Positions 1 to 64,000 of a stretch of 64,000 bases of DNA are shown piece after piece. This DNA comes from a virus: the IMG/VR virus record IMGVR_UViG_3300029305_006219; one strand, given 5' to 3'. The number at the start of each line of letters is the position of its first letter. Within the stretch, counting starts at the first letter, position 1. The notes below the pieces were generated by a model that searched no databases, was not told the origin of the DNA, and was given only the letters and a program-made list of their open reading frames with translations. Both the position numbers and the translations under genes were made by a program.

Positions 1-2
1 AA

Positions 3-176
3 GAGTTTGAGAAAGTTCTTTGCCATGAGTTAGTGCATGCGGCAATGTTTGCATATGATATGACTTTGGGTCATGATGAGGAAGAACTTATAGCGGAAAT
101 AATTTCGGTTTTTGGTGAAGAAATTATTGATTTAACTGATATAATGTTTGAACGAATAAGAAGAGGAAGATATTGA
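3..176 (+). CDS. C-terminal fragment of a HEXXH zinc-metallopeptidase-like protein; gene starts upstream of the window
   Basis: Plus-strand frame 3 reads ...EKVLCHELVHAAMFAYD... (HEXXH motif) to TGA at 174-176. This is the only plus-strand gene seen in the window. Confidence 0.4.
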   Translation, partial: EFEKVLCHELVHAAMFAYDMTLGHDEEELIAEIISVFGEEIIDLTDIMFERIRRGRY

Positions 177-196
177 GATATCTTCCTCTTTTTTAC
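159..196. terminator. Bidirectional rho-independent terminator between convergent genes
   Basis: Inverted repeat AGAGGAAGATAT / ATATCTTCCTCT followed by a T-run. It lies between the plus-strand gene and the minus-strand ruvC-like gene. Confidence 0.5.
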
Positions 197-702
197 CACT
201 CTAAAGCAGAGCTATAATCTTTTTCTTTTTTTGGATGTAAATAAGCATGACCAATACAAATTGCGTCTGCAATGTCGTCATTGGTTAAAGATAATCCATA
301 AGCACGGTTTGCAAAGTCTATATCTTTCTATTTTTTCTATTCGCGCTTAGATCCACGTCCATCTTCTATTCCACATACGGAGCGCCAAGAACTAGGATAA
401 ACTAATTCAATTTCTACATTAGGATATTTATCATGAAGCTCGATATGGATTAACGCTTGTAAATACATTAATGCTTTAAATGTATTAGTGTTTTTAGTAT
501 GATCTGGAATAACTTCTTCCATTACAATTTTTTCAATCTTTAACTATTCTACTAATGCTAGTATATTATCAACCATTTTATGGATTCGTTTATATAAATC
601 ATTTGAAGAAGCTGTAATACAAGTCTATCCAATCAACTCTTTGTCTTTAAAAATTGCCACACCTGTTGCTTTAGTTGAGGCATCTAATGCAAGTAAGTAC
701 AT
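193..702 (-). CDS. ruvC: RuvC-like Holliday junction resolvase, read through 4 in-frame TAG codons
   Basis: Joins ORF 337..522 with flanking in-frame segments. N-terminus MYLLALDASTKATGVAIF; C-terminal DDIADAICIGHAYL resembles the RuvC D-A-x-A-x-A-x-x-H motif. TAGs at 337-339, 328-330, 544-546, 625-627. RBS GGAGG upstream of the ATG at 700-702; TAA stop at 193-195. Confidence 0.7.
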
Positions 703-766
703 ATATGCACCTCCATTCTGGTTTTATTATACTATAAAATTTTATAAAAGTCAAAAGGAGCAGAAT

Positions 767-994
767 TTACTTCTGCTCCTTGGCTTTTTGTTCTTGCTCT
801 ATAAGTAATTGATATTGTTGTAAATCTCTTTGATATTCTAATTGGACTTGATTTTGAGTTTCAATATAAATATCTTTTAATAATGCAGCGATTGTAAAAG
901 GCGGTAGATGATAATCATTAACTCCAGCATTTACAAGATTAATAAGATTTTGTTTTAATTGTTCGTAAGCAACAGATTGAGGTAATTGAGCCAT
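767..994 (-). CDS. Hypothetical protein
   Basis: 75-aa ORF with a TAA stop. Confidence 0.35.
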   Translation of the reverse strand: MAQLPQSVAYEQLKQNLINLVNAGVNDYHLPPFTIAALLKDIYIETQNQVQLEYQRDLQQYQLLIEQEQKAKEQK

Positions 995-1479
995 TATTTA
1001 GTTCCTGTACTACCAAATCCGCCTTCTCCGCGCGCGGTAGTTCCAATAGAATTTACCTCATTAAATAGTACTGGTATATATGGAGTAACCACGATTTGTG
1101 CAATACGTTCTCCATGTTCTACTATTTGTACTTCATTTGAAGTATTCTTAAGAGCTACTATTAGTTCTCCTCGATAATCTGAATCAATGATACCTGTTCC
1201 ATTGGCTAATACAAGACCACGCTTTGTAGCCATCCCAGAACGAGGATAAACTGCGCCAAACGTGCCTTGAGGTAGCTCAATAGCAATGCCAGTAGAAATC
1301 TTACGAACTTCGCCTGGAGCAAGGGTGATACGACTTTGCAATTCAAGATCCGCATAAAGATCCCAGCCTGCTGCGTATGTACTGCCCTGCACTGGCTCGT
1401 GCGCAGTGGGTGAAAGTTTTACATAATTTACGTGGCTACGCCACATTCCATTAGTGTCACAAGATGTTACTCCTACCAT
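994..1479 (-). CDS. dut: dUTP diphosphatase (dUTPase)
   Basis: dUTPase motifs (AAGWDLYA, GLVLANGTGIIDSDYRGEL, ARGEGGFGSTG). Internal ATG at 1477-1479 with a GGAG RBS is preferred over the TTG at 1494. Confidence 0.85.
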   Translation of the reverse strand: MVGVTSCDTNGMWRSHVNYVKLSPTAHEPVQGSTYAAGWDLYADLELQSRITLAPGEVRKISTGIAIELPQGTFGAVYPRSGMATKRGLVLANGTGIIDSDYRGELIVALKNTSNEVQIVEHGERIAQIVVTPYIPVLFNEVNSIGTTARGEGGFGSTGTK

Positions 1480-1480
1480 A

Positions 1481-1732
1481 TTAAAATGCTCCAATCTTAT
1501 ATTCTACGCTTGCTTCTCCACAAGGTTCTTTAGGGTCATCGAATACCTTAACCAAAGTTACAATATAATATTCATCAATAATTTCACCCTTTTGTTTGCG
1601 TTCTTTTTTTACCGAAGAGTATTTTGATAAGAGATAGCGCGTATCCGCCTTAGCTGCCTCTATAAGCGCAGCCGCCTCTTTTTCACTATCTGCTCTATGC
1701 TCTTCTGTTGTTTTAAGCAAATATTTAGCCAT
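1481..1732 (-). CDS. Hypothetical protein
   Basis: 83-aa ORF with a TAA stop. Confidence 0.35.
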   Translation of the reverse strand: MAKYLLKTTEEHRADSEKEAAALIEAAKADTRYLLSKYSSVKKERKQKGEIIDEYYIVTLVKVFDDPKEPCGEASVEYKIGAF

Positions 1733-1754
1733 ATCCTTTTATCTCCTTTTATTC

Positions 1755-2036
1755 TTATAGATATTGAAAAGTCAAATCATCTATACTATAAGTTGTTACT
1801 GTTGTTTCTTTTAGTCTTTTTTCAATGCCTTCCATATAATCTTTTGCGCCTGAAAAACTAATATGCTTAATATCATATTTTTTAATAAGCTCGAAAATAA
1901 CTTCATCGAGATCTTCAAATTGAACACCTATTGTGTCAACTATTGCTTTTTCTTTAACGACGCAAATTTTATAAAAAGGGGTTACTGGACTTCCGTGTAT
2001 TAATATTGTATTCATAGACTGCTCCTTAATATTCAA
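1755..2036 (-). CDS. Hypothetical protein
   Basis: 93-aa ORF. Confidence 0.35.
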   Translation of the reverse strand: MNIKEQSMNTILIHGSPVTPFYKICVVKEKAIVDTIGVQFEDLDEVIFELIKKYDIKHISFSGAKDYMEGIEKRLKETTVTTYSIDDLTFQYL

Positions 2037-2451
2037 TTACTGCTTCTCCATATGGGAAAAGATAATAAGCAAAACAACCCTCAGGGTTTCTAATCCAAAG
2101 TTCCCAACTACCATCTGTTTGATCTTCTATTGCTAAAATTTCTCCTCTATTAATCATACACTCAATAACGTCATTAGCTGCATTGTAAACTGTGAGAGGA
2201 GGAGTCATATCGCTATTTGTTTTATTTAAGTTAAATAAAGTAAAGTCGCGCTGTTCATGACATAAAAGCATAAAATACTTTTGTTCAAAATGGTTTAGAA
2301 ACCAAGTTCTTAAATGTTCACGCGAAAGTTCAAGTTGAGCATCGCTAATCTTAGGCTCTTTTTCCATCAACTGCTTATTTATATCATATAGATTTCCAAG
2401 AGAGACTTCTGACGTTTGCTTTGGAATTTTATCTTCATAGTTGGCTTTCAT
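2026..2451 (-). CDS. Hypothetical protein
   Basis: 141-aa ORF. Confidence 0.35.
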   Translation of the reverse strand: MKANYEDKIPKQTSEVSLGNLYDINKQLMEKEPKISDAQLELSREHLRTWFLNHFEQKYFMLLCHEQRDFTLFNLNKTNSDMTPPLTVYNAANDVIECMINRGEILAIEDQTDGSWELWIRNPEGCFAYYLFPYGEAVIEY

Positions 2452-2704
2452 TTTTCTTTCTCCTTAAATTGTTCTATATATAATAATTATAATTTAATTT
2501 TTTATTTTTGTCAAGCTTCTGTTTTTATATATAAACCGCAATTGCAAATAGTCCCCTAAGGTGATTCACGAAAATCTTTACACATACATTTAGTATCTTC
2601 ATTTCGAAATTCTTTTAGCACACAAGGACAATGTCCTTCAGCAGCATTAATAGCTGTGCGGATCTCAGCGGCAAGTTCATCACTAGCATATCTTTTAATG
2701 ATCA

Positions 2705-3187
2705 TTAACTAATCCTTTCTGCGTATTGATTGGGAGAAGCCAATTTTACGCCAAGTATTTCATCATAATGTGACTCAGTATTTGGAATATAGCGCCCAAA
2801 TTTTATTATGATGTTTGAAAATTGTTTTAATTGAATTAATTCATTTTCAATCTCATCTTTATTATAACCTGTATAGATAATAATATCATCATTTATAGAA
2901 TAACATTCTCTAAAAACAAAGATAAGATTTAACAGGTCTTCAAATGTATCAAAAGGTTCTAGACCTTGGAAGCATATCGCGCGCGCGATAGGGTTGTTTC
3001 TATAAGCTTGTACTATTGAAGTGTTAGCAATTTCTTTATCAGGTGCGGCCACCAGTGCGCTATTTTGACACACTGGTTGGCCGCATTCACGATCGCATTT
3101 AAAACCTTTACAAATAGGCGTTTCTATTGTCATACAAGGAACTTTATAATTTACAAAATCTTCAAATATAATTCCTTTTATTTTCAT
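2705..3187 (-). CDS. nrdG: Anaerobic ribonucleotide reductase activating protein (NrdG-like radical-SAM activase)
   Basis: Sits immediately downstream of nrdD with ATGA overlap. IIIYTGYNKDEIENE and GLEP motifs resemble NrdG WVWTGY.LDEL and GGDP. The Cys cluster is non-canonical. Confidence 0.55.
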   Translation of the reverse strand: MKIKGIIFEDFVNYKVPCMTIETPICKGFKCDRECGQPVCQNSALVAAPDKEIANTSIVQAYRNNPIARAICFQGLEPFDTFEDLLNLIFVFRECYSINDDIIIYTGYNKDEIENELIQLKQFSNIIIKFGRYIPNTESHYDEILGVKLASPNQYAERIS

Positions 3188-6100
3188 TTATTAATAGGCT
3201 CCCATTTTCTCATTTTATATTCATTAGTTCTTTCTTTTGACCACGTCTTTATAGGGGTGTAAAAGCCAACGATACGAGTATATTCTGTTTCAACTGGTCG
3301 ACCACATACTGGACAAGTGCGTCCATAGAAGGCATGGTTATTATCACAAGCTTGAATCTTGGTATTAAAAGCAAAATATGTTACTCCTGCATCAGAGATA
3401 TAATTAACCATATCCCAAGCCTTATCAAAACTATCAAATGGGGCATCGATATTGGCGTGTAGGATCGAACCTCCATTGCAATATCCATCAAACTCTGCGG
3501 CGATACGTACGCGCTCGGCAAGGGTTGTTTGTATACCAAGCGGAATAAATTGATTACCATAAAGCGGTAAGTCAAAGATGCTCGCTTCCGGATAAAAGAA
3601 TTTGTCTTTTTTCATTAGCTTTGCGGCAGCCGACTCTCCGGGGATCTATTCAGTATTAACGTGATAATCGGCGCCTACCTCTGCAATAAATTCATCTGCC
3701 GTTTGACGTATAGTCTCAAAGATTCTTTTACCAAGCGACGAAGCATTTTCTGTATAGTAAACATTGCCAAATTCATCTGTACGAGTATAGCCAAAACGCT
3801 TCATTGTTTCATATACTCCGATAAAACCAATAGTATTATAAAGATGTTCAAAGTCGACTAACCCATTAGAAAAATTAGGTAATAGTCCTTTTTCAACATT
3901 ACGACGAATAATATTACGTACACAATGTAGTGCTTGAAGATTCAAAAGTGTCAACTTCTTCAATCCACATAGATATTCAAATTCATTAGCACTATCAAGA
4001 GCGAGGCGCGCGAGGTTGATTGTAGAGACTTTAACTGAACCGACTTTTAGTGCGGTACCTCCGATACTATTAAAATAACCTAGGTCTTTAATATCACTCT
4101 TCAAACGACAACAGTTAGAAAGTGAAGTTACTGAATCATCAATAAATAGGTTACTGTCAGACCAGCGCATATTGTGTTTAACTGCCCAGCGCGCAAAATC
4201 TTCATCTTGGAATTTACCTTCTTGTTTTAGTAGAGAGATTGAAAGTACTGGAAAAGTAAACATATTCTTGTCCCTGATATCAGCAACGGTTTCCATATAC
4301 CATTTTTGGAATTCAATAATTTCTTCTTCATAGTCAATCATAAATTCTCCATTAGGGAACTCACTGCCGCCAAATAAAGCTTCGTAGTAAGGACGATCAA
4401 ATACACTGGTATTAGTAAATGCAGATTGCGACCCATCGCGGACATAAGGTTGATTCACTGCGTATACAAAACGCTGGAAGTTTTGACGTGCATATTTCTC
4501 TCCATTTCCGCTACTCTTGATACCGAGATAGTCTTCTTCCATATCCTTATGCCAAAAGTAATACATATAAGGGATGAGATTAGGAAGTCCTACGGCGCCG
4601 GAGGAACGATTAGAAGCATAGCTAATAAACTCTTTAACAAAATCAACAAAAGTAGTTAAATGCTAAGCAGGCTCAGGATTAAAAGGTGCGCCAATAAAAT
4701 ATAGTCCTTTTTCAGCCAGGTCTTTCAGGTCATAAGCAAAACAATTATGAGATAGAATGTTGTTGCAAATAAAATGACCTGTTTTTGTTGTTAAGTCATA
4801 TACCTCAGGGCATTCATCAATATACTCTGAGTTATCAATAACTGAGACCCATCCATAGTTATATTCATATTGCTTGTTTTTAAAATTACCTTTACGAGTT
4901 AAAGGAATATATTTTTCAGCAATTTTAATACTTCCAATACGAGAAAAATATTCTTCGTTCGTTAAAGTGAAGCCAATCCCAAACATTGGTAACTTTTGTT
5001 CGAAGCTTCCAGCTCGATTATATCTAAATGGAGTGCGATCTCCTGCAAAAACCCCTTTGGAATGTAAATACATACTCAATTGATGGCATAGCGTTTCTGA
5101 GGCAATACGGATATGACAATGTCTATTTTTATATCCATCAATAGTACCATCGCCATCGATCATTCCCGCAATAATTCCATCCATAAATTCAGAAGGATAA
5201 GTCATGAAATATGATGGTAACTGCTTAGTTGCAGAAGTCTGACCTTTTAATAGTGAATTTAACCATTCTTCAAAAGGACTAACCTTTAAATAAATTTTTC
5301 TATCTCCACTTTCTGAATATGGAATATCATATTGGTCACAGATATATTTTAATTTTTCAGCTTGAGGAGAATCTAGTTTTTGAGCAATTACAAATTGACT
5401 ATTCAGACTATTTCCTTCGGAAAGAGCCATACCTAATATCCATCCTGTCTCTCTATTATAAGGAATTTGATATACAATTTCTTGATGACTTTCAGAATAT
5501 TTATTAGGCTGTATTGTAAAGACTCGATACTCACTAGTTACATCCTTTGCAGGAATATCTCCACAATCGGTAATAATAGGGTGATCTTCTGTTACAATTT
5601 GTGATAAACCATTTGCTAACTTGATAAAACGCATAGGTTTATTATTTGTGTGTTTAACTGCGCGAGTAATCTTAGTCCAACATTTTTCTCCAGTTTCTTC
5701 ATTAATATCAAGTATCTCGATATTTTTCGGGAAAAGTGCATTTTGTTCAATAGATACATCATATTTTTCTTCTGCTTCTGTATCCATATACAAAATATTT
5801 TCATACAAATTCTTAAGTGCAAAAGTGTATTCACGATGCACCTTGTCTCTTACTGTTACAAGTTCTTCACCCTTATAGCAGTAATGTTTAAAGGTCGAGG
5901 TATCAGCATCATGCATGTAGAGCTGACCAATCCATTCGGCGCGCAACCACTCATTTGCACGTTTAAAACCAAAATGTTTTTGCATCTCATAATGAATTTT
6001 ATTATAAGCTAATAATTTTCTATGAGGTTTTGGCATTTCGTTTAAGAGAGTTACAATATCTTTTTTACTAACATTACTATTGCCATCAATACTCGCGTCA

Positions 6101-6321
6101 GCTACGACTTTGGTATCGATAAATGAACTAATAAAATCTGTGTAACTTAATTGTTCATCAGCAAATCCATTAAGCTTTGCCATTTCAGTTCCAAATTCAT
6201 CTTGCATTTTGTTATAAGCAGTAACAAAATTTTTCTTTAATTTAACATTAACTTCCATATCTCCAATGATATCCTCCTGTTGTTTGTAAAAATCCTTGAC
6301 AGCATCGAGATATGTTTTCAT
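3184..6321 (-). CDS. nrdD: Anaerobic ribonucleoside-triphosphate reductase NrdD, intein-containing, read through 2 in-frame TAG codons
   Basis: ORFs 4663..6333, 3646..4566 and 3184..3615 are one reading frame separated only by TAG at 4663-4665 and 3646-3648. C-terminus has a CPVCG zinc site and a RIVGFYTP glycyl-radical motif. TGA stop overlaps the nrdG ATG. Confidence 0.85.
4744..5880 (-). mobile_element. Intein (about 379 aa) with LAGLIDADG homing endonuclease domain inside nrdD
   Basis: Starts CYKGEEL and ends ILSHN followed by +1 Cys (CFAYDLKDL, aligning with E. coli NrdD FNC-MLIDLKG). Contains LGMALSEGN and IAGMIDGDGTI dodecapeptide blocks. Confidence 0.7.
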
Positions 6322-6922
6322 GATGTATGCCAAGCTCTTTCTCTGCTTCTGCTAGAGATTTAAAGTTTTGATTTAGCTCCACACAATAAACTGGAGTAAC
6401 TCTTTTATCTTCAGATAGAGGAAGATTATTTGATAAATAATCTTCATAGTATGTCCAATGAAATTTATATGCAGTGTGTAATTTTCCACGACAACACGCA
6501 ATAATATTTGCATTAGCAAAACCCTTTAATCGTTCAATTTCTTTTGCGCTATCAAAAACCTTTTGTGTTTCTAAACATATAATTTTTCTTTTTGTTTTAC
6601 AACTATTACTCATTTTTTGACGAGATTCTCTTGAATATTCATTATTCAATCCGCCACTTTTTATATTATAGCCACTATTCACAGTATCATATTTTGTGAT
6701 AAGTTCTTCTTCTTTTTGATTAGCTTCCTGTAATGTTAAGTTCTCATATAAAATAGTCTATTCAAAATTATCCCATCCATATTTTTCAATAGCATGATAA
6801 AATTTAACACAGCCAGTATAGTTAGAGGGGTGACAGCGACGCGTGATATCTTTAGACTAACCAATATATTTTTTGCCATTTATTTTATTGGTATAACAAT
6901 AAATGCAATATTGATTATCCAT
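6248..6922 (-). CDS. GIY-YIG homing endonuclease (HE1) between nrdH and nrdD, 2 in-frame TAG
   Basis: N-terminus MDNQYCIYCYTNKINGKKYIG[TAG]SKDITRRCHP...YGWDNFE[TAG]TILYENL, then the C-terminus of ORF 6248..6682 with two C-x-x-G...GY.W.Y repeats. TAGs at 6857-6859 and 6758-6760. Confidence 0.8.
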
Positions 6923-7139
6923 TAGCATGCTCCTTTGCCCAATTAGTAAACCACTTAATAGCTTCTGGGCCTGTATAGATAGTACCATCCATACGAAGCG
7001 CGGGAGCAGCTTTTACTCCAAGAGCAATAATTGCATCTTCATCTTCAATATGCTTATAGCTGATACCAGCTTTATCCATTTTCATTTTTAACACTTTGCA
7101 CTGGGGGCATCCAGGCTTTGAATATAAAGTTATATCCAT
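6915..7139 (-). CDS. nrdH: NrdH-like glutaredoxin
   Basis: 74 aa with a CPQC redox motif, adjacent to the nrd genes. Confidence 0.7.
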   Translation of the reverse strand: MDITLYSKPGCPQCKVLKMKMDKAGISYKHIEDEDAIIALGVKAAPALRMDGTIYTGPEAIKWFTNWAKEHANG

Positions 7140-7214
7140 GTCATTTTCTCCTTTTCATTTAATTTTGACATTATAATATAATTTTTATTATAATTAGTTA
7201 AATTATTTTTGACC

Positions 7215-7922
7215 TCATTTTGCTTTTATCAACTTTAAATGTTCACTAAAAACAGCCGGATCTTTACCAAGAGATAACCACATTCTACTAATAGGCAAAG
7301 TAATACCATAGTTCATAAGTAGGTCTGGATTGGTATTATTATCCATATTTGCAAACCTGTAATATTCAAATTCAAGGTCGCTAAAATCTGTTTCATCTGT
7401 AAAATAACGACGACACATTTCTGCACAATTAGGATTATCAGAGCGTTGTAAATAACGCATTAAGCGCATTTTATCAGGTGCGTCCACATAAATTACTATG
7501 GTTTGAATATTAGGCGCCTCAAGAAGAGCAATTACACCTGCAGGGTTAAATACACCTATATTAATTTTATCGGTTACTAATGAGTCATAACCAGTGCCGT
7601 AAAACCAACCATTAAATTCTGTTGCTTCAAAGAGATTCCCATTTAAAACTCTACGAGTAAAATCTTCAATAGAAAGGTAATGGTAATCTATACCATCTTG
7701 TTCATTATCTCGCGGCGGGCGCGTAGTACAGCTAACTATTGAATGAAAAATATCTGGATGTAATTCATAAGTAACTCGCTGAATTAAATCTTTACCTGCG
7801 CCCGCCTTGCCTATAAGCGCCACTACTTGATATTGTTTATCCATAAATTCTTGTTTGACCTCTTTCTTTTTGTATTTCTTGTAAAGATAATAGTAGTTGA
7901 TAAGCTTCACTATAATCTTCAA
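7215..7922 (-). CDS. Guanylate kinase-like nucleoside monophosphate kinase
   Basis: P-loop GKAGAGKD and TTRPPRDNEQDGIDYHYLS resemble the guanylate-kinase signature. The start may instead be the internal ATG near 7844. Confidence 0.55.
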   Translation of the reverse strand: MKIIVKLINYYYLYKKYKKKEVKQEFMDKQYQVVALIGKAGAGKDLIQRVTYELHPDIFHSIVSCTTRPPRDNEQDGIDYHYLSIEDFTRRVLNGNLFEATEFNGWFYGTGYDSLVTDKINIGVFNPAGVIALLEAPNIQTIVIYVDAPDKMRLMRYLQRSDNPNCAEMCRRYFTDETDFSDLEFEYYRFANMDNNTNPDLLMNYGITLPISRMWLSLGKDPAVFSEHLKLIKAK

Positions 7923-8000
7923 ATGATTCTGTGGTAATCTCTATTTTATAGAGATTACCAGCATTTTCATAATCGGGGGTAATTACCCGTTTTATATCAA

Positions 8001-11000
8001 TCATTCTTCCATATCCTTTCTTTCATGAACTAGTTCCATATCGCGTCCGTTATTAAGCAATGATATTTTATAGATTTGGTGCGTCGGGGTATGCTTATAG
8101 GTCTTGGTTACGAACTGGTCACCACGTTTATAGCCAGTTAAAAGTAGCATCGTTCCTCTCTTAAACCAGCCCTTTTCTGTTATCTTCTTAGATCCATCAT
8201 CCTGAAGCTCCGACAATTGTTTCTTGTACTGCGCATAATATTCCTTCGTAAACTTAACAGTGACAACACCGCTTGGAGTTAATAGAGTAATAGATGCTTT
8301 ATTATCATTTTTTGCGATTACAGTTCCGATAATCTTATGCGTTTTCCAAATCGGAATCTGTTGACCATTGCGCTTGAAATAGTAGTCAACCTCGGGCTCT
8401 TCTGGAAGCGCAAAGAAGTTTGAAATACCATACTTATAGGTGTCAACATTTGCTAACTCATGCTCGTGATAATAGAAACATAGAGACTCCATTTCCCAAG
8501 AGGATAAAGATCCTTGAGCATATTTATTCCAAGTATCCATAAAGAGCTGTGTATTGAGTTGGCGCAAAACCTCACTCTGATTCTCCTTCAACCAATCACG
8601 GGCGCCATCCATCTGTTTCTGATAAATACCGTCCCAAGTCTTTTGTTGAATACAAGTTAATCCATTGATAACTTCAAGTTTTTCAATATCAAAGTGACCT
8701 TTATAGAATTTATCACAAGGTTCATCAAATACAAAGTATTTTCCAACTTTTGTATTTGCTTTGAGATATTTATTAAACTCAAAAACTCTGCGCTCAAAGT
8801 CAAGTGACTCTGGAACCAGACCACGCTGAATAAGTCCGTTAAAGTTCTGCAAAGTTAGTTTACTTTTAGGCTCACAAGCTTTTGATAAATAATATGCCAT
8901 AGCTACGAAACGAGGATGGATATTTAACTCTTTACCCCATTCTGCTTCAAGCTTATCAAAGGCGCCCGCCTTGATAAGAGAAATCATCTGTGTTTTATTA
9001 AGAGGACAGCGCTCCATAAAATCGGCGATATTAGCATACGGTCTGCCGCAAATTATCTGCTCAATAACTTCGCTATTGATTCCGCTTAATGCTTTCATAC
9101 CAAAGAGGATTTGATTATTTTCTACGTCAGGCTTAAAGCTGAATTGAGATTTGTTTATATCAACTAAAGATACATTAATACCAGCGGAAATAATATCTCC
9201 TAAAGCACGAGCAAGTTTTGTATAATCAGTCTGTTTATCTTTTGCCTCTTCATCGTCATCTTCATTGTCATAGCCTTCAAGTGAGCCACTATTAACAATT
9301 AGATTTGCGGTATTCCAATAAATTGGATTCCATCTAGTCGCAGCATACGCAGTCTGGAATCCTATAAATGAATAGGCTAGAGCATGGATTATGGAGAAGG
9401 AATAACCCATCTGGGGTCCAATTCCATGTTTCCATACATAGTGACCCATGCATGGAGAGCTAGCCTGATCAAGAACTTGTTGTTGTAAAGCAGGAATCTT
9501 AGACATTTGCTTTTTTCCGACAATTTTTCTGGCGGCGTTGGCATCTGCAAGGCTAAACCCACAAATCTTGGGATCCATCAACATCTGCATCATCTGCTCC
9601 TGAGAAGGTGGAACACCGTGAGACTTTAAGAAGTAAGGTTTTAATACCTCTTGCTCCTCTTTGGTTAAGCCAAATTCATCCATTTCTTTATACCAAAGGT
9701 TAATATTATTCTTAAAACGAACATACTTTTCCATTGGGGTTTCCTGACCTTTTTCATTTGTCATAAGGCGCATTAAACCATTGGCGTCCGCCAGCTCAAG
9801 GATACTTGATGGACGAATCTTTTTAGCCGCTTGGGCGCCCACATCTGAGTCAAACTGGAAAAGACCTAATACTGCAACATCTTGAATAGGTTTCCAATAC
9901 TTTTCTTCTTCAATAGGAAGAACATTCGGATGAAAATATTTATCATATATCTGGCGCAAGGTCATATCTGACTCTAATTCGCCAGTCTCTTGCAGCATAT
10001 TAATAGTCTCTACGAGTTTGTCTTGTACTTCTGTTACAAGGAAGTCATATTTCACCATTCCAAGTGCCTCACAAGTGTGAAGATCAAATTGCGTTATAAC
10101 TTCACCTTTTGGAGTTCTCATGAATGCGCCAAACTCATATGGATCTTCATCAAATAAAATTACTCCAGATGCGTGAGATGAGCGCTTGTTCTTAAGACCT
10201 TCAATCGAAGTCATAATTTCCAAAAGTCCAGGATAATGATTTACTTCTCGAACGAATGACGCTACTGGTTTACGATCTTTATCTGGGTTACCATTAACAA
10301 CATCATTGATACTCCATAAGAAACCACGCTCTTGCGGAACAAGAGAAGTAAGATACTGCGCCATATCAACATCAATACCGTCCGGATATTCTTCACTACG
10401 ATAGCCGCGGCAAGCGGTCAATATTGCGCTCTTTGTAGTTTCCGTACCAAAAGTTGCAATAAGAGTACAACCTAAGTTTGCGCGAGACAGTTCATCAATA
10501 TCTGTATTAAACTTGGCTCCACGTTCTTCTTTAATTTTCTTAAGAATATAGGGTCTTTTACTTGGACAAAGGTCTAAGTCGATATCACCGAGTTCTACTC
10601 TTTCCTTATTGAGGTAGCGCCAGAAGGGAAGATCCCACTCTATAGGATCAAGCTGGGTAACTCCAAGGAGATAATGGTTTAGGCCTGAGCAGCTTGAACC
10701 ACGACCGGCGCCAACCATAGAACCGCATTCCCAAAAGAGATCAATATAATGCTGAAGAGTGACAGGATATGCAAACATATTTGTTTCCAATTTTTCACTA
10801 ATCGTTCTCTTGATATCTGCTTCTTCTTCAAGTCTGTCGAGATATTGAGAAAATTCAACGATTAAATCATAACTGGTAGCTTTCTTTTTATTTGCCAAAC
10901 TTTCAAAACATTGATTTACCCAATATCGTTCCACCTTATTTTCAGAATTAAATAGACTATTCAAAGTAGGGTAATGTGTACCGATAAAATATTCATCGTC

Positions 11001-11975
11001 ATTACCAGATTTTGTTAAATCAACTTGCGGATACTCTTTTACTTCAACTTTAGGAATTCTTTGCTTATGTCGAATACTGTAATTTTCAATTTTATCATAG
11101 ATAGATAAGCTATTTTCAAATAAATTGCTAATATAATTATCATCATTGAAAGATTTTCGTAAGTTTTCAAAAATCTCGTCTTCAGTTTGAAGATAAGAAT
11201 ATTCATAGAAGCTATCTACTTCTCTCTCGCCGCCTTTTGAATTAAGATACGCTTTATGAACATATCTATCCTTCTTTGAGAGATAATGTGCGTCGCTGCC
11301 AATTACCATTGGAATCTGCATTGCATCAGAGATTTGACGCAGCTTTTTATTAACCACTATCTGATCTCTTGAAGCGGCGGGCGCGCACTCTAAATAAAAG
11401 TCGTTTCCAAAAAGATTCTTACACCAAGAGATAAAATCAATGATATGATTATACTCTCGCTGTCTTGTATCCATATCAAACATAGCTTCTGCACTTACCA
11501 TATTTGCGACTGCTGTTGATAATTCTCCGCCGAGACAAGCGGTTGTTGCTATAAGTGAATTTGGATATTTGTTTACAATTTCTTCGAGATCTGATTTAAG
11601 AGTTACTACTCTTTCCATGCCGCGATCCCAATAGCTATTGAGCCAAGCGCGCGATGATAACTCTCTTAATGCGCGCCATCCATTAAAATTTTTCGCCAAT
11701 AAGATAAAATGCCAATATTTTTGTCCAGTTTCTCTAGTATTGCATAAATAAATCTCGTTGCCTAAAATAACTTTAAAATCAGGATATTTTTTTTGAATTT
11801 CTTCTGCATAAAAATTAGCCTCTGGTAGTCCAGCTAAAGTTTCATGGTCTGTAATAGCAATTCCTTGAAGTCCTATTTCTACTGCCTTATCTATAAGACG
11901 TTGTACAGTGTTTACGCTATCTAACAATCTAATATTACTATAATCACTATGAGTATGAATTTCACATCGTTTCAT
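8001..11975 (-). CDS. dnaE: DNA polymerase III alpha subunit (DnaE-type replicative polymerase with PHP domain)
   Basis: 1324 aa. N-terminal PHP motif MKRCEIHTHSDYS...ITDHE. No in-frame TAG. GGAGG RBS upstream. Confidence 0.85.
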   Translation of the reverse strand: MKRCEIHTHSDYSNIRLLDSVNTVQRLIDKAVEIGLQGIAITDHETLAGLPEANFYAEEIQKKYPDFKVILGNEIYLCNTRETGQKYWHFILLAKNFNGWRALRELSSRAWLNSYWDRGMERVVTLKSDLEEIVNKYPNSLIATTACLGGELSTAVANMVSAEAMFDMDTRQREYNHIIDFISWCKNLFGNDFYLECAPAASRDQIVVNKKLRQISDAMQIPMVIGSDAHYLSKKDRYVHKAYLNSKGGEREVDSFYEYSYLQTEDEIFENLRKSFNDDNYISNLFENSLSIYDKIENYSIRHKQRIPKVEVKEYPQVDLTKSGNDDEYFIGTHYPTLNSLFNSENKVERYWVNQCFESLANKKKATSYDLIVEFSQYLDRLEEEADIKRTISEKLETNMFAYPVTLQHYIDLFWECGSMVGAGRGSSCSGLNHYLLGVTQLDPIEWDLPFWRYLNKERVELGDIDLDLCPSKRPYILKKIKEERGAKFNTDIDELSRANLGCTLIATFGTETTKSAILTACRGYRSEEYPDGIDVDMAQYLTSLVPQERGFLWSINDVVNGNPDKDRKPVASFVREVNHYPGLLEIMTSIEGLKNKRSSHASGVILFDEDPYEFGAFMRTPKGEVITQFDLHTCEALGMVKYDFLVTEVQDKLVETINMLQETGELESDMTLRQIYDKYFHPNVLPIEEEKYWKPIQDVAVLGLFQFDSDVGAQAAKKIRPSSILELADANGLMRLMTNEKGQETPMEKYVRFKNNINLWYKEMDEFGLTKEEQEVLKPYFLKSHGVPPSQEQMMQMLMDPKICGFSLADANAARKIVGKKQMSKIPALQQQVLDQASSPCMGHYVWKHGIGPQMGYSFSIIHALAYSFIGFQTAYAATRWNPIYWNTANLIVNSGSLEGYDNEDDDEEAKDKQTDYTKLARALGDIISAGINVSLVDINKSQFSFKPDVENNQILFGMKALSGINSEVIEQIICGRPYANIADFMERCPLNKTQMISLIKAGAFDKLEAEWGKELNIHPRFVAMAYYLSKACEPKSKLTLQNFNGLIQRGLVPESLDFERRVFEFNKYLKANTKVGKYFVFDEPCDKFYKGHFDIEKLEVINGLTCIQQKTWDGIYQKQMDGARDWLKENQSEVLRQLNTQLFMDTWNKYAQGSLSSWEMESLCFYYHEHELANVDTYKYGISNFFALPEEPEVDYYFKRNGQQIPIWKTHKIIGTVIAKNDNKASITLLTPSGVVTVKFTKEYYAQYKKQLSELQDDGSKKITEKGWFKRGTMLLLTGYKRGDQFVTKTYKHTPTHQIYKISLLNNGRDMELVHERKDMEE

Positions 11976-11978
11976 TTT

Positions 11979-12866
11979 TTATTCTATATACCTCCAATAA
12001 TATCCATATGCTTTTCTTTGCTTTCTGGCAGCTGCGCAAATATTACTTTTATCTTGTAATCCTAGAGCTCTAGCTGCATCTGCTCCAGAGTCATATTCAG
12101 CAATTATGCTATTATCTAACGTGAGTTGTTGAATTCTTTTCTTAGGGCGTCCACTAGATAACTTATTCTAATAAATTTGTACCCACTCTTGGATATCTCT
12201 TTCATCTGCTTTGTATTTCCAAAGAAAGCCGTAAGCACTTTTCTATTTCTAAGCACATACCTAACTAATTGCTGTTTGTTGAAAACCATTAGCCCTGCCG
12301 CACTCTGAGGCTGATTCCCATTCTTGGATAAAATATCCATTTAAATCATACTGTAGTACAGGATAAGCACATCGTTTTGCTACTGCGCAACCAAATCTTG
12401 CGGCTATCTCTTCTCGTGAAATTCCTGCTCCTCTTAATCGAAGTCGGGCAGTTTTTTTTGAACAGCCTATTTTTTCAGCAATTTCTTTAATTAAAAGACC
12501 TTGATTCCAGCCATCAAGAAAAAGCTGAGTGGGATATAGAATCGCCCCTTGTCCTCCAAGAACTGCATTGTATCCATTATTAGGGTCGGTGCTGTCAAAA
12601 TATTCTATATAATACATTTCTCGCTCAAATCTAATTTCATCAGGGCATTTCTCTAGCGTTTCAATAATAAAATTTTGTTCTCCGTATTTTCGTATAGCAC
12701 AAGAAATATGATAATAATATCCATGATCACCTTCTTTAGAATGAGCCCTTCTTATATGTTCCCTCCACCTTGTCTCAACCCCTCGAATAGTTTCTCCTAT
12801 ATAAACTTTATTGTTTATTTGGTTGGTAATTTTATAAATATAAGCCATAAAATGCTCTCCTTTCAC
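11979..12866 (-). CDS. GIY-YIG homing endonuclease (HE2), 4 in-frame TAG
   Basis: MAYIYKITNQINNKVYIGET...R..H, then reading through TAGs at 12261-63, 12249-51, 12243-45, 12168-70 gives two C-terminal repeats KSAYGFLWKY and RKQRKAYGYYWRY. TAA at 11979-81 lies 3 nt before the dnaE ATG. ORF 12116..12340 in the other frame is spurious. Confidence 0.8.
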
Positions 12867-12932
12867 TTTGTTCTTATATATATAAGAAAAAAGTGATAAT
12901 AAAATTATTGAGATTTGACCTTAATTTTACTC

Positions 12933-13103
12933 TAAAGCATTTTCAATCTCGTTACATTTATCTTCTATTGCTTGAATAATAAGCGCCATTGCAGGAAAAC
13001 TTAAACCCGCTCTATTCATATTATCTACAAATCTACAATCTTCACTTATTAAAAATTCTCTTACCTCTTGAATTGTTTTTTTATCAATTAATGTGCTAAA
13101 CAT
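12933..13103 (-). CDS. Small hypothetical protein (56 aa)
   Basis: ATG preceded by AAAGGAGAA, downstream of a consensus promoter module. Confidence 0.3.
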
Positions 13104-13111
13104 ATTTATTA

Positions 13112-13160
13112 TTCTCCTTTCGCATACTTTTATATATAATAATTATAACTTATTTTTTAC
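13112..13160 (-). promoter_or_regulatory. Sigma-A-type promoter, one copy of a repeated intergenic module
   Basis: On the minus strand: TTGATT-17 nt-TATAAT, followed by an RBS. Confidence 0.5.
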
Positions 13161-13162
13161 AA

Positions 13163-13190
13163 AAAATCAAGCCGTATCACCTGATACGGC
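13163..13190 (-). terminator. Rho-independent terminator
   Basis: Hairpin AAGCCGTATCA..TGATACGGCTT followed by a T-run on the minus strand. Confidence 0.55.
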
Positions 13191-13195
13191 TTTTA

Positions 13196-13441
13196 TCATT
13201 TTAAACCAAGCATACGACATATATCTAAATAACTTTCACTTACCTCATAGGGCTCATTATCAGAATCAGCATTTATCCAAATTTCAGTGCCAGTTAGAAT
13301 TTCACGACTTGGCCCAAATTGTTCGATATATGCCGTATTTAGCATTATTTTATTTTGAGAATGAAAAAGAGTTACTTCAATAAACATATTATTTTTCCCT
13401 CCAAATATGAATTGGTAAATTGTTTTCACAAGGAAAGACAT
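13196..13441 (-). CDS. Hypothetical protein
   Basis: 81-aa ORF with a TGA stop. Confidence 0.35.
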   Translation of the reverse strand: MSFLVKTIYQFIFGGKNNMFIEVTLFHSQNKIMLNTAYIEQFGPSREILTGTEIWINADSDNEPYEVSESYLDICRMLGLK

Positions 13442-13625
13442 TAATCATCTTATGATCTTGACTGTAAGAACAATAAACATCAAAACCTCGTTTCTTCATT
13501 TGTCTTTCGATAATCTCTTCTTTAAGTAAGCCAATATGTGCATAGTTCTTAGCTCGCTGTTCTGCGATACATTTATCAAGATACTTAAAAGTTTCTTTTA
13601 TTGCTTGTTCATATTTTTCTGTCAT
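13389..13625 (-). CDS. Hypothetical protein
   Basis: 78-aa ORF. Confidence 0.35.
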   Translation of the reverse strand: MTEKYEQAIKETFKYLDKCIAEQRAKNYAHIGLLKEEIIERQMKKRGFDVYCSYSQDHKMINVFPCENNLPIHIWREK

Positions 13626-13944
13626 TTATTTTCCATGCTCCTATTTCAAAGTTATTTAGATCTATTAGCGGCGGATCGCCAATGAAAGCGATTTTTATTG
13701 GCTTTTGAAGTTCGCTTACGCCAAGTATCCAAAGAGAATTGGGATCTAGCCTCTCTGGGTCGTAGTATACTTCTACAGGTATCTGTTTTTCTTTTATTTT
13801 TTGTCTGAATAAAAGATACAATTCTTCAAAAGATAGCTCTCTTACATCAGTCGTTGCTTTTATGTTCTCAATTAGATCGTGTAATTCTGCTTCTATATAT
13901 GGTTTCATTGCTACCTCATTTCCGTTGATAATATTCTTCTTCAT
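13609..13944 (-). CDS. Hypothetical protein
   Basis: 111-aa ORF. Confidence 0.35.
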   Translation of the reverse strand: MKKNIINGNEVAMKPYIEAELHDLIENIKATTDVRELSFEELYLLFRQKIKEKQIPVEVYYDPERLDPNSLWILGVSELQKPIKIAFIGDPPLIDLNNFEIGAWKINDRKI

Positions 13945-14887
13945 TTTCTTTTGTTAATAGAAATCTTGAAGTTTCTAATTTTAAATCGTTTAGGTCATAC
14001 TCTTGATCATATGGGATACGAATTAATGGAATATTATGTTCAAAACAATATTTATTTTTAAGTAAATCGTTGTTGCGAGTTTCTTCAAAATGCTCTTTTG
14101 TATTCCAAGTATTTATAGTATCTTTGCGATATGAAAAATGTTGTTGTCCATCAAATTCAATAATATAAGAGTCTTCTATATAAAAATCAAATCTAGCCTT
14201 TGCACCAGAGGCTAACAAACAGTCTTTAAAACTCTTTTGGTTTGTAAAGCTAATATCGGCTTCTTGTAACATTTGTGTAATTTTTGTTTCATTATAGGAT
14301 GCGCCTAAACAGCCGCAACTTTTTGTTTGCCCCACAGTTAAATAGCCAGAAGGAACTTCCGTATAGTTACCGCAATCACATAAGCATTTCCAAATTACAT
14401 AAGATCCAATCCTTTTTTCAGTTGGTTCTAAAGCAGTTAATAAGCCAAATTTTTGATTACTTAAATCAATAAAATGCCTAGGTTTACAAAATCCACAGCT
14501 TTTGGTGTCGCCAGCCGTAAGACTTGAGCCCATTACTATATGCGCCCTTCCACAAGAACATTTGCAATTCCAAAAGGCATGGCCACCTTCTGTTTTGGCT
14601 AAACTTAAAACTGTAAGTTCTCCAAAAGTTTGTCCTGTTAAATCTCGAACTGGTCTTCCGCCACTTTTATTTTCGTGTTTAAGACAGCCACAAGATTTAG
14701 TATGATCTGATGTTAAATGGTTTTTAGACACCACTAATAAAGTCTTTGCTTCACATTGACATTCGCAGAGCCAAAAGACACCTTTTCTCCCTGTTGGATG
14801 CTCTACTCTATATAGCGCTTTTAAACGATTAAACTATTTACCAGAAATATTTTCAGCTTGCCCTATTGGAATTTGTTTGTACTCCAT
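13916..14887 (-). CDS. Zinc-ribbon-repeat protein with C-terminal PD-(D/E)xK/Vsr-like nuclease domain, 1 in-frame TAG
   Basis: Starts MEYKQIPIGQAENISGK[TAG]FNRL... (TAG at 14834-36) and continues in frame into ORF 13916..14734. Repeated W.C.C.CG...TKSCGC motifs; C-terminal YIIEFDGQQHF resembles Vsr/DUF559-type nucleases. Confidence 0.5.
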
Positions 14888-14891
14888 TTTT

Positions 14892-16079
14892 TTACTCCTT
14901 TATAATAACGACTTTTTCACTTCCTCTTGTGCAACAAGTATATAGCCATTTTTTATGCTCTTCTTTATCAAATGGGAAACGTTCTTCAATAACTAGTACT
15001 TTATCCCATTCACTGCCTTGCGCGCGATGTCCAGTAATACTATAACCATATGTGAATTCATAGGGAATCATATGCTTTGTCATTTTATTTCGAGAAAGTT
15101 TATAGATTTGTTGGGGGGTTAAACTTCCCTCTCCCATTATTATATAATTTTTATCCATATTCAATTCATTAAACTTGTCCAAATTTTCCGAAAGGAAATT
15201 ACAAGAAATAATTGGGATAGGAGGCACTCCTAAAATTTTTGGAGGATAAAAAGTTTGTTCATAAAAATCAGTGCAATATCCAATAGTGCCATTAATTAAA
15301 GCATTGCCTGATTCTGAAATTTCAGACCAATAATTTTTTAAACAGATTAATTTTTCATTTTTTTCTAATGGTTTTTCATAACCCAATAGTTCTCGGACTT
15401 GTGAGTTTAAAGCAATTCTAGTCTTATTAGTTGAGCATAGAATAATATCTGCCCAAGTCAACATACCTGTATTCAATTCACTAGAAGGTAGAACCATGGC
15501 ATCTTTTCCCTTAAAATTATCTATTCTTTCTCCATTTCGAATTTTTAAGCTCAATTGAATAATATCACTTTCTAAACTTTGACGCATAATGTCAGATAAA
15601 AAGATATGAGGTTTATCTAATAAATGATTGGCATTTGTTTTATCAATTGGAGGAAGTTGTCCTGGATCGCCGCAGAAAATAAGGTAAGCATTGTGAGAAA
15701 ATAAAAGTGCTACCATATCTTGCGGCACCATAGAACATTCATCAATCACAATAATACGATATTCTAATTCCGTTTTGGGGGAATGCACGAATTTGCCATT
15801 GGGTAGGGGGCGAGTATAATATAATAGCTTATGAAGGGTCATTGCATTTTTATTACCCTTTTTTTGAAGTACAGATGCCGCCTTTCCAGTAAAACTTGCG
15901 TATGCTACATCTTCTATTGTTAAACCAGATCCAGTATTCAAAAGCGCGGCTACTAAAAATTTAACTAGCGTTGACTTACCAGATCCAGCGTATCCCGAAA
16001 TAACCGTATACTTTTCGCCTGCTTTATATCGCTGAAGTGCGATCGTAAGTCCAGTTAATTGCTGATCAGTTAGCACCAT
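14892..16079 (-). CDS. Dda/RecD-like superfamily I DNA helicase
   Basis: Walker A motif GYAGSGKST; AAA_30-like architecture; 395 aa. Confidence 0.75.
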   Translation of the reverse strand: MVLTDQQLTGLTIALQRYKAGEKYTVISGYAGSGKSTLVKFLVAALLNTGSGLTIEDVAYASFTGKAASVLQKKGNKNAMTLHKLLYYTRPLPNGKFVHSPKTELEYRIIVIDECSMVPQDMVALLFSHNAYLIFCGDPGQLPPIDKTNANHLLDKPHIFLSDIMRQSLESDIIQLSLKIRNGERIDNFKGKDAMVLPSSELNTGMLTWADIILCSTNKTRIALNSQVRELLGYEKPLEKNEKLICLKNYWSEISESGNALINGTIGYCTDFYEQTFYPPKILGVPPIPIISCNFLSENLDKFNELNMDKNYIIMGEGSLTPQQIYKLSRNKMTKHMIPYEFTYGYSITGHRAQGSEWDKVLVIEERFPFDKEEHKKWLYTCCTRGSEKVVIIKE

Positions 16080-16453
16080 GTGTCATTCACCACCTTGCTA
16101 ATATTCTTTAACTTTTCCCAAAGCTTATCATTCTCTAGCTGTAAATCATAGTTTCTATCTATTAAATCTGTATTGTCACTCTCTAGTATTTCATTTCTTT
16201 CTCGTATATGATCATTATAGTCTTTCAAGTCATCGATATCTGCTTTTAAGCTTTCAATTTCTTCCTCATACTCTTCTCGTTCATCAGTATAAAGTATAGT
16301 ATGAGCTTCAACATCTTCCCACAGATCTTTCATTTCTGCTTCAAATATATTGCGTTCAAGAGGATTGCAATCAAGATTATTAAAGCCTTTTGCCTCATAT
16401 AGCTGCTGCATTAAGTCTTTAATTATGCTTTTTACTTTTTCTTTATTTGCCAT
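16070..16453 (-). CDS. Hypothetical acidic coiled-coil protein
   Basis: 127-aa ORF. Confidence 0.35.
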   Translation of the reverse strand: MANKEKVKSIIKDLMQQLYEAKGFNNLDCNPLERNIFEAEMKDLWEDVEAHTILYTDEREEYEEEIESLKADIDDLKDYNDHIRERNEILESDNTDLIDRNYDLQLENDKLWEKLKNISKVVNDTWC

Positions 16454-16464
16454 TATATTTCTCC

Positions 16465-16692
16465 TTAAAATGTAAAACTAAAGCCTATAGACGAATCTGT
16501 TTTTTCCTTTCGTTCAATGCGTTCTTCTTGTTTACCGCAAAATCTGCATCGAATTCCCACTCTATGATTTCCTTCTTCATCTTCGTAGCTACTACCATCT
16601 AACCACCATTGATGTGGACACATATCAGGGTGTTCAGATAGAAAGGCTTCCATAAAGGCTTCAACTCTAGCTACTCTTTCTTCTAAATACAT
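16465..16692 (-). CDS. Hypothetical Zn-ribbon protein
   Basis: 75 aa with CxxC pairs. Confidence 0.3.
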   Translation of the reverse strand: MYLEERVARVEAFMEAFLSEHPDMCPHQWWLDGSSYEDEEGNHRVGIRCRFCGKQEERIERKEKTDSSIGFSFTF

Positions 16693-16931
16693 TATTCTTC
16701 CTCCCTTTTTTCTTTTCCCATAAATCTGTATTTATCCAATACCTTAATCCCATTAAAATTTTCAAAATGCATAAACATTTCTTCGACTTGTTTTCCGTCT
16801 TTATAAGTTCCACATATTCCACGCTCATTGGTGTATTGTATTTTACACGCGCAATGCTTTTTTCCATCGTGAAAAAAGCAAGAGGTAGCAAAACAAATTG
16901 GTCTTGGATCCGTCTTTTTTATTTCTTTCAT
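16692..16931 (-). CDS. Hypothetical Cys-rich protein
   Basis: 79-aa ORF. Confidence 0.3.
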   Translation of the reverse strand: MKEIKKTDPRPICFATSCFFHDGKKHCACKIQYTNERGICGTYKDGKQVEEMFMHFENFNGIKVLDKYRFMGKEKREEE

Positions 16932-17429
16932 TTACTCTTCCTCCAATTTTTTACCCATTCTCAACTTCATCAGTCTTCCGCAGAATTCCGATTGAGTCAA
17001 TACTGTTCTGCTCTCATCATTTTTACCTATTGAGTGCGTTAAGATAGCGGGTTTAGATGCTTCAAGAGCTCGCCTAAATCCTTCGTTCTGGTATAGAGCG
17101 TTGTAAACTCTGTTTAGAAGAATCTGGTATTCCTCGCTATCTCTCTTGTATTCTACTCCCTGCCAGTAGAGAGTCTGATCTCTCCACCACTTCTTATCTT
17201 TACCCTTAAACTTTGCGGCCTTGCCTACCAGGGTGCAGACATGGCGCTGCATATCGGGTGATTTAAATTTTAATGACTGCAAGAACCCCTCCATTGATGC
17301 ACATTCGACGCCGTCTATTACGAATGGGTGCGGCGCAAAGTTGCTCAATGTGCAAGATGGGTATGCAGACCCGCTTCCTATATCCATTTTATTTTCCTCT
17401 TTTCTTATTCTTATAATATATTTTAACAT
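16932..17429 (-). CDS. NADAR (YbiA/DUF1768) family protein
   Basis: SNFAPHPF..DG...SMEGFLQSLKF and GKAAKFKG resemble NADAR motifs. Confidence 0.5.
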   Translation of the reverse strand: MLKYIIRIRKEENKMDIGSGSAYPSCTLSNFAPHPFVIDGVECASMEGFLQSLKFKSPDMQRHVCTLVGKAAKFKGKDKKWWRDQTLYWQGVEYKRDSEEYQILLNRVYNALYQNEGFRRALEASKPAILTHSIGKNDESRTVLTQSEFCGRLMKLRMGKKLEEE

Positions 17430-17458
17430 AATTTTTATTAAAAATCAAAAGAGGATGA

Positions 17459-17683
17459 TTAATTATCCTCTGATGTCATTGTTGTTAGATAATATAATAA
17501 TGTTGTTTTCCTTCCGCATTTAGGACATTGCCAAATTTCTTCACCATATGCTAAAGAGTCTTTTCTCAGAGAAGTGTGCTGACAATTTTGAACCTTCTCT
17601 TGAATACACTTCATTCTAATTCTACATTTACAACAGTTAATTCCTGTAGTGCGAGGTAATTTTGTGCGTTTTAAATATTTCAT
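17459..17683 (-). CDS. Hypothetical Zn-ribbon protein
   Basis: 74-aa ORF. Confidence 0.3.
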   Translation of the reverse strand: MKYLKRTKLPRTTGINCCKCRIRMKCIQEKVQNCQHTSLRKDSLAYGEEIWQCPKCGRKTTLLYYLTTMTSEDN

Positions 17684-17753
17684 ATTTTACTCCTAAAAAT
17701 TCCAAAAGTCATTTTCATTTTAAATTTACGACCCAGTTCGTTCCAAGTATTAG

Positions 17754-17999
17754 TTAAATGAAGATTAGCTCTCCCCCATAAGGACTGCACATGGGTTTTA
17801 ATACACAGGTAATCCATTCTTCATTAATCTTTGTGTTTAATTCGCCATCTACATAAATGGTGTTACATCTAGCACCAGGGCGCCCCATTAAGAGATAGCT
17901 TCGTGTACCTTTAATAATTGTAATTTTAGTGTTGTTGGTTAGAATAGTCTCTACCTTATTTTCTTTATCATCTAATAGAAAAAACATTATTCTTTTCAT
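17754..17999 (-). CDS. Hypothetical protein
   Basis: 81-aa ORF; ATGA overlap with recJ. Confidence 0.35.
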   Translation of the reverse strand: MKRIMFFLLDDKENKVETILTNNTKITIIKGTRSYLLMGRPGARCNTIYVDGELNTKINEEWITCVLKPMCSPYGGELIFI

Positions 18000-19792
18000 C
18001 AGAAATTATACCTACTTTCACCTGTAATTGCATATTCTTCGATAAATATCTGCGGACTTACCCAGCCATTATATTCATTCTTATTTGGCTTTCCAATGAT
18101 ATCCATTTCCACATAGCCTTGAGTGTTTTGAAGCTTCTCACACAAGTCATCGGGTGCGTTGAATAACATTATCGACAAGCGGTTGGGAAGAGTTATTTTA
18201 AGGGTCTTGTTTTTCTTTATATACACAGTTACCATATCTGCGGTCACTTTTAAGCCATCAATAGCAACGAATGATTCTTCCACATCCTTGCCCCAGATAC
18301 CATCAAGCTCAGCTATTTCAAGGATTTGATTAGGATCTACATTTGTATTGCGGTAGATGTAGTCTACATAATGGACTGGTTCAGATGCCATATTACGAAG
18401 CGCGCGGTCAGTCGATTCAAGAAAGAAAGGCACGTCCTCTGGAAGAATGCCTAAGCCAAACGCGCCTTGGTGTCCAGCCACATATTGGATAAGACCAGTT
18501 CCTTCGCAGATATCTTTGAAATTAGATACTTCTGCTTTATCGCAGCCTCGCGCTGAACCTTCGTAACAGAAATACTTGCGCGCATTAAGAGTGGGGGTTG
18601 CATCCATTTCTTTTTCGCGTTTTGTAAGTACGGCGCAAGGACGCTGATACTTACCCATTATTTTATTTGCGGCAAGACCAGCTACATTTGGCTCAACCTC
18701 GCCAGGTTCAAGAAGGAATAAAAGGACTTGATGATCCATCAGATTTTCCATAGTAATACGCTCTTCAAGTAATTCCATTGCTGCATCTTGAGCTTTCGTT
18801 TGGCGCGTCTTTACATTCTTACAAGTACGCACTGCTTGCGTCACTAATTGTTCAGTTTCACCCTGTTTATGCCCACGCTTTGTAGAGTATATATAATCAA
18901 AAGCCTTAAACTTTAAAAAGGATTTGAAAAGAAGCTCCTTTTCTTCTTCTTCACCACTACGCACCATAGCATTGACAAACGGCGCAATATACCAAGCAGC
19001 GCCATGTGGAGTAATCTTATCTCCAAGAGAATAGGCATTACTTTCAGCTATTGTTGCGATAAATGGATTGTGAATATTTTCTGCGCGGAAGCCCTTCATT
19101 ATAAGATGCTTTGTTTCTATTGACTGAAGCGACATCATATCCGCGGTATTCCCCAGCGCCACGAGGTCAAGATAATTCTGCGCATAATCAGTGTGCATAA
19201 GTGAATCAAGGTATCTGCAAAACTGCCACGTGATACCAACACCTGATAGTTGCTTATTTGGATAGGCGCAAAGCTGATTATTTATGACTATTGCATTTGG
19301 AGATACAATATCCGCTTCATGGTGGTCTAAGACAATAATATCTACACCTTTGTCGATAAAAGCTAGGTGATATTCATAGTCATTAGAGCTTGCGTCTGGG
19401 CACAAGATTAATGCGTAATTGGCGGCCGCCCATTCAACATCGACATCACTAAGTCCGTGTTGTTTGCCGCTATGAATAAACCAGTCTAAGTTGTTCTGAA
19501 CCCAAGCTGGGAAATGGTCATAAAGGTAATTGATTAGAAGCGCGGACGAGGTAAATCCGTCGCAGTCTGAGTCCACGATAACCAGCGCTCGGGCGCCTTG
19601 AGAAATCGTTTTTATTAAGGTTTGAGCTGCCTTGCGCAATCGATCGGCGCCCAATAAGTTAAAGTCATTAATATCCGCATCCGTTGTATTCAGCCAGTGA
19701 TGGATATCATAGTAGGGAATACCTCTATTGGTTAGCACCTACTCTACTGCTGAATAGTGCGGATTTATATTTCCTAAAAGTTTATAGTTCAA
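17999..19792 (-). CDS. recJ: RecJ-like DHH-family ssDNA exonuclease, 1 in-frame TAG near the N-terminus
   Basis: DHH motifs VIVDSDCDGFTSSALL and VLDHH. The conserved N-terminal VLTNRGI block lies just downstream of TAG 19739-41. Upstream residues LNYKLLGNINPHYSAVE continue in frame from a TTG at 19790-92 with an AAAGGA RBS. Start choice is uncertain (alternative is GTG at 19738). Confidence 0.65.
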
Positions 19793-19801
19793 TTCACAAT
19801 C

Positions 19802-20554
19802 TCATCCTTTCTTTAAATAATTTTCTACATCTTCAATAAACAACCAATGATAACCATAGCCTTTAGTTTCACCTTTATTACGACAACTTCTACGAATGTG
19901 AGAACCATCTGTTTTTCCTAGTGCTCGAGCAGCGGTTTGACTTGATGAATACTCTTGTTTGGTTTCTATGCAATATACTGGTTTACTATTGGTTTTAACT
20001 GAATTTATTCGCATTTTATCTAATTTAATTTTTTCTTCTTCTTTATGACTATCCCAGTATACACGAGATGCCATTCTTCCTTTTAAGGTATTATTTTTTC
20101 GTTCTTCAAAAGAAGAATTTTCTATATATTTTACATTAATTTCCTTTAAAAATACTTTCTTTTCTTCTTTTTTATCTTCTGGTAAATTTTGCCAAGTATT
20201 TTTAGAAGCAATACCAATTTTCTTTTTAGTTTCTTCTGTGTGCAAATGTCCAAGCTGACCTCCTTTTGTTAAATTATATCCAAAATCAGGATTGTCACTT
20301 TTATAAAATTGGATATAAAATTTTTCCCAATAATCAGCTTCATTTTGACTTAGCAAGTTTTGTTTTAAAATTATATGCTCAAAATTATCCCATCCATATT
20401 TTTCAATGGCAGAATAAAAAAGAGGGCTTTTAATATATTGCTTTCCATTAGCTCTCCATCTCTACTTTATATTACAGCTTTGTCCTATATATCTTTTCTA
20501 ATTTTGCTTATTAACATGAGCATAGATACACCATTTTTTAATATTTTCATTCAT
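19802..20554 (-). CDS. GIY-YIG homing endonuclease (HE3), 2 in-frame TAG
   Basis: MNENIKKWCIYAHVNKQN[TAG]KRYIGQSCNIK[TAG]RWRANG...YGWDNFEHIIL then ORF 19802..20356, ending in a C-terminal CRNKGETKGYGYHWLF repeat. Note the genomically encoded Q in YIGQS. TAGs at 20498-500 and 20462-64. AAAGGAGG RBS. Confidence 0.8.
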
Positions 20555-21666
20555 AATAAAATCCTCCTTTTAAACAGTTCTATAAATACTTCTGCTCCTT
20601 CGTCAAGAGGAGAAGCTTTGTATGGCAATAAGTTTTCTTTATCAAAAATAAAACTAATTTGCACTTTAGAATAGTATTTTTTATGAATTGCTTGAAGCTT
20701 CTTTACCCACTGATTAAACTCTGTATCATTTTTTTGTCGCCATTGGCGATCAAAACCAATCACTATTTCTTTCGCGCCATGTTTAATTAATAAATCTACT
20801 TGATGTTGAATAAGATTACTTCCACACACTGCTACCGAAATATCGTTTTCTGTCCCAAAAAAGGATGCATATTTTAAGCAACTTTTTTCACCTTCTACAA
20901 CAATTGCCTTTTGTATTTTTCGTATATTGTTTTTTGAAAAGTTCAAGTTATATAAAGCGAAACCTAATGGATGATTATATTGAACACCATTAAGAATCGC
21001 TGGTCGATACTTACCATATGCTTCCTCTTCTTTAATAAGTGTGCGCTCACGGATACCTATTAGCGCTCCATTTTCATCATAATGAGGTATCACAATACCT
21101 TGGTTAACGGGGTCATAACAAATACCTCGAGAATCCATTATCTCTTGAGTAATGCCTTCATTAAGCCATGGAGTAATGCGCGGGCGTGGTAAGTGTTGAA
21201 GGATATTTTCATCAAATTTTTTGAACTCAATTATTTTTTTATCATTATTGATGGAGCTATTTTGTTGATAATTCTTTAAAATATCCCAATCACGAAGTTT
21301 TTGTTGTGCATCTCCAAAATTCTCGTCTTCAGATGAAGCTATGCCGAAATAGCGGGCAACATACCCAACGGCGTGTGATAGTGACCACTCTTCGCCGCGC
21401 TGGATCTTCATTGCGCGCCGTGTTAAGTCATATATGTCAAACGCGTCTCCCGCGCACTCAGTGTAGCAGCGATAGAGTCGAGTATTCCCGTAGTAGTATA
21501 ACTTGTGTGATCCGGTGCAAGCTGGGTTATGGCAGATAGTGTGGGCAGTAAAAACTTCTCCTCCTCCGGGGTCAAGTTTAGGATTGCCGCCAAGCTCTGC
21601 GGTGTAATCGAAGACTTGTTGGAAGGTAAGTTGTTGTTTGATTTCGTTGGAGTCATACTTGCTCAT
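20551..21666 (-). CDS. dnaG: DNA primase (DnaG-like, CHC2 zinc finger plus Toprim)
   Basis: CHNPACTGSHKLYYY zinc finger and a VVEGEKS Toprim motif. GAGGAGG RBS before the ATG at 21664-66. ORF 21423..21656 is spurious. Confidence 0.8.
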   Translation of the reverse strand: MSKYDSNEIKQQLTFQQVFDYTAELGGNPKLDPGGGEVFTAHTICHNPACTGSHKLYYYGNTRLYRCYTECAGDAFDIYDLTRRAMKIQRGEEWSLSHAVGYVARYFGIASSEDENFGDAQQKLRDWDILKNYQQNSSINNDKKIIEFKKFDENILQHLPRPRITPWLNEGITQEIMDSRGICYDPVNQGIVIPHYDENGALIGIRERTLIKEEEAYGKYRPAILNGVQYNHPLGFALYNLNFSKNNIRKIQKAIVVEGEKSCLKYASFFGTENDISVAVCGSNLIQHQVDLLIKHGAKEIVIGFDRQWRQKNDTEFNQWVKKLQAIHKKYYSKVQISFIFDKENLLPYKASPLDEGAEVFIELFKRRILL

Positions 21667-22274
21667 TTTTCCTCCTCGTAACAAGTCCAAATTCCATATG
21701 ATACATTTTTATATTTACAAGGCTGTCCATAAACTACTTTTTTACAAGTCTTACAAATGTCTGGTGTAGCTGCGAAAGCCCAGTCGCTTATGATAGCTTT
21801 ATTCTTATTTGGTTTATTAAGTTCTGCAATTTTCATTTTAACTGTCACAGCTTCGCCTAAATGCTTATCATCAATATCCATCATATCATCACAAATATTA
21901 CATTTTGCTCGTTGACCTCTTGTATAGTTTGTTGAATGATAATAGTCACAAGGCATTCCCTCAAAAAAGTCTTTAAGAGGTTCTGGATGATTGAATAAAC
22001 ATATTGGACCTACCATAATATCACTATCATCAAAGTGGATACAGTCTGGGTGACAGGTTTTTTGCTCTTTAAGAGTAAACCCCTTATATTCTCCAATAAC
22101 CCCATTCTTCATATTTTCTTCTGAAGCGGTTTTAACATACCCCTCACACTTCCCATCGGCGCCAATATTAATCACATAGTTATCACATACTCCATTATGA
22201 TTAAATAGGCAATCAGGGTGCGCCTTACATTTTACTATTGTGTTCTTTTGATCCATTACAAGCCTCCCTTTCAT
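21663..22274 (-). CDS. Hypothetical Cys-rich protein
   Basis: 203 aa with many CxxC pairs. Confidence 0.35.
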   Translation of the reverse strand: MKGRLVMDQKNTIVKCKAHPDCLFNHNGVCDNYVINIGADGKCEGYVKTASEENMKNGVIGEYKGFTLKEQKTCHPDCIHFDDSDIMVGPICLFNHPEPLKDFFEGMPCDYYHSTNYTRGQRAKCNICDDMMDIDDKHLGEAVTVKMKIAELNKPNKNKAIISDWAFAATPDICKTCKKVVYGQPCKYKNVSYGIWTCYEEEK

Positions 22275-22494
22275 TAAAACGCTTCAAATCTTCTATCATC
22301 TTTTCAAACTTGTCTCTTGGCATGAATATCTTACAAATACCTCGTTCATCGTGAAGAATAAGTGAGGCTGTGCAATATTCATCTTTATTATATAAACATT
22401 GAGTTGCACTACATTGAGTAACTCGTTCTGGATTTTTTATGTTAAGATCTTTCATATTTACCCACCCTGCTATAACATACTCCATTATTATCAA
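22225..22494 (-). CDS. Hypothetical protein
   Basis: 89-aa ORF. Confidence 0.3.
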   Translation of the reverse strand: MIIMEYVIAGWVNMKDLNIKNPERVTQCSATQCLYNKDEYCTASLILHDERGICKIFMPRDKFEKMIEDLKRFNEREACNGSKEHNSKM

Positions 22495-22774
22495 CTTTGG
22501 CTTCTTCTAAATCACAAAAACCGCCTTCCATCCAATGCATACAAAATTTATCAGCGCATCTATCCTGACAACCATTCTTCCACATTGTATAAGTTTCAGC
22601 ATTTGTCCAAGAAATATTAATCCATCCAAGGTCTTCTCCCCAACTATAGCTTCTTTCTTTTAGCACATAACAAGTTTCAAACCAACGATATTCATTGCCT
22701 ACTCGAATAGGCAATAGAGCAAAGCGTTTTACTATTTTATAGTCTTTATTACGATATTTTTTAGTCCATCTCAT
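22442..22774 (-). CDS. Hypothetical protein
   Basis: 110-aa ORF. Confidence 0.3.
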   Translation of the reverse strand: MRWTKKYRNKDYKIVKRFALLPIRVGNEYRWFETCYVLKERSYSWGEDLGWINISWTNAETYTMWKNGCQDRCADKFCMHWMEGGFCDLEEAKVDNNGVCYSRVGKYERS

Positions 22775-22785
22775 TTTTCTACTCC

Positions 22786-24330
22786 TTAAAACGCTGATAA
22801 GTCAACGCTTTTCTTTACATTTATCTTAAAATCTTCTATATCAACTAATTCATAACTATATTTAGTTACAAATATCGGATCTAATCTACAAATACCACGA
22901 TCTGACTTAATCCAGACTAGAACATTCTTCCAACGACCTCGTCTATTCTTATAAATCGACATCTTAATATCTGGCATCTCACATCCAAGACGCTTAACCA
23001 AAGGCGCCAGCGCCTCTTTATCTTTATCCGTCGCCTCAAGTAAAATAGAACCAGCATCAATTTTATCTGCTATAGACTTTGCGCCACGAAGCAATCCTTG
23101 GTCATAAACCTCTGCCTCGTGATAATCATTACTCAACTGAGTCGCAGACATAATAAATATTCCATACTGATTACACAAATCTTTAAGTCTTACGGAAATC
23201 ATAAAGAGAATATTATCTTCTCTAAGGCGCACACCGCCGCTTCTTCGAGTAATCTCTTCGAGAATCTTCATACTCGTGTGTATATAGTCGTGGAATACGT
23301 ACTTGATATCGTTCTCTCTAATGCCTTTCTTAATAACATTCTCAATGTCTTGTAATGAGAAATCTGGAAGTGCTTCAAAATAGATTTTTCCAGTCTTTAA
23401 GAGTTGCGCAGCATGGAGTGCGCGCTCCCATTCACCTTCAAGATATTCACCTGTAACAATATGTTCCTCGTCAACACCAGATAAAAACGCTATCATCATG
23501 GTTTGAACTTCTGATAACTCTTGCTCTGTTGCTATATAAAGAGTGGCTTGTGGTTCACCTGTATTTATCCAAGTGCGTTCTTCAAGGCTATACATAGAAC
23601 CACATCCAATATAACACGCATCTGCTACCATTGAACGCGTTTTACCAACACCTGTTGCAGCTGAGCGCAAGTAAAATTTTTTCAAGCGCGCGCCGCGGAA
23701 AATAGTATTAATATATTTGCCATACAATGGGTATCCAAGCTCAGGCTTTTGTTTTAATTGCTCAAGAAGTAACTCCACACCTGCGCCCGCCTGAACAATA
23801 TCGGCTTCGCAGTTGTCTACATAAACTGATTTAACTTCATCTATCTTTTTATCAATTAAATCTGCAATTTCTACAAGAGGTGTATTGTCTAACCAGTCCT
23901 CTTGTGCCTGTTTCTTCTTTGCATCAAAGATATTATCCATATCATAGAGCCACGATAAATCCATTCCACAGCGCTCGTTATACATGCGCAAGAGCGTCAT
24001 CTTCTTAACTCTATCATAGTAATACTGAAAGGCGCTTAATTGTGTAGCCTCTTTAAGTTGCTCAAGATATTCTGCACCCTTATTTGATTTATATATCGCT
24101 TGGCGCTTAGGGCGCTGTGCAAGATAGTCTTCTATTGCATTGAGAGTTATCTCCTTAGCGCCGAGCGCATGTAGATTATATATAGTTCCAAAAAGAGTCA
24201 CGTGAAAGTCTTCACAAAAATCTTCTTCGTGGAAATGATAATTTTCATTATCTAAAAGTGAGGGTTGGATATAGATAGCACCGATCACTTGCATTATTGC
24301 AGCGGTATCTACATATTTACTTTTGCTCAT
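22786..24330 (-). CDS. DnaB-like replicative DNA helicase
   Basis: 514 aa. Walker A motif SAATGVGKT in a RecA-like C-terminal domain. Confidence 0.7.
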   Translation of the reverse strand: MSKSKYVDTAAIMQVIGAIYIQPSLLDNENYHFHEEDFCEDFHVTLFGTIYNLHALGAKEITLNAIEDYLAQRPKRQAIYKSNKGAEYLEQLKEATQLSAFQYYYDRVKKMTLLRMYNERCGMDLSWLYDMDNIFDAKKKQAQEDWLDNTPLVEIADLIDKKIDEVKSVYVDNCEADIVQAGAGVELLLEQLKQKPELGYPLYGKYINTIFRGARLKKFYLRSAATGVGKTRSMVADACYIGCGSMYSLEERTWINTGEPQATLYIATEQELSEVQTMMIAFLSGVDEEHIVTGEYLEGEWERALHAAQLLKTGKIYFEALPDFSLQDIENVIKKGIRENDIKYVFHDYIHTSMKILEEITRRSGGVRLREDNILFMISVRLKDLCNQYGIFIMSATQLSNDYHEAEVYDQGLLRGAKSIADKIDAGSILLEATDKDKEALAPLVKRLGCEMPDIKMSIYKNRRGRWKNVLVWIKSDRGICRLDPIFVTKYSYELVDIEDFKINVKKSVDLSAF

Positions 24331-24337
24331 TGTTGCC

Positions 24338-24607
24338 TCACCTCATTTTAATATTTTGAATTTTATTACCAAGCTTATTGATCCATGCATGTGCTACTAT
24401 TTTTGCATCTGACCCAATGAATACTATTTTACTTTTCATAAGATCAAGATGATTTTTTAATCTACAAATTTTAATAACAACATCAAAATTAGCTTCAGCT
24501 TCAGCCGCCCAATTATAAAATGTTGTATCTGCTACTTCAAACCAGCCAAGATAATCAGAATCGTAGCGAGCTTTAGTGAATTTTAAAATTACTTTATGTT
24601 TTTTCAT
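24338..24607 (-). CDS. Hypothetical protein
   Basis: 89-aa ORF. Confidence 0.3.
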   Translation of the reverse strand: MKKHKVILKFTKARYDSDYLGWFEVADTTFYNWAAEAEANFDVVIKICRLKNHLDLMKSKIVFIGSDAKIVAHAWINKLGNKIQNIKMR

Positions 24608-25125
24608 TCCTCTTCCTCCAAATCATCTAAATTGAACAAACGCGGCGGTTTTACAATTCTCATAGGTGGTTCAATAGAGAACTCTCTAACCTTAACTTGA
24701 AAATGCTCTATGTCTTTATCTTCATTAGCGACCGCCGCCAGATATAGTGCATAGTAATAGGCGCACGCATCCTTGTAGACATAAGGTACAATGCCTATTG
24801 CACCGTTTGCTTTTTCCACATCGTTACCTTTTAATTCATACCACCACTTAAGCGTTTTTAATATTCCACTATAAGAATATTTATACACTTCTTTATATTC
24901 CTTAAGTTGTTTCCATACTCGCGGATTTAAATCCTCTCCTAAGAGGTATTTTATATATTCGATTAATTCATTATAGTCTCGTTCTTCTTGAGACATTGAT
25001 GCCATATGTGTTTCATAGCATTTTTGATGTGCGTAACGATTACCTTTTGGTTTGGCGCAAGGCTCAGAATTACGATCAAAAAGCTGGCCACAATACAGGC
25101 ATTTAACCATTGCTTTGCTCGCCAT
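24604..25125 (-). CDS. Hypothetical protein with N-terminal Zn-ribbon
   Basis: 173-aa ORF. Confidence 0.3.
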   Translation of the reverse strand: MASKAMVKCLYCGQLFDRNSEPCAKPKGNRYAHQKCYETHMASMSQEERDYNELIEYIKYLLGEDLNPRVWKQLKEYKEVYKYSYSGILKTLKWWYELKGNDVEKANGAIGIVPYVYKDACAYYYALYLAAVANEDKDIEHFQVKVREFSIEPPMRIVKPPRLFNLDDLEEEE

Positions 25126-25223
25126 TTATCTTTTTACCTCTTTTTATACTTTTATATATATATATTATAACATAAATTAAATAAAAAGTCAATAGAGGAT
25201 AATATCCTCTATTGACTTAATCA

Positions 25224-25700
25224 TTATTGAGCTGTATTTATCAAATCTTTAAGTTCCGTCACAATAAGGTCAAGCGCTTCTGTCTGTTCGCGAGAGCACT
25301 GAGAAACTTTTTGTCCTTTACCAAGATATTTCTCTATGCATTGACTAATACGAGGTTGCCAATAAGTTTTGAATGTTTCTTCGTCGCTTTGAACCGAGAG
25401 GTCTTGAATCATTGAGTTAAACTGCATCATAAGTTCATCGAAATCAAGTTCTTTTGAAACGAATGTATGCAAGTTGGCGCCAGTATCTGTGAAGTATTGA
25501 GTTCCATCCTCAGCCGCCTGTCTATCAATAGCATCTCCTATTGCATTAACAAGAGCATTATAGTTGAAGTCAATATAATCAGGCGTATACTTAAATCTAC
25601 TTCCAGCTACGAAACGAGGAGTTCCGCGCATAAAGAGTTTTGTAGATTTCTCACCAGACTCAGACTCAACAGTTCTCGCATATCCTATTATGTCCTTTAA
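25224..25700 (-). CDS. AAA_24/Sak4-like ATPase, 3' exon (C-terminal part)
   Basis: ORF 25224..25715 continues the ATPase sequence interrupted by the group I intron. The exact 3' splice site is not resolved. Confidence 0.45.
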   Translation of the reverse strand, partial: LKDIIGYARTVESESGEKSTKLFMRGTPRFVAGSRFKYTPDYIDFNYNALVNAIGDAIDRQAAEDGTQYFTDTGANLHTFVSKELDFDELMMQFNSMIQDLSVQSDEETFKTYWQPRISQCIEKYLGKGQKVSQCSREQTEALDLIVTELKDLINTAQ

Positions 25701-26690
25701 TACCCTCTTTTTCAAGATATTTTAATGGGAATAGACTATATCTTCATCCATTTTAAACGGTGGATGTCATGCACTTCGATTTAAAGGATTTTCACCTACT
25801 TTTATATTATTATAAAAGCCCTACTCCTGTTGAGGAAATTTCATCCTCCAGTGGGATAGTCGTTGAACCTTCTCCTATTCGGAGCTTGGCTGCTGATTGC
25901 CCAATTTAATCAATTTTTAACATTCGCACTTAGATTTCTTTCATTCTTATGCTGTAGTTTGATTAACTCTAAGGGGTTTCCAGCAATTCACATGATTTGC
26001 TTAATGGATTGCTCCATTAAGGGCCTTATATATTTCATATTTTCGTCTCAACCGAGAGGCCTCGGTTGAATGTTCATAAATTTTATTTAAAATTTGTACA
26101 ACTGCAGCGCCTTCTTTATGAATTTGATAAGCAGAGGTTCCACAAGGACTTACTTTATTATCAAACTCTAAAATTTCTAGCATTTGTTTTGTGCAGATCT
26201 CAGTTTGACTGACAAAACTTAAACTAGGAATATTGTTTCTATCTTCTCTAATGTGAATACTACCATCTGCATCTAGCAATCCTCTTGCAAAATCATAAAT
26301 ATATTCATTAGGAATGTTTTCAAGGGGAATACTAAAAATAGAGGTTTTTGCAGGTACTATATTATATTGTGCTAAATAACGTTTTAACTCTGCCGAGTTT
26401 ATAGATACAGTTAAAGCATGACATCCAGTGTTATTAGTACGCTCTGTAATGGGCGCATTAGATTCAAAGAATGCTTGTAAATTTTCAAGCTGCTCTCTAT
26501 CTATATCTTTTAACTCAACTCTTACTCTGGCTTCATTTTTAGCTACATTTCCATCTCCAGCTAAAAATCCAAGCCAATAATATTTTTCATGAGGGTCTAT
26601 TTTAATGTTTGTTAAATTTAAAGGATATTTTCTCAAAAAACTTTCAACTCCTTCTTTAAGAGAGCGAAAATATGAAATAAAAATGTTAAG
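25700..26690 (-). mobile_element. Group I intron interrupting the AAA_24 ATPase gene and carrying a LAGLIDADG endonuclease ORF
   Basis: Minus-strand core elements: P-like AATTGCTGG (about 25950), Q-like AATCAGCAGCC (about 25890), R GTTCAACGACTA (25849-25860), S AAGATATAGTCT (25726-25737). Upstream exon ORF ends at a TAA at 26686. Boundaries are approximate. Confidence 0.6.
26001..26636 (-). CDS. Double-motif LAGLIDADG homing endonuclease (intron-encoded)
   Basis: LGFLAGDGNV and ARGLLDADGSI motifs. TTG start with an AAGGAG RBS. Confidence 0.75.
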   Translation of the reverse strand: MRKYPLNLTNIKIDPHEKYYWLGFLAGDGNVAKNEARVRVELKDIDREQLENLQAFFESNAPITERTNNTGCHALTVSINSAELKRYLAQYNIVPAKTSIFSIPLENIPNEYIYDFARGLLDADGSIHIREDRNNIPSLSFVSQTEICTKQMLEILEFDNKVSPCGTSAYQIHKEGAAVVQILNKIYEHSTEASRLRRKYEIYKALNGAIH

Positions 26691-27252
26691 CCATACGGTT
26701 TACAATATTACGAGGTTTATTATCAAGAGTAGGAACAATCTGATTATACTCATTGCCATTTTGATCCTTAAAGGTTTTGTCTTGCGCGTGAGAAATAATT
26801 ACTAAGCCGTATCCTAATTGAAGGATTGAACGAAGCGCGCTATCAAACTCTTGCGCTGCCATTTTGAAGCCCTTTCCGTAACCAATGTCACCGATGCTAT
26901 CGACGCCTATAGAGCCATCTGGACGAACTGCATTGGCGCAAATATATTTCTCACAATAGTCATAGGCTATATCAGCTGTATCAAGGATAATAGTTTCGAA
27001 TCTAGCTTTAACCTGTTCATTCTTTAACTGGCGCAAGAATTTTTTAAACTCAGACCAACTATTAATAGGTTGTGCCATGGCGCCGGGAATTGCATTATAT
27101 CCTTTTTCAAAAGCCGCCAAAAGATGATTAGGGAATTTAGTCGCGGTAGTAGTTTTACCGGTCTTTGCGTCTCCATAGAAGAAGACGCAATAACCGCGCA
27201 TATCTCTTGAAACCTAATGAGGCTAAATATCAAGTAAATTAAAATCTGCCAT
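26690..27252 (-). CDS. AAA_24/Sak4-like ATPase, 5' exon, 2 in-frame TAG
   Basis: MADFNLLDI[TAG]PH[TAG]VSRDMRGYCVFFYGDAKTGKTT (Walker A) ...ISHAQDK. TAGs at 27223-25 and 27214-16. RBS AAAAGAGG. Confidence 0.6.
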
Positions 27253-27271
27253 TTTCACTTACCTCTTTTTA

Positions 27272-28237
27272 TCAGAAGTTAAAGCCACCAGCTTTTGCCT
27301 GAGGAGCGGCGGGCGCTGCTACAGGATTATTTCTCTGTGCCTTATACTCTTCACTTCTCTTCTTTTCCTCGGCAAGCTTAACCTGTCTATCCTGCATAGC
27401 CTTTGTAAGCTCTTCTCCAGTAAGAATACCCTCTTCACCAAAGTCATAAGGATTCTGCGAAGCTCTTACAACAAGCCATTCTTTAGTCTTGCGCTCAAAG
27501 GTTCTTACAGACTCGCCGCCAAATGCAGTCTCTTCCTTGACCTCGTTCTTAACAGTATTGCAGTTAATAATACCTTCAACCCAAGTGTAAACAGGCTCGC
27601 TACCAGACACGCCAAGTTCTTCAAAGTAATTCATACCGTTAGGATTCTTAACTGTAAAGGTAAGAGGAAGAAGTTCTTTACGGAAATTAAATACTGCACC
27701 GCGAAGAGCAACATGTTCATCAATGTTTTTCTCTTTATCTTCATCTACATGAGTTACATTTGTGATAACCATATCACAGCGGAAATAAGTTCTCTCTGCT
27801 TCGTTCTCAGGAAGAGTGTTTACGATTGTTGCAAAACCACCCTCGTGCATTACCTGAGAGACAAGTTTATCTTCACCATTCTCATTGATATAGAAATCAT
27901 TGAGCGCAAAAGAAGGCTCGAGTTTAACCATAGGTGCAGCATCCTTGCCGTCCTTTACCCAAGTCTTACCGCCATCGATAAGTGCCTTAAGAGCGGTAAA
28001 GGTATTGTTGGTGCCGCCATTCTTTGTGGTGGGGGTTACAAAAGTGTAGTGAACAGGAATTACATTAAGACCTGCTTCATCTACTGCAACCTGGATAGTT
28101 CCTGCAATAAACTCCTTACCGAAGTTCTCAGACTTTTCATTCTTTACAGTCTTTACTTCAAGCATATTTCTTCCATTTGCTTCTCCAAAACTGTAAACTC
28201 TTCCTTGAATTGTAATTGAATTCTTTGTGTACTTCAT
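27272..28237 (-). CDS. Putative ssDNA-binding/annealing protein (uncertain)
   Basis: 321 aa, adjacent to the Sak4-like ATPase; C-terminal Gly/Ala/Pro-rich tail ending GGFNF. Confidence 0.3.
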   Translation of the reverse strand: MKYTKNSITIQGRVYSFGEANGRNMLEVKTVKNEKSENFGKEFIAGTIQVAVDEAGLNVIPVHYTFVTPTTKNGGTNNTFTALKALIDGGKTWVKDGKDAAPMVKLEPSFALNDFYINENGEDKLVSQVMHEGGFATIVNTLPENEAERTYFRCDMVITNVTHVDEDKEKNIDEHVALRGAVFNFRKELLPLTFTVKNPNGMNYFEELGVSGSEPVYTWVEGIINCNTVKNEVKEETAFGGESVRTFERKTKEWLVVRASQNPYDFGEEGILTGEELTKAMQDRQVKLAEEKKRSEEYKAQRNNPVAAPAAPQAKAGGFNF

Positions 28238-28471
28238 TTCTTTCTCCTTGTTTATTAATTATTTTACTTATTTAATATTTTTGTCCAATATCTTTATTAT
28301 AACAAAAATTTTTTATTTAGTCAAGTAGAAGCTGCATTATATCATTAACTACTTCATAAGTCATACGAGAGCTTCCATCTTCATTATAGCAAGTTATTCC
28401 TCTTGTTTTAAGATACTCCTCTAAAACAGGAAAAGGTATATAAGAAATTGCTAAAATTATAAAATCTCTCA

Positions 28472-28855
28472 TTATTCTTCATCCTTGGTTTTCTTTTCTG
28501 GAACTACTACCGTTACGCTCATCCCAAGTTCTGTAAGCGAATAACAAGTAGGAGTTCCTTCTGTCTTGCTTACATAACCGTCAGTAATAAGCTTTCTCAT
28601 AGCACCAGACACTGTGCGCGAAGAACAGAAAAGTCCATCACCGATTTCCTTTGCCTTGAGAATATTGTTATAAGACTCATAATTCTCCTGCATCCAAATA
28701 AGAACCTTTGCGCCATTTTCAGTAAAAGGAGCCTTCTCCTTTTCAGGTGTTGCTTTAAGCTGATTAAGGTATTCAATAGCTTCAGTAGGAATCATATCTT
28801 TGCTATGCGCAATAAGTTGTTCTACTGTGTTGATAAAAATTTCTTTGTTTGTCAT
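28472..28855 (-). CDS. Winged-helix (MarR-like) DNA-binding protein
   Basis: 127-aa ORF. Confidence 0.3.
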   Translation of the reverse strand: MTNKEIFINTVEQLIAHSKDMIPTEAIEYLNQLKATPEKEKAPFTENGAKVLIWMQENYESYNNILKAKEIGDGLFCSSRTVSGAMRKLITDGYVSKTEGTPTCYSLTELGMSVTVVVPEKKTKDEE

Positions 28856-28937
28856 TTAATTAATTTATCTCCATTTCTATTTATTTTATTCATTTTATAT
28901 AATAATTATAATTAAATTTGTATAAAAAATCAATAAA

Positions 28938-29633
28938 TTAATCAAAGATTAGCTCTTTTGCATAGGGAAGAGTATTCGCCCACTCAAGGAAAGTATGCCA
29001 CTCAGAGAGCTTGTGTCCGGCGCGCTGATGAGCCATACTACGAAGATTCTCATAATTCATAGTTACTGTACGCGTTTGAAGCCAACCATTGGGCAGCCAA
29101 CGGATAAGCTCTTTCCAATATCGCTTATCTTTTGTTTCAAGATATTTTTGACGCAAGGTTTCACAATAAGCAATAATAGTATCTGGATTTAATGTTTCAT
29201 CAATATCCGCGAAGTTAGTAAAATCATCAGTCTCAAAACATTCAAGCGTAATTGGAGTGCTTGCCAGTTTATGCATGGTGCTAGTTGAATTCTCGGTTAC
29301 TCCAATACGGTAGGTATCAAACTCCTTGAGCCAGTAGAGAGGAGCAGTAATATCTACACTCACGAAGATTTGTCTAAGAAATTTACGATGTTCTGGACCT
29401 CCATTGATTAGTCTACGACAAAGATCCATATCATTAGGTCCGATTACAAAAGCCCCTTTAAGCATATTGCCTGGACACACTGACCAATCAAGACGCCATT
29501 TATCACAATTATCACAACTACCTGGACACAAAATAGAATCGCTTTTAGCCCAGCTATTAAGCGGATTTCTCATACCACGTAAAGCACCTTCAAAGTTAAA
29601 AACCTCAGTATTCTTAAACTTCATTAATCCCAT
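28938..29633 (-). CDS. ThyX-like (flavin-dependent thymidylate synthase family) protein, divergent
   Basis: C-terminal NLRSMAHQRAGHKLSEWHTF aligns with ThyX [22 protein letters not shown]. The canonical RHRxxSxNxxSxR motif is degenerate. Confidence 0.45.
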   Translation of the reverse strand: MGLMKFKNTEVFNFEGALRGMRNPLNSWAKSDSILCPGSCDNCDKWRLDWSVCPGNMLKGAFVIGPNDMDLCRRLINGGPEHRKFLRQIFVSVDITAPLYWLKEFDTYRIGVTENSTSTMHKLASTPITLECFETDDFTNFADIDETLNPDTIIAYCETLRQKYLETKDKRYWKELIRWLPNGWLQTRTVTMNYENLRSMAHQRAGHKLSEWHTFLEWANTLPYAKELIFD

Positions 29634-29756
29634 TCCTCCTTTATTCCATCTTGATATTTCTTTTTCATTTTCTTTAGTACGCGAATTGCATCATCAAAAG
29701 AGTCTTCATAAGTTTCATGCTCAAATTCGCCGCTATCCTCCCATTCAAGAGAGATT

Positions 29757-29975
29757 TCAATTCTTGTTACTTTCATTTGCCACATCCTTTATATAATCTT
29801 TAATAACTTCATTATTAAGTAGATTAAACAGTTCTTCTTGGTTATGCTTATCTACTATTATGGCGCAAGCTTCGTTCCAGCTTAGGTTTTCAGCATGATA
29901 CTCTGCGCCTTCGTCTGTTGTTATCCAAATATCTACTTTCATTTCAATTTTAACTCCTTGCGTATTTTCTTCCAT
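29757..29975 (-). CDS. Hypothetical protein
   Basis: 72-aa ORF. Confidence 0.3.
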   Translation of the reverse strand: MEENTQGVKIEMKVDIWITTDEGAEYHAENLSWNEACAIIVDKHNQEELFNLLNNEVIKDYIKDVANESNKN

Positions 29976-30083
29976 TTTTGGTCGTACATTTTAAAAACAA
30001 AGCTAAAACAGTCTCCCCAAGACCAAAACTCTTTTTCTTCAATATCACCAATTTCATCTGTCCATTCTAGTTTAATATACATT

Positions 30084-30308
30084 TAACTATTTCCGCGAGT
30101 TTTATTCAGTCCAAAATCATATGTCTGATAGAGGTCAATATAAAACTTCTCCTTTTCATTTAATTCATTGATATTACATTTTTCAAGTATTTCAAAAGTA
30201 AAGTTATCAATACCCTTTTCTTTTGTAAATGCATAAAGTTGACTTGTTACAGGGGTATCGATACCTAAGCTGCATTTGACATGCGTTACCCAGCGCTCTT
30301 TAATGTTG
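30084..30308 (-). CDS. GIY-YIG endonuclease HE5, 3' exon (second half of the catalytic domain)
   Basis: Reads CNIKERWVTHVKCSLG...DNFTFEILEKC...GLNKTRGNS with an in-frame TAA immediately upstream, so it cannot stand alone. It matches the continuation expected after YIGQA in paralogs (HE3: YIGQSCNIKQRW). Confidence 0.5.
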
Positions 30309-31598
30309 CATTAATTTTGACTATTTTTTACTGTAATTTTTATTACAGGAAACCATTTCGGCATTTAAAGTACTTCGTTTCCTAAAATACTACTATGTGC
30401 TAATAATAGCCCTACTTCCCCGCCCATAAGGCCTAGGGAATAGTCGATACAGGTTTTTCAATTAATCCATTATTTTCTAGCAGGATAATCATAATCTTTA
30501 AGAATATAAGTTTTTCCTAAATTAATATTACTTATAGTTGAACGCCCTATGTTATATTGTGCACCAATATTATCCATAGAAGTATTAGTATTACGTAACA
30601 GATCTAAAATATTCTAAACATCCTCTAAAGTTAAATTATGATTATTGCGAATGTTTTTTGCTCTAATAGGATAACTATATTTCCCTATTTCTGCAAATTT
30701 TCTTCCATTATTAATGTCTCTTAATACCCTGATTGGAATATTATATTTAATATCTATACCACCTTGAATTGGTAAATCCCAACGATACAATAAATCTTCT
30801 TTTAAATTAACTAGCTCTTCTTCGGAGGAAAAATAATCTAAAACTTCTGTCTTACACGCTGAGTCATGATTATTTTTTCTTAATGGGTAAACTAAGTTTG
30901 GATTAACATAGGTTCTACCTGTTGAAATATTTAATATAGTACCTTGTCCTACTCCATATTTATTACCTATCTCTGTTAAAGAAAACTCTGTATGATTAAT
31001 TAACAAATCAATTATTTCTTTAAGTTGATTTTCATTTAAAGCTGCATTAGGATTTTCAGTCCCTCGTTTCCCCGAAGCGTCTCCTCCTCGGGTTTTATTG
31101 TATCCGTGTCCATCTTTAATATAGGTTTTATAAAAGGAAATCCAATATCTTTCTTTATCATCTAATAACGATAAGTCAGAAACTGTTTCAAGTAATTCAA
31201 ACTCATCAATAATAATATTGTATTCTTTCATTTTTTGCTCACACAATAGAAGTTCTCTTGAACCATGTCCAGCTTGACTATAAGAATTATGCTCCATAAG
31301 TCTAGCTCGAATATTTTGAGCCTATCCAATGTAAGCTTTTCCGTTTGGGTAATTAATTTTATAAATTCCGCTAATAATGTCATTTGGTGTCATCTTAGAT
31401 AAAAATAATTTTTGCATTTTATGCCTCCTATAATGTTATATTCATCAGTTGTTCATATATATATTATTTTTATGGAAGATGGATTAATCAAAATTTCCCA
31501 CGAGATTGTATTTTATTAAAAAATATTTTCCTCGTTAGCCACTATAAGTTAGCGACCCCTAGCAGCTACTAGGTAAAGTTTTTCATCGGCCAACATTG
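30309..31598 (-). mobile_element. Putative group I intron carrying GIY-YIG HE4, inserted in GIY-YIG HE5
   Basis: 5' exon ends ...YIGQAGT, followed by an in-frame stop VNVGR*. Intron ends in G before exon 2 CAACATT. R-like TCGACTAT and S-like ATAGTCAA lie in the 3' 170 nt. Boundaries are proposed, not proven. Confidence 0.45.
30470..31417 (-). CDS. GIY-YIG homing endonuclease (HE4) with tandem C-terminal HTH repeats, 2 in-frame TAG
   Basis: MQKLFLSKMTPNDIISGIYKINYPNGKAYIG[TAG]AQNIRARL... then ORF 30614..31297. The TAG at 30614-16 reads through into a second HTH repeat DNIGAQYNIGRSTISNINLGKTY before TAA at 30470-72. GGAGG RBS. Confidence 0.75.
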
Positions 31599-32566
31599 AC
31601 CGCTTGTCCGATATAAGATATACCAGAGTCAATGTGTGTTATCTTATATATTCCACTGGCGCCCAACGCACCTACGCGCGCCGCAAGGTCATTGACTTTA
31701 TCTCTATAGAAAGTAGTCCATATAAGCATACGCAAAGGTCTTGCTTCGCGTAGATTATATTCAATACTTTGAAGATATGCCACGTCTCGCTTATCTGCCT
31801 CATTAAGTTGAAGAGTATAAAATGTTGCTTGATTTTTAATTTCTTCTTCACGAAGTTGTGCTTCCATTGTGGCGGCCTTGGTTGCACGAATTTTTTCTAG
31901 CTCTTTGCGGATTGAGTCTAGGTCGGCGCGCATTGCCGCCTCTTCTTCTTGTAATTCTTTAGACATTGACTATTGCTTATCATAAAATAATTGCACAAGA
32001 GTGTCAATATCTTGACGTCGCTCTTCAATTAATCCTTTTTCTCTTGCATCAAGTTCTTGAAGTCTGTCAAAATATAATTGATCAAGAGTGTCCACTTCAA
32101 TATCGAACTCTTGTTCGCGTTTTTGATATTCATAATCAAGAGTCTCACAATATTGTTCAAAGGAGGCGAGCGCAGCTGCCTTTAAGTCACCTGACATTGT
32201 CTCTACAGAGCTGCTGAAAGCAGCAATTTGCGCCTCAATTCCTGCTTTTTCAATTTGCTTATTTTGAATTTCATTTATTAACAACAATTTCTATTGAGTT
32301 AATTGATTTAATTCGTCGTAAGAATTTTTTGTTTTTTTACAGTTCTCTTCATATTTTTGAGAAATTTCATTGTTAGATTTTATCAATAAGTTATTTTGTG
32401 CTTCTAAGCTTTTGCGAGTTGCTTGTAATGACTAATTGAGTTCTTCTAGTTTCTAATTTTCTTCTGCTGTATAGCGATTAGCTTTTACAGATGTGGCTTT
32501 AACCCATACTCCATAAGCAAGACCGCTCACACCAAGAAGAATTGATATTACGCATAATACTATCAT
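31583..32566 (-). CDS. Membrane-anchored coiled-coil protein whose C-terminus is the 5' exon of GIY-YIG HE5, 4 in-frame TAG
   Basis: N-terminal TM helix MIVLCVISILLGVSGLAYGVWV, then a long coiled coil. ORFs 31970..32287 and 31583..31966 are joined by TAG 31970-72; further TAGs at 32453-55, 32432-34, 32291-93. Ends GASGIYKITHIDSGISYIGQAVNVGR*. Confidence 0.5.
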
Positions 32567-32948
32567 CTTTACAATTTAAGGGGTAATTGCATAATTACCC
32601 CTTATTTTCCTTTTTAATTAGTCTTCCGTTGCCTCAGGATCAAAACATTTTCCCGTTTCAGTTAGACGGATATATTTTACCTTACCGCCAGTTACAGCAA
32701 CCTCTTCACGATAAATAAGATCGTGGTGTCTTGCCATTGCTGTGAGGCATCCATTTACAGACTTTACACCGATACCAGTTGCTTCTGAAATATCCTATGC
32801 AGTAAAGTCCTCTCCATCATGCTCTCTTACATAGTTAAAAATTGTGAGTGAATTGTCTTTTAAAGCCATTGCCTTAATTCTCCTTTTATATCTTAATATT
32901 TGCAGTTTTTTATTCTCTGCTATTGTTATTATAATTATATAATAAATT

Positions 32949-33200
32949 TTAATGATTGTCAAGTAGATTCTTGTTATAGATATAATCTTCGATGGCAAAC
33001 ATCTCAATCATTGTGCAGCTTTCAATGATTTGGGTCATTTCAGTTTCAGCTGCGTCTTTATCAATGCCTGCTTTTATTTGCTTTTCGAGTTCTACAATGC
33101 GCTTAATTTTAGGCATAAGGCGCTTATGCATTGCCTTACGCTGCTCTCGGTTCATTGGCGCATGACTATTTGAATCTTTTAAGTTTATGTTAACTTTCAT
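32949..33200 (-). CDS. Hypothetical protein
   Basis: 83 aa; ATGA overlap with ligA. Confidence 0.3.
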   Translation of the reverse strand: MKVNINLKDSNSHAPMNREQRKAMHKRLMPKIKRIVELEKQIKAGIDKDAAETEMTQIIESCTMIEMFAIEDYIYNKNLLDNH

Positions 33201-35209
33201 TTCATTAACTCCTGTAACTGTTCTTCAGTGATAATTGGAATACCGAGCTCTTTTGCTTTAAGATTTTTTGATGATGTGCTTGTAACATCATTGTTTACGA
33301 GATAATCGGTTTTTGAAGAGACTGATGATGTTACCTTGCCACCTGCGGCGGTCACTGCCGCTGAAAGTTCGTCTCGGTTCTTCCAGATATGGACTCGACC
33401 CGTGACACAAAAAATCTTACCCTCAAGCGCATTTCCAGAATTTTCCAGTGCGCCTTCTTCTTCGACAAAGTCAATGATATTCATATCAACCATTCTATCT
33501 GCCTCATAATAATTAAAACTCATGATTGCCTCATGCATTGCTGGACCAAATCCATCAATCTGTGTAAAGTCAAAAGGTTTAATACCAGTGATAGGATCGG
33601 GAGTTACAGATACTCTAAAGTTTTGATAAGTTTCAAATATCTGCGCCAACTGACGTGCATAAGTCTTCCCTATAAGCGGAATACTAATCGCGCTTAAATA
33701 CTTCTCAAGTGTCGTGTGACGCGCCTCTTCAATAGCATCCAAAATCTTCTTTACGCTCTTTGCGCCGAATCCTGGCTTATTAATCCACTCAGACTCGCAT
33801 TGGTATAGATAGAATAGATCCTTTGCTCTTGTAATCCAGCCCCAGTCAATAAGTTTTTCTAAGGTAGCTTTAGACAAGCCTTTAATGTCGAGACCTTTCT
33901 TACCACAGAAATGGTCTAGCTTGTTTATGAGCTTTCCTTCGCAAGTATCACTTGAACAATACAGCTCAATAGTTCCACTATCGCTCTCTCTGATTTCTGT
34001 TGGCGCGCCGCAGATTGGACATTTCTTAGGTGGAAATAAGAATTTAATTTCTGGATCGTTAAGATAATAACCCGGATCCGCGCCAAATATTTCTTCCGCT
34101 TTTTCCCCCCAACTTACTTGAGGATTAATCATTAATGCCTTATATGTTTTTATTTTTTGTCCTACATAGGGATATTCACCAAGAATCTCGACTAAAGTAT
34201 TGATATTATGAAGGCTTGCTCTTGAGCACATTGTATTTTCCATTTCTATTTCTCGATAAATAGCAACTGGACTAAGCACTCCCGTTTTACCCATACTCCA
34301 TTCAATATCTAATAGCTCGGTTTCATATTCTTCATCATAAAATTTAAACGCAATTGCCGCTTTTGGATGATGGGCGGTAATCCCAGTGGCATAGTATTCG
34401 CTTTTATTATTTAATTTAAAAACCACTCCATCAATAGGTAAGCCTATTCTTTCACTATCCCATTTTAAACTATCTATTGCTTCTGTTATAGATTGACTTC
34501 CTGAAACGCTCCAGGAGACAACCTCAAACCCATAAAGACTTAAATCTTCGAGTTGAGCTGATAAAAAGTTACTTTCACTTTTATCGTCATAAATACAGTC
34601 CCACGCAATAAAACTCAAATTTCGCTTTGCAGACTCAGCGCTGTCAAGCAATCTAATACTACCCGCCGCAAAGTTTCTTGAGTTAGCATACTCCTCTGCA
34701 AAAGGTGCAAAGTCTTGCGAAAAACAGACTATCTCTCCATCGACTACAAGTCTGCCATCATGCGGAATCCACTTGGGTATATTTTTTACAACTTTAGCGT
34801 TGTGTGTGATATCCTCTCCCACCTCGCCATTGCCTCGAGTAGCCGCTTGAATTAGGCGCCCGCCTTGATAGATAAGACGACATGATAGACCATCACATTT
34901 AGCCATTGCAATCCATTGCTTATTTCCAAATTTATCTTCGATATCAGCAATCTCTTTTGTCTTATCAAGAGAAAGCATAGGAAAGTCTTCATCATGAGAT
35001 ACTTTGCGAAGCTCCGATACAACTTCATATCTTATCTTTTGAGTTGGAGATCCAGGTAGGCTTTCTCCAGCAACTTCTTCAAGATTCTTTAATTCAAAAT
35101 AGGCATCATCCCACTCTTTATCGCTAATTGCAGGGGTACTTTTATCATAAAGCTCTTGATGATGATTTAGAAACTCAATAAGCTCTTTCATTCTTGTATA
35201 ATTAGCCAT
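33197..35209 (-). CDS. ligA: NAD-dependent DNA ligase
   Basis: 670 aa with the adenylation motif KCDGLS, Zn finger CPICGAP, HhH region and a C-terminal BRCT-like domain. Confidence 0.85.
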   Translation of the reverse strand: MANYTRMKELIEFLNHHQELYDKSTPAISDKEWDDAYFELKNLEEVAGESLPGSPTQKIRYEVVSELRKVSHDEDFPMLSLDKTKEIADIEDKFGNKQWIAMAKCDGLSCRLIYQGGRLIQAATRGNGEVGEDITHNAKVVKNIPKWIPHDGRLVVDGEIVCFSQDFAPFAEEYANSRNFAAGSIRLLDSAESAKRNLSFIAWDCIYDDKSESNFLSAQLEDLSLYGFEVVSWSVSGSQSITEAIDSLKWDSERIGLPIDGVVFKLNNKSEYYATGITAHHPKAAIAFKFYDEEYETELLDIEWSMGKTGVLSPVAIYREIEMENTMCSRASLHNINTLVEILGEYPYVGQKIKTYKALMINPQVSWGEKAEEIFGADPGYYLNDPEIKFLFPPKKCPICGAPTEIRESDSGTIELYCSSDTCEGKLINKLDHFCGKKGLDIKGLSKATLEKLIDWGWITRAKDLFYLYQCESEWINKPGFGAKSVKKILDAIEEARHTTLEKYLSAISIPLIGKTYARQLAQIFETYQNFRVSVTPDPITGIKPFDFTQIDGFGPAMHEAIMSFNYYEADRMVDMNIIDFVEEEGALENSGNALEGKIFCVTGRVHIWKNRDELSAAVTAAGGKVTSSVSSKTDYLVNNDVTSTSSKNLKAKELGIPIITEEQLQELMK

Positions 35210-35221
35210 TTCTCTTTCTCC

Positions 35222-35298
35222 TCTTTTTCATTCTTATAATAAATTATAACATATTTTTAATAAAAAATCAAAATAAGAGGGTTAATATAACCCTCTTA
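35222..35298 (-). promoter_or_regulatory. Intergenic terminator plus sigma-A promoter module (repeated family)
   Basis: Minus strand: hairpin AAGAGGGTTATATTAACCCTCTT, then TTGATT-17 nt-TGTTATAAT, then RBS GAGGAG before the ligA ATG. Confidence 0.55.
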
Positions 35299-36144
35299 AT
35301 GTTTTATTCTATACCATAAGCTATAAAAGACACTATATATCTTATTGGCAATTTTAACTAAAGTGCGTAAAAACTTATTTTGGGTTTTAAACGGCTTTTT
35401 AATATTTAATGGAGTGGTCTCAGTATCAACAATAGCATAAGCTTCACGTAACTTAAAATCATAGGGCCAAACGGCACGACCTTGATTACCCCAAAATACA
35501 CTCCAAGAATTTTGAATTTTCCAACCGTTTTCATCCCAACCATAAAGCACCATCGCATGGCCGCCAGACTTTTGGGTGAAATTAGAGGTTATAACTCCAT
35601 CTTTGACTTTCATATCATTATACCAGTCCACTGCAATAATAACAGGATAGCCTTGCATTAATGCTGTTTTTATTTCTTTTTCTTTTGATACTTTAATATA
35701 AGAGGTAAAACGGAATTGGCGCGCGAGTGCGTCCAATGAGTCTTTAGCCTTTTCTACTGCGGTAATAATATCTGGGACTTCACAATGTAATGGAAAATCA
35801 TTGAATGTAGGAGCGCCATCTGCGCAAAAATTGGAAATTGCAAAACGCGTAATCATGCCAGCAGTTTTATTTAATGGAGGCACTCTATTGCCATAAATAT
35901 AGCCAACGCTTATTTCATTTGCGATGCCATATTGTTGTTGATTAAAATATTCTGCTACTAAAGCAATAGAATGAGCTACGCAAGAGCCAACTGATCCTTG
36001 ATTCTTAACAGGTGGCATTGGTAATTCAAATTCAGCTGGAAATTCTGATTGTAGACTAGAACTATCAATACGATAATCTCGGATATCGGGAGCGGAAAAT
36101 TCCGCTCCCAAAGTTTCCATATATTGTTGATTTTCAGTTATCAT
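35296..36144 (-). CDS. Papain-like (C1 family) cysteine peptidase
   Basis: QGSVGSCVAHS (Gln and Cys), GGHAMVLYGW (His), NSWSVFWGNQG (Asn and Trp). Confidence 0.6.
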   Translation of the reverse strand: MITENQQYMETLGAEFSAPDIRDYRIDSSSLQSEFPAEFELPMPPVKNQGSVGSCVAHSIALVAEYFNQQQYGIANEISVGYIYGNRVPPLNKTAGMITRFAISNFCADGAPTFNDFPLHCEVPDIITAVEKAKDSLDALARQFRFTSYIKVSKEKEIKTALMQGYPVIIAVDWYNDMKVKDGVITSNFTQKSGGHAMVLYGWDENGWKIQNSWSVFWGNQGRAVWPYDFKLREAYAIVDTETTPLNIKKPFKTQNKFLRTLVKIANKIYSVFYSLWYRIKH

Positions 36145-38483
36145 ATTTTAATTACTCCTTTTATGGTACTATTTTTAATCATTATATTACCTTGCGCCGT
36201 GCGCGCTAAGAGCGGAATTTCAGTGGCTGATATGCAGATGCTATTTGGCGAACCGACTATGAGAAGATTATCTTCATCGCTAATCAACGCTGCGCCAGCC
36301 AGGTCTCCACTTCCTATCTTTAGGCCCTTGCCACCTCTACCCTGGACAGGGAATTCTTCAAGCAAGGTCTTGCGCCCCATACCATTCGCGCTAAATGTTG
36401 CAAGAGTATCAGTCTTATGCTTAATAGGCAAACCAGTTAAAACCTCATCACCCTCGTTTAATTTAATGCTCTTTACACCAGAGGTTACGCGCCCAATAGG
36501 AGCAATCTCTTTCGTTTCAAAGCGAATACTCATTCCTTGTTTTGTAAGAATGATAAAATCTTCTTCATTAGCAAAAGTAACAGTAGCAAGTGAATCACCT
36601 TCCTTAAACTTAATTGCGGTAATACCTGTTGCTCGTTTTGTTTGGAGATATTCTTCTAACTTTGTCTTTTTGAAAAGTCCCTGCTTTGTAATAAAGATAA
36701 CATATTCTGCTTGACTCTTGCGATATAGTGAAGTCATAGCTACTACTTTTTCATCTGCTTCTATATTAATCAAGGCGCCGATGCGTCCGCCCTTCGAAGC
36801 ATTAGTGCCAGTAGGAACTTTATCTACCAATAGACGATACATTTTACCTTTATCAGTAAAGAACATTAAAGTATCGACAGTGTTGGTAGAAATCATGTCA
36901 AGGATTGCGTCATCTGTTGTCTTTACGCCTTTGCCGTTGCGCTTTTGCGTTTTAAAAGATGCGGCGGGCACTCTCTTAATATCGCCATTTTGTGTCGCTA
37001 TTACTACGCAGTCTTCAGGTACTACGGTTTCGATTTCCTTCTCTACCTTGGGAAGCTCGATCTGCTCAAGACCAGTTCTGCGTGAGTCACCATATTTCTT
37101 AATGAATGCGGTAAGGCGTTCGCGCAATACTTCACGCTGCTTGGTTTCGTTAAGGAAGAGGGTATTTAATTCCTCAACTTCTTTGTGGAGTTCGTTTGCC
37201 TCTTGATTCAGCTCAACCTTTTCAAGTCCAGCGAGCTTACCAAGTTTCATATCTACGATAGCTTTTGCTTGTGCTTCAGAGAACTTATAGGTGGCGATTA
37301 ACGCATCCTTAGCGGCCGCCGCACTTGCAGATGTCTTAATGAGCGCGATAATGTTATCGATATCTTCCAATGCATGAAGAAGTCCTTCAACGATATGAAG
37401 TCTATCTTGCGCCTTTTCCAAATCAAACTGTGCTTCATTTTGAATACAAAGTAAATTATGGTCTACATAAATCTCACAATAGTCTTTAAGAGTAAGAAGT
37501 CTTGGAGTTTTACCCACAAGCGCCCATTGGTTTGCGCTATATGATTTTTGTAAATCAGTCTTAGAATACAGCTGTTTTAATACTGCATCGGGATTTTCAC
37601 CACATTCTACATCTATTTCAATACCCTTTTTACTACTTCTATTATAAACCGCATCTACGCCAGTGATTTCGCCTTTTGATGCAAGCTCTTTAATTTTTTC
37701 AATAAGAGGCTCAACATACACCTGATAAGGAAGTTCTCTAAAATAGATATGGTCTTTTACTATATCTGCTCTTGCCCTAAGTGTGACTTTGCCTTTGCCT
37801 GTTGCATAAATAGGCGCTAAATCGTTTTTATTAATTATCTGACATCCCGTAGGAAAATCTGGAGCTAAGCCTGTAAAATCAACAGTGTTAGTTTCAATAT
37901 AGTTAAGAATAACATTTCCTATATCAGTTAAGTTATGCGGCAACCATACGTTTGCTATTGTGCTTCCTATTCCTTGACATCCATTTACCATTAAGCGAGG
38001 GAAAATCGCAGGAAGAACCTCTGGCCATTCATCGTCTTCAGAATAGTTGGGAATCATTTTTACTACTCGCTTTTTAATAGCATGGAACATACCCTCTTCA
38101 GTTGCTTTTGAAAGACGAGTTTCTGTATACCTTGAAGAAGCGGCTGAGTCAGGAATAATTTGAGAACCATTATTTCCTTTCCAGTCTACTTCTGGAACAT
38201 TATTAATCCATGGCTGAGACATACGAGTAAAAGTTTCATAGATAGCTACATCTCCGTGCGGCCACCAGTTACCCGATACTGCGCCAGCTACTTTTGCGCC
38301 TTTTACTGTTGGTTTAGAAGAAAGATATCCTTTATGATACATTTCCCAAAGACAAGCGCGTTGACCTGGTTTTAAGCCGTCTCTTGCGTCAGCAAAAGCA
38401 CGACATGAATTGGCTTCATAACTAAAATCTATAAAGTTATTTGATAATTCATCACATATGTTTATTTGTTTATTATTATCCAT
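36141..38483 (-). CDS. Type II topoisomerase subunit A (GyrA/ParC-like)
   Basis: 780 aa with a GLKPGQRACLWEM motif, downstream of the B subunit with ATGA overlap. Confidence 0.8.
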   Translation of the reverse strand: MDNNKQINICDELSNNFIDFSYEANSCRAFADARDGLKPGQRACLWEMYHKGYLSSKPTVKGAKVAGAVSGNWWPHGDVAIYETFTRMSQPWINNVPEVDWKGNNGSQIIPDSAASSRYTETRLSKATEEGMFHAIKKRVVKMIPNYSEDDEWPEVLPAIFPRLMVNGCQGIGSTIANVWLPHNLTDIGNVILNYIETNTVDFTGLAPDFPTGCQIINKNDLAPIYATGKGKVTLRARADIVKDHIYFRELPYQVYVEPLIEKIKELASKGEITGVDAVYNRSSKKGIEIDVECGENPDAVLKQLYSKTDLQKSYSANQWALVGKTPRLLTLKDYCEIYVDHNLLCIQNEAQFDLEKAQDRLHIVEGLLHALEDIDNIIALIKTSASAAAAKDALIATYKFSEAQAKAIVDMKLGKLAGLEKVELNQEANELHKEVEELNTLFLNETKQREVLRERLTAFIKKYGDSRRTGLEQIELPKVEKEIETVVPEDCVVIATQNGDIKRVPAASFKTQKRNGKGVKTTDDAILDMISTNTVDTLMFFTDKGKMYRLLVDKVPTGTNASKGGRIGALINIEADEKVVAMTSLYRKSQAEYVIFITKQGLFKKTKLEEYLQTKRATGITAIKFKEGDSLATVTFANEEDFIILTKQGMSIRFETKEIAPIGRVTSGVKSIKLNEGDEVLTGLPIKHKTDTLATFSANGMGRKTLLEEFPVQGRGGKGLKIGSGDLAGAALISDEDNLLIVGSPNSICISATEIPLLARTAQGNIMIKNSTIKGVIKI

Positions 38484-38498
38484 TTTTTATTCTCCTTA

Positions 38499-40409
38499 TT
38501 ACCACAATCCATCGCTTGCTTCTTCGCTGTGCGCCAATAGCCATGCGCGCCTTGGAGGAACAGCAGTCCCCATTAATGTTTCAAACATAATATCTGCCTG
38601 CTTTTTATCGGGAACTATAATCTGATTGATATTGCGAGTCTCAGGATTTAGTAAGCAGGGCTCTAATTCTTCGCTATCCTGTTCTCCAAGTCCCTTGTTT
38701 CTGTTGATAACGAACTTCTCGTTTCGATGTTCATTTTTATATTTCTCTAGCTCCTCATTATCTTTAAGGTAGATATATTTATCTTTTCCCTTAGTGATTC
38801 TATAAAGAGGCGGAACTGTTACATAAACGTGACCATTTAAAATAAGCTCTGGACAAATAGTCCATAGGCAAGTTAATATAAGATTTTTTATAGCCATGCC
38901 ATCAGGATCTGCATCACAAGCTGTAAGAATTTTTCCATAACGAAGCTTTGAAGTATCATAAATCAATTTACCTGTTCGAGGATCAATATCAAGACCAAGA
39001 GCTTTCTTTAGATTATTTACTTCTGCATTAGCAAGAACTTTCTCTGGAGAATTCTTGTAAAGATTGATTAATTTTCCACGGATTGGAAAAATGCCTTGTG
39101 TTTCAGAATCTCGAACCTTAATCAATCCACCTGCGGCACTATCGCCTTCACAGATATACAGCTCACATTCAAGCCTGTTTTTGCTATTTGCGTCAACGAG
39201 TTTTGTTGGAAGGTTAAGAAGTTTATTTTTCTTTTCTTTTTTGTCGCCACGAGCCGCGTCTCGCGCCTTTTTAGCAGCTTCTCTTGCCTTTCTTGCATTA
39301 ATTGCTTTATCTGCAATTACTTTGATTTCCTTTTCATTATTATTCAACCAAATACTTAAATTCTCTGCGAGTGCCTGAGTAAAGGTTGTCATACCAATTT
39401 TAGTAATATTACTCTTAACCTGTGCATCATAAGATACATTGGGTGCAGTAATATTAAATACAATATACATTCCCTCTTGGATATCATCACCAGACAGATT
39501 CTCGTCAGTAGATTTCAACCACTTTTTCTCCTTGAAGAACTTATTAAATTCTCTTGTGAGTACTGTCTTAATCTGTGTGATATGAGGTCCTTTCTCTGTA
39601 AGTCCAGTATTCACATATGGAACCAGAGTAGAGGAATAATTGCTGGTATAAGTGAGGATAAAGTCCATTTTCTCTTTTCCTTCACTAAAATTCATAGAAA
39701 ATCTGTTATTGATTATTTCTTTATCTTTTACTGCTTTATCTGCTAAATCATTTAATCCACGAGTTGAATGATAAACAGTTTTCTTTCCATTATCATCAAG
39801 ATTAATCGTTAACCCAGGGCAAAGACAAGTGATTGTTTCAAATAAAGAATGAATTTTAGACACTTCTACTTCTGGATGAGTAAAGAACTCTTCGCTTGGT
39901 TCGTACTCTACAATAGTACCTGTAGGTTCTTTATTTTCAATGCCCGTTACTCGCTGATCGAATACACCTTCTCTAAAATTGACGCTTTCCATTTTCTTAT
40001 CTCGAATAGTTACAACGCGCAACCAATGAGAAAGGAATGTAGTAATCTTTGAGCCAATACCGAAGCTACCTAATGATGTTCCTTCATAAGTTCCATCCTC
40101 TCGATACTTTCCGGAGGTATTCAGAACTGAGAAAGCTGCCTCTAGGATAGTTTTACCATCATCGCGCTTTTCATTTACCAAGAAGCCCTGACCATAGTCT
40201 CTAACTCTAACCTTAGCATCTCGAAGCTCTACATCGATTTGATTACCATGACCCAATCTAAATTCATCAACCGAGTTAGAAATTATCTCAACCAAGAGCT
40301 GAGTTGCATAGGTCGTGTCTCCTGCATATACCCCTGGCCTAAGACGAGTAAATTCTAGCGGCGATAAAGATTCGATTGAGTCCTTAGTATATAATTTACT
40401 ATCTGCCAT
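38499..40409 (-). CDS. Type II topoisomerase subunit B (GyrB/ParE-like ATPase plus Toprim)
   Basis: 636 aa with a GHKL ATPase N-terminus and the Toprim motif EGDSAAG. Confidence 0.8.
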   Translation of the reverse strand: MADSKLYTKDSIESLSPLEFTRLRPGVYAGDTTYATQLLVEIISNSVDEFRLGHGNQIDVELRDAKVRVRDYGQGFLVNEKRDDGKTILEAAFSVLNTSGKYREDGTYEGTSLGSFGIGSKITTFLSHWLRVVTIRDKKMESVNFREGVFDQRVTGIENKEPTGTIVEYEPSEEFFTHPEVEVSKIHSLFETITCLCPGLTINLDDNGKKTVYHSTRGLNDLADKAVKDKEIINNRFSMNFSEGKEKMDFILTYTSNYSSTLVPYVNTGLTEKGPHITQIKTVLTREFNKFFKEKKWLKSTDENLSGDDIQEGMYIVFNITAPNVSYDAQVKSNITKIGMTTFTQALAENLSIWLNNNEKEIKVIADKAINARKAREAAKKARDAARGDKKEKKNKLLNLPTKLVDANSKNRLECELYICEGDSAAGGLIKVRDSETQGIFPIRGKLINLYKNSPEKVLANAEVNNLKKALGLDIDPRTGKLIYDTSKLRYGKILTACDADPDGMAIKNLILTCLWTICPELILNGHVYVTVPPLYRITKGKDKYIYLKDNEELEKYKNEHRNEKFVINRNKGLGEQDSEELEPCLLNPETRNINQIIVPDKKQADIMFETLMGTAVPPRRAWLLAHSEEASDGLW

Positions 40410-40519
40410 ATTTTCTCCTTTATTTTATTTTATTCATTTTTATTTACTTATAATATATTATAACATATTTTTTATATTTTTTCAATTCAAAAAGCCATAG
40501 ATTAACTCTATGGCTTATT

Positions 40520-41002
40520 TTATATTATATTTAAGCGGAACATTCTATATCCTTCAACCATTATTTTGAATTTAACATATAATTCAGATAACGAATATGC
40601 TTCCAGCGCTGGATCCTTAAGAGGGAAAACGGGCGCACAAGTGGAATACCCATTTTCAGTCAAAAAATTTCTAAAAGCATTTTCGATTCGGTCGAGACGT
40701 TCGCCTTCAATCCGAACAGCTTCTTCAGTATAAGGGGTGTCATAAAAACCTGTATCTATTGTCATATAGTATTTTTTATCAGCTCGATTATAATAAATAT
40801 ATGCATCATCCCAAGAGCAGAACGAAGGTGTAATTATAGGGTTTGTATTATATCCCCATATAAATTTATTATCTAACATATTAAATTCATCGTCGCGCCA
40901 GTCCGGATAAAGGCGCACGCATCTTGCTTTTTCGCGCTTCATGCTTTTGCCTATACGACGAAATTCTTTACGTAAATAGGCATCTAATTTTTGTTTATTC
41001 AT
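40520..41002 (-). CDS. Hypothetical protein
   Basis: 160-aa ORF. Confidence 0.3.
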   Translation of the reverse strand: MNKQKLDAYLRKEFRRIGKSMKREKARCVRLYPDWRDDEFNMLDNKFIWGYNTNPIITPSFCSWDDAYIYYNRADKKYYMTIDTGFYDTPYTEEAVRIEGERLDRIENAFRNFLTENGYSTCAPVFPLKDPALEAYSLSELYVKFKIMVEGYRMFRLNII

Positions 41003-41062
41003 ACTTACTCCTTGTTAATAATGGTAAAGCTCCTTTGATTCTCTCAAAGGAGCTTCTCTATC

Positions 41063-41137
41063 TGGCAGGGGAGGTAGGAATCGAACCTACGTCTGTGGTT
41101 TTAGAGACCACGGTCTTGACCTTTCGACGACTCCCCA
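41063..41137 (-). tRNA. Amber suppressor tRNA, tRNA-Gln-like, anticodon CUA (reads UAG)
   Basis: Minus-strand sequence UGGGGAGUCGUCGAAAGGUCAAGACC GUGGU CUCUAAA ACCAC AGAC GUAGGUUCGAUUCCUAC CUCCCCU G CCA. The anticodon stem is 5 bp Watson-Crick and the loop is CUCUAAA. U1.U72, G2-C71, G3-C70 and the G73 discriminator follow the bacterial tRNA-Gln pattern. It closely parallels the tRNA-Gln(UUG) at 62245-62316. Confidence 0.75.
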
Positions 41138-41272
41138 GTATAAGTAATGAGGTGGCTGTTTATTAATATTTTACCTGTCGAAATTTAAGTTGTCAGGCGG
41201 CACCTTTCACACACCACTTTTTTCATTTCTTAACTCATTACATTTATATTATATACAAATTTTTTAGTTTTG

Positions 41273-41794
41273 TCAAATAAAGAAATCAATTGATTGTCTA
41301 AGTGGATCGTCATCTGGTTTAAACCAATATTCAATAAGCTCTTTATATTTCTTATGATTGCCAGTAGCTAAGGCATCTGCTAATTCATTACCTATATCAC
41401 CTGAGTGCCCGTCGCATTTGTGAACTTCTGCGTTGAAAAATGGGCGCGAAATGTAACTCCATATTGCTTTCATCAAATCGATATTTTCTACTTCTTGCTT
41501 TTTTGAGTTACGCCATCCATTAGCCGCCCATGTCCGCATCCAAGAGTTGCAACTATTGACAACATAAGCGCTATCAGAATAAATAATAAACTGGTCATTT
41601 GGATGAGACTCTACATATCCAAGGGCGCAAATCATTGCCTTTAACTCCATACGGTTATTGGTTGTATGATCTTCAGTGTCGTGCTCAGTGAAAATAATCT
41701 CAGTTTCATTTTCATTCATCACGATCATTCCCCAGCCACCTGGGCCCGGATTAAATCTTGCACTTCCGTCTGTGTATATATGATATTTAGCCAA
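41273..41794 (-). CDS. rnhA: Ribonuclease H (RNase HI type)
   Basis: Motifs YTDGSARFNPGPGGWG...NNRMEL...YSDS...; TTG start with a GGAG RBS. Confidence 0.8.
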   Translation of the reverse strand: MAKYHIYTDGSARFNPGPGGWGMIVMNENETEIIFTEHDTEDHTTNNRMELKAMICALGYVESHPNDQFIIYSDSAYVVNSCNSWMRTWAANGWRNSKKQEVENIDLMKAIWSYISRPFFNAEVHKCDGHSGDIGNELADALATGNHKKYKELIEYWFKPDDDPLRQSIDFFI

Positions 41795-42248
41795 GTTCGC
41801 TCTCCTTTCTAATTTTTAATACAGTGCTTAAACAAGCATATCTTAAGCCTAATTCTTTTTTATTTAAACAGTCATGATGATGTGGCAAATCACATAAAAC
41901 ACGATGAATAAATGTGCGGGTGTGTTCGTGCATAGCAATAGGTTTAGAACTCTTATTCAGCCACCATTCATATTCTTTTTGGTAACTGAAACTCTTTCCC
42001 ATATATGCGCGCCCGGCGCCTAGATAATCACAGAGCATCTCTACTGCATCTTTATAAGGCATCTGTACAGGGTGCCCACCATTGTCAAAATTGTCCTGCC
42101 AATATTCGTAATGGTGAGTGTTTCTACCTTTGTGGTGCATCCACGCTTTAGAGACACCTTTATCTTCTTTGCAAGCGTCAATGGGAGAGCGATTACCTTG
42201 ATAGTATCTCACCGACTCCCAGAATTCAGTCGGTGAGAATTTAGACAT
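41787..42248 (-). CDS. Hypothetical His/Cys-rich protein
   Basis: 153-aa ORF. Confidence 0.3.
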   Translation of the reverse strand: MSKFSPTEFWESVRYYQGNRSPIDACKEDKGVSKAWMHHKGRNTHHYEYWQDNFDNGGHPVQMPYKDAVEMLCDYLGAGRAYMGKSFSYQKEYEWWLNKSSKPIAMHEHTRTFIHRVLCDLPHHHDCLNKKELGLRYACLSTVLKIRKESELG

Positions 42249-42347
42249 ATCGTGTTTAATTCCGCGCCAAGGGAACCTGCTTTACAACAATAATAAAATA
42301 CCCAATATTTATGTTTGAGTATTTTACCGAAGTGACGACAAGTATTC

Positions 42348-42656
42348 TTAATAGTAATTTTGGGAGTCATTTATAGTTGCAATCCTTTCTGATTTATATC
42401 CATTATCATTAATCACTGTAAAATCAATATCATCATACCAAATAAAAACATTATGATTAGGAAAGCAATCTTGAAGAGTGCGTTTTAATGTATTAAGTTT
42501 TTCAAAATCATAGCCCGAATTTCGAGAGATGCGCGCAACCAGTACTGCATTCCGCTCAAGGGTAAGAGTATTAAGTTGCATAGAGGCAAGGTTTGGCGCC
42601 TCATAGTATTTAGGCATGCCTTGTTCTATTGGAGTGCCCGTATAATAATCAATCAT
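42348..42656 (-). CDS. Hypothetical protein
   Basis: 102-aa ORF. Confidence 0.3.
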   Translation of the reverse strand: MIDYYTGTPIEQGMPKYYEAPNLASMQLNTLTLERNAVLVARISRNSGYDFEKLNTLKRTLQDCFPNHNVFIWYDDIDFTVINDNGYKSERIATINDSQNYY

Positions 42657-42736
42657 ATATCAATTCTTCCTTTTTTTATTTTTTATTTCTTATAATAATT
42701 ATAATATATTTTTAATAAAAAATCAAAGAAGGAAGA

Positions 42737-43030
42737 TTACTCTCCCTTCTTTAACTTTTCTCTCATTATTTCAAGTGCTGAATCTACCATTTTTGAAAAG
42801 AGTTTAAATGGTAATACTTTTCCTACTAGTGGGAACTTTTGAACTAGTCTATCATGAACTAACCTTAGTTTGTCTTGTCCATGCCCTACGCCGATTTCTG
42901 TTTCTGCGGCAGTAACAGCTTCAAGCAGCCATTTCTTTAATGTATTACGTTTAAAGATGAACATTATTACAAGAAATGCTACAGCGAGTACCGCAGCAAT
43001 AATATAAAATACTGTTTGCATCGGTATCAC
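42737..43030 (-). CDS. Holin, LL-H family-like (single N-terminal TM helix)
   Basis: TM segment VFYIIAAVLAVAFLVIMFIF, then KKWLLEAVTAAETEIGVGHGQDKLRLVHDRL, which resembles the phage_holin_LLH family. Confidence 0.4.
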   Translation of the reverse strand: MIPMQTVFYIIAAVLAVAFLVIMFIFKRNTLKKWLLEAVTAAETEIGVGHGQDKLRLVHDRLVQKFPLVGKVLPFKLFSKMVDSALEIMREKLKKGE

Positions 43031-43067
43031 ATCCTTTCATATAATTATGAAAAATGCAATAGATATA

Positions 43068-43511
43068 TTAATTAGTTTTGTCCTTAAGCGCTCTTTGAAG
43101 AGTAGCATTTTTGAAACCAAGGTCACGAGTAATAATGGTATTATGATAAGAGCGTTTAAGGTATTGAATGCGCGCAGACCATTCATCATATCGTGCTTTG
43201 ACTTCGTCTACTTTAATTCGCATCTTTTTTACCCAAAAATCATCTACATTATAGGTGCGAGTAGTGATCATATTACGCCAGAATTCAGTTAGCGCCTTAA
43301 GTTGCGCAGAATAAAAAGCTTTTTTTGCTTTTGCATATTCAATTTCAGCTTTTGTTTCTGCAAGAGTCCAACCGAATATATCACTTTCATGCGCCCAGTC
43401 CTCCTCACGGCAAACTGTGGCGCCAGTAAACTCTCCTAAATCTGTACCTATTGTTACCAGATAGCTATGAGAATCTGGTTTTATATTTTCAATTAATGTA
43501 TGTTGCTTCAT
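43068..43511 (-). CDS. Hypothetical protein
   Basis: 147-aa ORF. Confidence 0.3.
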   Translation of the reverse strand: MKQHTLIENIKPDSHSYLVTIGTDLGEFTGATVCREEDWAHESDIFGWTLAETKAEIEYAKAKKAFYSAQLKALTEFWRNMITTRTYNVDDFWVKKMRIKVDEVKARYDEWSARIQYLKRSYHNTIITRDLGFKNATLQRALKDKTN

Positions 43512-43601
43512 CGTAGCTCTATTTTCTCCTTTATAGCATAAAATATTTTTTCAATTTCAAAACGGTTTTCCATAAACCAATGGTAAATAGGAAATATAAT
43601 A

Positions 43602-44150
43602 TTAATCATTCTTTTGAATCTCCTTCCAATGCTCAGTAATCTCTTCAATAACTGTATCAAGTAGTACGGGTCTACAATCATGCGCATCCATATTTACGTT
43701 GTAGCAAAAAGAGTGTTCACACCACTTTGAAGTAGAGTGAGTGTGTCCATGTAAATTCCATGTAGCTAACCAACATTTGTCTTTTCCGTTGCCTGTAAGG
43801 GTAGGATAATGGCTAAGATAAAAACTTTTCTTTTTGTATTTTAACCTATATGCAAAATGAACATCGTATCCAAGTTCTTTATATATAGCAATTCGAGTAT
43901 CCGTGCAATGGTTGCCACAAACCACATGAATATGTCCTTTGAGTTGTTTAAGAGCGGCCGCCCCTTTTTCATTATCATTCATCATTAAATCGCCAAGAAT
44001 CCAGACATCATCTTCATGATCAACCAATTCATTCCATCTTTTAATAATTTCTTCGTTCATATGGTCTGGAGAAGTGAATCCTCGTGCTTCCCATACAAAT
44101 GGTTGAATATGGGATAGATGCAAATCGCTAGTTACATATATTTTACCCAT
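43602..44150 (-). CDS. Calcineurin-like metallophosphoesterase (candidate RNA/DNA 3'-phosphatase or 2',3'-cyclic phosphodiesterase)
   Basis: Motifs DLHLSH, GDLMMND, GNHC, GHTH. Confidence 0.65.
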   Translation of the reverse strand: MGKIYVTSDLHLSHIQPFVWEARGFTSPDHMNEEIIKRWNELVDHEDDVWILGDLMMNDNEKGAAALKQLKGHIHVVCGNHCTDTRIAIYKELGYDVHFAYRLKYKKKSFYLSHYPTLTGNGKDKCWLATWNLHGHTHSTSKWCEHSFCYNVNMDAHDCRPVLLDTVIEEITEHWKEIQKND

Positions 44151-44155
44151 ATTTT

Positions 44156-44368
44156 TTACATCCTTTCTATCATTTTATTTAGTTCATTTACTGCAAAATT
44201 ATAATTATTTAATATTCCTATCGCTTGTAGAATATCAGTATTACTTTTAGAAGAAACGCAATGCGTCTTAATACAACACTGCTGTTTATCATAGTCCCAC
44301 CAAGCGCAACGCTTTGCTTCACACTCTGTACTATGACCATATTGATTAGTTTTCATTGGACATTGCAT
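44156..44368 (-). CDS. Hypothetical Cys-rich protein
   Basis: 70-aa ORF. Confidence 0.3.
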   Translation of the reverse strand: MQCPMKTNQYGHSTECEAKRCAWWDYDKQQCCIKTHCVSSKSNTDILQAIGILNNYNFAVNELNKMIERM

Positions 44369-44372
44369 TTAA

Positions 44373-44849
44373 TCACCACTCTCTAATACGAGTAATTTTA
44401 GTAAAACCTTCATCTCTTGTAGGTGCCTCCATTTGAAAGAACATTCTACGAATGACTCCACGCGGCACTCGTGCGCGCCCTTCGCGCAGTTCGTTTCTTA
44501 TAAGTGCAGTTTCAAGAGGAACCTCTATTACTATTATTTCTATTTCATCTGCAAATTTAGCGACTTTATTAAGAACTTTAGCGCGCGCCTTTTTATTAAG
44601 ATGAGTCGCATCTGCTATTGCAATTTCATCTACTATAAGACTGCCAATAATTTGATAAATAAACTTATCAAAAACTTCATCTTCATAGTCAAAATACTCG
44701 CCGCCTCTTTTATCAAGCAATTCAAAACGAATTGCATCTCTTGATACAGGTATTATATCTGGAAAATTATTTTTTATCCAAGTACTTTTACCAGAACCTG
44801 GAACTCCGCACATCATAATTAATTTACTCATTCTTCTATCTCCTTCCAA
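44373..44849 (-). CDS. P-loop polynucleotide kinase-like protein (AAA_33/Pnk kinase domain)
   Basis: Walker A motif MMCGVPGSGKST, small kinase fold of about 158 aa, adjacent to the phosphoesterase and near the RNA ligase. Confidence 0.5.
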   Translation of the reverse strand: MEGDRRMSKLIMMCGVPGSGKSTWIKNNFPDIIPVSRDAIRFELLDKRGGEYFDYEDEVFDKFIYQIIGSLIVDEIAIADATHLNKKARAKVLNKVAKFADEIEIIVIEVPLETALIRNELREGRARVPRGVIRRMFFQMEAPTRDEGFTKITRIREW

Positions 44850-45160
44850 CTAATCCATATTTTTATTTCTACGGGGATTATTGTTCCCGATCCTTTGATC
44901 TCTTGGAGTTCAACACTATATCCAAAATCCGTAAGAAGATCAATTAATACATCTTCAAATACTGAGAATGTAAACTCTTTTTCCCAAAAGACTTCTTTAG
45001 TCCATTTATAGGAAACATGGTATTCTCCTTCACTTGCTGCTTTTTTAATACGCGGATTAATGAAACGATTAATTTCATCTATTGCAAACTGCTTTGCGCG
45101 TTCTCTTTCGCGACTATTAAAACTATCTGCTATTCTTTTAGCTTCTATTGCACCTATCAT
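44828..45160 (-). CDS. Hypothetical protein
   Basis: 110-aa ORF. Confidence 0.3.
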   Translation of the reverse strand: MIGAIEAKRIADSFNSRERERAKQFAIDEINRFINPRIKKAASEGEYHVSYKWTKEVFWEKEFTFSVFEDVLIDLLTDFGYSVELQEIKGSGTIIPVEIKIWISWKEIEE

Positions 45161-45184
45161 TTTTATTCCCTTCTTTTCATTTCT

Positions 45185-45262
45185 TTCTTATTTTATAATT
45201 TATTATAACATATTTTTTTAATAAAATCAAAAAAGCCGCTAAAAAGCGGCTTTTGTTGTTTT
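45185..45262 (-). promoter_or_regulatory. Intergenic terminator plus sigma-A promoter module (repeated family)
   Basis: Minus strand: hairpin AAAAGCCGCTTTTTAGCGGCTTTT, then TTGATT-17 nt-TGTTATAAT. Confidence 0.5.
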
Positions 45263-46062
45263 TAGATAATATAGAATTTATTTGTACCTGCGCTAAGAGT
45301 GAAAGTTCCTGCTTCACCATATTGTACAAATTTAGACAAATCAGTGATGATAGTTCCCGTTTTCCATATCGCAGCATCCATTGTTATTTCTTCGGCGCCA
45401 AGTGTAACAACACCAGTATTAGCAATACTTAAAGTTGTTTCTGTTGTTTCTATTGTAGGCACTCCTTCAATTTGAACGAAAATAGCTGTTCCTGTAGGAA
45501 TTGTCATTGTGACATCTTCTTTATCATAAATCTCAAGAGTAAATAATACATCCTTATCTTCTTCTGTAATACCAGGCATCGCATCAAAAGTGAAAGTAAA
45601 AGCAGAAGGATCTCCTGAAGGAGCCATTGCTAAATTAAGGTTAGATTGTAATTTTGCTCTTGGAATTACAATATATGCTGGATGATCATTACCAGATTCA
45701 TCTCTAAATAAAGTATCAGCAGTAATTTTATAATATCCAGCAAAAGATGTTGTTTTAGATGTAAATTTAATACCATTATTAGTATCTTTTACATCTGCTC
45801 CAGTTAAGGCATAAAAGCTTTCCATTGTAATAAGTGCATCTTCAACGGTAAAGGTAAGTGTTTTTTCACCTTCCCAAGCCATTAAACGAGAGTTTCCTTT
45901 TCCTCCTTGTGCATAAACGGTAGTAGAAGCACCTTCAAGAGTAGAAGTTTTGGCTGTCTCAATGTCGAATTGCGCTGGACCAACACCAGAAAGTTTTTCT
46001 AAGTGCATATCGCATACTTCACGAATACCAAATCTCATATGTATAATCTCCTTTATTCTCAA
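45262..46062 (-). CDS. Hypothetical protein, possibly structural (Thr/Gly-rich beta-type)
   Basis: 266-aa ORF. Confidence 0.3.
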   Translation of the reverse strand: MRIKEIIHMRFGIREVCDMHLEKLSGVGPAQFDIETAKTSTLEGASTTVYAQGGKGNSRLMAWEGEKTLTFTVEDALITMESFYALTGADVKDTNNGIKFTSKTTSFAGYYKITADTLFRDESGNDHPAYIVIPRAKLQSNLNLAMAPSGDPSAFTFTFDAMPGITEEDKDVLFTLEIYDKEDVTMTIPTGTAIFVQIEGVPTIETTETTLSIANTGVVTLGAEEITMDAAIWKTGTIITDLSKFVQYGEAGTFTLSAGTNKFYII

Positions 46063-46143
46063 ATTTTATAGTAGTTAGCGGCAAGCTATTTATCTATAAA
46101 AATATGAAAATAAAGGAGATTATTTTAATTTATTTTGACCTTT

Positions 46144-47580
46144 TTATTCTTCAGTAACCTCTTGAGCCTCTTCCATATCAGGTGCGGCGGCCTCGGCTTT
46201 GACCAGCCCTTCTAGACACTTGAAACTAAAGTTCTTGTGTTTGTATGCGGCGAACTTAGGTCTATTGATTATACGCACAACTACTCCTTCACGGACATGG
46301 GTCTTTCCAATAGGATCGGCGCCATCATAAAATTCTTCTGCAATCTTCATTACAAGGTCACCAAGAGTCATTCCCTCTTTAAGAAGATAATCGTGATCAT
46401 AGCCATCGGGTGCTACAAAATGCGCGCGATCAGCGCTTAATATAACTTTTCCAAATACAGGCACAGTCTTAACCCCCATCTGCTCGCAACGGTAACGCAT
46501 GAGGTCAGGAGTGTACTCGACTATCTCACCATCCTCGTTAGTCATTGTCATACGGTAAACATAGATGTCTGACTGAGGGATGCTATAATCTATAGTGGGC
46601 ATGACGTTAGGTTCATCATATTCAGTAACTTTAAAACCAAAAGGCTCGCATCCATAGGAGAAACGAGTAATCTCGCCATACTGCTTGATGAATTCCTTAT
46701 CATTAAGCTTCTTGTTAGAAGCATCACCCATGATAGGAGCACCATTGGTTGTGAATCCTACTACTTCATAGTAGACCGTTTCTCCTTTATTCAGCTTATC
46801 CTCGAATATTTTAGAGTGTTGTTCACGAAACTCGTTACTTCCGTAAAAACCGCCATCATAATTTTCAAGAACTACGCGGCGGGTGCCAGAAACATAACCC
46901 CAATCATAAATAGGAGTGCCTTCCTTGCGAGTAAGCTTCTTCCAAAAGCTGCGCTTATATCCTTTAAGAGTAGGTAGACATCCTGTTCTTTGACTAGTTC
47001 CATGCATCTTAAGCGTGATCTCAATTTCATCACCTACTTTAAAAGCGCCGAGATTATATGCCAACTGCTCAGTATCCGCATGCTCTTTGAAGAGAGGTGC
47101 AGTAGGAACTTTCTTTTTACGAGTTCTATTGCCTTCAGTTACAGTACCGCGGCGAATGTTGGTACGAGGTATATACTTGCAGCAGATTTCGTGTCCGTTA
47201 ACTAGACCATCAATTATATCTCCAGCTTTAAGATGAGCGGCGGCCGCCCCATCCTCAAAGCAATAGTCAAGCGCTGATAGAGGAAGGAAAAGACCGTCAC
47301 TCTTCTCACTGCGCAGACGAATTGCGGTTACATTTCTTTTATCTGGGTCCATGTATCCACCAATCTGGTTTCCTGCATCATCTTTCTTACGGAGTAGGTT
47401 ATTATGCTCAGCAAATTCTACCGATACCTGACCATCAGTGGGTAGATAAATACCCACTTGACCTTCAAAATAGCTAGTGGATACGCATACGGTATTACCA
47501 AAGCAATCTCCAAGAAGCAGTCTATCTGCATTAGGATGCTTACGCACATTTTTCAGTGTAGTTATATATGCTTTATACAT
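46144..47580 (-). CDS. ATP-dependent RNA ligase (Rnl2-like nucleotidyltransferase) with N-terminal tRNA-binding (Myf/CsaA-like OB) domain
   Basis: N-terminal KHPNADRLLLGDCFGNTVCV resembles the tRNA-binding OB-fold motif. LKMHGTSQRTG matches the KxHGT(N/S) motif I of Rnl2-type ligases. 478 aa. Confidence 0.6.
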   Translation of the reverse strand: MYKAYITTLKNVRKHPNADRLLLGDCFGNTVCVSTSYFEGQVGIYLPTDGQVSVEFAEHNNLLRKKDDAGNQIGGYMDPDKRNVTAIRLRSEKSDGLFLPLSALDYCFEDGAAAAHLKAGDIIDGLVNGHEICCKYIPRTNIRRGTVTEGNRTRKKKVPTAPLFKEHADTEQLAYNLGAFKVGDEIEITLKMHGTSQRTGCLPTLKGYKRSFWKKLTRKEGTPIYDWGYVSGTRRVVLENYDGGFYGSNEFREQHSKIFEDKLNKGETVYYEVVGFTTNGAPIMGDASNKKLNDKEFIKQYGEITRFSYGCEPFGFKVTEYDEPNVMPTIDYSIPQSDIYVYRMTMTNEDGEIVEYTPDLMRYRCEQMGVKTVPVFGKVILSADRAHFVAPDGYDHDYLLKEGMTLGDLVMKIAEEFYDGADPIGKTHVREGVVVRIINRPKFAAYKHKNFSFKCLEGLVKAEAAAPDMEEAQEVTEE

Positions 47581-47595
47581 TTTTCTTTATCTCCT

Positions 47596-48531
47596 TTAAT
47601 TCTCTAAACATTCTTTTAACATACTAGCGCGCATAGGATTACGCAGTTTTCTCATAGCTTTTTCTTCAATCTGACGTATGCGCTCTTTTGAAAGACCATA
47701 AACCTTGCCAACGTCTTCCAAAGTCTGCGCTTTTTGATTGTTTAATCCATATCTACGAATTACAATATCAGCTTCTCGTTCATCAAGAGTAGATAATACT
47801 GTCTTTATCTTTTGAGAAACTTCTGCTTTGAATATATCTTCAATGGGCGACTCTGCGCCGTCGTCTGCTATAAGATCTCCAATAGTAGCATCATCTTCGT
47901 CGTTCAAAGTCTGATCAATAGAAACAGGCTCTTTTACAATATTTTGAAGTTCGCGCACCTTATTAATATCAAGCTTCATATAGGCGGCAAGTTCTGCGGC
48001 AGTAGGCTCGCGCTTAAATTCTTGATATAACTCACTATTCGCTCTACCAAGTTTATTCAAAGCTTCGATAATGTGATGCGGCACGCGAATTGTACGAGAC
48101 TGCTCTACCAACATTCTTGAAATAGACTGTTTAATCCAATAGGTGGCATAGGTAGAAAACTTATATCCCATTGTATAATCCCATTTATCAACTGCGCGTA
48201 TCAATCCGATATTACCTTCTTGAATCAAATCAAGAAAAGGGATTTTAGTTTTATTAGTATATCGTTTTGATATGCTAATAACCAAACGCAGATTAGATTC
48301 AATAAGTTTATTTCGCGCCGATAAATCACCTTGAGTAATCTTTGCGCCGAGCTCTTGTTCTTCTTCTGCTGTCAACAACGGAATATGTCTTATAGAGTTG
48401 ATATAAGCTCTTGTGGCATCGGGCAAATAATCACTTGTTTCAAACTCTAAATCAATTGTTTCTTCTTCAATCATTACATTACTTTTTGTCATACTATTTT
48501 CTCTCTTTCTCATTTTAATTTTCTTTAGCAT
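47596..48531 (-). CDS. Sigma-70 family RNA polymerase sigma factor
   Basis: Region 2 DLIQEGNIGLIRAVDKWD and region 4 GLSKERIRQIEEKAMRKLR. Confidence 0.8.
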   Translation of the reverse strand: MLKKIKMRKRENSMTKSNVMIEEETIDLEFETSDYLPDATRAYINSIRHIPLLTAEEEQELGAKITQGDLSARNKLIESNLRLVISISKRYTNKTKIPFLDLIQEGNIGLIRAVDKWDYTMGYKFSTYATYWIKQSISRMLVEQSRTIRVPHHIIEALNKLGRANSELYQEFKREPTAAELAAYMKLDINKVRELQNIVKEPVSIDQTLNDEDDATIGDLIADDGAESPIEDIFKAEVSQKIKTVLSTLDEREADIVIRRYGLNNQKAQTLEDVGKVYGLSKERIRQIEEKAMRKLRNPMRASMLKECLEN

Positions 48532-48572
48532 ATTATTATAACATAATTTTTTGAAAAAGTCAATCGATTCCT

Positions 48573-48821
48573 TTATGTTTCCGTTCCTGTTATAATATGT
48601 GTTGGAATAGGTGGGACAATTGCGGCAAATTTTGACCAGCTACCATAGTCAATAAAAGTTGCAGTTTCAGCCATTAAAATGCGCCAATAGGGATTGTTTG
48701 CCGCCTTAGGGATAGCTTCTCGAATTATTTCACAAGCTTCTTGATAGGTATTAGCTTCACCTATCTCAGTTTCGTTGTGAAGAGTTTCTATTGAATCTGA
48801 CGTAAAAATTTTATATTTCAT
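48573..48821 (-). CDS. Hypothetical protein
   Basis: 82-aa ORF. Confidence 0.3.
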   Translation of the reverse strand: MKYKIFTSDSIETLHNETEIGEANTYQEACEIIREAIPKAANNPYWRILMAETATFIDYGSWSKFAAIVPPIPTHIITGTET

Positions 48822-48839
48822 TTTTTTCTCTTCTCTTTT

Positions 48840-49202
48840 TTATTTATCTTCTAAAGGATTTACTTCGTCAATGATAACATTGAATGTCGAAAAGTAAATA
48901 ATATGACGCATACCTTGTTCATCATCCCAAAGAATATAAGTAGTATGATCAGTTTCGATGTCAAACTTACCAGAATACTCTGCGACAAGATCTCCATCTA
49001 TATCATAAACTTTAACAGTTCGATATAGACCGCCATTCCAGTTACTATCCATATCTTTGCAGCTACGGGCGCAACCTTCAGAGCATGAACATAGCGCCAG
49101 CGCTATTAAAAGCATGCATACTGTGACAATAATACGATGTTTGTTAGTTTTGAGGAATTTCTTCATTTTTCTTTTCTCCTTGTTCTTTATTTTCAATTTC
49201 AT
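48840..49202 (-). CDS. Putative lipoprotein
   Basis: Basic N-terminus, hydrophobic segment, then a LALCSCS lipobox-like sequence. Confidence 0.4.
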   Translation of the reverse strand: MKLKIKNKEKRKMKKFLKTNKHRIIVTVCMLLIALALCSCSEGCARSCKDMDSNWNGGLYRTVKVYDIDGDLVAEYSGKFDIETDHTTYILWDDEQGMRHIIYFSTFNVIIDEVNPLEDK

Positions 49203-49313
49203 TCAAAAAATTTGCAAACTCTGTAAATTCACTTGCAAGTCTTAAAAATCCAAGCCCTGCATAATAATTAGCTCTTTCAGTGGCTTTATTTTTTAATTCG
49301 ACAAGTCTTTCTT

Positions 49314-49730
49314 TCATAGTAGTTTCTCCATTTCCGACACATCAACGCCTTTGCCGCGAAGATTGTCGATGCACTCTTTCAAGTATTCATCGTTATGTTC
49401 GGGATAAATGATTTTACTCATTTGGTTTGCATCCATCCAAATATTAGATAATACTGTGGTATCAACCCAGTTAATATCATGTTGTAAAACATTTCCTCTC
49501 CAGTTAGGATCTTCCCAAATGAGATCAGGGTGATATCCTCTTTTCTGCATTTCCATCATAATGTGCCAATGATATGCAACCAATAGTTCAGGTCTATGAG
49601 TAAACACATAATCAACTGTCGCATGTTTCTTACCCCAACCTTTACCTCTTAAAGCGGCACATTCGCGATGTTGACCTAGCAATTGTTGTCTAGGAAGGTA
49701 GGGTATTAGTTTTTGATGCCAGAGTCTCAC
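49314..49730 (-). CDS. Pyrimidine-dimer DNA glycosylase (T4 endonuclease V/DenV-like)
   Basis: N-terminal MRLWHQKLIPYLPRQQLLGQHRECAALRGKGWGKKH resembles T4 endoV [27 protein letters not shown]. Confidence 0.45.
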   Translation of the reverse strand: MRLWHQKLIPYLPRQQLLGQHRECAALRGKGWGKKHATVDYVFTHRPELLVAYHWHIMMEMQKRGYHPDLIWEDPNWRGNVLQHDINWVDTTVLSNIWMDANQMSKIIYPEHNDEYLKECIDNLRGKGVDVSEMEKLL

Positions 49731-50353
49731 GCTTTTATCCCCCTTATTTCAAATCCATAACAAAATAACTTTTCAACATCAGGTTGAACAGCTATTGTTT
49801 TAATCTTTTTACGCATTTTTTTACTTTCAAATTCTGCGCCCATCTGTTTTTTAATAAGCGTAAGCGCTTCTGTGATGGCTATGTCACCATTTTTTACTGT
49901 AAATTTATTTTTTACTTTACTTGAGGCGGGCGCATTTCGAGGAATAATCTCAAAAGCATCATATTTTTGACCGTAAGGACAACCTGCAGAAACTATTTCT
50001 TTTGAGTTGTCAATTTTGCCAATAAAATCCATCTTTGCGCGTTTAATATTTTCTTCATAAGTTACCCACTCAAGATTTTCTAAGCTATTATCTCTTTTAT
50101 TATGATTTTTGTGATCAACAGTAAGATTTTCAGCCTCATCCGTGGGGCGCTAAGTAAGCATCACTAAACGATGAGCAAGTATTTTCGTGCAAGTTGTGCA
50201 ATCAACTTTAACACAACAATACCCTTTCTGACTTATTTTAATAGGCAAATCGGCTTTATCTCTATTACGAAAGCGCCCATGCGTTGATACATAAACACCA
50301 TAATCTTTATTAAATTTCCATCTTTCAAAGTGAATTTTAAGTGTTGGCAACAT
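49727..50353 (-). CDS. HNH homing endonuclease, 1 in-frame TAG
   Basis: ORF 50150..50425 (GYCCVKVDC...AHRLVMLT) reads through TAG 50150-52 into LTVDHKNHNKRDNSLENLEWVTYEEN (the HNH core) and ORF 49727..50032. The upstream M at 50425 lies inside the repeat module; ATG 50351-53 is preferred. Confidence 0.7.
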
Positions 50354-50384
50354 TTTTCTTTTCCTCTCTTTTTGCTTTTCATTT

Positions 50385-50455
50385 CTTTTATAATTTATTA
50401 TAACATATTTTTTTAATAAAATCAAAAGGCACTCATAAGAGTGCCTTTAAGTTGT
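50385..50455 (-). promoter_or_regulatory. Intergenic terminator plus sigma-A promoter module (repeated family)
   Basis: Minus strand: hairpin AAAGGCACTCTTATGAGTGCCTTT, then TTGATT-17 nt-TGTTATAAT. Confidence 0.5.
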
Positions 50456-51556
50456 TTAATTGTAACCATTATTTCTTGTATGCTCGATATCTATTGTAAA
50501 TGCTTCTTTATAAATATCTTCCATTTTATTTGGTTTAATATTATATTGTTCTCTTAGCTCTTCTAAATGCTTATTGTAAATAGATATTATATCTTCTTGT
50601 TCAGCAATTTTTTCACGAAGAGCTTTAGCTTCTGTTGCATGAGTATAAAATTCTTCCTCAGAAAGATCTCCTTGGATATATTTTATTGTCTTATAGTCTT
50701 TTTTGGCTAAACTTTTTTTATAATTATCTATTTTTTGCTTTGCAATATTAATTTGTCCAAAAGTAGGTGCGGCAGCGGTTAAATAATCTTTTTCATCAAT
50801 TTCAAGACGACGACCTTTATCATAAATTTCTCCCGTAGCTTTAAAAAATTCTAATTCTTCAGGAGTTAGTTCAGAAAATGCTTTTGTCCAACGATAATAA
50901 GCATTTATTTTATCGTTGGGAAAATGTCCTACTAAAACACCGTTAGCAAAATATAAATTATTTTCAACTATAAGAATATAGCTCTTACGATTGATTGAGT
51001 CTGCTATAGTTGCTTTTTTTACTAAAGTTATTTCAGCTCCGTCAAGACCACAGCCTTTATCTCCTACTTTCCATATTTTACTTCCTACTACTTCATTTTT
51101 CTTTGCAGAAAAAATTGTATGGCTTTGACGAATCTGTAACAAAGAACCGTTATCAAAAACGAAAGTTTCCCATCCTCTTGTTTGAGCAGTAACAAAAGCT
51201 CCATAGCATTTTGCATTGATATAGGTTTTGGTAAGTGGGTCCCAACTTTTAACATAGTCTCCATAACGAACATCGCAAATTTTTTTAGAGCTTCCATCCA
51301 TCATAAGGATATCGGTATCTTCTTTGAGACAAGTCATTCCTTCAACATAATCTATATTATCAATAATATTGTTTAAAATTGTTTCCAAGTTTTTGGAAGA
51401 TGTCGTAGATCCCCACGAATCTTTACAAGAAATAGAATTTGGAAGTGTTATATTAGTACTAAATTCCGCTGTGTTGTTAGCAATAGTCAAAACTACATTG
51501 CCTGAATTGTCAAGAAGTTTCCAACCATTGTTTGTGCTTTTCATTAATGTTGCCAT
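50456..51556 (-). CDS. Hint (Hedgehog/intein-like) domain protein, possibly structural
   Basis: CLKEDTDILMMDGSSKKICDVRYGDYV ... LIVENNLYFANGVLVGHF has an intein N-terminal and C-terminal splicing-block pattern. ATG at 51554-56 with an AAGGAG RBS is preferred over the upstream M. Confidence 0.45.
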   Translation of the reverse strand: MATLMKSTNNGWKLLDNSGNVVLTIANNTAEFSTNITLPNSISCKDSWGSTTSSKNLETILNNIIDNIDYVEGMTCLKEDTDILMMDGSSKKICDVRYGDYVKSWDPLTKTYINAKCYGAFVTAQTRGWETFVFDNGSLLQIRQSHTIFSAKKNEVVGSKIWKVGDKGCGLDGAEITLVKKATIADSINRKSYILIVENNLYFANGVLVGHFPNDKINAYYRWTKAFSELTPEELEFFKATGEIYDKGRRLEIDEKDYLTAAAPTFGQINIAKQKIDNYKKSLAKKDYKTIKYIQGDLSEEEFYTHATEAKALREKIAEQEDIISIYNKHLEELREQYNIKPNKMEDIYKEAFTIDIEHTRNNGYN

Positions 51557-51639
51557 TTTGTTAATCTCCTTTATAATATTTATTTTATTTATTATTTCAA
51601 AGAGGGTATAATTTGTACCCCATTGATACTGTGTTATTA

Positions 51640-54477
51640 TCACGAGTTATAATCGTTGTTTGCTATTATCATATCAGTTAGTTTTACAAAACCCTGAGAC
51701 ATTGAGTTGATGTCGACGTAAAACTGATTATCATAATAATTTGTATCGATAACCTGATTATATTCATCAACATAAAATCCGCTTGTGTTATATGGAGTGT
51801 TAATCCACTCTTGCCAAGTCATACCTTCTAAGGCGGTGTATGATGCTCCGTTAACGGTAAAGGTAATTATAGGCAATGTTCTTGTAAGAGTATATGTGTG
51901 ATTTGCTACGATTGTATCACTTGTTTTAACATATTTATATATGATGTTACCATCCTCATCTTCGTCTTCTCTCAAACATATAAGATTTCCCGTCATGTCC
52001 TCACAAACATATCCAGGTATCAATGGATCACTCCAATAATTTTCAGAAGGAACATAGTAACTGCCGTCGCTGGCGTTCATAAAATCAGCCCAAGTCATAC
52101 CCTCGGTGACTGTATATGATTCATCTCCTGCATCGTTACCGTCAATATAGAATGTTATTGTGCTAGGTGTTGGCTCTTCTTCGTTTTCAAAATTAAAGTA
52201 AATATCTATTTGAGTATCTGTTGAAGTCGTATAATCAATTGTAAGGTTATTGTTTTCAATATCGATAGAGTTAATATTTGAAGTTAAATTATCAATACCA
52301 TTTAAGGTTATTAATTCATTGTTCTACGAACCCATATTTATTGTTTTAGTATTTTCAGTTGCAAGAAGCTCTATTGATATTGGGCTTGTTATTTCTACTT
52401 CAATCCCTACAGCATCGATATAATAGTTACATCTTCCTATAATAATATCCAAATCACGACAATGTCTACCGCTACCATCATTAAGCCATACTGCGCCGAT
52501 ATATCCATCTCCATCTTCATCGATAATAGATTCTGCTACACAGTTTTCTTCTCCGTTAACAGTAAGAGAGTTCCAAATAACAAAATCCTTTGTATTATAC
52601 GCGCTATCGCACCATTCATACCACGTCATACCAGGCTCAGCCATGTATGTTATTCCTTCAATAGTGAAAGTGATTTCAAGTGTAATATATGAATCATCTA
52701 TATAATATACACCATTTTCTGTAATTGTATCATTATAAGATACCATCATCTTGATATCATCGCTATTGTAGTATACTGCGCCGATATATCCATCTCCATC
52801 TTCATCAGTTGCAGATGTTGCTATTAAGTCTTGATTATATGAGCTATTATAAGGAACAAAACCTGCTTTATTATATGAGCTATTACACCAATCGCTCCAA
52901 ATCATATTCCTATTAGATGTGTATTCTGTTCCATTAATAGTAAATGTTATTGTACTTGTTTCGTTTTCAAAACTAAAGTAAGCATCTATTTGAGTGTCGG
53001 TTGAAGTTGCATAATTAATTGTAAGTTCATTATTTTCATTAATATTAATAGAGTTGATATTTGAAGTTAAATTGTCAATACCATTTAATGTTAATCTATT
53101 CTATGAATCTATATTTACTGTTTTAGTATTTTCAGCGGCAAGAAGCTCTATTCTCATTGGACTTGTTGTTCCTGCTGGTATGTCTCCAATTGTGTATGTA
53201 TAATTTGCCATAATAAGACTACTTGGGAAAACTGGCTTACTACCATCATTGCAATATACCGCTACTTGTGATCCCTCTTCTACCACAAAACCATCTTGAA
53301 TAATATAGTATGTACCATATTCACTATTCACCCAGTCTTGCCAAGTCATACCTTCTTCAAATCTATAGAACTCGTCTCCCGTTAGATTATCTTCGATATA
53401 AAATATTGAGGTTGAAATAGGTAATGAATCTGAAACTATATATGAATGATTTATTCTAATAACATCACTGGGTTTAACAGCAGTGTACTCATTTAAAAGC
53501 ACATATCGACCTGTAGAATTTTCTATTATATAATCATTTTGAACTACATATTCTGCATCATCATTACTTGAAATACTATCAATCCATTCTTGCCAAGTCA
53601 TACCACTCTCGGCGAAATATGATTCTTTTTGCATATCATTTCCTTCAATATAAAATGTTATCATACCTACAATATAATCTCTATAAACACTCCAATTTGT
53701 TGCTGCTTTCCAATCATCAACAAGTTCATAGGGAACTCTAATTTTACAATTTGAAGGAATGTTTAAAAAAGCACTTGTATTAGCAAGAGTTGGTATACTT
53801 GTATGAAAAGAAAAATCGTAATATTGCATTGAAGTACAGTTGGCAAATGCGCTTGATCTAATAGTTGTAACGCCATTAGGAAAATTCATTTGTGTAAGAG
53901 CCTTACACCCATAAAAAGCTTGCTCTCCAATTGCTGTAATATTACTAGGTAGAGTTATGCCTGAAAGAACTTTACAACCGCTAAACATGCGATATCCAAT
54001 CCAGGAAATATTACTGGGTAAAGATATATCTATAAGAGATGTACAATTATAAAATGCTTCATCTCCTATTTTTGTAATACTATCGGGTAGACTTAAACTC
54101 TTAAGCTTAGCACAATTAGTAAAAACACCTACTCCAAGTTGTGTAATAGTGTTAGGAATAATTATATTTGCATTTGACTCAAGTCCATGACAATTTGAAA
54201 AAGCATAATCACCAATATAAGTAATATTATTTGGTATATTTATTTTTGTAAGATATGTGCAGCCCTCAAAAGCAGCTCGTCCTATTTTTGTTATATTAGC
54301 TAAATCCTGTGTAGTTATTTCAGTAATTGTTCTATCAATTATTTTAGCTAGTTTACTTTGTTCTTCTGTATCTGCATTTAAAGCCGTTACAATAATATCA
54401 CGATCGCAATATTTACCTGCTGTTTTTAAACGAATGGAAGATCCGCTTGTTACATTTATATTATGTTCAGCCATCAT
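51640..54477 (-). CDS. BspA-type leucine-rich-repeat tail fiber/receptor-binding protein with C-terminal tandem repeats, 2 in-frame TAG
   Basis: ORFs 53101..54477, 52324..52905 and 51640..52098 are one frame joined by TAG 53101-03 and TAG 52324-26. LRR_5 repeats (NITYIGDYAFSNC...). Repeated (R/S)IELLA(A/T)ENTKT(V/I)N(I/M)(D/G)S and GMTWQEW blocks. Confidence 0.6.
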
Positions 54478-54794
54478 TCTACCTCCCCATTATAAACAGG
54501 TAGGGCATTTATTACTGCTGAAACTATTTCATTTTTATCTTCATCTGTCCAATAATCCGTTCCTTTTACAGGAGTATAACCATCGTCACCTTTCTCTCCA
54601 GTTAATTCTAGAAAAGGAAGATTTCCTACCTTAGTCGTTCCATCTCCTATTTTTAATCGAGGCTTAGATTCTCCTCCTTTACCGTCAGAATAAATAATTA
54701 ACTCTCCTTTTAAAGGTATAAAAGTCGTAGCTAATTCCCATTCTGCGGCCGTACCTATTTTATGCTAGATACGAGCATTAATTTGTTTTGCCAT
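54474..54794 (-). CDS. Tail fiber N-terminal anchor-domain protein, 1 in-frame TAG
   Basis: MAKQINARI[TAG]HKIGTAAEWELATTFIPLKGELIIYSDG...RLKIGDGTTKVGNLPFL, plus a collagen-like GEKGDDG. TGA overlaps the ATG of the LRR gene. RBS AAAGGAG. TAG at 54765-67. Confidence 0.55.
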
Positions 54795-54956
54795 AGCATT
54801 TTCTCCTTTAATTTATCTTTTCAAAATTTGGAGAATAAGTTTACCATCATTCCAGATAAACTTCTTTCTTCATTTTATATATAAAAATTAAAGAAGATAA
54901 AGTAATTTACTTTGACCTGTTTTTATAATTATAATAAAATTTTATATAAAAGTCAA

Positions 54957-54990
54957 ATAAAGCCATCGGCGCGAACCGATGGCTTTAGAT
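54957..54990 (-). terminator. Rho-independent terminator
   Basis: Hairpin AAAGCCATCGG CGCGAA CCGATGGCTTT followed by a T-run on the minus strand. Confidence 0.55.
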
Positions 54991-54999
54991 TACTTTAAG

Positions 55000-57480
55000 T
55001 TATTCTTTTGAAGCCTCTACAATATTTTTCATTGTTTTCTCAAGGCTGGTTCCACGAAGCAGAGTGTTCCATGTCTCAGCGAGAGATTCACCCTTAGCCA
55101 TAGCGGCAGGCGCGAGGTTTTTGCCAAGTCCATTCATAATCTCTGCATTTGCCTGAGACTCAAGTGCTGCTACAAGATCAGGGCTAATTGCCGCAAATAT
55201 CTTAGCAACGTTGTCTGCATATGCCTTCTGTTTTGCTTCTTCTATTGCAGCAAGCTGCTTCTCAGTTGCGATCTTGGCATCATCTGCCGCCTTATCACGA
55301 GCAAGCTGTGCTTTCTGAATTGCATCGAAGATAGGCTGCATATCAGACTTGGCAGTAGCTTCAGCTGTTGCCTCAGCACGCTTCATAGCGGCGATCTCCG
55401 CCTGATTCTTTAGCTTTTCTTCTTCAGCCTTCTGGTTAAGCTCAAGCGCATACATCTTATTCTGGTGATTAAGTTCTGCCTCTTCACGATCGAATTTAGC
55501 AATCTGCTTAACCATTTCAGATTTACGAGTAGCATCAGAGAGTTCAAGAGTTTTCTGAATCATTTCCTTCTGGTGTGCTTCCATCATCTTAGCGACTTGC
55601 GCCTCAACCTGAACATTGAGAACTTCAACATCAGTTACAAGCATACCATTTTCTTTAAAGAGTCTTCCGTTATGAGGCGCCTGATCAGTTTCTGCTTTAG
55701 CTACATTGCCAAGCGCAGTGTTTCTGATGATGTCTGCCGCTTTTGCGTAGAACTCTTCAATATTATACTTCTTAGCTTCGCGCTTAAGGAGACTGCGCAT
55801 TCTGTCACACATATGTTTTACATAGTTATCTACAGAGAACCACTTATCCTTATATTCGGGAAGGAAGTTTACATTATAGGAGAGAAGGAACTTAACATCA
55901 ACAAAGTCCTTTGTCTGAACACTGATGATATCAGATACCTTATTATTGTCAATACGGAGATATGCAGTCTGAATCAGATTGTCTGTTGTCTTAGGCTTAC
56001 CTGTTGAAAGATTTACAATTTCAAGAGTCTCATCATACTCAAGGAGTCGAGTAGCAGGACCAATGATTGTCTCTCTCTTACCAGACTTGGATACAACATT
56101 TACTGCATAGCCAGTCCATACATTGATAGCAACAACTCCATCATACTTTGTATCAAGCACAATAGTACGAGGCTTTGTATAAGATACACCGCGCGAAATA
56201 TTAGCGGTTGCCGCAAAAATCGCAAGAGCATCATTTTGATTTGCAGTGCTATATGCATTATTAATTATGTCTGTCTTGTTAGACTTACCATTGCGCGCAT
56301 CGCGCTCAGCCTTTGCTTCAGAAAGACCGAGGTTATATTCAAGCGCCTCACGGTTGCCAGGATAGAAAGTTTCGCACTCCTTAACAGAAAGTACTCTCTT
56401 AACAACTACCTCAAAACGAGGATCAGGAAGATACATAGCGGGACCCTTGACCATCTTAACAGTTCCCTTAATTCTATCAAGGATATAGCGTCCTTCGCCC
56501 TCAGGAATTGCTATTGCATGATGCATATACTTACCGTCATACTGAATAAGTGCGTGCTCAGGGCGAGGATAGTAAATCATCTGATTATTACCTGTAATAA
56601 AGAGTTCTTCGCCAACAGGATGCTTAACTCCATTCTCTGTATATTCTGCGATAACCTTTACATAAATACCGCTAATAGGCGAAAGTTCAAGTGCGCGGAA
56701 TATTACGCCCTTCTGAGGGGTCTGTACGAAGGTCTGTGTAGGTGTAGGGAATACAACCTTGGGTCCATGAGCATAGACCTTTTCACCGTTTTCATCTTTA
56801 AGGATACAATACTCAAGGCGCTCAAGGGTGACTGCATCGCGCACATACTCAGAAGAGTTATCTTCACAAGCGAGAACTTCAATACCCGTAGGAGGAATAT
56901 AGAAAGATACTTCAGTACCCTTGATTACAAGTTGCTGACCTGTAAAGTAGGTCTCTTTCTTAACGATCTCTTTACCTTCTGCATCGAGAATAGTTGCGGA
57001 AGCAGCGTTCTTGGCGGCTGCCACTGCGTCATAAACGCGAGCAATGAGGTACTGGTTAGAACGAAGCTTATGTCCTCGAATAACTTTTGCCATCTGACCA
57101 GGGAATAGCGCAAAGGAAGCAGGTCCAGAAATATTAACCTTAATACCAATTTTCATATTATCGGGAGTAACATTCGACTTACCTGCAAGAGGGTATACAC
57201 CATCTGCCGTAGGGTTCTTGAGAATCACATACCAACCCTCGGGCGCCGATACAAATAGCTGTTTTGCTCGCTCGAAGTCTTTTACTTCATCGAATTTCTT
57301 TGTCTTATTGTTGAAAATAACACAAGTCTGCTGCTGAGAAATAGTTACCATAGCAGGTCCTGCATAGGTTCTAATCTCACCGTTAGTGCAGTCCTGAATC
57401 TGGACGTATTCATTGACTGCAAGTACAAGGTCGCGTGTGCGACCTCTATTGTCATTTGCATTGTAATTAAAATCATTCAT
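55000..57480 (-). CDS. Large flotillin/MVP-like SPFH-domain coiled-coil protein (function unknown, possibly structural)
   Basis: 826 aa. C-terminal Ala/Glu/Lys-rich coiled coil typical of the flotillin/YqiK C-terminus. No TAG. Confidence 0.35.
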   Translation of the reverse strand: MNDFNYNANDNRGRTRDLVLAVNEYVQIQDCTNGEIRTYAGPAMVTISQQQTCVIFNNKTKKFDEVKDFERAKQLFVSAPEGWYVILKNPTADGVYPLAGKSNVTPDNMKIGIKVNISGPASFALFPGQMAKVIRGHKLRSNQYLIARVYDAVAAAKNAASATILDAEGKEIVKKETYFTGQQLVIKGTEVSFYIPPTGIEVLACEDNSSEYVRDAVTLERLEYCILKDENGEKVYAHGPKVVFPTPTQTFVQTPQKGVIFRALELSPISGIYVKVIAEYTENGVKHPVGEELFITGNNQMIYYPRPEHALIQYDGKYMHHAIAIPEGEGRYILDRIKGTVKMVKGPAMYLPDPRFEVVVKRVLSVKECETFYPGNREALEYNLGLSEAKAERDARNGKSNKTDIINNAYSTANQNDALAIFAATANISRGVSYTKPRTIVLDTKYDGVVAINVWTGYAVNVVSKSGKRETIIGPATRLLEYDETLEIVNLSTGKPKTTDNLIQTAYLRIDNNKVSDIISVQTKDFVDVKFLLSYNVNFLPEYKDKWFSVDNYVKHMCDRMRSLLKREAKKYNIEEFYAKAADIIRNTALGNVAKAETDQAPHNGRLFKENGMLVTDVEVLNVQVEAQVAKMMEAHQKEMIQKTLELSDATRKSEMVKQIAKFDREEAELNHQNKMYALELNQKAEEEKLKNQAEIAAMKRAEATAEATAKSDMQPIFDAIQKAQLARDKAADDAKIATEKQLAAIEEAKQKAYADNVAKIFAAISPDLVAALESQANAEIMNGLGKNLAPAAMAKGESLAETWNTLLRGTSLEKTMKNIVEASKE

Positions 57481-57561
57481 TCTTTTTTATTTCCTTTCTT
57501 TCTTATCATTTATTACATATATATTATATCATTTTTTTTATTAAAAATCAATTAAAATTCC

Positions 57562-57921
57562 TTAATTTGATTTATTTCTTTCAATATAATTATATTGATT
57601 CTCAGTCACGGTAATAGTTTTTGTTACCTGTGTCCAATTGACTTCTTGTGGCTGGCGCCAATATTCAGTATCTTGAAGTTCAGTCAAAGCCTCATCTGCA
57701 TTAAGCTCAAAGAAACGCTCATTAATATTTACCCAACGAGTGTGATTACGGTTCCAACGACGCGGTTCATCATATTCTTCTTCAATAATGCAACAAGTGT
57801 CGTTTTCATCCTCGTCAAAATCAAGATAAAAGATATCTTTAAGCTCGTGTTCATTGAAATTCTCTCCTGCGTCATAGCGCGCCAAAAATTCTTTAACTTT
57901 CATCATTGATAACCTCCACAT
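57562..57921 (-). CDS. Hypothetical acidic protein
   Basis: 119-aa ORF. Confidence 0.3.
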   Translation of the reverse strand: MWRLSMMKVKEFLARYDAGENFNEHELKDIFYLDFDEDENDTCCIIEEEYDEPRRWNRNHTRWVNINERFFELNADEALTELQDTEYWRQPQEVNWTQVTKTITVTENQYNYIERNKSN

Positions 57922-58447
57922 TGCAACTTTTCATTACTTCAAGCGCTGCTTTATGTTTCTCTGGTGTAAGTCCGGCGCAACAGCTTGCATCTACGCGGAT
58001 TTGGGTATTTGGATACATGCTACGTAATATCAATGCGTTAGAGATTACGCATATATCCGTACAAACGCCACAAAGTTCAATTACATCTGCGCAACAAAAT
58101 CGATCCGCCCAATTATCCCACATTGTATATCCATAAGTGGATTTATGTGCAGTATAAAATACGAAAGAATAAAGCTCAGGAATAATATCTTCACCTTCAG
58201 TCCCTTCCATACAATGGGGCGGCACATATTTACTTTCAAGACAAACGGCGTACACTTCTTCGTCATAGTGTTTATCAATAGTAAAAATAACTATATCTCC
58301 ATTCTGGCGCGCTTCAATTACTTTATCGCGCACATTATAGATAATATCGCGCGCTTCAGGTGTTCCAAGGGCGCCATACACAAAATCATTCTGCATATCG
58401 ATTATAATTAAAACTTTATTCATTATTTGTATCCTCCCACTTAACAA
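57893..58447 (-). CDS. Isochorismatase-family cysteine hydrolase (nicotinamidase PncA-like)
   Basis: LIIIDMQNDF, IDKHY, and CGVCTDICV (catalytic Cys). Confidence 0.6.
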   Translation of the reverse strand: MLSGRIQIMNKVLIIIDMQNDFVYGALGTPEARDIIYNVRDKVIEARQNGDIVIFTIDKHYDEEVYAVCLESKYVPPHCMEGTEGEDIIPELYSFVFYTAHKSTYGYTMWDNWADRFCCADVIELCGVCTDICVISNALILRSMYPNTQIRVDASCCAGLTPEKHKAALEVMKSCNVEVINDES

Positions 58448-58703
58448 TTATCATTTTACTGCCGAGCGTAAGAGTTTTATATCCCAACTTCTCTAAATAA
58501 GAGCCAACCGCTTCTGCCTCAGAGGGACCATCTACATTTATACGAGTTTGAAAATATCCTTCAGTTGCAGCTGCCCAGATATGTTTCATAAGATTTTTCT
58601 TATATTTTTTACCTAGAGTCATTGGTTTCTTGGTAAAAAGATTTGCTTCTTTTGCAGTGATATCTTTCATTACTCCATCTCCTCCACTATAAGTCATTTC
58701 CAT
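58416..58703 (-). CDS. Hypothetical protein
   Basis: 95-aa ORF. Confidence 0.3.
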   Translation of the reverse strand: MEMTYSGGDGVMKDITAKEANLFTKKPMTLGKKYKKNLMKHIWAAATEGYFQTRINVDGPSEAEAVGSYLEKLGYKTLTLGSKMIIVKWEDTNNE

Positions 58704-58795
58704 TTTTCTTTTCCTCTCTTTTTTCCCTTTTTTATTTTATAATTTATTATATCATAAATTTTTAAAAAAATAAAAGCAGATTATATGATCTGCTT

Positions 58796-59221
58796 TTATT
58801 CTACTTCGTGTTTATAATTAAGTGTTTTGAATTGGCGGCGATCGATGCATTTAAGCTTCTCGCTTTCATTGATATTTTCTAGCAACAACTCACAATTAGC
58901 GCCAGTTGCACTAAGATTACGTATAGACTCCATCATTTCTGATAAAGAAACACCGTATGATTTTGCTGCTGTTGCTATTTTCTGCAGAGCATTGCTCATA
59001 CTACTCTGTGCTGTTTGTAATTGTTCTTCTTTAGTACCCATTCTCACTTCTAACTCCTTCCATTGATGTACACCATCTCCTATTTTTACTGTGACGATTC
59101 CTTGATCAGAATCAATTGCGCAACCCACTTCGCCTTTCATTAATATTGGATTATTTTCATTCCAAGCCTATGGAGTATCATTTTTCATAATAAGGCGCGT
59201 ACTTAGATTATAAGTTGCCAT
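58796..59221 (-). CDS. Tail-fiber N-terminal-domain-like protein, 1 in-frame TAG
   Basis: MATYNLSTRLIMKNDTP[TAG]AWNENNPILMKGEVGCAIDSDQGIVTVKIGDGVHQWKEL continues into ORF 58796..59140. TAG at 59168-70. RBS AAAGGAG. Confidence 0.5.
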
Positions 59222-59588
59222 TTTCTATCTCCTTTGCTATCTCAATATAAGTTCCTTTTACACCTTGACTTTTGACCTGCGCAATACCAAATTTTTCCAT
59301 TTTTTGCAATAGTGAAGTCCATACAGGGCGCGAAAGGCTTGTTTTTTGAATCATCTTTACAATTGAGATATTACCAGATAAACCAATTGTTTCTCTAATT
59401 GATTGAAAAGCCAATTTTTCATTATCTGTTAATGATTTGTAAAAATCTTCTACTAAAATTAGCTGATCAGCGCCAATGACCGCTTCTAAGAAATCCATTA
59501 GGCGCCCAAGATCTCCATCAAGTCTAAATTCACGAATATCTGCTTCATATTCTTTAGCTATTGCTAATAATTTATCATAAGTAATCAT
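59208..59588 (-). CDS. Hypothetical protein
   Basis: 126-aa ORF. Confidence 0.3.
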   Translation of the reverse strand: MITYDKLLAIAKEYEADIREFRLDGDLGRLMDFLEAVIGADQLILVEDFYKSLTDNEKLAFQSIRETIGLSGNISIVKMIQKTSLSRPVWTSLLQKMEKFGIAQVKSQGVKGTYIEIAKEIENGNL

Positions 59589-59748
59589 ATTTTTATTTTC
59601 CTCTACATATTCTTTTAATAAATTATAATATAAATTTTACAGTTTTTCAACGAAAAAATCTAAAACCACTTTTAGATTCTATAAGTCGACCCTCTGCGTT
59701 CCGAACAGATATATAAAATAAAAAGCCACCTTCATAGGTGACTCTGGT

Positions 59749-59823
59749 TGGAGGCGCGCCCGCGACTCGAACGCGGAATCAAGGCTTTGCAGGCCTGCGC
59801 CTTAACCATTTGGCTAGCGCGCC
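59749..59823 (-). tRNA. tRNA-Cys (GCA)
   Basis: Cloverleaf with anticodon loop CUGCAAA, U73 discriminator, and CCA encoded. Confidence 0.8.
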
Positions 59824-59913
59824 ATTTTATCAAAGCCCCCGCGACAACGTACATCGCGGGGGTAAGCAGAAAGGAAGGGTAGAAAAATGATAGGCTGTAG
59901 GAGCCAGCCTATA

Positions 59914-59988
59914 TGGAGCAAGTACTGGGAGTTGAACCCAGATCTTCTGCTTGGAAGGCAGAAGTAATAGCCGTTATACGACACCTGC
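59914..59988 (-). tRNA. tRNA-Gly (UCC)
   Basis: Anticodon stem UCUGC/GCAGA, loop CUUCCAA, U73, CCA encoded. Confidence 0.8.
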
Positions 59989-59989
59989 A

Positions 59990-61100
59990 GAGGGCGCTTA
60001 AGATTGTCAATTGAATTTCCTGTGGAGTAGTTAATTGTATCCACACTTTTCCCAACCCTACCAAGTACTATCTCTTGCGAGACCGTGCAAACGGCTTCTT
60101 TTGACAGAGCGCTGTGTTTGGGGCAGAGGCTCTCTTAAGCATTATTATAGATTAACTTGATATTTGCGCAGTGATCACCTGATTCCTGCTCCTATTGATC
60201 TTTTCCGAAGGTGCGACCTTCGCACAGTTCTGCATATCAAGTGAAAATGGGAAGAAACGAAGACCTTTCCCGTAGTCCTCGTTTAGCGACACTAACGGAT
60301 TTCCAAGGGCGGAATGTGTCAGTTACCCGAGCTTATGACCCAGCCACAGAGGTTTGTCAGAGTATGCTCTCCGCAACACTTTTGCATCTTCAAATGTCGA
60401 CGACTTACAGGCGTGCGCCGCCTTGTCTCAGAAAGGAGGTGAGACTATAATTGAAGAAATTAGTCGCTTTTAAGGCTCACAGCGTCGCCACGAGAAGGCT
60501 TTCTTCTTGACGCCATATGGAGCACCTGATTGGATTTGGACCAATGTGGACAGAGTCTCGCGCTTACAAGGCGCGTGCAATCGACCGCTATGCGACAGGT
60601 GCATATATTAAAGAGGTGACAGCTTTAGGTCAGCCAACCGCTCATTGTTTTCTTTTGGGCGTGGTATTTGCTTACCATCCTCAATTCGAGTAAATAACCG
60701 TTTCATCTTTCAATCTACATCTGGCTTAGACATTTTTAATTGGTCTACCAGAACCTCGCCACATCCTCGGCGCCAATCGCACCCTACTTATTTCACCGTA
60801 GCTACTCTTCGGGTGGACGAAATCCACGATTTTCTCGGCATTTGATTTCAGTTTATTTTCGTGGGCGCTCTCTCAAGCCTACTCTGGATTATCCAGCAGT
60901 ATTCGCCTCAAAATACTCAATGAAATCAAGGTTATTCACTTATAGATAAACTTTTCATCAATATTAAGGATATTATAACACTGGCATTTATCAATCCCTG
61001 TTATAAAAACCCTGACACTTTTGTGCTCGTGCTGCGAGGTCAGCTCGTGGTTAGCACTCTTATAATCCTGAATGCTCCAGAAGTCATCTACATTTGCTCA
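59990..61100. ncRNA. GC-rich non-coding block between tRNAs; candidate large structured RNA (GOLLD/ROOL-like?)
   Basis: About 1.1 kb with no ORF over 80 aa in any frame even with TAG treated as sense. GC content is clearly above the flanking genes, and there are many local hairpins. No family could be assigned from sequence alone. Confidence 0.25.
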
Positions 61101-61119
61101 AGGCTTGGAAGTAGCTCCA

Positions 61120-61195
61120 TGGTACCGACTCTGGGATTCGAACCCAGAAATTTTAGTTCCTAAGACTAACGCCTATGCCATTCGGCTAAGTCGGC
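61120..61195 (-). tRNA. Class-I tRNA with anticodon UAG (would read CUA/CUN); identity undetermined
   Basis: GCCGACU UA GCCGAAUGGCAUAGGCG UUAGU CUUAGGA ACUAA AAUUU CUGGGUUCGAAUCCCAG AGUCGGU A CCA. Short variable loop, A73, G1.U72. Confidence 0.6.
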
Positions 61196-61512
61196 ATAAA
61201 GGTTGTTGATTTTGCGGTAACAACCAACCCGCTGAAGGGAGGAAAACCATGAAAAGTCTCGTACTTGGAGGGAACTGAGAATTACGATATCTCGACATCA
61301 ACCTTAACAGGGTTGCGCTCTGCCTCTGAGCTAAGCTCCCATATTGCGCCTGTGAGGTTTACTTCAGTAGCGCCAACTGAAGGTGACTTACTTCGCTTCT
61401 TTATATACCGTTTTCCGCTATTGCTCCATACCTCGTTACCATATCGCGGTGAACCGCACCTTGATCTGAGTCGGGAGTAGTTTAGTCACTAATCCGTGTT
61501 AACGGTTATATT

Positions 61513-62163
61513 TTAATCAGCCTACCATTTCCAAATGAAACCATAAGCAGATTTTCTAATTCCATTTGCACACTCTCGAATGTGCGTTGAAATACCTTTT
61601 ACTTTCACTGAAGATGTTAAATTATTATCTATTAAATACTGAGAAGCATCTGTTAAAGAAGAAAAACTTTGAATATATTCATTAGTTTTTTTATCAAACA
61701 TTTTTACAGCTTTGCTAAACAACTCTTTATTAATTGTTTGAGCAGTTTTTAATACGCCTCCTCGTTGATGAATAACAATATATACGCTATCTACTGAAAT
61801 ATTTAATTTTTTTGCCACTTCTGTTGCATTTTGCAAAACTTCATAAGTGGAATAGATTAAATCATAATCTAAATAACGTTTTCCATCTCCTCCTAAAGTA
61901 GCATTATAACCATTTTTAAATGATTGTTTTTTCTCAATCCAAAAGATTTCTCTTTCAGAAGGATTATCTGTTTCTTCAAGCAATTCTATATGAAAATGTT
62001 CAATTCCATATTTGTTTATTGCTCGATATAAAGGACGATCCTTGCATCTTTCCTTTTGATAATCACTACAATGCTCTTTCCAACGTTTTTCTATAGACTT
62101 TTCTGTTTTACCAATGTATATTTTACCATTTATATCATTGGTAATTTGATAAATGTATGCCAT
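61513..62163 (-). CDS. GIY-YIG homing endonuclease (HE6) in the tRNA cluster, 1 in-frame TAG near the C-terminus
   Basis: MAYIYQITNDINGKIYIGKT...R..H...NGYNATLGGDG...; C-terminal CANGIRKSAYGFIWKW[TAG]AI then TAA. RBS AAAGGAG. Confidence 0.75.
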
Positions 62164-62244
62164 ATTTAAATAGCTCCTTTTTATACTTATTATCAACTTT
62201 TAGCTTAACCCATCGCACACCACGTGGAGGTAGTTGATTAAGTG

Positions 62245-62316
62245 CGACCTGGGGTGGCTGGATTTGAACCAGCGGGTGTCAGAGTCAAAGTCTGATGCCT
62301 TGCCACTTGGCTACAC
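62245..62316 (-). tRNA. tRNA-Gln (UUG)
   Basis: UGGGGUG...anticodon loop CUUUGAC...GCUGGUUCAAAUCCAGC CACCCCA G. U1-A72 and G73. CCA is not encoded. Confidence 0.8.
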
Positions 62317-62561
62317 CCCAATAATATCTTAATTACATTAACTAATAGGAGTGATTTGCACTATTCCAAAGGCGATTACTCAACCTTCCTCCTTTAATCT
62401 TGTACAAGATTTGTGAACAACCTAAGTTACCGTTTCACTACGGAGTTAATGTTATTACGATTAGCGACCCCTTTCGGGCAATTTTGAATCGAGAATTTGT
62501 TGATGGAAACTCAGGTCAGGAGTTTATATTGCATCGCTTTATTTCTTACATATATATTATA

Positions 62562-63003
62562 TCATAAATTTTTTAGAAAATCAATTAATCGATAATTTTC
62601 TACCAAATTTATCCCTTTAGTTTGATTATTTTTTGGAGGATCTTGTCTAAAAGTAATTACTTTTTTAGTACCAATTTCTTCAATTGGCAGAATAAGAATT
62701 TCATTCCATTCTACGATATAAAAACAAAAATAATCTATGTCATTCTCGTAAGTGCTATAATGTTTATTGGTAGTATGGTTTGTACTGCTTGCACAAGGAC
62801 AGGCAATAGAATTATTTTCAGTAATTTGTTGATTACAATACTTTACTTGAATACGATTTAATTTTCCATTAAACTCTGCTATCAAATCATAACGAGCATT
62901 ATCTCCAAAAGGGATTGCTACCTAAATGTTATTTTTAACAAATTCAGCAAGTACAACTGCCTCACCAATATTGCCTTTATCTTTACTATTCATATTACTC
63001 CTT
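62562..63003 (-). CDS. PD-(D/E)xK (Hjc/endonuclease-like) nuclease, 1 in-frame TAG
   Basis: MNSKDKGNIGEAVVLAEFVKNNI[TAG]VAIPFGDNARYDLIAEFNGKLNRIQVKY continues into ORF 62562..62885. TAG at 62932-34. RBS AGAAGGAG. It is immediately adjacent to the interrupted tRNA-Lys. Confidence 0.45.
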
Positions 63004-63007
63004 CTTA

Positions 63008-63161
63008 TGGTGAGCCAAGCGAGATTCGAACTCGCGACCCCGTGATTAATGGTGCTTGAGGTTAGATTCGAACTAACAACCTAAAGCCGACTAAGCCCCA
63101 GACTTTACCAATTAAACATACTCAAACAAGTCACGTGCTCTTCCATCTGAGCTACTGGCTC
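63008..63161 (-). tRNA. tRNA-Lys (UUU) interrupted by a 78-nt insertion in the anticodon loop
   Basis: Exon parts GAGCCAG UA GCUC AGAUGGAA GAGC A CGUGA CUU | 78-nt insert | UUAA UCACG GGGUC GCGAGUUCGAAUCUCGC UUGGCUC A CCA. After removal of the insert the sequence closely resembles E. coli tRNA-Lys and the loop reads CUUUUAA. Confidence 0.6.
63050..63127 (-). other. tRNA-like insertion element (acceptor/T-arm minihelix with encoded CCA) inside the tRNA-Lys anticodon loop
   Basis: GUUUGAG...GUUAG UUCGAAU CUAAC CUCAAGC A CCA. The 7-bp acceptor pairing and T-arm are perfect. No canonical anticodon arm could be folded. Confidence 0.45.
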
Positions 63162-63169
63162 ATATAATT

Positions 63170-64000
63170 ATTTACTTAGTTAGCTTTTTGAATAGCTCTA
63201 TATTTTCGCTTGAGTTTATTGATTATATTTCCATTAGCGGCATCGCGCTAAAGAATACTAATACGATTAAGTATTGCAAGTTCTCTATTTATCATTTTGC
63301 TTTATTTCCTTTCTTATCTTTATTACATAAATATTATATCATATTTTTTAATAAAAATCAATGAAAACCTTTGGAGTTTGCTTTTGCCTAATGGTGGTTA
63401 GGACAAAAGCTCTCTGCAACTCATTTTTCTTTGCTACGAGTAAACACAATAGATTGATAGGTTTTTACTAAGCTACCTTCAAACTTAATGGTGGAGAATA
63501 TGAGTAACGATCTCATCTGAACTTCTGCTTGCAAAGCAGACGACCACTCCATGCAGTCCCATTCCCCATAGGAAAGAGAGGGAGAGTTTTTATATCCAAC
63601 AAGAGAATCACTCTCCAAACTCTGATGTTTTACGAGGCGCCGAGTAATGCTTGTTGGCAGCATCAAGGCGTTGATTTAAAATGGCAGAAAATGTCGGTGC
63701 TGCCCCGCTACTCCGCATCCCAAATGCGGTGTGTTACTGTTACACTACATTCTCTATATTCCAGCTTTTAGATGCGGGAAGCTGGGCCCGCGCCTTTCAT
63801 AGCCTTGTTGGATAAACCTGCGCTATTACTAAGCTATCTTTATAAATCTCGCACTTCATCTTGGAGGCGAAACTCCAGCGGATGTTTGGCCCACCGCTGC
63901 CTTTCGGATATAAGTCTCACCGAGTATAACCAGCACTGTTTATATAGCGTCTGCCGCCTCGCTCTCTACTCTCTCTGTTGATTAGGTGAGAGGAATATCC
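63170..64000. ncRNA. GC-rich non-coding block at the window end; candidate structured RNA
   Basis: No convincing ORF, high GC relative to the phage genes, and contiguous with the tRNA cluster. ORFs 63421..63666 and 63529..63981 look spurious. Confidence 0.2.

Follow-up and report, generated by a model that had tools for sequence, protein, structure and literature searches.

In this study, we found that a canonical elongator tRNA with the anticodon CUA is encoded at 41063-41137 on the minus strand of the 64-kb window, the whole stretch of 64,000 nucleotides from an uncultivated phage that was analysed here. Glutamine is the best inferred meaning of TAG in this phage, and it is very probable that UAG is read as a glutamine codon during infection (genetic code 15) by means of this amber suppressor tRNA, which the phage itself encodes. 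The gene call rests on ARAGORN, on Rfam RF00005 and on covariation with relatives, and the meaning of TAG was read from homologues of the genes that carry it.

The first-pass annotation had reported a 75-nt minus-strand tRNA with the anticodon CUA and had suggested an ARAGORN run. ARAGORN indeed returned a 75-nt tRNA at 41063-41137 (-) with the anticodon cta at position 34, and Rfam RF00005 agreed with a match at 41066-41137 (-) scoring 58.9 bits (E 3.5e-10), above the tRNA gathering score of 29. The match is full-length (model positions 1-71) and folds into a 7/4/5/5 cloverleaf. The 5′ part reads UGGGGAG UC GUCG AAAGGUCA AGAC C GUGGU CUCUAAA ACCAC, and it is followed by AGAC GUAGG UUCGAUU CCUAC CUCCCCU G CCA, in which the 3′ CCA end is gene-encoded. 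The 5-bp anticodon stem GUGGU/ACCAC with the loop CUCUAAA, as well as U1.U72, G2-C71, G3-C70 and G73, had all been described in that annotation and can be read directly in the sequence. The loop has seven nucleotides (C32-U33-C34-U35-A36-A37-A38) with a purine at 37, and the tertiary nucleotides U8, G18G19 (in AAAGGUCA), U33 and U54-U55-C56 (in UUCGAUU) are all present. The folding energy was not discriminating (z = -1.3); a weak folding-energy signal is usual in tRNAs.

The tRNA gene stands alone, with an RNase H gene on one side and a small ORF on the other. A promoter-like site with the perfect sigma-70 consensus TTGACA-17-TATAAT (41248-41276, minus strand; 12 of 12 matches, by consensus only) begins right past the stop codon of the RNase H gene, some 110 nt upstream of the tRNA. 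A weaker promoter-like site, CTGACA-17-TAAAAT (41168-41196, minus strand; 10 of 12 matches), lies about 30 nt upstream. On the other side, 7 nt past the CCA, there is a perfect 12-bp hairpin, AAGCUCCUUUGA-GAGAA-UCAAAGGAGCUU (41027-41055, minus strand), and a hairpin is found at the equivalent place in the relatives L001, L161 and L162. The window hairpin is likely a terminator or processing signal, although a weak T-run kept it from being called in the terminator scan.

The window is the replication module of the phage, whose relatives have genomes of about 120-190 kb, and no structural or lysis genes were found within its 64 kb. The genome is low in GC (36%), and the phage is a virus of bacteria from the gut or rumen. 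Among the window ORFs scanned, neither an aminoacyl-tRNA synthetase nor a release factor (RF2 included) was found. A near-identity DNA search with 15 kb gave no match among deposited phages, so the phage is neither phAss-1 nor any other deposited genome; for the topoisomerase protein, the best identity to deposited phages was 34%. When IMG/VR was searched with an exact 38-nt pattern from the tRNA, no match was obtained, and a looser anticodon-arm pattern matched only three contigs. The phage also carries a canonical tRNA-Gln(UUG) on the minus strand (ARAGORN, Rfam), with U1-A72, G2-C71, G3-C70 and G73 and with no encoded CCA. The first-pass annotation was right that this gene exists, but its coordinates, 62245-62316, were off by 4 nt from the actual 62249-62320.

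Each of the four close relatives (L001/L163, L161/L164, L162/L197 and L201) has a tRNA(CUA) at the equivalent locus, and L214 is an independent assembly of the window phage, 99.46% identical over 6.1 kb with an identical tRNA. Covariation was analysed in six tRNA(CUA) genes of the phage family, four of which are these syntenic copies in close relatives. Since MAFFT misaligned the copies bearing extra arms, these arms were cut out before the final alignment. The cloverleaf is kept in the six genes, with 90.5% of cells paired compared with 65.8% in shuffles (0 of 500) and 38-50% in the slid-partner control, and 17 of 21 pairs show a compensatory change. The tRNA is thus no chance feature. A tRNA(CUA) has been maintained with compensatory evolution at one locus in five genomes. 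In the MAFFT alignment, a second hairpin of L201 appeared as a candidate anticodon arm; it was rejected, and Rfam backs the CUA arm instead.

The genes of the window contain at most 39 in-frame TAGs in about 20 genes (18,395 codons, or 2.1 per 1000 codons), compared with 427 and 259 TAGs in the two alternative frames, and some of the 39, for example those at 7943 and 1506, may precede the true start codons. The 82 ORFs end on TAA (54) or TGA (28), every one of them being able to end without TAG. A TAG lies within the last 25 codons in only three of the 82 genes, and for those it could be the terminator. The codes could not be told apart by simply counting ORF lengths with different sets of stop codons.

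The first-pass annotation had also referred to in-frame TAGs that need a decoder, and such TAGs do lie inside real genes, with homology that continues across them, in NrdD, RecJ, AAA_24, LRR_5, GIY-YIG and HNH_3 genes. All window genes given here with coordinates lie on the minus strand. The anaerobic ribonucleotide reductase NrdD (3184-6321), which harbors an intein at 4744-5880, has TAGs at 4663-4665 and 3646-3648, and its alignment to the T. maritima structure 4COI runs across both. Codon 892, a TAG, is Q in 80 of 80 relatives, and codon 553, also a TAG, is mostly K (K 52, Q 19). In the AAA_24 ATPase gene (26686-27252; TAGs 27223-27225 and 27214-27216), the two columns contain Q 11, E 5 and K 3, and K 12 and Q 11, respectively. 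The RecJ-like exonuclease gene (17999-19801; DHH, RecJ_OB) has one TAG near the N-terminus (19739-19741). A large BspA-type leucine-rich-repeat protein (LRR_5; 51640-54477) has TAGs at 53101-53103 and 52324-52326, which fall on matching positions of two repeat copies within the protein. A small conserved ORF (32618-32869) has a TAG at 32795-32797 in a column of Q 13, K 5 and A 2. A coiled-coil ORF (31583-32566) has four TAGs (32455, 32434, 32293 and 31972), three of which are also TAG in contig _004519. A DUF3882-like ORF (193-702) also has four (627, 546, 339 and 330); three are TAG in close relatives as well, and codon 26 aligns to Tyr. The DUF3882 match of this ORF, at 21.9 bits, is slightly below the cut-off, and it is RuvC-like by motif only.

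About one third of the TAGs fall in homing endonuclease genes. A GIY-YIG/NUMOD enzyme (6248-6988) has TAGs at 6859, within the YIG-Q motif, and at 6760, with Q in five of seven at a TAG column, and a GIY-YIG enzyme (30470-31417) has them at 31324, again in the YIG-Q motif, and 30616. Two further GIY-YIG-type ORFs are found at 11979-12848 (TAGs 12263, 12251, 12245 and 12170; motif from the translation only) and 19802-20554 (20500 and 20464). In the HNH_3 endonuclease (49727-50353), the site of the TAG at 50150-50152 (codon 68) is Trp (TGG) in relatives, and this TAG therefore resembles a tolerated or rescued nonsense change. The large replication genes for Pol III alpha, DnaB, primase, ligase, topoisomerase II and the sigma factor are without TAG.

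The amino acid was scored from homologues of the minus-strand genes only, tallied by tblastn, so that antisense shadow ORFs were excluded. The summed column log-odds for TAG were +19.2 bits for Q, +1.6 for K and -16.9 for E, and strongly negative for Y and W; only 10 window columns had at least eight references, and one invariant column carries much of the weight. In the control, none of 60 testable sense codons was mis-inferred. The mean composition of the TAG columns (Q.33, K.24, E.08) was similar to that of CAA columns. In comparison with the four closest genomes, TAG faced TAG in 16 cases, and CAA/CAG was the most frequent of the other partners (13 of 33). The column score, NrdD codon 892, the CAA/CAG partners and the acceptor end of the tRNA all point in the direction that the first-pass annotation had proposed, namely that the suppressor would read UAG as Gln.

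The set of elements recognized by bacterial GlnRS comprises a weak 1-72 pair, G2-C71, G3-C70, G73, G10, U35, G36, A37 and U38. The E. coli set was reportedly defined by Rould in 1989 and by Jahn, Rogers and Soll in 1991. In the suppressor, the acceptor end is tRNA-Gln-like (U1.U72, G2-C71, G3-C70 and G73), and G10, U35 and A37 are present as well, but position 38 is A instead of U and position 36 is A instead of G, the latter because an amber suppressor must have A36. G2-C71, G73 and a 1-72 pair that is weak or mismatched are common to all five suppressors of the clade, with the 3-70 pair being G-C in three and C-G in two. In the same family, tRNA-Gln begins with U or A, its 1-72 pair is weak or mismatched (U1.U72 in L166/L198/L202) and position 73 is G, and tRNA-Glu begins with G or C, has positions 1 and 72 paired and mostly carries A73. 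Covariance models built on the family scored the suppressor at 54.5 bits for Gln and 49.9 for Glu, a small margin of 4.6 bits, and whole-tRNA pairwise identity did not separate the isotypes, all values being near 0.7. The D stem (G10-U11-C12/G23-A24-C25) is unlike that of the phage's own tRNA-Gln and like that of the Glu-type suppressors of sister clades, which the 4-nt variable loop also resembles. The length of this loop was rejected as a Gln/Glu discriminator, as tRNA-Gln of the family also have 4-nt loops. It is reported that the substrates of bacterial GatCAB have a U1-A72-type first pair, not G1-C72, and no supernumerary D-loop base U20B (PMC2811023). The suppressor has U1, but in a U.U mismatch, and its G19 and A21 are separated by 2 nt.

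In sister clades of the same phage family, TAG scores as Glu with up to +60 bits, and E takes a mean share of.36-.50 in the TAG columns. Three E-type tRNA(CUA)s were recovered (L209:18866-18941, L213:1-76 and L230:1605-1677), all located in a tRNA cluster directly upstream of tRNA-Ser(GCU); the TAG columns of L213 are few and uninformative. Their acceptor ends are of the tRNA-Glu type, with G1.U72 and A73 or with C1-G72 and G2.U71, and all three have 3 nt between G19 and A21, whereas the window clade has 1-2. The acceptor ends and D-loops of the suppressors track the amino acid inferred from sequence within the family. We found no report of TAG-to-Glu in phages in the literature, and we consider it probable that TAG means Glu in these clades and that no such reading has been reported for phages before. 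In two relatives, TGA is read as Trp. ARAGORN also called a 'SeC' tRNA(UCA) in L164, which was considered as an opal suppressor and rejected, L164 being without supporting in-frame TGAs.

These sister clades raise the question of whether the window suppressor might insert Glu as well, being glutamylated by GluRS with no amidation. The window tRNA shares the D stem GUC/GAC, a near-identical anticodon arm and the T-loop UUCGAUU with L209:18866-18941, and the small covariance-model margin of 4.6 bits also leaves room for this reading. However, the TAG columns of the window are strongly against E (-16.9 compared with +19.2 bits for Q), their mean E fraction of.08 is far from the.36-.50 of the E clades, and the invariant Gln site of NrdD, codon 892, is encoded by TAG. 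The tRNA itself differs from the E-type ones, having U1.U72 with G73 rather than G1.U72 with A73 or C1-G72, and a G19-A21 spacing of 2 nt rather than 3. Insertion of Glu is thus improbable. Insertion of Lys, Tyr, Trp or a mixture is hardly more credible, indeed marginally less so, although a CUA anticodon gives several synthetases an ambiguous signal. Such an outcome is favoured by the engineered amber suppressors of E. coli, in which mischarging with Gln or Lys is common, and some TAG columns are mostly K (NrdD 553), Y (codon 26 of the DUF3882-like ORF) or W (HNH codon 68). But one mutation is enough to turn a codon for K, Y, W, E, S or L into TAG, and these residues are therefore expected at new TAG sites whatever the meaning of TAG. 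Moreover, the log-odds are only +1.6 for K and strongly negative for Y and W, against +19.2 for Q, and CAA/CAG is the commonest non-TAG partner at these sites in close relatives.

It is very unlikely that the TAGs are true stops in pseudogenes or split genes, with the tRNA as a relic or in other use, such as read-through of host genes or countering a tRNA-targeting defence. Homing endonuclease genes often decay, and they hold about one third of the TAGs, which are rare overall (2.1 per 1000 codons). Yet 16 TAG positions are kept as TAG between genomes that are widely different elsewhere, NrdD, RecJ and AAA_24 show homology on both sides of their TAGs, at most three of the 82 genes could terminate on TAG, and the tRNA is maintained with compensatory changes at its locus in five genomes. 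The ARAGORN label 'tRNA-Pyl' arises from the anticodon only, and the CUA anticodon alone speaks for a pyrrolysine tRNA, a reading which is effectively refuted. A tRNA-Pyl has a 6-bp anticodon stem, a 3-nt variable loop, a short D-loop without G18G19, and pylS/pylBCD nearby. The suppressor has a 5-bp anticodon stem, a 4-nt variable loop, an 8-nt D-loop with G18G19 and a normal UUCGAUU, no Pyl-related family was found among the window ORFs scanned, and the TAG columns are Gln-like, not Lys-like.

Taking TAG as Gln, we propose that the consensus sigma-70 promoter would drive transcription of the suppressor on its own and that the hairpin would end the transcript. Charging would be left to host enzymes, as neither a synthetase nor a release factor was found among the window ORFs scanned. 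The weak U1.U72, G2-C71, G3-C70, G73, G10, U35 and A37 would fit recognition as tRNA-Gln, and the charging may be direct, by GlnRS, or, if the host is a Firmicute without GlnRS, by a non-discriminating GluRS followed by GatCAB amidation. The charged suppressor would then compete with RF1 at UAG. Full-length NrdD, RecJ, ATPase, LRR protein and most homing endonucleases may be made only once the suppressor is present, and the TAG-free Pol III alpha, DnaB, primase, ligase, topoisomerase II and sigma factor would be independent of it. More tentatively, and rather doubtfully, the window tRNA could be the Gln side of an amber split between Gln and Glu inside the family, a Glu-type body re-tailored at the first acceptor pair and one D-loop nucleotide, which are GatCAB discriminators. 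If this were true, and the host were a Firmicute lacking GlnRS, entry of the Glu-charged suppressor into host transamidation would be enough to change the meaning of UAG from Glu to Gln.

Related genomes of one phage family thus differ in their code, some using the standard one and others reading TGA as Trp, TAG as Gln or, as it appears, TAG as Glu. The family offers a natural, sequence-defined system for how a freed stop codon gains its amino acid, and it bears on whether Glu-to-Gln transamidation makes Gln and Glu interchangeable outcomes. TAG-to-Glu in the sister clades is a more interesting lead than the window tRNA. For the genome itself, gene callers need code 15, without which NrdD, RecJ and some 18 further genes come out split.

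Accessory genes of a code change, such as RF2 or a synthetase, are optional in known code-15 phages. Such phages, with suppressor tRNAs for TAG-to-Gln, are established in the gut (10.1101/2021.08.26.457843; PMC9523058; PMC10607447), comprising crAss-like, Lak and the Garnet/Amethyst/Agate clades (Borges et al., 10.1101/2021.08.26.457843; Peters et al., PMC9523058) and phAss-1 (PMC10607447), and the window suppressor adds one more case to these well-documented stop-codon recoding phages. The window phage resembles them in its tRNA with the anticodon CUA, in-frame TAGs at Gln positions, TAG apparently given up as a terminator, a low-GC genome (36%), and no phage synthetase found (here in the 64-kb window), with charging by the host presumed. 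As reported for Agate, homing endonuclease genes are recoded, and by description only the relatives are also Agate-like in their genomes of about 120-190 kb, ruminant origin and mix of standard, TGA and TAG codes. On the other hand, the window tRNA is not part of the tRNA cluster but a solitary gene of the replication module with a consensus promoter ahead of it, TAGs are found in genes for replication and nucleotide metabolism, positions 1 and 72 of the acceptor stem form a U.U mismatch, and the phage has no sequence match to any deposited phage.

The tRNA-Pyl (pylT) has the anticodon CUA in common with the window tRNA, but its structural hallmarks and the Pyl machinery are absent from the window. 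The sister-clade tRNA(CUA)s belong to the same family and share the anticodon loop CUCUAAA, with the D stem and anticodon stem of L209 and L213 nearly as in the window tRNA, but they differ in their Glu-like acceptor ends, longer D-loops, tRNA-cluster location and TAG at Glu columns. The E. coli supE (glnV44), a tRNA-Gln in amber-suppressing form, has the same CUA, U1 with a weak 1-72 pair, G2-C71, G3-C70, G73, G10, U35 and A37. However, supE is a point mutant and the window tRNA is a natural gene, which departs from supE and the GlnRS set by U1.U72 instead of U1-A72, A38 instead of U38, and a GUC/GAC instead of a GCC/GGC D stem.

The locus at window 41063-41137 on the minus strand was called by ARAGORN as one of the eight tRNAs of the window, with the anticodon cta at position 34, and the tRNA model of Rfam matched 41066-41137 from end to end (58.9 bits, cut-off 29, E 3.5e-10). 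Both programs agree with the first-pass annotation, which had described a 75-nt minus-strand tRNA with anticodon CUA. The 5-bp anticodon stem GUGGU/ACCAC, the loop CUCUAAA, and the U1.U72, G2-C71, G3-C70 and G73 that it had listed are all read in the fold UGGGGAG UC GUCG AAAGGUCA AGAC C GUGGU CUCUAAA ACCAC AGAC GUAGG UUCGAUU CCUAC CUCCCCU G CCA, in which the CCA end is gene-encoded. A tRNA-Gln(UUG) had also been placed at 62245-62316; the gene exists, but its coordinates are 62249-62320 (minus strand, encoded CCA absent). The folding energy of the tRNA(CUA) is ordinary (z = -1.3). ARAGORN labelled it 'tRNA-Pyl', which reflects the anticodon only; it is not a tRNA-Pyl, as it lacks all structural hallmarks of that family, and no Pyl genes were seen among the ORFs scanned. 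The gene is isolated between an RNase H gene (41273-41794) and a 160-aa ORF (40520-41002). By consensus match, putative promoters are present at 41276-41248 (perfect TTGACA-17-TATAAT) and 41196-41168 (weaker), and a perfect 12-bp hairpin, presumably functional, lies 3' of the tRNA at 41055-41027, all on the minus strand.

The window has a GC content of 36% and carries nearly all of its genes on the minus strand. By gene content, it is a replication and nucleotide-metabolism module encoding Pol III alpha, DnaB, a Toprim protein, an NAD-dependent ligase, a UvrD-like helicase, RNase H, a phosphoesterase, a polynucleotide-kinase-like protein, a sigma factor, RecJ, NrdG, a gp30.3-like protein, an isochorismatase, NrdD, a dUTPase, an AAA_24 ATPase, a BspA-type LRR protein and GyrB- and GyrA/ParC-type topoisomerase II subunits (recorded Pfam families; tblastn matches to annotated gyrase B/topo IV B), with the structural and lysis modules of the phage lying outside. 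No close deposited phage was found; megablast gave no match, and protein identity was at most 34%. A tRNA cluster occupies 59.7-63.8 kb (ARAGORN and Rfam). Its minus strand also gave a 151-nt Rfam tRNA match missed by ARAGORN (63011-63161), possibly an interrupted tRNA, an ARAGORN tRNA-Ala with no Rfam counterpart (63489-63567), and a weak Rfam match of 35.7 bits with no ARAGORN call (63686-63754). On the same strand, a group I intron (25713-26068, Rfam 78.2 bits) is overlapped by a LAGLIDADG endonuclease ORF (26001-26699). NrdD harbors a 379-aa intein (4744-5880, minus strand), with Cys as first residue and His-Asn at its end followed by Cys, which is inserted just ahead of the conserved CFAYDLK motif and is absent in most relatives. 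A free-standing ORF (50456-51556, minus strand) adjoining an HNH endonuclease gene matched the Hint module weakly (21 bits, below cut-off). An 826-aa protein (55000-57480, minus strand), kept across the family, contains a vault repeat and matches the shoulder domain of the Major Vault Protein (PF11978, 91 bits). A coiled-coil ORF (31583-32566, minus strand), with a TGA stop directly behind a GIY-YIG-like N-terminal motif (GIYKITHIDSGISYIGQAVNVGR), looks like a nuclease-domain gene truncated through endonuclease insertion; a complete GIY-YIG endonuclease gene (30470-31417, minus strand) lies about 150 nt downstream.

With TAA and TGA as the sole stops, 82 ORFs covered 88% of the window, 54 ending in TAA and 28 in TGA. 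Their 18,395 codons held up to 39 in-frame TAGs, a few of them possibly upstream of true start codons, compared with 427 and 259 in the other two frames, and the share of TAG among CAA+CAG+TAG was about 6%. Only three ORFs had a TAG inside the final 25 codons, and it suggests that TAG is rarely or never used as a terminator. In-frame TAGs were found in NrdD (two, both spanned by the alignment to the T. maritima NrdD structure 4COI, E 1e-126), RecJ (one), the AAA_24 ATPase (two), the LRR protein (two, sharing one position between two copies of its repeat), a DUF3882-like ORF (four), the coiled-coil ORF (four), five GIY-YIG/HNH endonucleases (11 together) and several small ORFs. Homology extends through the TAGs, as the NrdD alignment shows. 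The largest replication genes had none (Pol III alpha of 1324 aa, both topoisomerase subunits, ligase, DnaB, Toprim protein and sigma factor). Within the window, the core replisome and sigma factor are TAG-free, and accessory functions and homing endonucleases are TAG-bearing.

Relatives were gathered by back-translated peptide scans of IMG/VR for the topoisomerase B subunit, NrdD, RNase H and the MVP-shoulder-domain protein, which gave more than 200 loci (L numbers) from a large contig family, the near-complete members being mostly 120-190 kb. L214 is an independent assembly of the window phage from other samples (99.46% identity over 6.1 kb, identical tRNA(CUA)). Family contigs of 120-140 kb were found binned into ruminant MAGs named Clostridia, Bacilli, Erysipelotrichaceae, Clostridium and, once, Endomicrobiaceae; this binning by itself hints weakly at a Firmicute host.

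The meaning of TAG was examined by a Codetta-like test, in which window proteins were compared with all loci by tblastn and per-codon log-odds were summed from the column residues of the relatives. As a control, the same procedure was applied to the sense codons; in each genome examined, all that could be tested (57-61) came out with their standard amino acid. The window TAG scored +19.2 bits for Gln, +1.6 for Lys and -16.9 for Glu (10 columns, each with 8 or more references), and the close relatives alone gave Gln at +17.5 bits. At NrdD codon 892 (window 3646-3648), Gln was present in 80 of 80 relatives and also in T. maritima. The mean composition of the TAG columns (Q.33, K.24, E.08) resembled that of the window CAA columns (Q.42, K.14, E.09), unlike the GAG or AAG columns. 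Against the four closest genomes, the window TAG stood opposite TAG 16 times, CAA/CAG 13 times and each other residue at most 4 times, and the reverse comparison gave the same picture. Some window TAGs aligned with Tyr, Trp or Lys, the expected one-step mutational neighbours; these look like nonsense changes tolerated thanks to the suppressor. The earlier proposal that the tRNA(CUA) supplies the decoding of in-frame TAGs agrees with our results, as the TAGs lie in real genes and are equivalent to Gln in alignments.

A tRNA was found at the syntenic place in one of 80 topoisomerase loci, the closest (L001), and with probes aimed at the close clade the tRNA(CUA) lay between the same two genes in all four close genomes (contigs 3300029305_004519, _005988, _006221 and _002985). 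The five close-clade tRNAs share the loop CUCUAA(A/C), G2-C71, G73 and encoded CCA, and in each the first pair is weak or mismatched (U.U, A.A, U-A, U.C, A.C), while the remaining sequence is 25-40% divergent. When these five and one sister-clade suppressor were realigned with extra arms removed, the cloverleaf was 90.5% paired, compared with 65.8% after shuffling (0/500) and 38-50% with slid partners, and 17 of 21 pairs showed compensatory changes. There is strong comparative evidence that the window tRNA(CUA) is functional. Two of the five Gln-type suppressors (L161:10580-10678 and L201:20489-20585) carry an extra 24-25-nt hairpin in the variable region, cgcc-CUCUGAA-ggcg and ccuacgg-GUCUGCU-ccguagu, whose 7-nt loop is anticodon-like with CUG (Gln) at the anticodon position. 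It could be a duplicated anticodon arm; in the Rfam alignment, the place of the anticodon arm goes to the CUA arm.

Whether the window tRNA has Gln or Glu identity was weighed from its acceptor end, its D stem and covariance models of 10 family tRNA-Gln and 8 family tRNA-Glu. Family tRNA-Gln(UUG/CUG) start with U or A and have a weak or mismatched 1-72 (U1.U72 in three) and nearly always G73. In family tRNA-Glu, the first base is G or C, 1-72 is paired and base 73 is generally A; judged by sequence, the acceptor end of the window suppressor belongs to the Gln pattern. The Gln model exceeded the Glu model for all five window-clade suppressors by 4.4-17.9 bits. The window margin was just +4.6 (54.5 vs 49.9 bits), because its D stem G10-U11-C12/G23-A24-C25 occurs in no family tRNA-Gln and is seen in two family tRNA-Glu and the Glu-type suppressors. 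The anticodon arm NNGGU-CUCUAAA-ACCNN is common to several suppressors and matches the arm of E. coli tRNA-Trp/Su7, which Yarus reportedly proposed as optimal for U-starting codons; the recurring arm may therefore be convergent, not inherited.

Many more distant family members also carry in-frame TAGs, which in their genes fall in columns of glutamate. Contig 3300037400_003528 (L130/L186/L209/L212) gave Glu +59.7 bits vs Asp -11.5 over 38 columns, contig 3300021399_000006 (L055/L124/L184/L230) gave Glu +52.7 bits over 23 columns, and L090, L092, L095, L106 and L119 gave Glu at +15 to +39 bits. In each of these, Gln was strongly negative and no sense codon was mis-assigned. Their TAG columns (E.36-.50, D.11-.19, Q.02-.08) were like their own GAG/GAA columns and unlike CAG/CAA. 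The tRNA(CUA) of the two best-supported Glu genomes (L209:18866-18941 and L230:1605-1677, the latter on the minus strand) lie in tRNA clusters directly upstream of tRNA-Ser(GCU), and a third Glu-type tRNA(CUA) is L213:1-76. Their acceptor ends are of family tRNA-Glu types (G1.U72, G2-C71, C3-G70, A73, or C1-G72, G2.U71, G73), and the Glu model was favoured by 8.9-19.1 bits. The G19-A21 spacer is 3 nt in all three, compared with 1-2 nt in the five Gln-type suppressors. Bacterial GatCAB separates tRNA-Gln from tRNA-Glu by the first pair and by a supernumerary base in the D-loop (PMC2811023), precisely two of the features in which the two suppressor types differ. L088 and L110 had TGA on tryptophan columns (+83 and +30 bits, TGA = Trp), and the code of about 50 other relatives looks standard. 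These codon-column results suggest that the standard code, TGA = Trp, TAG = Gln and TAG = Glu all occur in one phage family. A single-gene neighbour-joining tree of the NrdD C-extein, built without support values, placed the window clade as one Gln lineage amid several Glu lineages, beside the TGA pair. ARAGORN also called UCA ('SeC') tRNAs in two relatives (L164:3640-3715, L213:2186-2257) and a UUA tRNA in another contig (L211:179-253); no in-frame TGA was found among the alignable genes of the L164 genome.

We propose that a strong host-type promoter of its own would drive transcription of the tRNA(CUA), which host enzymes would charge and which would then outcompete RF1 at UAG. Host charging is presumed because neither synthetase nor release factor genes were found among the window ORFs scanned. 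GlnRS could charge it directly; the E. coli enzyme opens 1-72, reads G2-C71, G3-C70, G73, G10 and U35, and charges tRNAs with CUA anticodons readily. In a host lacking GlnRS (most Bacilli are not known to carry it), charging would be indirect: Glu would first be attached by a non-discriminating GluRS, with amidation by GatCAB as the second step. Such a pathway would be an economical account of the Gln and Glu readings of UAG in one family.

Taken together, the data support the initial reading of the window tRNA as a phage amber suppressor tRNA-Gln(CUA). Code-15 phage suppressors are a kind already known, and this one is a new, sequence-unrelated example from an undeposited phage lineage. In the same family, TAG has apparently also been reassigned to Glu, with tRNA-Glu-like suppressors to match; the window tRNA may be the Gln counterpart of that system, and this is a more interesting result than the window tRNA itself. 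No report of TAG-to-Glu in phages was found in the literature searched. Borges et al. (10.1101/2021.08.26.457843) noted having seen only TAG-to-Gln and TGA-to-Trp in phages that differ from the host code. Likened from its description alone, the Agate clade of the same study fits our family by size range, animal source, group I intron endonucleases and code mixture.

Follow-up and report, generated by a model that had tools for sequence, protein, structure and literature searches.

We found that three genes of a phage form a conserved module predicted from sequence to provide all parts of an RNA 'healing and sealing' set, namely a Pnk-clade polynucleotide kinase, a small metallophosphoesterase and an Rnl5-type RNA ligase. 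We give a probability of roughly 50% that this module matures the phage's own tRNAs, with phage tRNA transcripts as the most likely substrates. The genes lie in a window of 64,000 nt (the whole stretch of DNA analysed; IMG/VR virus record IMGVR_UViG_3300029305_006219) from a lineage of TAG-recoding gut phages. Internal TAG codons were found in none of the three genes, so TAG recoding leaves the gene calls unaltered. The ORFs, all on the minus strand and exactly where an earlier note on this DNA had placed them, encode the ligase (46144-47580, 478 aa), the kinase (44373-44849, 158 aa counted from TTG) and the phosphoesterase (43602-44150, 182 aa). For the kinase the probable start is an ATG at 44831, which gives 152 aa (44373..44831) and overlaps, as ATGA, the stop codon of the ORF upstream. 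The genes had been described as neighbouring; they are indeed close but not contiguous, since a 266-aa virion-structural-like ORF (45262-46062) and a 110-aa ORF (44828-45160) lie between ligase and kinase, and a 70-aa Cys-rich ORF (44156-44368) between kinase and phosphoesterase. An RNase H gene is located 1.8 kb past the phosphoesterase.

Profile and fold comparisons assigned the ligase to the Rnl5 (DraRnl/NgrRnl, 'DRB0094') family of ATP-dependent RNA ligases. The protein matched phrog_968 'RNA ligase' over its full length (E 1.5e-56), and its best NCBIfam match was TIGR02306 RNA_lig_DRB0094 (E 4.4e-9), with a score of 35.7 bits that is far under the equivalog cut-off of 151 bits. The ligase-family profile matched NgrRnl of Naegleria gruberi (PDB 5COT, E 7e-9) and aligned K191 to the K170 nucleophile, the alignment being significant for the N-terminal domain and motif I only; NgrRnl was also the best PDB fold match, accounting for all of the best 13 Foldseek matches. 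Residues K191, S196, E272, G275, E431, G432, K447 and K449 were invariant in 80 diverse homologs, and the candidate motif III, IV and V residues were invariant family-wide. Both motifs reported in the earlier note are present, HPNADRL at residues 15-21 and KMHGTS (motif I) at residues 191-196, in the order N-terminal OB domain (~residues 1-125), linker and nucleotidyltransferase domain with motif I K191-MHGTS. The domain searches placed the 478-aa protein in RNA ligases, not DNA ligases or capping enzymes, in agreement with that note, but its label 'Rnl2-type' was imprecise. Its view that the fusion of OB and ligase domains is non-standard does not hold, as the published Rnl5 family is defined by just this architecture and has already been reported in bacterial viruses. 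Like DraRnl (DR_B0094 of Deinococcus radiodurans) and NgrRnl, the phage ligase consists of OB and nucleotidyltransferase domains with no C-terminal appendage; the family was found in 379 phage records, and homologs are labelled 'RNA ligase' in many cultured phages. It differs in length, with 478 aa against 342 (DraRnl) and 339 (NgrRnl), the ~140 added residues lying within the nucleotidyltransferase half, in the linkage of its gene to those for a Pnk kinase and a phosphoesterase, and in HPNADRL, which is absent from NgrRnl at the aligned position of the family-profile alignment.

The OB domain gave weak matches to PheRS-beta, MetRS-C, EMAPII and Trbp111, and we take HPNADRL to be typical of Trbp111/EMAPII-type tRNA-binding domains. 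Such a resemblance to the tRNA-binding modules of aminoacyl-tRNA synthetases would suit a ligase which performs aminoacylation or CCA-type addition at tRNA 3' ends instead of joining, with the kinase and phosphoesterase as unrelated neighbours; 3'-end modification was put forward by the authors of the theta-ribozyme study (PMC10879173). We regard this as very unlikely, because the motif I lysine and the candidate motif III, IV and V residues are kept across the family, the characterised Rnl5 members are strand-joining ligases, and conserved linkage with the genes for a Pnk kinase and a phosphoesterase fits end-joining, not aminoacylation.

The kinase was classified by the same kind of comparison as a stand-alone Pnk-clade polynucleotide 5'-kinase. 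It matched AAA_33 (E 5.8e-17), phrog_505 'polynucleotide kinase' and TIGR04075 bacter_Pnkp (E 5.6e-12), and in the PDB it matched the kinase of Clostridium thermocellum Pnkp (CthPnkp, 4jst), T4 Pnk (1ltq/1ly1) and Pnkp1 (4xrp). The P-loop (GVPGSGKST), an Arg-rich lid and the Asp-x-x-Arg motif, which aligns with D38/R41 of CthPnk, are kept, and the protein shares its catalytic residues with T4 Pnk and CthPnk. This agrees with its earlier description as a Pnk-like kinase, and these best solved relatives speak against a dNMP kinase with no relatives in RNA repair. The phosphoesterase was likewise assigned, as had been proposed, to the small dinuclear, calcineurin-type metallophosphoesterases: it matched phrog_547 (E 1.6e-42), it carries the metal-binding motifs DxH / GD / GNH / H / GHxH with D9, H11, D54, N80, H81, H114, H136 and H138 invariant, and its homologs bear Pfam Metallophos_2. 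The AF2 model had a pLDDT of 96; the closest folds were aq_1665 (1xm7, E 1.5e-10), MJ0936 and YfcE, with lambda phosphatase at rank 12, and no Pnkp phosphatase chain appeared among the PDB search matches. These closest solved relatives have no known RNA function. The dinuclear metallophosphoesterases of CthPnkp and phage lambda have 2',3'-cyclic phosphodiesterase activity (PMC2190708), and the phage protein is a candidate 2',3'-cyclic phosphodiesterase / 3'-phosphatase.

The three genes recur together in other viruses. Among 118 related viral and metagenomic ligase loci (+/-10 kb; ligase identities 43-78%), which were retrieved via the ligase and stem for the most part from related phages, so that counts are not independent events, a kinase homolog was found within 10 kb in 87 (74%), every one on the ligase strand and 82 of them downstream of the ligase, with a median gap of 1.3 kb. 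Random placement in ~140-kb genomes would give roughly 14%, by a rough estimate. The phosphoesterase was within 10 kb in 58 of the 118 loci (49%), in 32 cases in a kinase-phosphoesterase tandem and in 14 directly upstream of the ligase, and the closest relatives show a 4-nt overlap between the kinase and phosphoesterase genes. The kinase's strand, position and frequency already disfavour the reading that three unrelated accessory genes lie close by accident, which we find hardly credible even though further ORFs are interspersed in the window and the phosphoesterase family is widespread also where the ligase is absent (1024 phage records, far above 379). Pairs of Pnk and 'RNA ligase' genes were also seen in cultured phages, such as Bacillus phage Kirov and Mycobacterium phages including Whirlwind, where a Pnk-type kinase adjoins or lies near a ligase of the same family; the Kirov ligase has PHA02142 OB and RNA_ligase domains and 47.5% identity to the phage ligase. 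Kirov has an HD domain and Whirlwind a HAD_PNKP domain fused to the kinase, whereas here the kinase is unfused and the metallophosphoesterase is encoded by a separate gene. The presence of three interchangeable phosphoesterases beside one kinase type argues for end-healing.

We identified a minimal HDV-like ('theta'-type) ribozyme at 62181-62248 (minus strand) by a full-length match to RF02682 and a manual fold. The match scored 37 bits, below the gathering score of 44 (E 2.7e-4 in a 5.5-kb region, 1.5e-5 in a 301-nt search); the fold comprises P1 GUCGCAC/GUGCGAU, P2 AUCAACU/AGUUGAU, P3 ACC/GGU, P1.1 GG and J4/2 AGCUAAA, and the element was found again by a structural descriptor that gave 0 matches in control flanks. 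Directly before its G1 ends, at the discriminator, tRNA-Gln(UUG) (62249-62320, minus strand), whose gene, unlike those of all other tRNAs in the window, encodes no CCA; theta ribozymes of gut phages likewise begin right after the last base of a CCA-less tRNA. With low confidence, we assign a second HDV-like ribozyme to 60452-60526 (minus strand), which begins ~3 nt past the CCA of tRNA-Thr(UGU), from a weak CPEB3-family match (E 0.085) and a manual fold (P1 GGCGUC/GACGCU, P3 GCC/GGC, P2 GAAGAAA/UUUCUUC). Across the loci, the structural descriptor detected only 3 tRNA-adjacent ribozymes. It was reported in 2024 that phages with tRNA-associated theta ribozymes are 140-fold enriched in 'RNA ligase, DRB0094 family', which occurs in 54.5% of such genomes (PMC10879173).

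The interrupted tRNA-Lys(UUU) mentioned in the earlier note proved to be real, with an Rfam tRNA match at 63008-63161 (minus strand; 50.1 bits over 151 nt), 15.4 kb from the ligase. Its anticodon loop holds a nested tRNA-like insert of 78 nt (63050-63127, minus strand), which matches Rfam tRNA and alone exceeds the gathering score (31.4 bits), with a 7-bp acceptor stem GUUUGAG/CUCAAGC, the T-arm GUUAG-UUCGAAU-CUAAC and a 3'-ACCA. In-silico splicing left a 76-nt tRNA-Lys whose CCA is encoded and whose loop reads CUU|UUAA. Homologs from 10 phages, once spliced, show cloverleaf covariation (15/21 pairs compensatory, 1/210 cells broken), and the outer exons of split tRNAs covary across the split, indicating that they are under selection; since they covary as whole tRNAs, the halves must be rejoined. 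A first scan of 2.4 Mb of ligase-linked loci gave 18 tRNA genes whose anticodon loop is interrupted by a nested tRNA or minihelix that ends in CCA, the tRNA-Lys of the window included, while replacing CCA by 13 other trinucleotides gave 0-1. Some inserts are complete tRNAs (Phe-GAA, Sup-CUA and a CAU tRNA), and the insert site differs (after nt 34, 35 or 36), yet the G1...NCCA boundaries always give back a 7-nt loop. Starting from the tRNA side alone, we found 11 contigs, whose fetched few kb show the ligase in 4 and, in 1 each, a kinase and the phosphoesterase, 5 of the 11 being not assessable; the search used Lys-specific sequence patterns taken from the same phages, so these contigs are also kin of the ligase-bearing clade. 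The complete genome of phAss-1, with 36 tRNAs, retains the phosphoesterase and a weak kinase homolog and contains neither a split tRNA nor the ligase. Lak megaphages have a distant homolog of the ligase, and their published 'enigmatic' tRNA introns possibly encode a tRNA, like the nested tRNAs here. Neither the theta-ribozyme nor the Lak-phage paper mentions the cyclic-phosphate problem, the kinase or the phosphoesterase, and neither proposes that the ligase rejoins split tRNAs.

We propose that the module acts on these tRNAs as follows. The kinase would convert 5'-OH ends to 5'-phosphates, the phosphoesterase would open and remove 2',3'-cyclic or 3'-phosphates to leave 3'-OH ends, and the ligase would join the two ends with ATP via a lysyl-AMP intermediate at K191. 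An adjoining HDV-like ribozyme would cut the tRNA 3' end and leave a 2',3'-cyclic phosphate on the tRNA, which has to be taken off before CCA addition or charging, a task that would fall to the phosphoesterase. In split tRNAs, the nested element would be excised by structure-specific tRNA-end processing, with RNase P acting on the 5' side and a cut after CCA on the 3' side, and the outer halves, held together via the acceptor and anticodon stems, would then be rejoined by the ligase. The kinase and phosphoesterase would be required in splicing if the cuts give 5'-OH or cyclic-phosphate ends; RNase P and RNase Z-type cuts give 3'-OH and 5'-phosphate, which need neither enzyme, so the split-tRNA route alone fails to explain the whole module. 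Rejoining of tRNAs cannot be the sole role either, since the ligase family occurs in many phages, mycobacteriophages among them, that are not known to have split tRNAs. A host ligase such as RtcB could instead join the halves. The proposal is further weakened by the published preference of Rnl5 enzymes for duplex nicks over anticodon-loop breaks, by the 15.4 kb between the split tRNA-Lys and the ligase, by the wider spread of the phosphoesterase family, whose nearest solved relatives have no known RNA function, and by phAss-1, where the phosphoesterase and a weak kinase homolog persist in the absence of the ligase.

Repair of tRNAs that host nucleases have cut could be a further role of these enzymes, and the two roles are compatible. 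That the module serves counter-defence, mending tRNAs of host or phage after a PrrC/RloC/colicin-type nuclease of the host has cut their anticodon loop, is in our view possible but doubtful. Ribotoxin damage calls for exactly these three activities, and kinase, metallophosphoesterase and ligase are the domain content of bacterial Pnkp (PMC3675462). CthPnkp of the Pnkp-Hen1 RNA repair system has the three chemistries predicted here and shares both healing folds, the P-loop 5'-kinase (Asp-x-x-Arg, corresponding to D38/R41) and the dinuclear metallophosphoesterase; however, it is one polypeptide instead of three separate genes, the phage ligase is not of the Pnkp C-terminal type, and the phage phosphoesterase is nearest to aq_1665, MJ0936 and YfcE. 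T4 Pnkp and Rnl1, which repair tRNA-Lys against PrrC, are likewise a phage-encoded kinase, phosphatase and ligase, with a homologous kinase domain and a link to tRNA-Lys(UUU), but T4 Pnk has a fused HAD/DxDxT phosphatase domain. The solved relatives of the kinase include the repair kinases named above, Pnk-ligase pairs recur among cultured phages without known split tRNAs, and breaks that leave a cyclic phosphate and a 5'-OH explain a full healing set better than RNase P-type cuts. A break in the 7-nt anticodon loop is the classic substrate of Rnl1, not Rnl5, whereas the ligase here is of the Rnl5 type and gave no RNA_lig_T4_1 match in the domain search. Counter-defence also leaves unexplained why, as published, phages with tRNA-processing ribozymes are 140-fold enriched in the ligase, and why the ligase co-occurs with split tRNA genes.

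Rnl5 enzymes in the literature seal duplex nicks having an RNA 3'-OH strand (PMC4408790, PMC5397189), and such an activity might help DNA replication or repair, with the ligase sealing nicks in RNA-primed or RNA-patched DNA that have a ribonucleotide on the 3'-OH side and the kinase and phosphoesterase cleaning DNA 5'-OH and 3'-phosphate ends. All that DraRnl and NgrRnl require of a duplex nick is that its 3'-OH strand be RNA, and when DraRnl is deleted, Deinococcus becomes more sensitive to ionising radiation and is delayed in reassembling its genome (PMC5397189). In some relatives the ligase is flanked by an NAD-dependent DNA ligase on one side and a RecJ-like nuclease on the other, and the RNase H gene of the window would fit as well. 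Against this, LigA, RecJ and RNase H were found near the ligase in 12, 7 and 5 of the 118 loci, compared with 87 for the kinase, and the association with tRNA-linked ribozymes or split tRNAs is not accounted for. We therefore consider a role in DNA metabolism unlikely.

If the proposed maturation of phage tRNAs is right, the module follows the logic of fungal and plant Trl1, where ligase, kinase and cyclic phosphodiesterase activities rejoin tRNA halves after removal of an anticodon-loop intron (PMC6379707). The phage system would differ in its ligase clade, in its phosphodiesterase fold and in its 'intron', which is itself a tRNA or minihelix with a terminal CCA. The phage's own tRNAs would then be the first natural substrate for the Rnl5 ligase family.

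The earlier note had placed three RNA-repair genes on this DNA, and all three ORFs were found on the minus strand exactly there: the ligase at 46144-47580 (478 aa), the kinase at 44373-44849 (158 aa counted from a TTG codon) and the phosphoesterase at 43602-44150 (182 aa). The motifs quoted for the ligase are likewise present, HPNADRL at residues 15-21 and KMHGTS at residues 191-196. For the kinase, the ATG at 44831 is the most likely start codon, giving 152 aa; it overlaps the TGA stop of an upstream 110-aa ORF (ATGA). The description of the genes as neighbouring holds for their closeness but not for contiguity, as other ORFs lie between them. The ligase and the kinase are separated by the 110-aa ORF and by a 266-aa virion/tube-like protein (45262-46062, minus strand; phrog_2729, virion-structural; PF27173 YomU_Tube in relatives), which was found only in the closest relatives (loci L003 and L004) and sits amid genes for transcription and nucleic-acid enzymes. 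Between the kinase and the phosphoesterase, with gaps of 4 and 5 nt, lies a Cys-rich ORF of 70 aa (44156-44368, minus strand), which gave no family match and is absent from the relatives, where the kinase and phosphoesterase genes overlap. A suppressor tRNA with anticodon CUA (ARAGORN label 'Pyl') is encoded at 41063-41137 on the minus strand, and two long minus-strand frames, 3184-6372 (1063 codons) and 51640-54489 (950 codons), are continuous only when TAG is read through, which together indicate partial TAG recoding in this phage (code-15-like), as in phAss-1 and Lak phages. The module genes have no internal TAG and stop with TAA or TGA, so the calls of the three ORFs stand. A group I intron was also detected at 25713-26068 on the minus strand (Rfam RF00028, 78.2 bits, full-length model).

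Sequence comparison identifies the window ligase as an Rnl5-type RNA ligase of known architecture. The combination of OB and ligase domains, which the earlier note regarded as non-standard, is the standard Rnl5 layout, and a novel tRNA-binding ligase architecture was discarded on the basis of TIGR02306, the profile match to NgrRnl and the published family. PHROG 968 "RNA ligase" matched over the whole length including the N-terminus (E 1.5e-56), and Pfam RNA_ligase matched below threshold (E 2e-4; 22 bits, 27 needed); close homologs carry Pfam PF21189 "PHA02142 OB-fold domain". The best NCBIfam match was TIGR02306 RNA_lig_DRB0094, the D. radiodurans ligase model (E 4.4e-9, residues 9-197), with a score of 35.7 bits against an equivalog cut-off of 151, that is, below equivalog level. 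The protein is thus placed by its sequence in a divergent, longer phage subfamily and not as a DraRnl equivalog. We then searched the PDB with a profile of 80 diverse ligase representatives (34-66% identity), which retrieved NgrRnl (5cot) at E 7e-9 and mapped residues 5-193 onto NgrRnl 8-179. This match spans the OB domain, the linker and motif I, where K191-M-H-G aligned with K170-L-D-G, putting K191, invariant in the 80 homologs, on the K170 nucleophile. NgrRnl was reached only with these diverse representatives; the ligase as a single-sequence PDB query gave no usable match (T4 Rnl2 at E 0.7), and a profile of close homologs gave none. Side matches of the profile to PheRS-beta and a methionine-tRNA ligase chain were weak and non-significant.

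Beyond motif I, the residues E272/G275, Y342, E431-G432 and K447/K449 are invariant in the 80 homologs and spaced as for motifs III, IIIa, IV and V. The C-terminal half had no significant alignment with NgrRnl (a second stretch at -0.7 bits), and the AF2 model is poor there. Only 29 residues, an acidic tail, follow K449, and there is no C-terminal appendage. The AF2 model, built from a shallow alignment (71-85% identity), is poor overall (pLDDT 54.6): most of the nucleotidyltransferase half scores below 50, and the N-terminal beta-domain is the confident part. A Foldseek search with this model nevertheless returned NgrRnl for all of the top 13 matches (E ~1e-7), then T4 Rnl2 (E 0.015), with OB domains of Trbp111, EMAPII, MetRS-C and PheRS as faint matches; TM-scores to NgrRnl were 0.18-0.26, to which no meaning is attached given the poor model. 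Compared with NgrRnl, the ligase of the window phage clade is ~140 residues longer, and only the N-terminal half aligns significantly. It also differs from Rnl5 ligases in keeping HPNADRL in the OB domain, a motif that we take to be typical of true tRNA-binding OB domains. The family comprises 2022 representatives at 50% clustering; among cultured phages, 379 records are annotated "RNA ligase", 296 of them from mycobacteriophages, and the best match is Bacillus phage Kirov (47.5% identity). By analogy with Rnl5 enzymes, the window protein is predicted to seal 3'-OH/5'-phosphate nicks with an RNA 3'-OH strand.

The kinase is assigned from its sequence to stand-alone Pnk-type polynucleotide 5'-kinases of the T4 Pnk/CthPnk clade. 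It matched AAA_33 (E 5.8e-17), PHROG 505 "polynucleotide kinase" and the N-terminal kinase segment of NCBIfam bacter_Pnkp (E 5.6e-12), in which it spans only positions 9-154 of the 851-position model. At 152-158 aa it is a kinase domain alone, with the fused 3'-phosphatase domain absent. Its PDB matches were L-seryl-tRNA(Sec) kinase at E 2.8e-8 and, close behind it, the CthPnkp kinase (4jst) at 1.2e-6, as well as T4 Pnk (1ly1/1ltq) and Pnkp1 (4xrp). Both best-scoring relatives act on RNA or tRNA, and polynucleotide 5'-OH ends are a putative substrate of the window kinase. The P-loop GVPGSGKST aligned with those of 4jst and 1ly1, the arginine-rich lid REGRARVPRGVIRR with Arg-containing segments of CthPnk and T4 Pnk, and S-R-D-A-I-R with S-S-D38-F-C-R41 of CthPnk and N-R-D-D-Y-R of T4. 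D38 of CthPnk was changed to Asn in the published D38N Michaelis-complex structures, in a study whose title refers to general acid-base catalysis (PMC3902929).

The third protein is, as judged from sequence and model, a dinuclear (calcineurin-like) metallophosphoesterase. It matched PHROG 547 "phosphoesterase" (E 1.6e-42); a Pfam search with the window protein itself gave no match, and homologs at ~50% identity pass Pfam Metallophos_2. The metal ligands D9, H11, D54, N80, H81, H114, H136 and H138 (DxH, GD, GNH, H and GHxH) are invariant in 62 homologs, and the AF2 model is excellent (pLDDT 96). The nearest solved structure is the uncharacterised Aquifex aq_1665 (1xm7; profile E 3e-12, Foldseek E 1.5e-10, TM 0.72), followed by MJ0936, YfcE and LpxH, with lambda phosphatase at rank 12. 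A Pnkp-type phosphatase was discarded, as no Pnkp phosphatase chain appeared in the profile or fold searches. Other members of the superfamily have published 2',3'-cyclic phosphodiesterase activity (PMC2190708). Given that its gene is linked to those of the kinase and ligase, and given the analogy to CthPnkp and lambda phosphatase, we infer that the window enzyme may act on RNA ends as a 2',3'-cyclic phosphodiesterase or 3'-phosphatase. Its family is found in 1024 phage records, often without the ligase.

The linkage of the three genes was examined in 118 viral or metagenomic loci of ligase relatives, among the matches listed, with up to 10 kb on each side; these are related phages with ligase identities of 43% to 78%, and the counts are not independent. 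A kinase homolog was present in 87 loci (74%), always on the ligase strand and in 82 of the 87 downstream, with a median gap of 1.3 kb. The phosphoesterase was found in 58 of the 118 (49%), 32 times in tandem with the kinase and 14 times immediately upstream of the ligase gene. In the closest relatives, whose ligase is 79% identical, the gene order of the window is kept, namely sigma factor, ligase, tube-like protein, kinase, phosphoesterase, one gene, DUF5662 and RNase H, with the kinase and phosphoesterase genes overlapping by 4 nt. Lak-A1 has homologs of the phosphoesterase and the ligase 12 kb apart, and the 41 kb examined contain neither the kinase nor a tRNA. Cultured phages carry other combinations: in Kirov the ligase family stands beside an HD-fused kinase (L006, 8326-9318), and in Whirlwind a HAD_PNKP-fused kinase (L007, 1011-1946) lies ~3 kb from a ligase family member. 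The same kinase type with three unrelated phosphoesterase folds (HD, HAD_PNKP and metallophosphoesterase) is what is expected of a pair that heals break ends, and their occurrence in three phage lineages looks like non-orthologous replacement of the 3'-healing enzyme.

A role of the ligase in DNA repair or replication has a precedent in DraRnl. Its contextual support in this locus is weak, and NAD-dependent DNA ligase, RecJ and RNase H occur in only 12, 7 and 5 of the 118 loci; we regard such a role as improbable. Two more distant relatives (L001 and L002, 7617-13070) have an NAD-dependent DNA ligase on one side of the ligase and a RecJ-like nuclease on the other. Neither carries a kinase or phosphoesterase within 10 kb of the ligase, and the ligase may therefore serve different pathways in different phages.

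Taken together, the three genes most likely constitute an RNA healing-and-sealing kit, in which the kinase would convert 5'-OH to 5'-phosphate, the metallophosphoesterase would convert 2',3'-cyclic or 3'-phosphate to 3'-OH, and the Rnl5 ligase would seal the ends through K191-AMP. In contrast to bacterial Pnkp-Hen1, where kinase, phosphatase and ligase form a single polypeptide partnered by the Hen1 methyltransferase, the window phage has three separate genes. Unlike T4 Pnkp/Rnl1, its proteins gave no RNA_lig_T4_1 or HAD_PNKP match, in a search that does detect HAD_PNKP in the Pnk of Whirlwind. The earlier note had read the genes as a counter-defence against anticodon nucleases of the PrrC/RloC type; this reading is viable and compatible with a function in maturing the phage's own tRNAs, although we consider it rather unlikely. 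The enzymes and the pairing of ligase and Pnk in phages are already known; new are the split kinase and stand-alone metallophosphoesterase alongside a long Rnl5 variant and, above all, their genomic context.

This context includes tRNA genes interrupted in the anticodon loop. The interrupted tRNA-Lys(UUU) that had been noticed in the window is real: it occupies 154 nt at 63008-63161 on the minus strand, and excision of its insert gives a 76-nt tRNA with CCA and the in-silico junction GACUU followed by UUAAUCACG. The 78-nt insert (63050-63127, minus strand) is itself tRNA-like, with a 7-bp acceptor-type stem, an adjacent canonical T-arm, a GG-containing D-loop and 3'-ACCA, and alone passes the Rfam tRNA gathering score (31.4 bits). 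ARAGORN interpreted the gene as Thr(UGU), placing the intron 1 nt away; we discarded this reading in favour of the G1...ACCA boundaries and their Lys-like body, because all the other cases obey the boundary rule and a separate Thr(UGU) is present in the window. Elsewhere in the window, ARAGORN called a 79-nt tRNA-Ala(UGC) at 63489-63567 (minus strand) where Rfam found none at gathering score, and Rfam gave a weak tRNA without encoded CCA at 63686-63754 (minus strand, 35.7 bits) where ARAGORN made no call.

We then scanned 2.4 Mb of loci for a terminal 7-bp stem with NCCA, flanked by anticodon-stem halves and leaving an ARAGORN-recognised tRNA after excision. Eighteen split tRNAs were confirmed, and 13 control trinucleotides in place of CCA yielded none each, with one exception that yielded 1. 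Further intron calls by ARAGORN, in L015 and L025, resembled fusions of adjacent tRNAs and did not pass the excision test. Besides the window, split tRNAs are located in L011, L012, L015, L027, L053, L060-L063, L065, L069, L072, L093, L100 and L127-L135. Seven of the 18 outer tRNAs are Lys-UUU and four Gln-UUG, with three each of Leu-UAA and Ile-UAU and one Arg-UCU; all have U34, compared with 57% of 325 uninterrupted tRNAs. Some inserts are complete tRNAs, namely Phe-GAA in Arg-UCU, an amber-suppressor CUA tRNA in Ile-UAU (L061, 450-526; L072, 2517-2591; anticodon loop GUCUAGC) and a CAU tRNA in Lys; others are minihelices of 47-49 nt. The inserts differ in position (after nt 34, 35 or 36), but in every case a 7-nt loop results when the segment that begins with the nested acceptor stem and ends with the CCA is excised, indicating that the nested structure defines the boundaries. 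Given this variable position, we discarded the idea that a sequence-specific anticodon nuclease is the sole cutter.

Ten spliced outer tRNA-Lys from different phages fold into one common cloverleaf, in which 15 of 21 pairs are kept through two-sided changes, including pairs between exon 1 and exon 2; of 210 cells, a single one is unpaired. This covariation indicates that the outer tRNAs are selected as whole tRNAs, which requires that their halves be joined. Of the first six split cases, four lay within 10 kb of the ligase, in loci that had themselves been fetched through the ligase. A search of IMG/VR from the tRNA side, based on a pair of Lys-specific patterns, gave 11 contigs, each of them with this split design. 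The few kb fetched around them allowed six of the 11 to be assessed: the ligase was present in at least four, and of two further contigs one (L135) showed just a kinase and the other (L011) just the phosphoesterase. The complete genome of phAss-1, a TAG-recoding gut phage (OQ749652.1; L136-L138), has 36 tRNAs, no split tRNA and no ligase, and carries the phosphoesterase and a weak kinase homolog ~1.3 kb apart. Both observations agree with a link between the ligase and split tRNAs, without being proof of it. "Enigmatic" tRNA introns were noted earlier in Lak megaphages (Devoto et al.), and our literature search on nested tRNAs, minihelix introns and the function of phage DRB0094 ligases found nothing beyond Devoto et al. 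and Kienbeck et al.

A second group of tRNAs in need of end repair may arise from ribozymes. tRNA-Gln(UUG) (62249-62320, minus strand) is the only window tRNA without an encoded CCA and ends with the discriminator at 62249. Directly after it, with no spacer, is a candidate HDV-like (theta-type) ribozyme at 62181-62248 on the minus strand, with G1 at 62248; its full-length match to RF02682 scores 37 bits (E 2.7e-4), below the gathering score of 44. The Rfam alignment puts an A at the catalytic position; a manual P4-less minimal HDV-like fold has a C in J4/2 (AGCUAAA) and a 7-bp P2. A weaker candidate, below the Rfam gathering score, follows tRNA-Thr by 3 nt (~60452-60526, minus strand). Self-cleavage of the HDV type gives an upstream product, here the tRNA, with a 2',3'-cyclic phosphate and a downstream product with a 5'-OH, and we infer that a ribozyme-cut tRNA would need the phosphoesterase before CCA addition or charging.

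The tRNA-Gln and its candidate ribozyme have the same arrangement as published theta ribozymes, with the cleavage site within +/-1 nt of the 3' end of a tRNA that is usually CCA-less (Kienbeck et al. 2024, PMC10879173). In that study, "RNA ligase, DRB0094 family" was 140-fold enriched and present in 54.5% of theta-ribozyme phage genomes, and a CCA-adding enzyme was 250-fold enriched; the authors guessed that the ligase might aminoacylate tRNAs, and cyclic phosphate, kinase and phosphatase go unmentioned (PMC10879173). With our structural descriptor, whose catalytic-base control was non-discriminating, tRNA-adjacent ribozymes numbered only three in all, two of them in the ligase loci L024 and L028, and on these three tRNA-adjacent cases in ligase loci the published enrichment was not reproduced.

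The best-supported purpose of the module is the maturation of the phage's own tRNAs, in which ribozyme-cut 3' ends would be healed and split tRNAs rejoined; we give this reading a probability of roughly 50%. An acceptor/T minihelix with 3'-RCCA is a structure that bacterial RNase P recognises, and there are RNase Z/BN enzymes whose cut falls right behind the CCA, so that the two types of cut would free the nested element. However, these cutting enzymes are only candidates, their cuts give ends without need of healing, Rnl5 enzymes are known for duplex nicks and not for loops, and members of the ligase family are also encoded by phages in which no split tRNAs are known. More tentatively, we propose a protein-based tRNA splicing run by the phage, in which end processing of the nested tRNA would cut the outer tRNA, and the Rnl5 ligase would rejoin the halves using its tRNA-binding-like OB domain. 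The kinase and phosphoesterase would heal ends stemming from HDV-like ribozymes or another nuclease. If this splicing occurs, these would be, to our knowledge, the first enzyme-ligated (non-self-splicing) tRNA introns in bacteria or phages.

The physiological function of Rnl5 ligases was called "uncharted" by the papers that defined them (PMC5397189). As the same genomes carry tRNAs whose halves need joining, putatively ribozyme-cut ends in need of healing and a linked ligase, kinase and phosphoesterase, this locus offers a concrete, testable answer both to the in vivo role of Rnl5 and to the tRNA-in-tRNA introns, and would, if the answer is true, provide the first physiological substrate for an Rnl5 ligase. 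The nesting of the suppressor in tRNA-Ile would physically tie production of the recoding tRNA to the cutting of another tRNA, and suppressor-tRNA output could in this way be coupled to other tRNAs during the switch to TAG-recoded late genes. Should the proposal fail to be borne out, what is left is a well-supported but ordinary kit for RNA repair, of a type known from phages. If it is confirmed, the "enigmatic" introns of Lak phages would be explained, bacterial viruses would gain a tRNA splicing route based on enzymatic ligation, and RNA repair enzymes would be tied to the control of code switching in abundant human gut phages.

Follow-up and report, generated by a model that had tools for sequence, protein, structure and literature searches.

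What occupies the long stretches between the tRNA genes of a phage tRNA operon when no protein appears to be encoded there? The window analysed here is a stretch of 64,000 nucleotides of viral DNA (IMG/VR record IMGVR_UViG_3300029305_006219), of which positions 59722-64000 are the promoter-distal portion of a minus-strand tRNA operon of ~10 kb. The operon is carried by a TAG-recoded phage of ~125-135 kb from ruminant-gut metagenomes. Judged by comparison with related arrays, the ORF-free stretches between the tRNA genes are discrete, conserved and apparently folded modules that lie outside Rfam, rather than junk spacers.

A first-pass annotation had drawn these stretches as a few GC-rich, hairpin-rich blocks. 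The limits it gave them had to be redrawn, since they missed four tRNA genes (Thr, Asn, Ala and Pro-like), two predicted HDV-like ribozymes and a promoter region. Thus the block 59990-61100 holds tRNA-Thr (60518-60602), the block 61200-61510 holds tRNA-Asn (61266-61340), and the block 63170-64000 holds both tRNA-Ala (63489-63567) and a weak tRNA-Pro-like gene (63686-63754). Also enclosed were a promoter stretch rich in A+T and two ORFs for homing endonucleases. Once tRNAs, promoter stretch and endonuclease ORFs are subtracted, five ORF-free modules are left, A, B, C, D and E. All features of the locus, with promoters and one terminator, lie on one strand and are as follows, with the basis of each assignment in brackets:

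63755..64000, minus: block E, structured RNA module of ~250 nt (conservation, RNAalifold, pair counts)
63686..63754, minus: tRNA-Pro-like gene, weak and non-canonical (Rfam tRNA, 35.7 bits)
63568..63685, minus: spacer S1, conserved (blastn, 80-89% identity, 9 relatives)
63489..63567, minus: tRNA-Ala(UGC) (ARAGORN)
63333..63361, minus: promoter-like site, TTGATT-17-TATAAT with TG (sequence motif)
63011..63163, minus: tRNA-Lys(UUU), split gene (Rfam tRNA, ARAGORN, alignment with relatives)
62562..62993, minus: PD-(D/E)XK (PDDEXK_5) homing-endonuclease-like ORF, 143 codons (translation)
62556..62584, minus: promoter-like site, TTGATT-17-TATAAT with TG (sequence motif)
62322..62555, minus: block D, promoter-proximal leader (conservation, fold of the first ~100 nt)
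62249..62321, minus: tRNA-Gln(UUG), without encoded CCA (ARAGORN)
62192..62248, minus: predicted minimal HDV-like (theta-type) ribozyme (Rfam HDV-F-prausnitzii, motif scan)
61522..62163, minus: GIY-YIG / NUMOD1 (SegE-like) homing-endonuclease ORF (Pfam)
61341..61521, minus: block C, structured module (conservation, compensated pairs)
61266..61340, minus: tRNA-Asn(GUU) (ARAGORN)
61120..61195, minus: tRNA-Leu(UAG) (ARAGORN)
60603..61119, minus: block B, conserved RNA without ORF (13 distinct arrays with a homologue)
60518..60602, minus: tRNA-Thr(UGU), CCA encoded (ARAGORN)
60453..60514, minus: predicted minimal HDV-like (theta-type) ribozyme (motif scan, weak CPEB3 matches)
59989..60452, minus: block A, multi-domain structured RNA of ~465 nt (covariation, 10 homologues)
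59914..59988, minus: tRNA-Gly(UCC) (ARAGORN)
59824..59913, minus: spacer S3, two GC-rich hairpins, conserved (comparison with relatives)
59749..59823, minus: tRNA-Cys(GCA), final gene of the operon (ARAGORN)
59722..59745, minus: intrinsic-terminator-like hairpin with a downstream T run, closing the tRNA operon (sequence)

The anticodon of the tRNA-Pro-like gene, UGG (Pro), was read by eye and its T arm is unusual; in relatives, tRNA-Pro(tgg) occupies this slot. The promoter-like site at 63333..63361 lies in an AT-rich repeat of ~65 nt that recurs in many copies in related loci. The PDDEXK_5 ORF contains a single in-frame TAG, and a near-identical gene in the related locus L006 carries PF11645. 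The GIY-YIG ORF matches PF01541 (1e-11), PF19835 and PF07453. Elsewhere in the window, the Rfam search detected a group I intron (25713-26068). The tRNA-Lys(UUU) gene is broken in the anticodon loop, behind nucleotide 34, by a tRNA-like insert of 78 nt (63050-63127) that terminates in ACCA. This arrangement was read from alignment with uninterrupted relatives and from ARAGORN runs on the outer, inner and spliced sequences; with the Rfam tRNA model the outer part scores 50.1 bits and the inner part 31.4 bits.

The claim that the blocks lack a credible ORF is borne out for the minus strand. Whether TAG is read as a stop or as sense, no stop-free run exceeds 56 codons in A or 53 codons in B, and every frame of the blocks contains stops under the standard, TAG-sense and TGA-sense codes. 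Compared with the window mean of 0.36, raised G+C is real for A (0.47), B (0.41), C (0.44) and E (0.48), but not for D (0.34). Nor does it extend to 63170-63488, where G+C is only 0.27-0.32 and a promoter-like site lies inside; this segment is therefore no GC-rich block. The 'many stable hairpins' do not stand out either, since single-sequence folding energy is unexceptional (z = -1.1 for A and -2.3 for B). The case for structure, which is predicted from sequence, thus comes from comparison with relatives and not from folding energy.

The modules are conserved in about 10-13 distinct related arrays, on contigs mostly from ruminant-gut metagenomes, with block identities of 70-97%. Homologues are confined to one phage clade (2 IMG/VR contigs, 1 in a metagenome scan) and none was found among 185,579 genomes. 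Because all homologues come from one clade, the number of independent substitutions is modest.

Block A has 10 distinct homologues. Their RNAalifold consensus comprises 85 pairs in ~16 helices that form multiple domains, and includes a GCAA tetraloop of the GNRA type. Across the alignment 95.1% of these positions are paired, versus 35-42% in slid controls, and 29 pairs are doubly changed (compensated), versus 2-5; no shuffle of 500 matches the observed value. An additional covarying pseudoknot, GGUAG/CUACU, was found apart from the consensus. At its 3' end, A invariably abuts tRNA-Gly(UCC) without a gap. The opposite strand folds nearly as well (72 pairs, 21 compensated, -49.5 versus -52.1 kcal/mol), so that strand assignment rests on context and on G-U pairs, of which the tRNA strand has 118 against 12 A-C, a partly circular measure.

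Block E, kept in at least 8 distinct relatives, behaves similarly. RNAalifold predicts 37 pairs, 98.2% of which are paired as against 25-42% when slid, and 9 are doubly changed versus 0-1; again 0 of 500 shuffles reaches the observed value. Downstream, E runs without a gap into the tRNA-Pro-like gene, and the first ~10-35 nt of E fall past the end of the window.

Block B has homologues in 13 distinct arrays. Its core of ~350 nt (60603-60950) lies within a stretch of 517 nt, and its sequence is extremely conserved, with long invariant stretches. A 5' domain closed by AGUAAAUAACC/GGUUAUUUACU is followed by a variable linker and then by a 3' segment, ...GCGGUUGGCUGACCUAAAGC, whose end is flush with tRNA-Thr. 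In four related arrays (L009, L010, L023 and L002) the linker contains a tRNA, and the copy in the window is without one. Pairing is high (94.9%), but the 7 doubly changed pairs equal the 7 of the slid control. Covariation is therefore strong for A, clear for E and weak for B, and to this extent the earlier guess of large structured non-coding RNAs stands for A and E, while B is conserved and ORF-free.

The two remaining modules are smaller in their conserved parts. Block C has a conserved core of ~115 nt with 30 pairs, 6 of them compensated, among 5 sequences; in the window it precedes tRNA-Asn, and in L003 it follows that gene. In block D, conservation and fold are confined to the first ~100 nt (62455-62555), with a closing helix GCGAU/GUCGC and a covarying hairpin.

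A motif scan yields exactly two strong HDV-like sites, 62248-62192 and 60514-60453. Both show the order P1, P2, P3, L3, P3', P1', P1.1, P4, J4/2 with its C, and P2', which would form a nested double pseudoknot in which G1 pairs with U as a wobble. The copy next to tRNA-Gln has P1 GUCGCAC/GUGCGAU, P2 AUCAACU/AGUUGAU, P3 ACC/GGU and L3 UCCACGU; the copy next to tRNA-Thr has P1 GGCGUC/GACGCU, P2 GAAGAAA/UUUCUUC, P3 GCC/GGC and L3 UUCUCGU. The Gln copy has a good P1.1, GG with CC, and that of the window's Thr copy is imperfect. The Gln copy matches Rfam HDV-F-prausnitzii with 37 bits (E 2e-4), below the gathering score of 44, and the CPEB3 (HDV-like) model gives weak matches of 15-20 bits against a gathering score of 35. 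Comparison with relatives reveals compensatory changes in the Thr copy, both in P1 (GGCGUC/GACGCU versus GGCAUC/GAUGCU) and in P3 (ACC/GGU versus GCC/GGC). The Gln-associated ribozyme recurs after tRNA-Gln in L010, L020 and L030 with differing P1 sequences, the variants being GUCGCAC, GUCACAC, GUCUCGC and GUCGCAU.

Theta ribozymes have been described at the 3' ends of phage tRNAs in recoded gut phages (Kienbeck et al. 2024, PMC10879173). The two window elements resemble them in fold order, in the G1-U wobble and in the C of J4/2. The phage that carries them is likewise TAG-recoded and gut-dwelling and encodes an RNA ligase, and its tRNA-Gln lacks an encoded CCA. No nucleotide separates the G1 at 62248 from the discriminator base of tRNA-Gln, and the G1 at 60514 lies 3 nt past the CCA of tRNA-Thr, so that both predicted cleavage sites (0 and 3 nt from the tRNA 3' end) fall within the +/-5 nt used for that class (PMC10879173). 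Among relatives, 9 of 13 scan matches are tRNA-adjacent. Two differences are the score below the Rfam gathering threshold and the link of the Thr copy to block A. Indeed, 8 of the 10 distinct A homologues have this copy at their 5' end, and in L020 and L031 it lies ~160 nt from tRNA-Thr. Its tie to the 5' end of A, and not to the tRNA, suggests a second use of theta ribozymes, that of making the 5' end of a large non-coding RNA.

How do the modules relate to the large RNAs already known from such places? ROOL was reportedly first found in cow rumen metagenomes. ROOL and GOLLD occur near phage tRNA islands (PMC5737381, PMC12286853) and are autonomous RNAs, of which ROOL forms oligomeric cages (PMC12286853). 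The expected setting is indeed present here, since genuine ROOL and GOLLD are encoded in this array in related phages. In eight of them (L002, L009, L010, L020, L023, L024, L031 and L036) ROOL is found at 166-195 bits by the same Rfam search, and L036 additionally carries a truncated GOLLD (47 bits, E 3e-11) downstream of B, ROOL and tRNA-Gly. Every array with ROOL has block B just upstream of it, with ROOL following either directly or after the tRNA nested in the B linker. Presumably, ROOL in these sister phages is excised from the same polycistronic transcript.

Membership of either family did not survive the search. At E<=10, neither the ROOL model (RF03087, gathering 99.1 bits) nor the GOLLD model (RF02032, gathering 150 bits) matches 59400-64000, A alone or B alone. 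At this threshold, none of the five modules matches any Rfam family, and the group I and II intron, RNase P RNA and tmRNA models find nothing in the blocks. Like ROOL, which is ~580 nt, large, ORF-free and multi-helix, the modules lie in a phage tRNA island. However, A (~465 nt) and the B core (~350 nt) have their own helices and no match to ROOL in sequence or structure, and cages are known for ROOL only. GOLLD is also a large phage RNA beside tRNAs, and in some of its members a variable linker harbours a tRNA, as in the B homologues of L009, L010, L023 and L002. The conserved domain of B, however, lies on the 5' side of its linker, whereas the universally conserved region of GOLLD is 3' (PMC12286853).

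Because they share a tRNA array with the relatives' ROOL and GOLLD, the modules look like further members of this group. They are probably new families of tRNA-punctuated structured RNAs, analogues of ROOL and GOLLD that are freed from the transcript and act as stable RNAs. Phage promoters of the TTGATT-17-TATAAT type would drive transcription of the modules together with the tRNAs. RNase P cleavage at the abutting tRNA would form the 3' end of each module, and 3' processing of the upstream tRNA its 5' end. The 5' end of A would instead arise by self-cleavage of the HDV-like ribozyme, which would stay attached to A. Once released, the modules may persist as free, stable, structured RNAs during infection, as has been proposed for ROOL and GOLLD. 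The 3' end of the long non-coding RNA MALAT1 is set in a comparable way, by RNase P cleavage at an abutting tRNA-like structure, mascRNA. That system also joins a large structured RNA to such a structure at its 3' end, but it is eukaryotic and nuclear. In the phage operon, genuine tRNA genes stand in place of the tRNA-like structure, and processing at them is a prediction.

A different, rather unlikely explanation is that the modules serve as spacers in cis, with no role once excised. They might be folded insulators against pre-tRNA misfolding, set the order of processing (by RNase P, RNase Z and ribozyme), or shield the transcript from host RNases. The flush junction of each 3' end with a tRNA, the shuffling of modules among tRNAs as cassettes (C before or after tRNA-Asn) and the physical coupling of a ribozyme to A would all fit. 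However, many tRNAs in the same arrays are only 1-90 nt apart without a module, and tRNA maturation therefore needs none. With 465 nt, ~16 helices, pseudoknots and invariant loops, A also seems over-elaborate for an insulator, and the RNAs known from these slots, ROOL and GOLLD, are autonomous (PMC12286853).

It is very improbable that A and B are highly divergent ROOL or GOLLD missed by the Rfam models. The genomic context is common to all, the B homologues enclose a linker tRNA like some GOLLD (PMC12286853), and the A motif GUCAAAAGA faintly resembles the GOLLD 5' hairpin loop UUCAAAAGA. Yet A and B, searched alone with the laxest filters, stay without a match at E<=10, while ROOL in sister phages is readily recognized. 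Furthermore, A, B and ROOL occur together in L020, L023 and L031 as three separate elements, which therefore are not allelic versions of one RNA.

Equally little is to be said for conservation due to a function of the DNA, such as a replication origin, a packaging site, or sites of endonuclease recognition or recombination. GIY-YIG and PD-(D/E)XK homing-endonuclease ORFs are interspersed in the arrays and the helices are nearly strand-symmetric, but compensatory changes in ~30 pairs are unexpected for protein-binding DNA sites. The G-U excess on the tRNA strand and the position of A, between a fused ribozyme on the 5' side and a directly abutting tRNA on the 3' side, likewise argue against it, as does the presence of the blocks in arrays both with and without adjacent endonuclease genes.

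The weakest proposal, that the blocks are decayed captured host genes (rRNA, CDS or tRNA pseudogenes) or protein genes in an unusual code, has in its favour a G+C above that of phage genes and the insertions that tRNA genes in these arrays do undergo, but is scarcely credible given the conservation and covariation across at least 10 phages, the stops in all frames, the lack of rRNA, tRNA or other Rfam matches, a similarity to phage GenBank records limited to the tRNAs and the GIY-YIG gene, and an 18-base A motif whose matches in 185,579 genomes are all due to chance, none of the 13 exact ones giving an nhmmer match to the A or B profiles.

The arrays of this clade could be regarded, tentatively, as RNA-gene islands that hold an interchangeable kit of ROOL, GOLLD and at least three undescribed classes (A, B and E). 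Class A would bring its own predicted HDV-like ribozyme to make its 5' end, and class B a linker that accepts tRNAs and a fixed place just 5' of ROOL wherever the latter is present. During infection, the RNAs of such a kit may jointly act on tRNA metabolism or the translation apparatus. Because the modules accompany ROOL and GOLLD or trade places with them at set positions, the clade would, if this reading is true, be a natural system for comparisons aimed at working out what ornate phage RNAs do.

From 59700 to 64000 every feature detected by ARAGORN and Rfam lies on the minus strand. The annotated elements are as follows, the tRNA genes being the combined calls of the two programs.

59745-59722, minus strand, intrinsic-terminator-like hairpin 3' of tRNA-Cys
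59749-59823, minus strand, tRNA-Cys
59914-59988, minus strand, tRNA-Gly
60518-60602, minus strand, tRNA-Thr
61120-61195, minus strand, tRNA-Leu(UAG)
61266-61340, minus strand, tRNA-Asn
61522-62163, minus strand, GIY-YIG/NUMOD1 homing-endonuclease-like ORF
62249-62321, minus strand, tRNA-Gln
62562-62993, minus strand, PD-(D/E)XK homing-endonuclease-like ORF, with an in-frame TAG at 62923-62925
63361-63333 and 62584-62556, minus strand, promoter-like sites (TTGATT-17-TATAAT with an upstream TG)
63011-63161, minus strand, composite tRNA match of 151 nt
63489-63567, minus strand, tRNA-Ala with a non-canonical AUCGUUA T-loop
63686-63754, minus strand, weak Pro-like tRNA (35.7 bits) with an aberrant, non-canonical T arm, missed by ARAGORN
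41063-41137, minus strand, suppressor tRNA with anticodon CUA (ARAGORN)

Since the tRNAs share one strand with promoter-like sites and a terminator-like hairpin, the blocks between them belong to a phage tRNA operon, in its distal part. The tRNA(CUA) and the in-frame TAG of the PD-(D/E)XK ORF, to which PF11645 was assigned via a near-identical gene in the related contig L006, fit a phage that reads TAG as sense. Both promoter-like sites fall within copies of an AT-rich repeat, about 65 nt long, that includes TTGATT-17-(TG)TATAAT (63300-63367 and 62540-62588, minus strand). The same repeat is present in 5-10 copies per 20-kb related locus, with many sites in the related contigs L001-L003, and probably serves the phage as a promoter cassette of its own. 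Elsewhere in the window, Rfam places a group I intron with large insertions in its peripheral loops (25713-26068, minus strand, 78 bits).

Subtraction of the annotated features leaves five unexplained modules.

59989-60517, minus strand, block A together with its 5' ribozyme (see below)
60603-61119, minus strand, block B
61341-61521, minus strand, block C
62322-62555, minus strand, block D
63755-64000, minus strand, block E

The first-pass annotation had drawn wider blocks, which swallowed four tRNA genes, and had described them as ORF-free, GC-rich and full of stable hairpins. The first property is confirmed on the transcribed strand with the standard, TAG-sense and TGA-sense codes; a protein-coding reading is ruled out under these and a TAA-only code. 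The GC richness holds for modules A, B, C and E (G+C 0.41-0.48, against 0.36 for the window), but 63170-63488 is AT-rich promoter DNA. The folding energy of single sequences is unremarkable (z of -1.1 and -2.3) and uninformative.

Relatives were retrieved via a 126-aa ORF located just downstream of the operon (59208-59588; 202 homologues), which yielded 3 IMG/VR contigs and about 30 others; one additional contig, L036, came from a single DNA-pattern scan of metagenomes. The longest related contigs measure 120-136 kb. Judging by study names in the sample identifiers, we take the samples to be ruminant or goat gut metagenomes. All the window modules are kept in the related arrays at 70-97% identity and, once identical copies are collapsed, there are 10 distinct homologues of block A and 13 of block B. 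A blastn search of GenBank phages gave matches confined to tRNAs and the GIY-YIG gene. Six scans of IMG/VR with exact or degenerate DNA motifs each returned the same 2 contigs only, and one motif scan of 185,579 genomes gave 13 exact matches, all due to chance and without nhmmer support. These searches suggest a narrow distribution, limited to one phage clade.

Block A is very likely a functional structured RNA. The RNAalifold model built on the 10 sequences contains 85 pairs in 18 helices, including P1 and P3 of the 5' ribozyme. In the alignment, 95.1% of cells are paired, and sliding the 3' partners by 1-3 columns lowers this to 35-42%. Both sides have changed in 29 pairs, against 2-5 in the slid controls; column shuffles never reached the observed value by any measure (0/500). 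Entire hairpins have been exchanged without loss of structure; in one of them AGAGC...GCUCU has given way to GUGAAUUA...UAAUUCAC around a CCCAAAC loop that stays invariant. An independent scan for covarying stacks revealed a pseudoknot, GGUAG/CUACU, within a hairpin loop, and a conserved CUC-GCAA-GAG hairpin forms a GNRA tetraloop. In every homologue tRNA-Gly(UCC) directly abuts the 3' end of block A. RNAalifold folds the reverse strand nearly as well and is thus not decisive for orientation. The strand is assigned from the orientation of the tRNAs, the ribozyme, the flush junctions and an excess of G-U pairs (118 G-U versus 12 A-C).

A comparison of the blocks with GOLLD, ROOL, tmRNA, RNase P and intron RNAs had been suggested. 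Rfam was searched at gathering thresholds and at E<=10 with the window, the 4.6-kb region, and A and B each alone with the laxest filters. At E<=10, also with A and B alone, the blocks matched none of the ROOL, GOLLD, RNase P, tmRNA and intron models, and membership of these families is rejected. The whole Rfam search of the 4.6-kb region and blocks gave only tRNAs and sub-threshold HDV-like matches. The same tool detects ROOL at 166-195 bits in several related arrays.

L002, 8877-9491
L009, 8168-8790
L010, 8340-8971
L020, 8309-8927
L023, 8429-9046
L024, 2807-3433
L031, 8080-8672
L036, 708-1269, minus strand

In every one of these arrays block B lies just 5' of ROOL. L036 also carries the 5' part of a GOLLD RNA (1-261, minus strand, 47 bits, E 3e-11), where the contig stops. 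This GOLLD follows ROOL and tRNA-Gly, and its linker contains a tRNA-like stretch. The order in the window is B, tRNA-Thr, ribozyme plus A, tRNA-Gly; in L023 and L031 it is B, ROOL, tRNA-Thr, ribozyme plus A; and in L036 it is B, ROOL, tRNA-Gly, about 350 nt, GOLLD. This co-occurrence indicates that A, B and ROOL are three separate elements which, together with the absence of an Rfam match, rules out membership of A or B in ROOL or GOLLD. The functional analogy to these RNAs is strengthened, as the same operon slots hold interchangeable large RNAs. Blocks A, B and E have no match in Rfam 15, and no description of them was found in the literature. They are new families within a known category, the large structured RNAs of phage tRNA islands. 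In size and structural complexity ROOL is surpassed by no RNAs other than rRNAs, group II introns and GOLLD, according to PMC5737381.

Nowhere in the array is sequence better conserved than in the core of block B (60603-60950), where runs such as GGUUCUGG.AGACC and CAGAUGUAG do not vary across 12-13 sequences. All the sequences can form a closing helix, AGUAAAUAACC/GGUUAUUUACU, together with several hairpins (95% paired). The model has 7 doubly changed pairs, no better than one slid control, which is attributed to there being so little sequence variation. By eye, GAAAUC/GAUUUC covaries, reading GGGUCC/GGA(A)CCC in L036 and GCAAUC/GAUUGU in L031. Counting on two hand-refined models, one with a pseudoknot (CCACGA/UCGUGG plus GAAAU/AUUUC) and one with a hairpin (GUGGA/UCCAC), favours neither. 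The structure of B is therefore rated plausible but unproven; that B is a functional RNA is probable. Its variable linker houses a complete tRNA gene in L009, L010, L023 and, in more divergent form, L002.

Block E, of about 250 nt, is flush with the Pro-like tRNA and slightly truncated by the window end. Its 37 predicted pairs are 98% paired and 9 are doubly changed, versus 0-1 in slid controls, and there are good grounds for considering it a functional structured RNA. The core of block C (about 115 nt) displays 6 compensated pairs in 5 sequences only. C is found on either side of tRNA-Asn depending on the phage and therefore behaves as a movable cassette. Conservation of block D is limited to the promoter-proximal 100 nt. 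These fold into a small closed structure, in which one hairpin covaries and a long single-stranded tract is invariant.

The HDV-like matches consist of an HDV-F-prausnitzii hit directly after tRNA-Gln (37 bits, the gathering score being 44; E 2e-4) and a weak CPEB3 match after tRNA-Thr. A scan for the nested double-pseudoknot motif gives exactly two strong sites in the window, at the same places.

62248-62192, minus strand, ribozyme after tRNA-Gln: P1 GUCGCAC/GUGCGAU, P3 ACC/GGU, L3 UCCACGU, P2 AUCAACU/AGUUGAU
60514-60453, minus strand, ribozyme after tRNA-Thr: P1 GGCGUC/GACGCU, P3 GCC/GGC, L3 UUCUCGU, P2 GAAGAAA/UUUCUUC

Looser sites at 63434 and 61521 were dropped, being AT-rich or devoid of the CNCG signature in L3. 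The elements recur in relatives with compensatory changes in P1 and P3, and 9 of the 13 matches there abut tRNA 3' ends. Theta ribozymes, which are minimal HDV-like ribozymes, have been described at the 3' ends of tRNAs in gut phages that recode TAG and are enriched for RNA-ligase genes (PMC10879173). The window ribozymes match them in their location at tRNA 3' ends and in coming from a TAG-recoded gut phage; they are new theta-type members, with self-cleavage predicted from sequence.

The Thr-linked ribozyme precedes block A in 8 of the 10 distinct homologues. L020 and L031 are among these, and there it is set apart from tRNA-Thr by a module of about 160 nt. Since the ribozyme there travels with A, apart from tRNA-Thr, this copy is really linked to A, and its job is likely to be the making of the 5' end of A RNA. 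The intervening module (L020 9036-9194, L031 8774-8933) has a long closing helix; the two versions share almost no sequence (one 14-nt match), their common architecture being judged by eye.

Several candidate genes for RNA repair are also present. The window contains a weak RNA-ligase-like ORF (46144-47580, minus strand; PF09414, 22 bits, under the cut-off) adjoining a phage sigma-70 factor (47596-48531, minus strand). The relatives encode Rnl1 or RNA_ligase genes, a KTI12/AAA_33 kinase and a Metallophos gene. Ligase, kinase and phosphoesterase fit an RNA end-healing and sealing set for ribozyme-cut tRNA ends.

Some of the tRNA genes are themselves unusual. The composite match corresponds to tRNA-Lys(UUU) (63011-63163, minus strand), interrupted behind nucleotide 34 of the anticodon loop by an insert of 78 nt (63050-63127). 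This insert itself mimics a tRNA: it is cloverleaf-like, has an acceptor stem and a T-loop reading TUCGAAU, and finishes in ACCA at its 3' end; its removal leaves a perfect 76-nt tRNA, as in the uninterrupted genes of relatives. One idea is that the insert could be cut out by RNase P and a 3'-end-making enzyme, the halves being rejoined by a phage RNA ligase. The same design is seen in tRNA-Leu(UAA) genes (L001 1188-1310, L023 1356-1478, L013 4114-4302, L006 ~2390-2520), where the insert is either minihelix-like and 49 nt long or tRNA-like and 103 nt long, the latter harbouring another insert of 26 nt. These inserts open with a G immediately behind U34 and have GCACCA as their last bases. Literature searches turned up no account of tRNA-like inserts in the anticodon loops of phage tRNAs. 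In L001, tRNA-Thr (8324-8364 and ~9030-9077) is apparently interrupted past the anticodon loop by some 665 nt including a PD-(D/E)XK-like ORF; Rfam detects no group I intron there. In related arrays ARAGORN also reports four-base anticodons (tgga, ggat) and a tca tRNA, a possible TGA reader (L006 2026-2116, L013 3392-3482, L003 2878-2952; L001 4312-4387). These may be prediction artefacts or reflect unusual decoding.

We propose that the modules are co-transcribed with the tRNAs. Their downstream release would be ensured by RNase P acting at the adjacent tRNA, and their upstream release by tRNA 3' processing or by HDV-like self-cleavage. Once freed, the modules would work as independent structured RNAs in the manner of ROOL and GOLLD. 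We lean slightly towards such action in trans rather than a role as cis spacers.

Large bacterial and phage RNAs with complex folds are rare, and the roles of ROOL and GOLLD are unsettled despite recent cryo-EM structures. Unrelated structured RNAs occupying the same slots, at times beside ROOL or GOLLD, offer structural biology new candidates. Theta-type HDV-like ribozymes, which trim tRNA 3' ends, would gain a further use in making the 5' end of a large noncoding RNA. The matrix of presence and absence, in which B is always present while ROOL, A and GOLLD are optional, can be linked to phage biology.

Follow-up and report, generated by a model that had tools for sequence, protein, structure and literature searches.

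The window examined here, a 64,000-nt stretch of phage DNA, carries on its minus strand a tRNA-Leu(UAG) gene of type I design. With a probability that we put at roughly 85%, the gene specifies a functional leucine tRNA that would be charged by the host leucyl-tRNA synthetase (LeuRS) and would decode CUA and CUG, perhaps with CUU and CUC too, as leucine, a reading drawn from sequence comparisons. The design looks unusual but is functionally ordinary; it is common in large phages and entails no change of genetic code. The parts of the gene are as follows.

61120–61195, minus strand: gene for a tRNA-Leu(UAG) of type I (short variable loop), 76 nt long with the encoded CCA counted; identified by ARAGORN, the Rfam tRNA model (65.1 bits) and covariation in 43 homologues
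61160–61162, minus strand: anticodon UAG, positions 34–36, within the 7-nt loop CUUAGGA with G37; read from the sequence, with the ARAGORN and Rfam alignments in agreement
61148–61152, minus strand: 5-nt variable loop AAUUU, whose final base, U48, pairs with A15; 5 nt long in 44 of 46 family members
61171–61186, minus strand: D arm GCCG-AAUGGCAU-AGGC, with a 3-bp stem plus G13·A22, A14 and A15, G18 and G19, and A20a; D loop of leucine type by edit distances and signature counts
61120–61130, minus strand: 3' acceptor strand AGUCGGU, whose U72 pairs with G1, then A73 as discriminator with the encoded CCA; acceptor stem common to the class II orthologue at locus L173

ARAGORN calls tRNA-Leu(tag) across 61120–61195 on the minus strand, and the Rfam model RF00005 places the same interval in the tRNA family with a score of 65.1 bits (E=2.5e-12), the gathering score being 29. 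Read on the minus strand, the 5' half runs GCCGACU UA GCCG AAUGGCAU AGGC G UUAGU CUUAGGA ACUAA, and the 3' half continues AAUUU CUGGG UUCGAAU CCCAG AGUCGGU A CCA. The anticodon, which appears as CTA on the plus strand at 61160–61162, is one of the leucine anticodons (NAG or YAA), and the discriminator A73 lies at 61123. The long variable arm that is the hallmark of class II tRNAs is absent; the variable loop, at 5 nt, retains nucleotide 48, as is characteristic of type I tRNA-Leu (PMC6614811). An earlier, sequence-only reading had described a 5-bp Watson-Crick stem UUAGU/ACUAA, the loop CUUAGGA, the UAG anticodon, the AAUUU loop, A73 and G1·U72, all of which the minus-strand sequence bears out; the strand itself was absent from that account, as were two informative features, a D stem of three Watson-Crick pairs plus G13·A22 and the Levitt pair A15:U48.

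The cloverleaf, which had been called clean, is backed by the Rfam score and by covariation. Across 43 distinct type I tRNA(UAG) homologues aligned over 75 columns, 98.6% of cells are paired in the class I cloverleaf, and compensatory changes occur in 18 of the 20 pairs, affecting all four helices. In 500 shuffles the observed values were never reached, and with the 3' partners slid out of place pairing fell to 35–46% of cells. Positions U8, A14, A15, U48, U54, C56, A58 and A73 are invariant among the 43 homologues. A refolded tRNA with another anticodon was ruled out, as ARAGORN, Rfam and covariation all give UAG. A single-sequence minimum-free-energy fold of 61120–61195 gave a structure other than the cloverleaf, as commonly happens with tRNAs.

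Bacterial LeuRS reads no anticodon, and the E. coli enzyme recognizes its tRNA through A73, A15:U48, G18G19 and A20a while ignoring the long arm as well (Giegé and Eriani, 2023; PMC9976931). The tertiary core of the window tRNA comprises U8:A14, A15:U48, the run G18G19-C-A that provides A20a, and a T loop UUCGAAU with U54:A58; its D stem has 3 bp with a non-Watson-Crick 13:22 combination, G13·A22. The earlier suggestion that A73 is compatible with LeuRS holds up, in that A73 is found in 92 of 92 type I and 251 of 253 class II leucine tRNAs of our sample and is an identity element in E. coli (PMC9976931). When 1,218 tRNAs parsed from all fetched loci were scored for a leucine signature of four elements (A73, A14A15, U48 and a non-Watson-Crick 13:22), the window tRNA carried the full set. 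So did 188 of 192 bacterial class II tRNA-Leu, 57 of 61 phage class II tRNA-Leu, all 23 type I tRNA(UAG) retrieved by the anticodon arm alone, and 25 of 32 type I tRNAs with CAA, UAA or CAG anticodons, which were never selected for; among phage tRNAs of other isotypes the figure was 10 of 702.

The D loop and the use of the scaffold elsewhere point the same way. The window D loop, GAAUGGCAUA, is nearly identical to the bacterial leucine D loop GAAUUGGUAUA, and no more than two edits separate it from 48% of class II tRNA-Leu D loops, as against at most 2% for any other isotype. The short-armed scaffold also carries CAG, CAA and UAA anticodons, for example at loci L193 and L203, and in L193 a single genome uses it with both CUN-box (UAG/CAG) and UUR-box (CAA/UAA) anticodons; since leucine is the only property common to UAG, CAG, CAA and UAA, the shared scaffold points to leucine. 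Scored with a covariance model of bacterial class II tRNA-Leu (UAA/CAG/CAA), the window tRNA reaches 48.7 bits and the next-best window tRNA 33.2 bits. The same model gives 42–47 bits to some threonine and long-armed tRNAs in relatives and is therefore not a clean discriminator there, so we treat it as supportive and rely on the explicit identity-element signature.

Short-armed leucine tRNAs of this kind form a family that extends across many viral contigs. The exact 18-nt anticodon arm of the window tRNA is present in 48 IMG/VR contigs, and the 46 viral-contig tRNAs that carry it divide into 24 of 74–77 nt and 22 of 82–92 nt; a search for the same tRNA in related phages, as the sequence-only reading had proposed, thus recovers short-armed tRNA(UAG) repeatedly. 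In a set of bacterial genome contigs with the same arm, mostly from Patescibacteria, 116 of 117 tRNA(UAG) among the matches listed (120 loci) are 82–85 nt long, which agrees with the earlier premise that bacterial tRNA-Leu is class II. The sole short one among these listed matches (L152) sits on a 174-kb contig of a Lachnospiraceae metagenome-assembled genome, where it adjoins a baseplate-wedge gene and hence has a phage-like context. A second scan, with the window's D-arm motif, added 35 viral contigs of the same design, and two cultured Streptomyces phages, Sycamore (MT701593.1) and Riptide (PV654398.1), have 75–76-nt genes with G1·U72 that are annotated tRNA-Leu or tRNA-Leu(tag). These samples were gathered by sequence patterns and are not a census; because many family members were retrieved in this way, counts within the set found by the D-arm pattern are partly true by construction.

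In the phage loci sampled, loss of the arm is essentially confined to leucine. Among leucine tRNAs with unselected anticodons, 32 of 65 are short-armed, compared with 0 of 57 serine and 2 of 25 tyrosine tRNAs from the same phage loci, and type I forms make up about half of the leucine tRNAs in the large phages sampled. Bacterial TyrRS depends on the long arm. A leucine-specific loss is what would be expected if LeuRS, unlike SerRS and bacterial TyrRS, needs no arm. The change is also accompanied by a substitution elsewhere in the core, with G9 replaced by A9 in 43 of the 46 family members.

The window belongs to a large phage with a genome of roughly 135 kb, 64 kb of which was examined. It has a GC content of about 36%, bears all its genes on the minus strand, and encodes DNA polymerase III alpha, GyrA/GyrB, NAD-ligase, DnaB, RecJ and a protein with a major-vault-protein (MVP) shoulder domain. 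A BLAST search of window positions 59000–64000 against 50,697 GenBank phage records found no close relative and returned tRNA-sized matches only; metagenomes, by comparison, hold a large clade of related contigs of roughly 105–143 kb. Loci reached through the 18-mer anticodon arm are only distant relatives of the window phage, and closer relatives were reached through homologues of the MVP-like protein, which served as the marker of the clade. This 826-aa protein (55000–57480, minus strand; Pfam PF11978, 91 bits) has thousands of metagenomic counterparts. All eight tRNA genes that ARAGORN finds in the window lie on the minus strand, and the immediate surroundings of the leucine gene are these.

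61196–61265, minus strand: 5' leader, 70 nt, between tRNA-Asn and tRNA-Leu; 65 of 67 aligned bases identical to L173, conserved in L173, L175 and L178
61060–61119, minus strand: 3' trailer, beginning UGGAGCUACUUCCAAGC; conserved in relatives, with 49 of 52 aligned bases identical to L173
61266–61340, minus strand: upstream neighbour tRNA-Asn(GUU), in the conserved order Gln-Asn-Leu(UAG)-Thr-Gly; from ARAGORN and the relatives' loci
60518–60602, minus strand: downstream neighbour tRNA-Thr(UGU), 85 nt with a 13-nt variable region; from ARAGORN and Rfam

The order Gln-Asn-Leu(UAG)-Thr-Gly is conserved among relatives of the window phage, which allows the leucine gene to be compared at one and the same locus. 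The closest relative, L215 (86% protein identity), has a type I tRNA almost identical to that of the window, and type I tRNAs belonging to two further subtypes occur in L216, L177, L178, L175, L176 and L217. At L173 and L174, which share one sequence, an 86-nt class II tRNA-Leu(UAG) occupies the same position; altogether, the type I form is found in eight of the ten related loci that carry a tRNA(UAG) there. The class II acceptor, GCCGAUU/AAUCGGU with G1·U72, A73 and CCA, closely resembles the GCCGACU/AGUCGGU of the window, and the flanks of the window and L173 are 94–97% identical (leader 65/67, trailer 49/52), as against 29 of 42 identical positions plus an arm indel in the tRNA core (positions 8–50). 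These alignments indicate that the tRNA body has switched between class I and class II while the locus around it stayed nearly identical, which is strong evidence that both forms do the same job. L175 and L176 contain class I and class II leucine tRNAs together, so that, unless the phage supplies a synthetase, the host LeuRS would have to charge both.

The view that the window gene is a structurally atypical leucine isoacceptor, one of two options offered by the sequence-only reading, is thus supported by its identity elements, by the other leucine anticodons on the same scaffold and by the class II form at a relative's locus, and the codon alignments described below lend it further support. 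The remaining oddity of the gene, its G1·U72 pair, had been described as unusual. That is correct for bacteria, where 2 of 126 sampled tRNA-Leu have it, and does not hold for phages: across loci L001–L218 the pair occurs in 52% of phage tRNA-Leu with UAG, 38% with UAA and 33% with CAA, as well as in 62% of phage tRNA-Glu and 27% of tRNA-Arg, and is rare or absent in other phage isotypes. A G1-U72 pair is also mentioned for the E. coli tRNA-Leu(UAA) crystallized with LeuRS (Fan et al., 2019; PMC6614811).

One alternative accepts that the gene is a leucine tRNA and proposes that its type I shape, and perhaps G1·U72, evades host defences or toxins, making the design an anti-defence adaptation rather than a neutral variant. 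We regard this as possible but unlikely. It would fit the enrichment of the same-arm short form in viral contigs (24/46, against 1/117 in bacterial contigs among the matches listed), the baseplate gene beside the lone short bacterial-contig tRNA, the excess of G1·U72 in phage tRNA-Leu(UAG) (52%, against 2/126 in bacterial tRNA-Leu), and the interchange of class I and class II bodies between flanks that barely differ, a pattern suggestive of recurrent turnover. Published work reports that phage tRNAs evolve to avoid host tRNA nucleases, that the toxin MenT3 has a marked preference for serine tRNAs and that the toxin FaRel2 inspects the acceptor stem. The enrichment counts, however, come from samples ascertained by pattern, L175 and L176 carry class I and class II leucine tRNAs side by side, and the retention of arms by tyrosine and serine tRNAs is explained by synthetase constraints alone. 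No defence system known to act on class II tRNA-Leu was identified here. A broader version, in which type I tRNA-Leu is a widespread, phage-favoured design, often with G1·U72, that swaps with class II and is kept to escape host factors recognizing the long arm, is similarly doubtful; if it were true, the LeuRS enzymes of many gut bacteria would have to accept type I tRNA-Leu.

The other option raised by the sequence-only reading was that the tRNA inserts a different amino acid at CUA/CUG codons, that is, a non-leucine body with a UAG anticodon acting as a recoding tRNA. Yeast mitochondrial tRNA-Thr(UAG) provides the model for such a molecule: it is class I, reassigns CUN to threonine, has an enlarged anticodon loop and is served by its own threonyl-tRNA synthetase. 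The window tRNA shares with it the UAG anticodon and the class I shape, which is atypical for bacterial leucine tRNAs, and the same phage manipulates decoding in another way, having a suppressor tRNA(CUA) at 41063–41137. The codons of the phage speak against recoding. Minus-strand ORFs of the window contain 125 CTA codons among about 15,500, CTT being the commonest leucine codon, and CUN makes up 718 of about 1200 leucine codons. Comparison of CUA positions with homologs, which had been suggested as a check, shows window CTA codons aligned to leucine in 73% of 112 codon pairs from five related phages, in line with the other five leucine codons (62–80%), and the replacements of window CTA in these relatives are mainly TTA, CTT, CTG and CTC. 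The CTA codons of GyrA and of the MVP-like protein, three in each, also agree with leucine; the three of GyrA are too few, and the comparison was therefore extended to the relatives' DNA and to NAD-ligase. Among 150 cluster representatives of NAD-ligase (34–53% identity), leucine is the majority residue at seven of eight CTA columns, with a pooled frequency of 69%. As judged from these alignments, CUA stands for leucine in the phage's proteins, and there is no sign of reassignment; the comparison reveals the meaning of CUA in proteins, not which tRNA delivers the leucine.

The molecule itself also argues against recoding. Its anticodon loop has the normal 7 nt, unlike that of the yeast tRNA, and it carries the full LeuRS identity set, has no G3·U70 (the alanine determinant) and has no long arm for SerRS. 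Apart from LeuRS, SerRS and AlaRS, the synthetases recognize bases of the anticodon, and UAG lacks those that they require. The ten largest ORFs of the 64-kb window contain no synthetase domain. With leucine-like relatives that tolerate the short arm and a codon comparison that gives leucine, insertion of another amino acid can be set aside as very improbable. That the gene is decaying or non-functional, its arm lost by deletion as a comparison with the L173 class II orthologue might imply, is less credible still, given that all helices are intact, CCA is encoded, the positions invariant in tRNAs are preserved, covariation is seen at 18 of 20 pairs across 43 distinct homologues, type I is the majority state of the clade (8 of 10 loci with tRNA(UAG)) and arm loss is accompanied by G9 to A9 in 43 of 46 members.

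The amber-suppressor tRNA(CUA) lies on the minus strand at 41063–41137 and is syntenic in the clade (L173 22080–22154, L175 21163–21238, L218 20717–20792). Treating TAG as a sense codon extends window ORFs by no more than does the same treatment of TGA, and TAG closes 9 of the 62 ORFs, so that TAG recoding is not evident in the 64-kb window.

On the favoured reading of a functional leucine tRNA, the gene would be transcribed on the minus strand within the tRNA array, with CCA already encoded. The host LeuRS would then charge it with leucine, probably by recognizing A73 and the D/T-loop core (U8:A14, A15:U48, G18G19 and A20a), all of which are retained. A TrmD-type G36G37 context suggests that m1G37 would be formed, and U34 together with G37 would allow CUA and CUG to be decoded as leucine; CUU and CUC may be decoded too, depending on modification of U34. 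The tRNA would in this way supplement the supply for the phage's CUN codons. Precedent for charging comes from Streptomyces coelicolor, where a naturally occurring type I tRNA-Leu(CAA), its variable loop 5 nt long, is a substrate of the organism's own LeuRS (Fan et al., 2019, NAR 47:6369; PMC6614811). The LeuRS enzymes of E. coli and S. purpurogeneiscleroticus do not charge the Streptomyces tRNA, and the leucine-specific domain of LeuRS decides the matter (PMC6614811); acceptance is thus enzyme-dependent, and would here turn on the LeuRS of whichever bacterium hosts the window phage. The A. aeolicus and M. tuberculosis enzymes are reported to use variable-arm orientation or contacts.

The surrounding tRNA region has several further peculiarities. 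Arms have been gained in the same clade, the opposite of what is seen for leucine: the 85-nt tRNA-Thr(UGU) at 60518–60602 (minus strand) has a 13-nt variable region, and tRNA-Lys(UUU) genes of relatives measure 86–87 nt with an extra arm (L175 5171–5257, L178 2722–2807, L217 284–370), so that isotypes that are normally short-armed have acquired arms in the clade of the window phage. At 63011–63161 (minus strand), an insert of 77–78 nt interrupts a tRNA-Lys(UUU)-like gene between U34 and U35. The D arm and anticodon stem of the split gene are those of the uninterrupted tRNA-Lys(UUU) in L215, and the insert, at 63053–63127, resembles a tRNA too and has CCA at its end (31.4 bits with the Rfam tRNA model, against 50.1 bits for the outer gene); one tRNA here lies nested within the anticodon loop of a second. 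A weaker tRNA-like match at 63686–63754 (minus strand, 35.7 bits) has acceptor, D and anticodon arms, with 17 nt in place of the normal variable-loop and T-arm region.

Candidate HDV-like (theta-type) ribozymes lie directly 3' of two tRNAs on the minus strand, one behind tRNA-Gln at 62181–62248 (RF02682, 37 bits where the gathering score is 44) and one behind tRNA-Thr at 60452–60526 (CPEB3 model, 20 bits), positions that match the reported association of theta ribozymes with the 3' trailers of phage tRNAs (PMC10879173). Neither the leader nor the trailer of tRNA-Leu(UAG) gave an Rfam match when a theta/HDV-like ribozyme was sought, and neither has a significant fold (z = -0.7 and -0.8). Opposite the leader, on the plus strand at 61235–61262, a GGAGG is followed after 7 nt by the ATG of a 9-codon ORF (MKSLVLGGN); the motif, conserved in relatives, is probably incidental to the minus-strand spacer. 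Between tRNA-Asn and tRNA-Gln is a GIY-YIG homing-endonuclease-like ORF (61522–62196, minus strand; motif YIYQITNDINGKIYIGKT), and GIY-YIG, HNH and PD-(D/E)XK endonuclease genes are scattered throughout the tRNA arrays of relatives. Clade relatives also have RNA ligase and kinase/phosphoesterase genes near the tRNA region, and the window ORF at 46144–47580 has a weak, sub-threshold match to the Pfam RNA_ligase model (22 bits, cut-off 27).

Among described systems, the Streptomyces type I tRNA-Leu(CAA) comes nearest, with the tRNA-Leu of animal mitochondria next. The S. coelicolor tRNA resembles ours in its 5-nt variable loop and in being a tRNA-Leu of the bacterial world that is leucylated by a bacterial LeuRS, five nucleotides being the reported minimum loop length for good charging in that system (PMC6614811). 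Judged by its published description, it differs in being chromosomal with a CAA anticodon and C48, whereas the window tRNA is phage-borne with UAG and U48; A73, moreover, is not an identity element in S. coelicolor (PMC6614811). Animal mitochondrial tRNA-Leu likewise has no long arm and has A73 and A14 as identity elements (PMC9976931), but in mitochondria the D/T loops of tRNAs are degenerate and charging falls to a dedicated LeuRS, whereas the window tRNA has a fully canonical elbow (the T loop UUCGAAU together with G18G19). Canonical bacterial class II tRNA-Leu(UAG) shares with the window tRNA the anticodon stem-loop 18-mer GTTAGTCTTAGGAACTAA, identical in many bacterial genes, along with A73, U8:A14, A15:U48, the G18G19/A20a D loop, the 3-bp D stem with a 13:22 mismatch, and G37; the differences lie in the variable region (5 nt in the window, 13–17 nt in class II), in A9 versus G9 and in G1·U72 versus G1-C72. 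Most alike in setting are the genes of Sycamore and Riptide, which are phage-encoded, short-armed and annotated tRNA-Leu, with UAG, G1·U72 and A73; they belong to other phage lineages and hosts, show only 79–80% identity where they align and differ in D-arm subtype.

Type I tRNA-Leu was thus already known from animal mitochondria and S. coelicolor, and short tRNA-Leu(tag) genes stand in GenBank records of Streptomyces phages. A recent review describes tRNA-Leu as long-armed everywhere except in animal mitochondria (PMC9976931), and our search of the literature found no description of the short-armed phage tRNA-Leu family as such. What is added here, of modest interest, is the breadth of the phage family, the leucine-specific loss of the arm and the in-place swap of class I and class II bodies. 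The scaffold is a compact natural one for leucine, which may be of use in synthetic biology, where phage tRNA-Leu has already served for swapped codes. In annotation, such tRNAs should be called leucine despite their class I shape. The phage does not reassign CUA/CUG, and its genes can therefore be translated with leucine at those codons. For the family as a whole, short-armed leucine tRNAs extend well beyond the textbook exceptions, animal mitochondria and the one described Streptomyces case.
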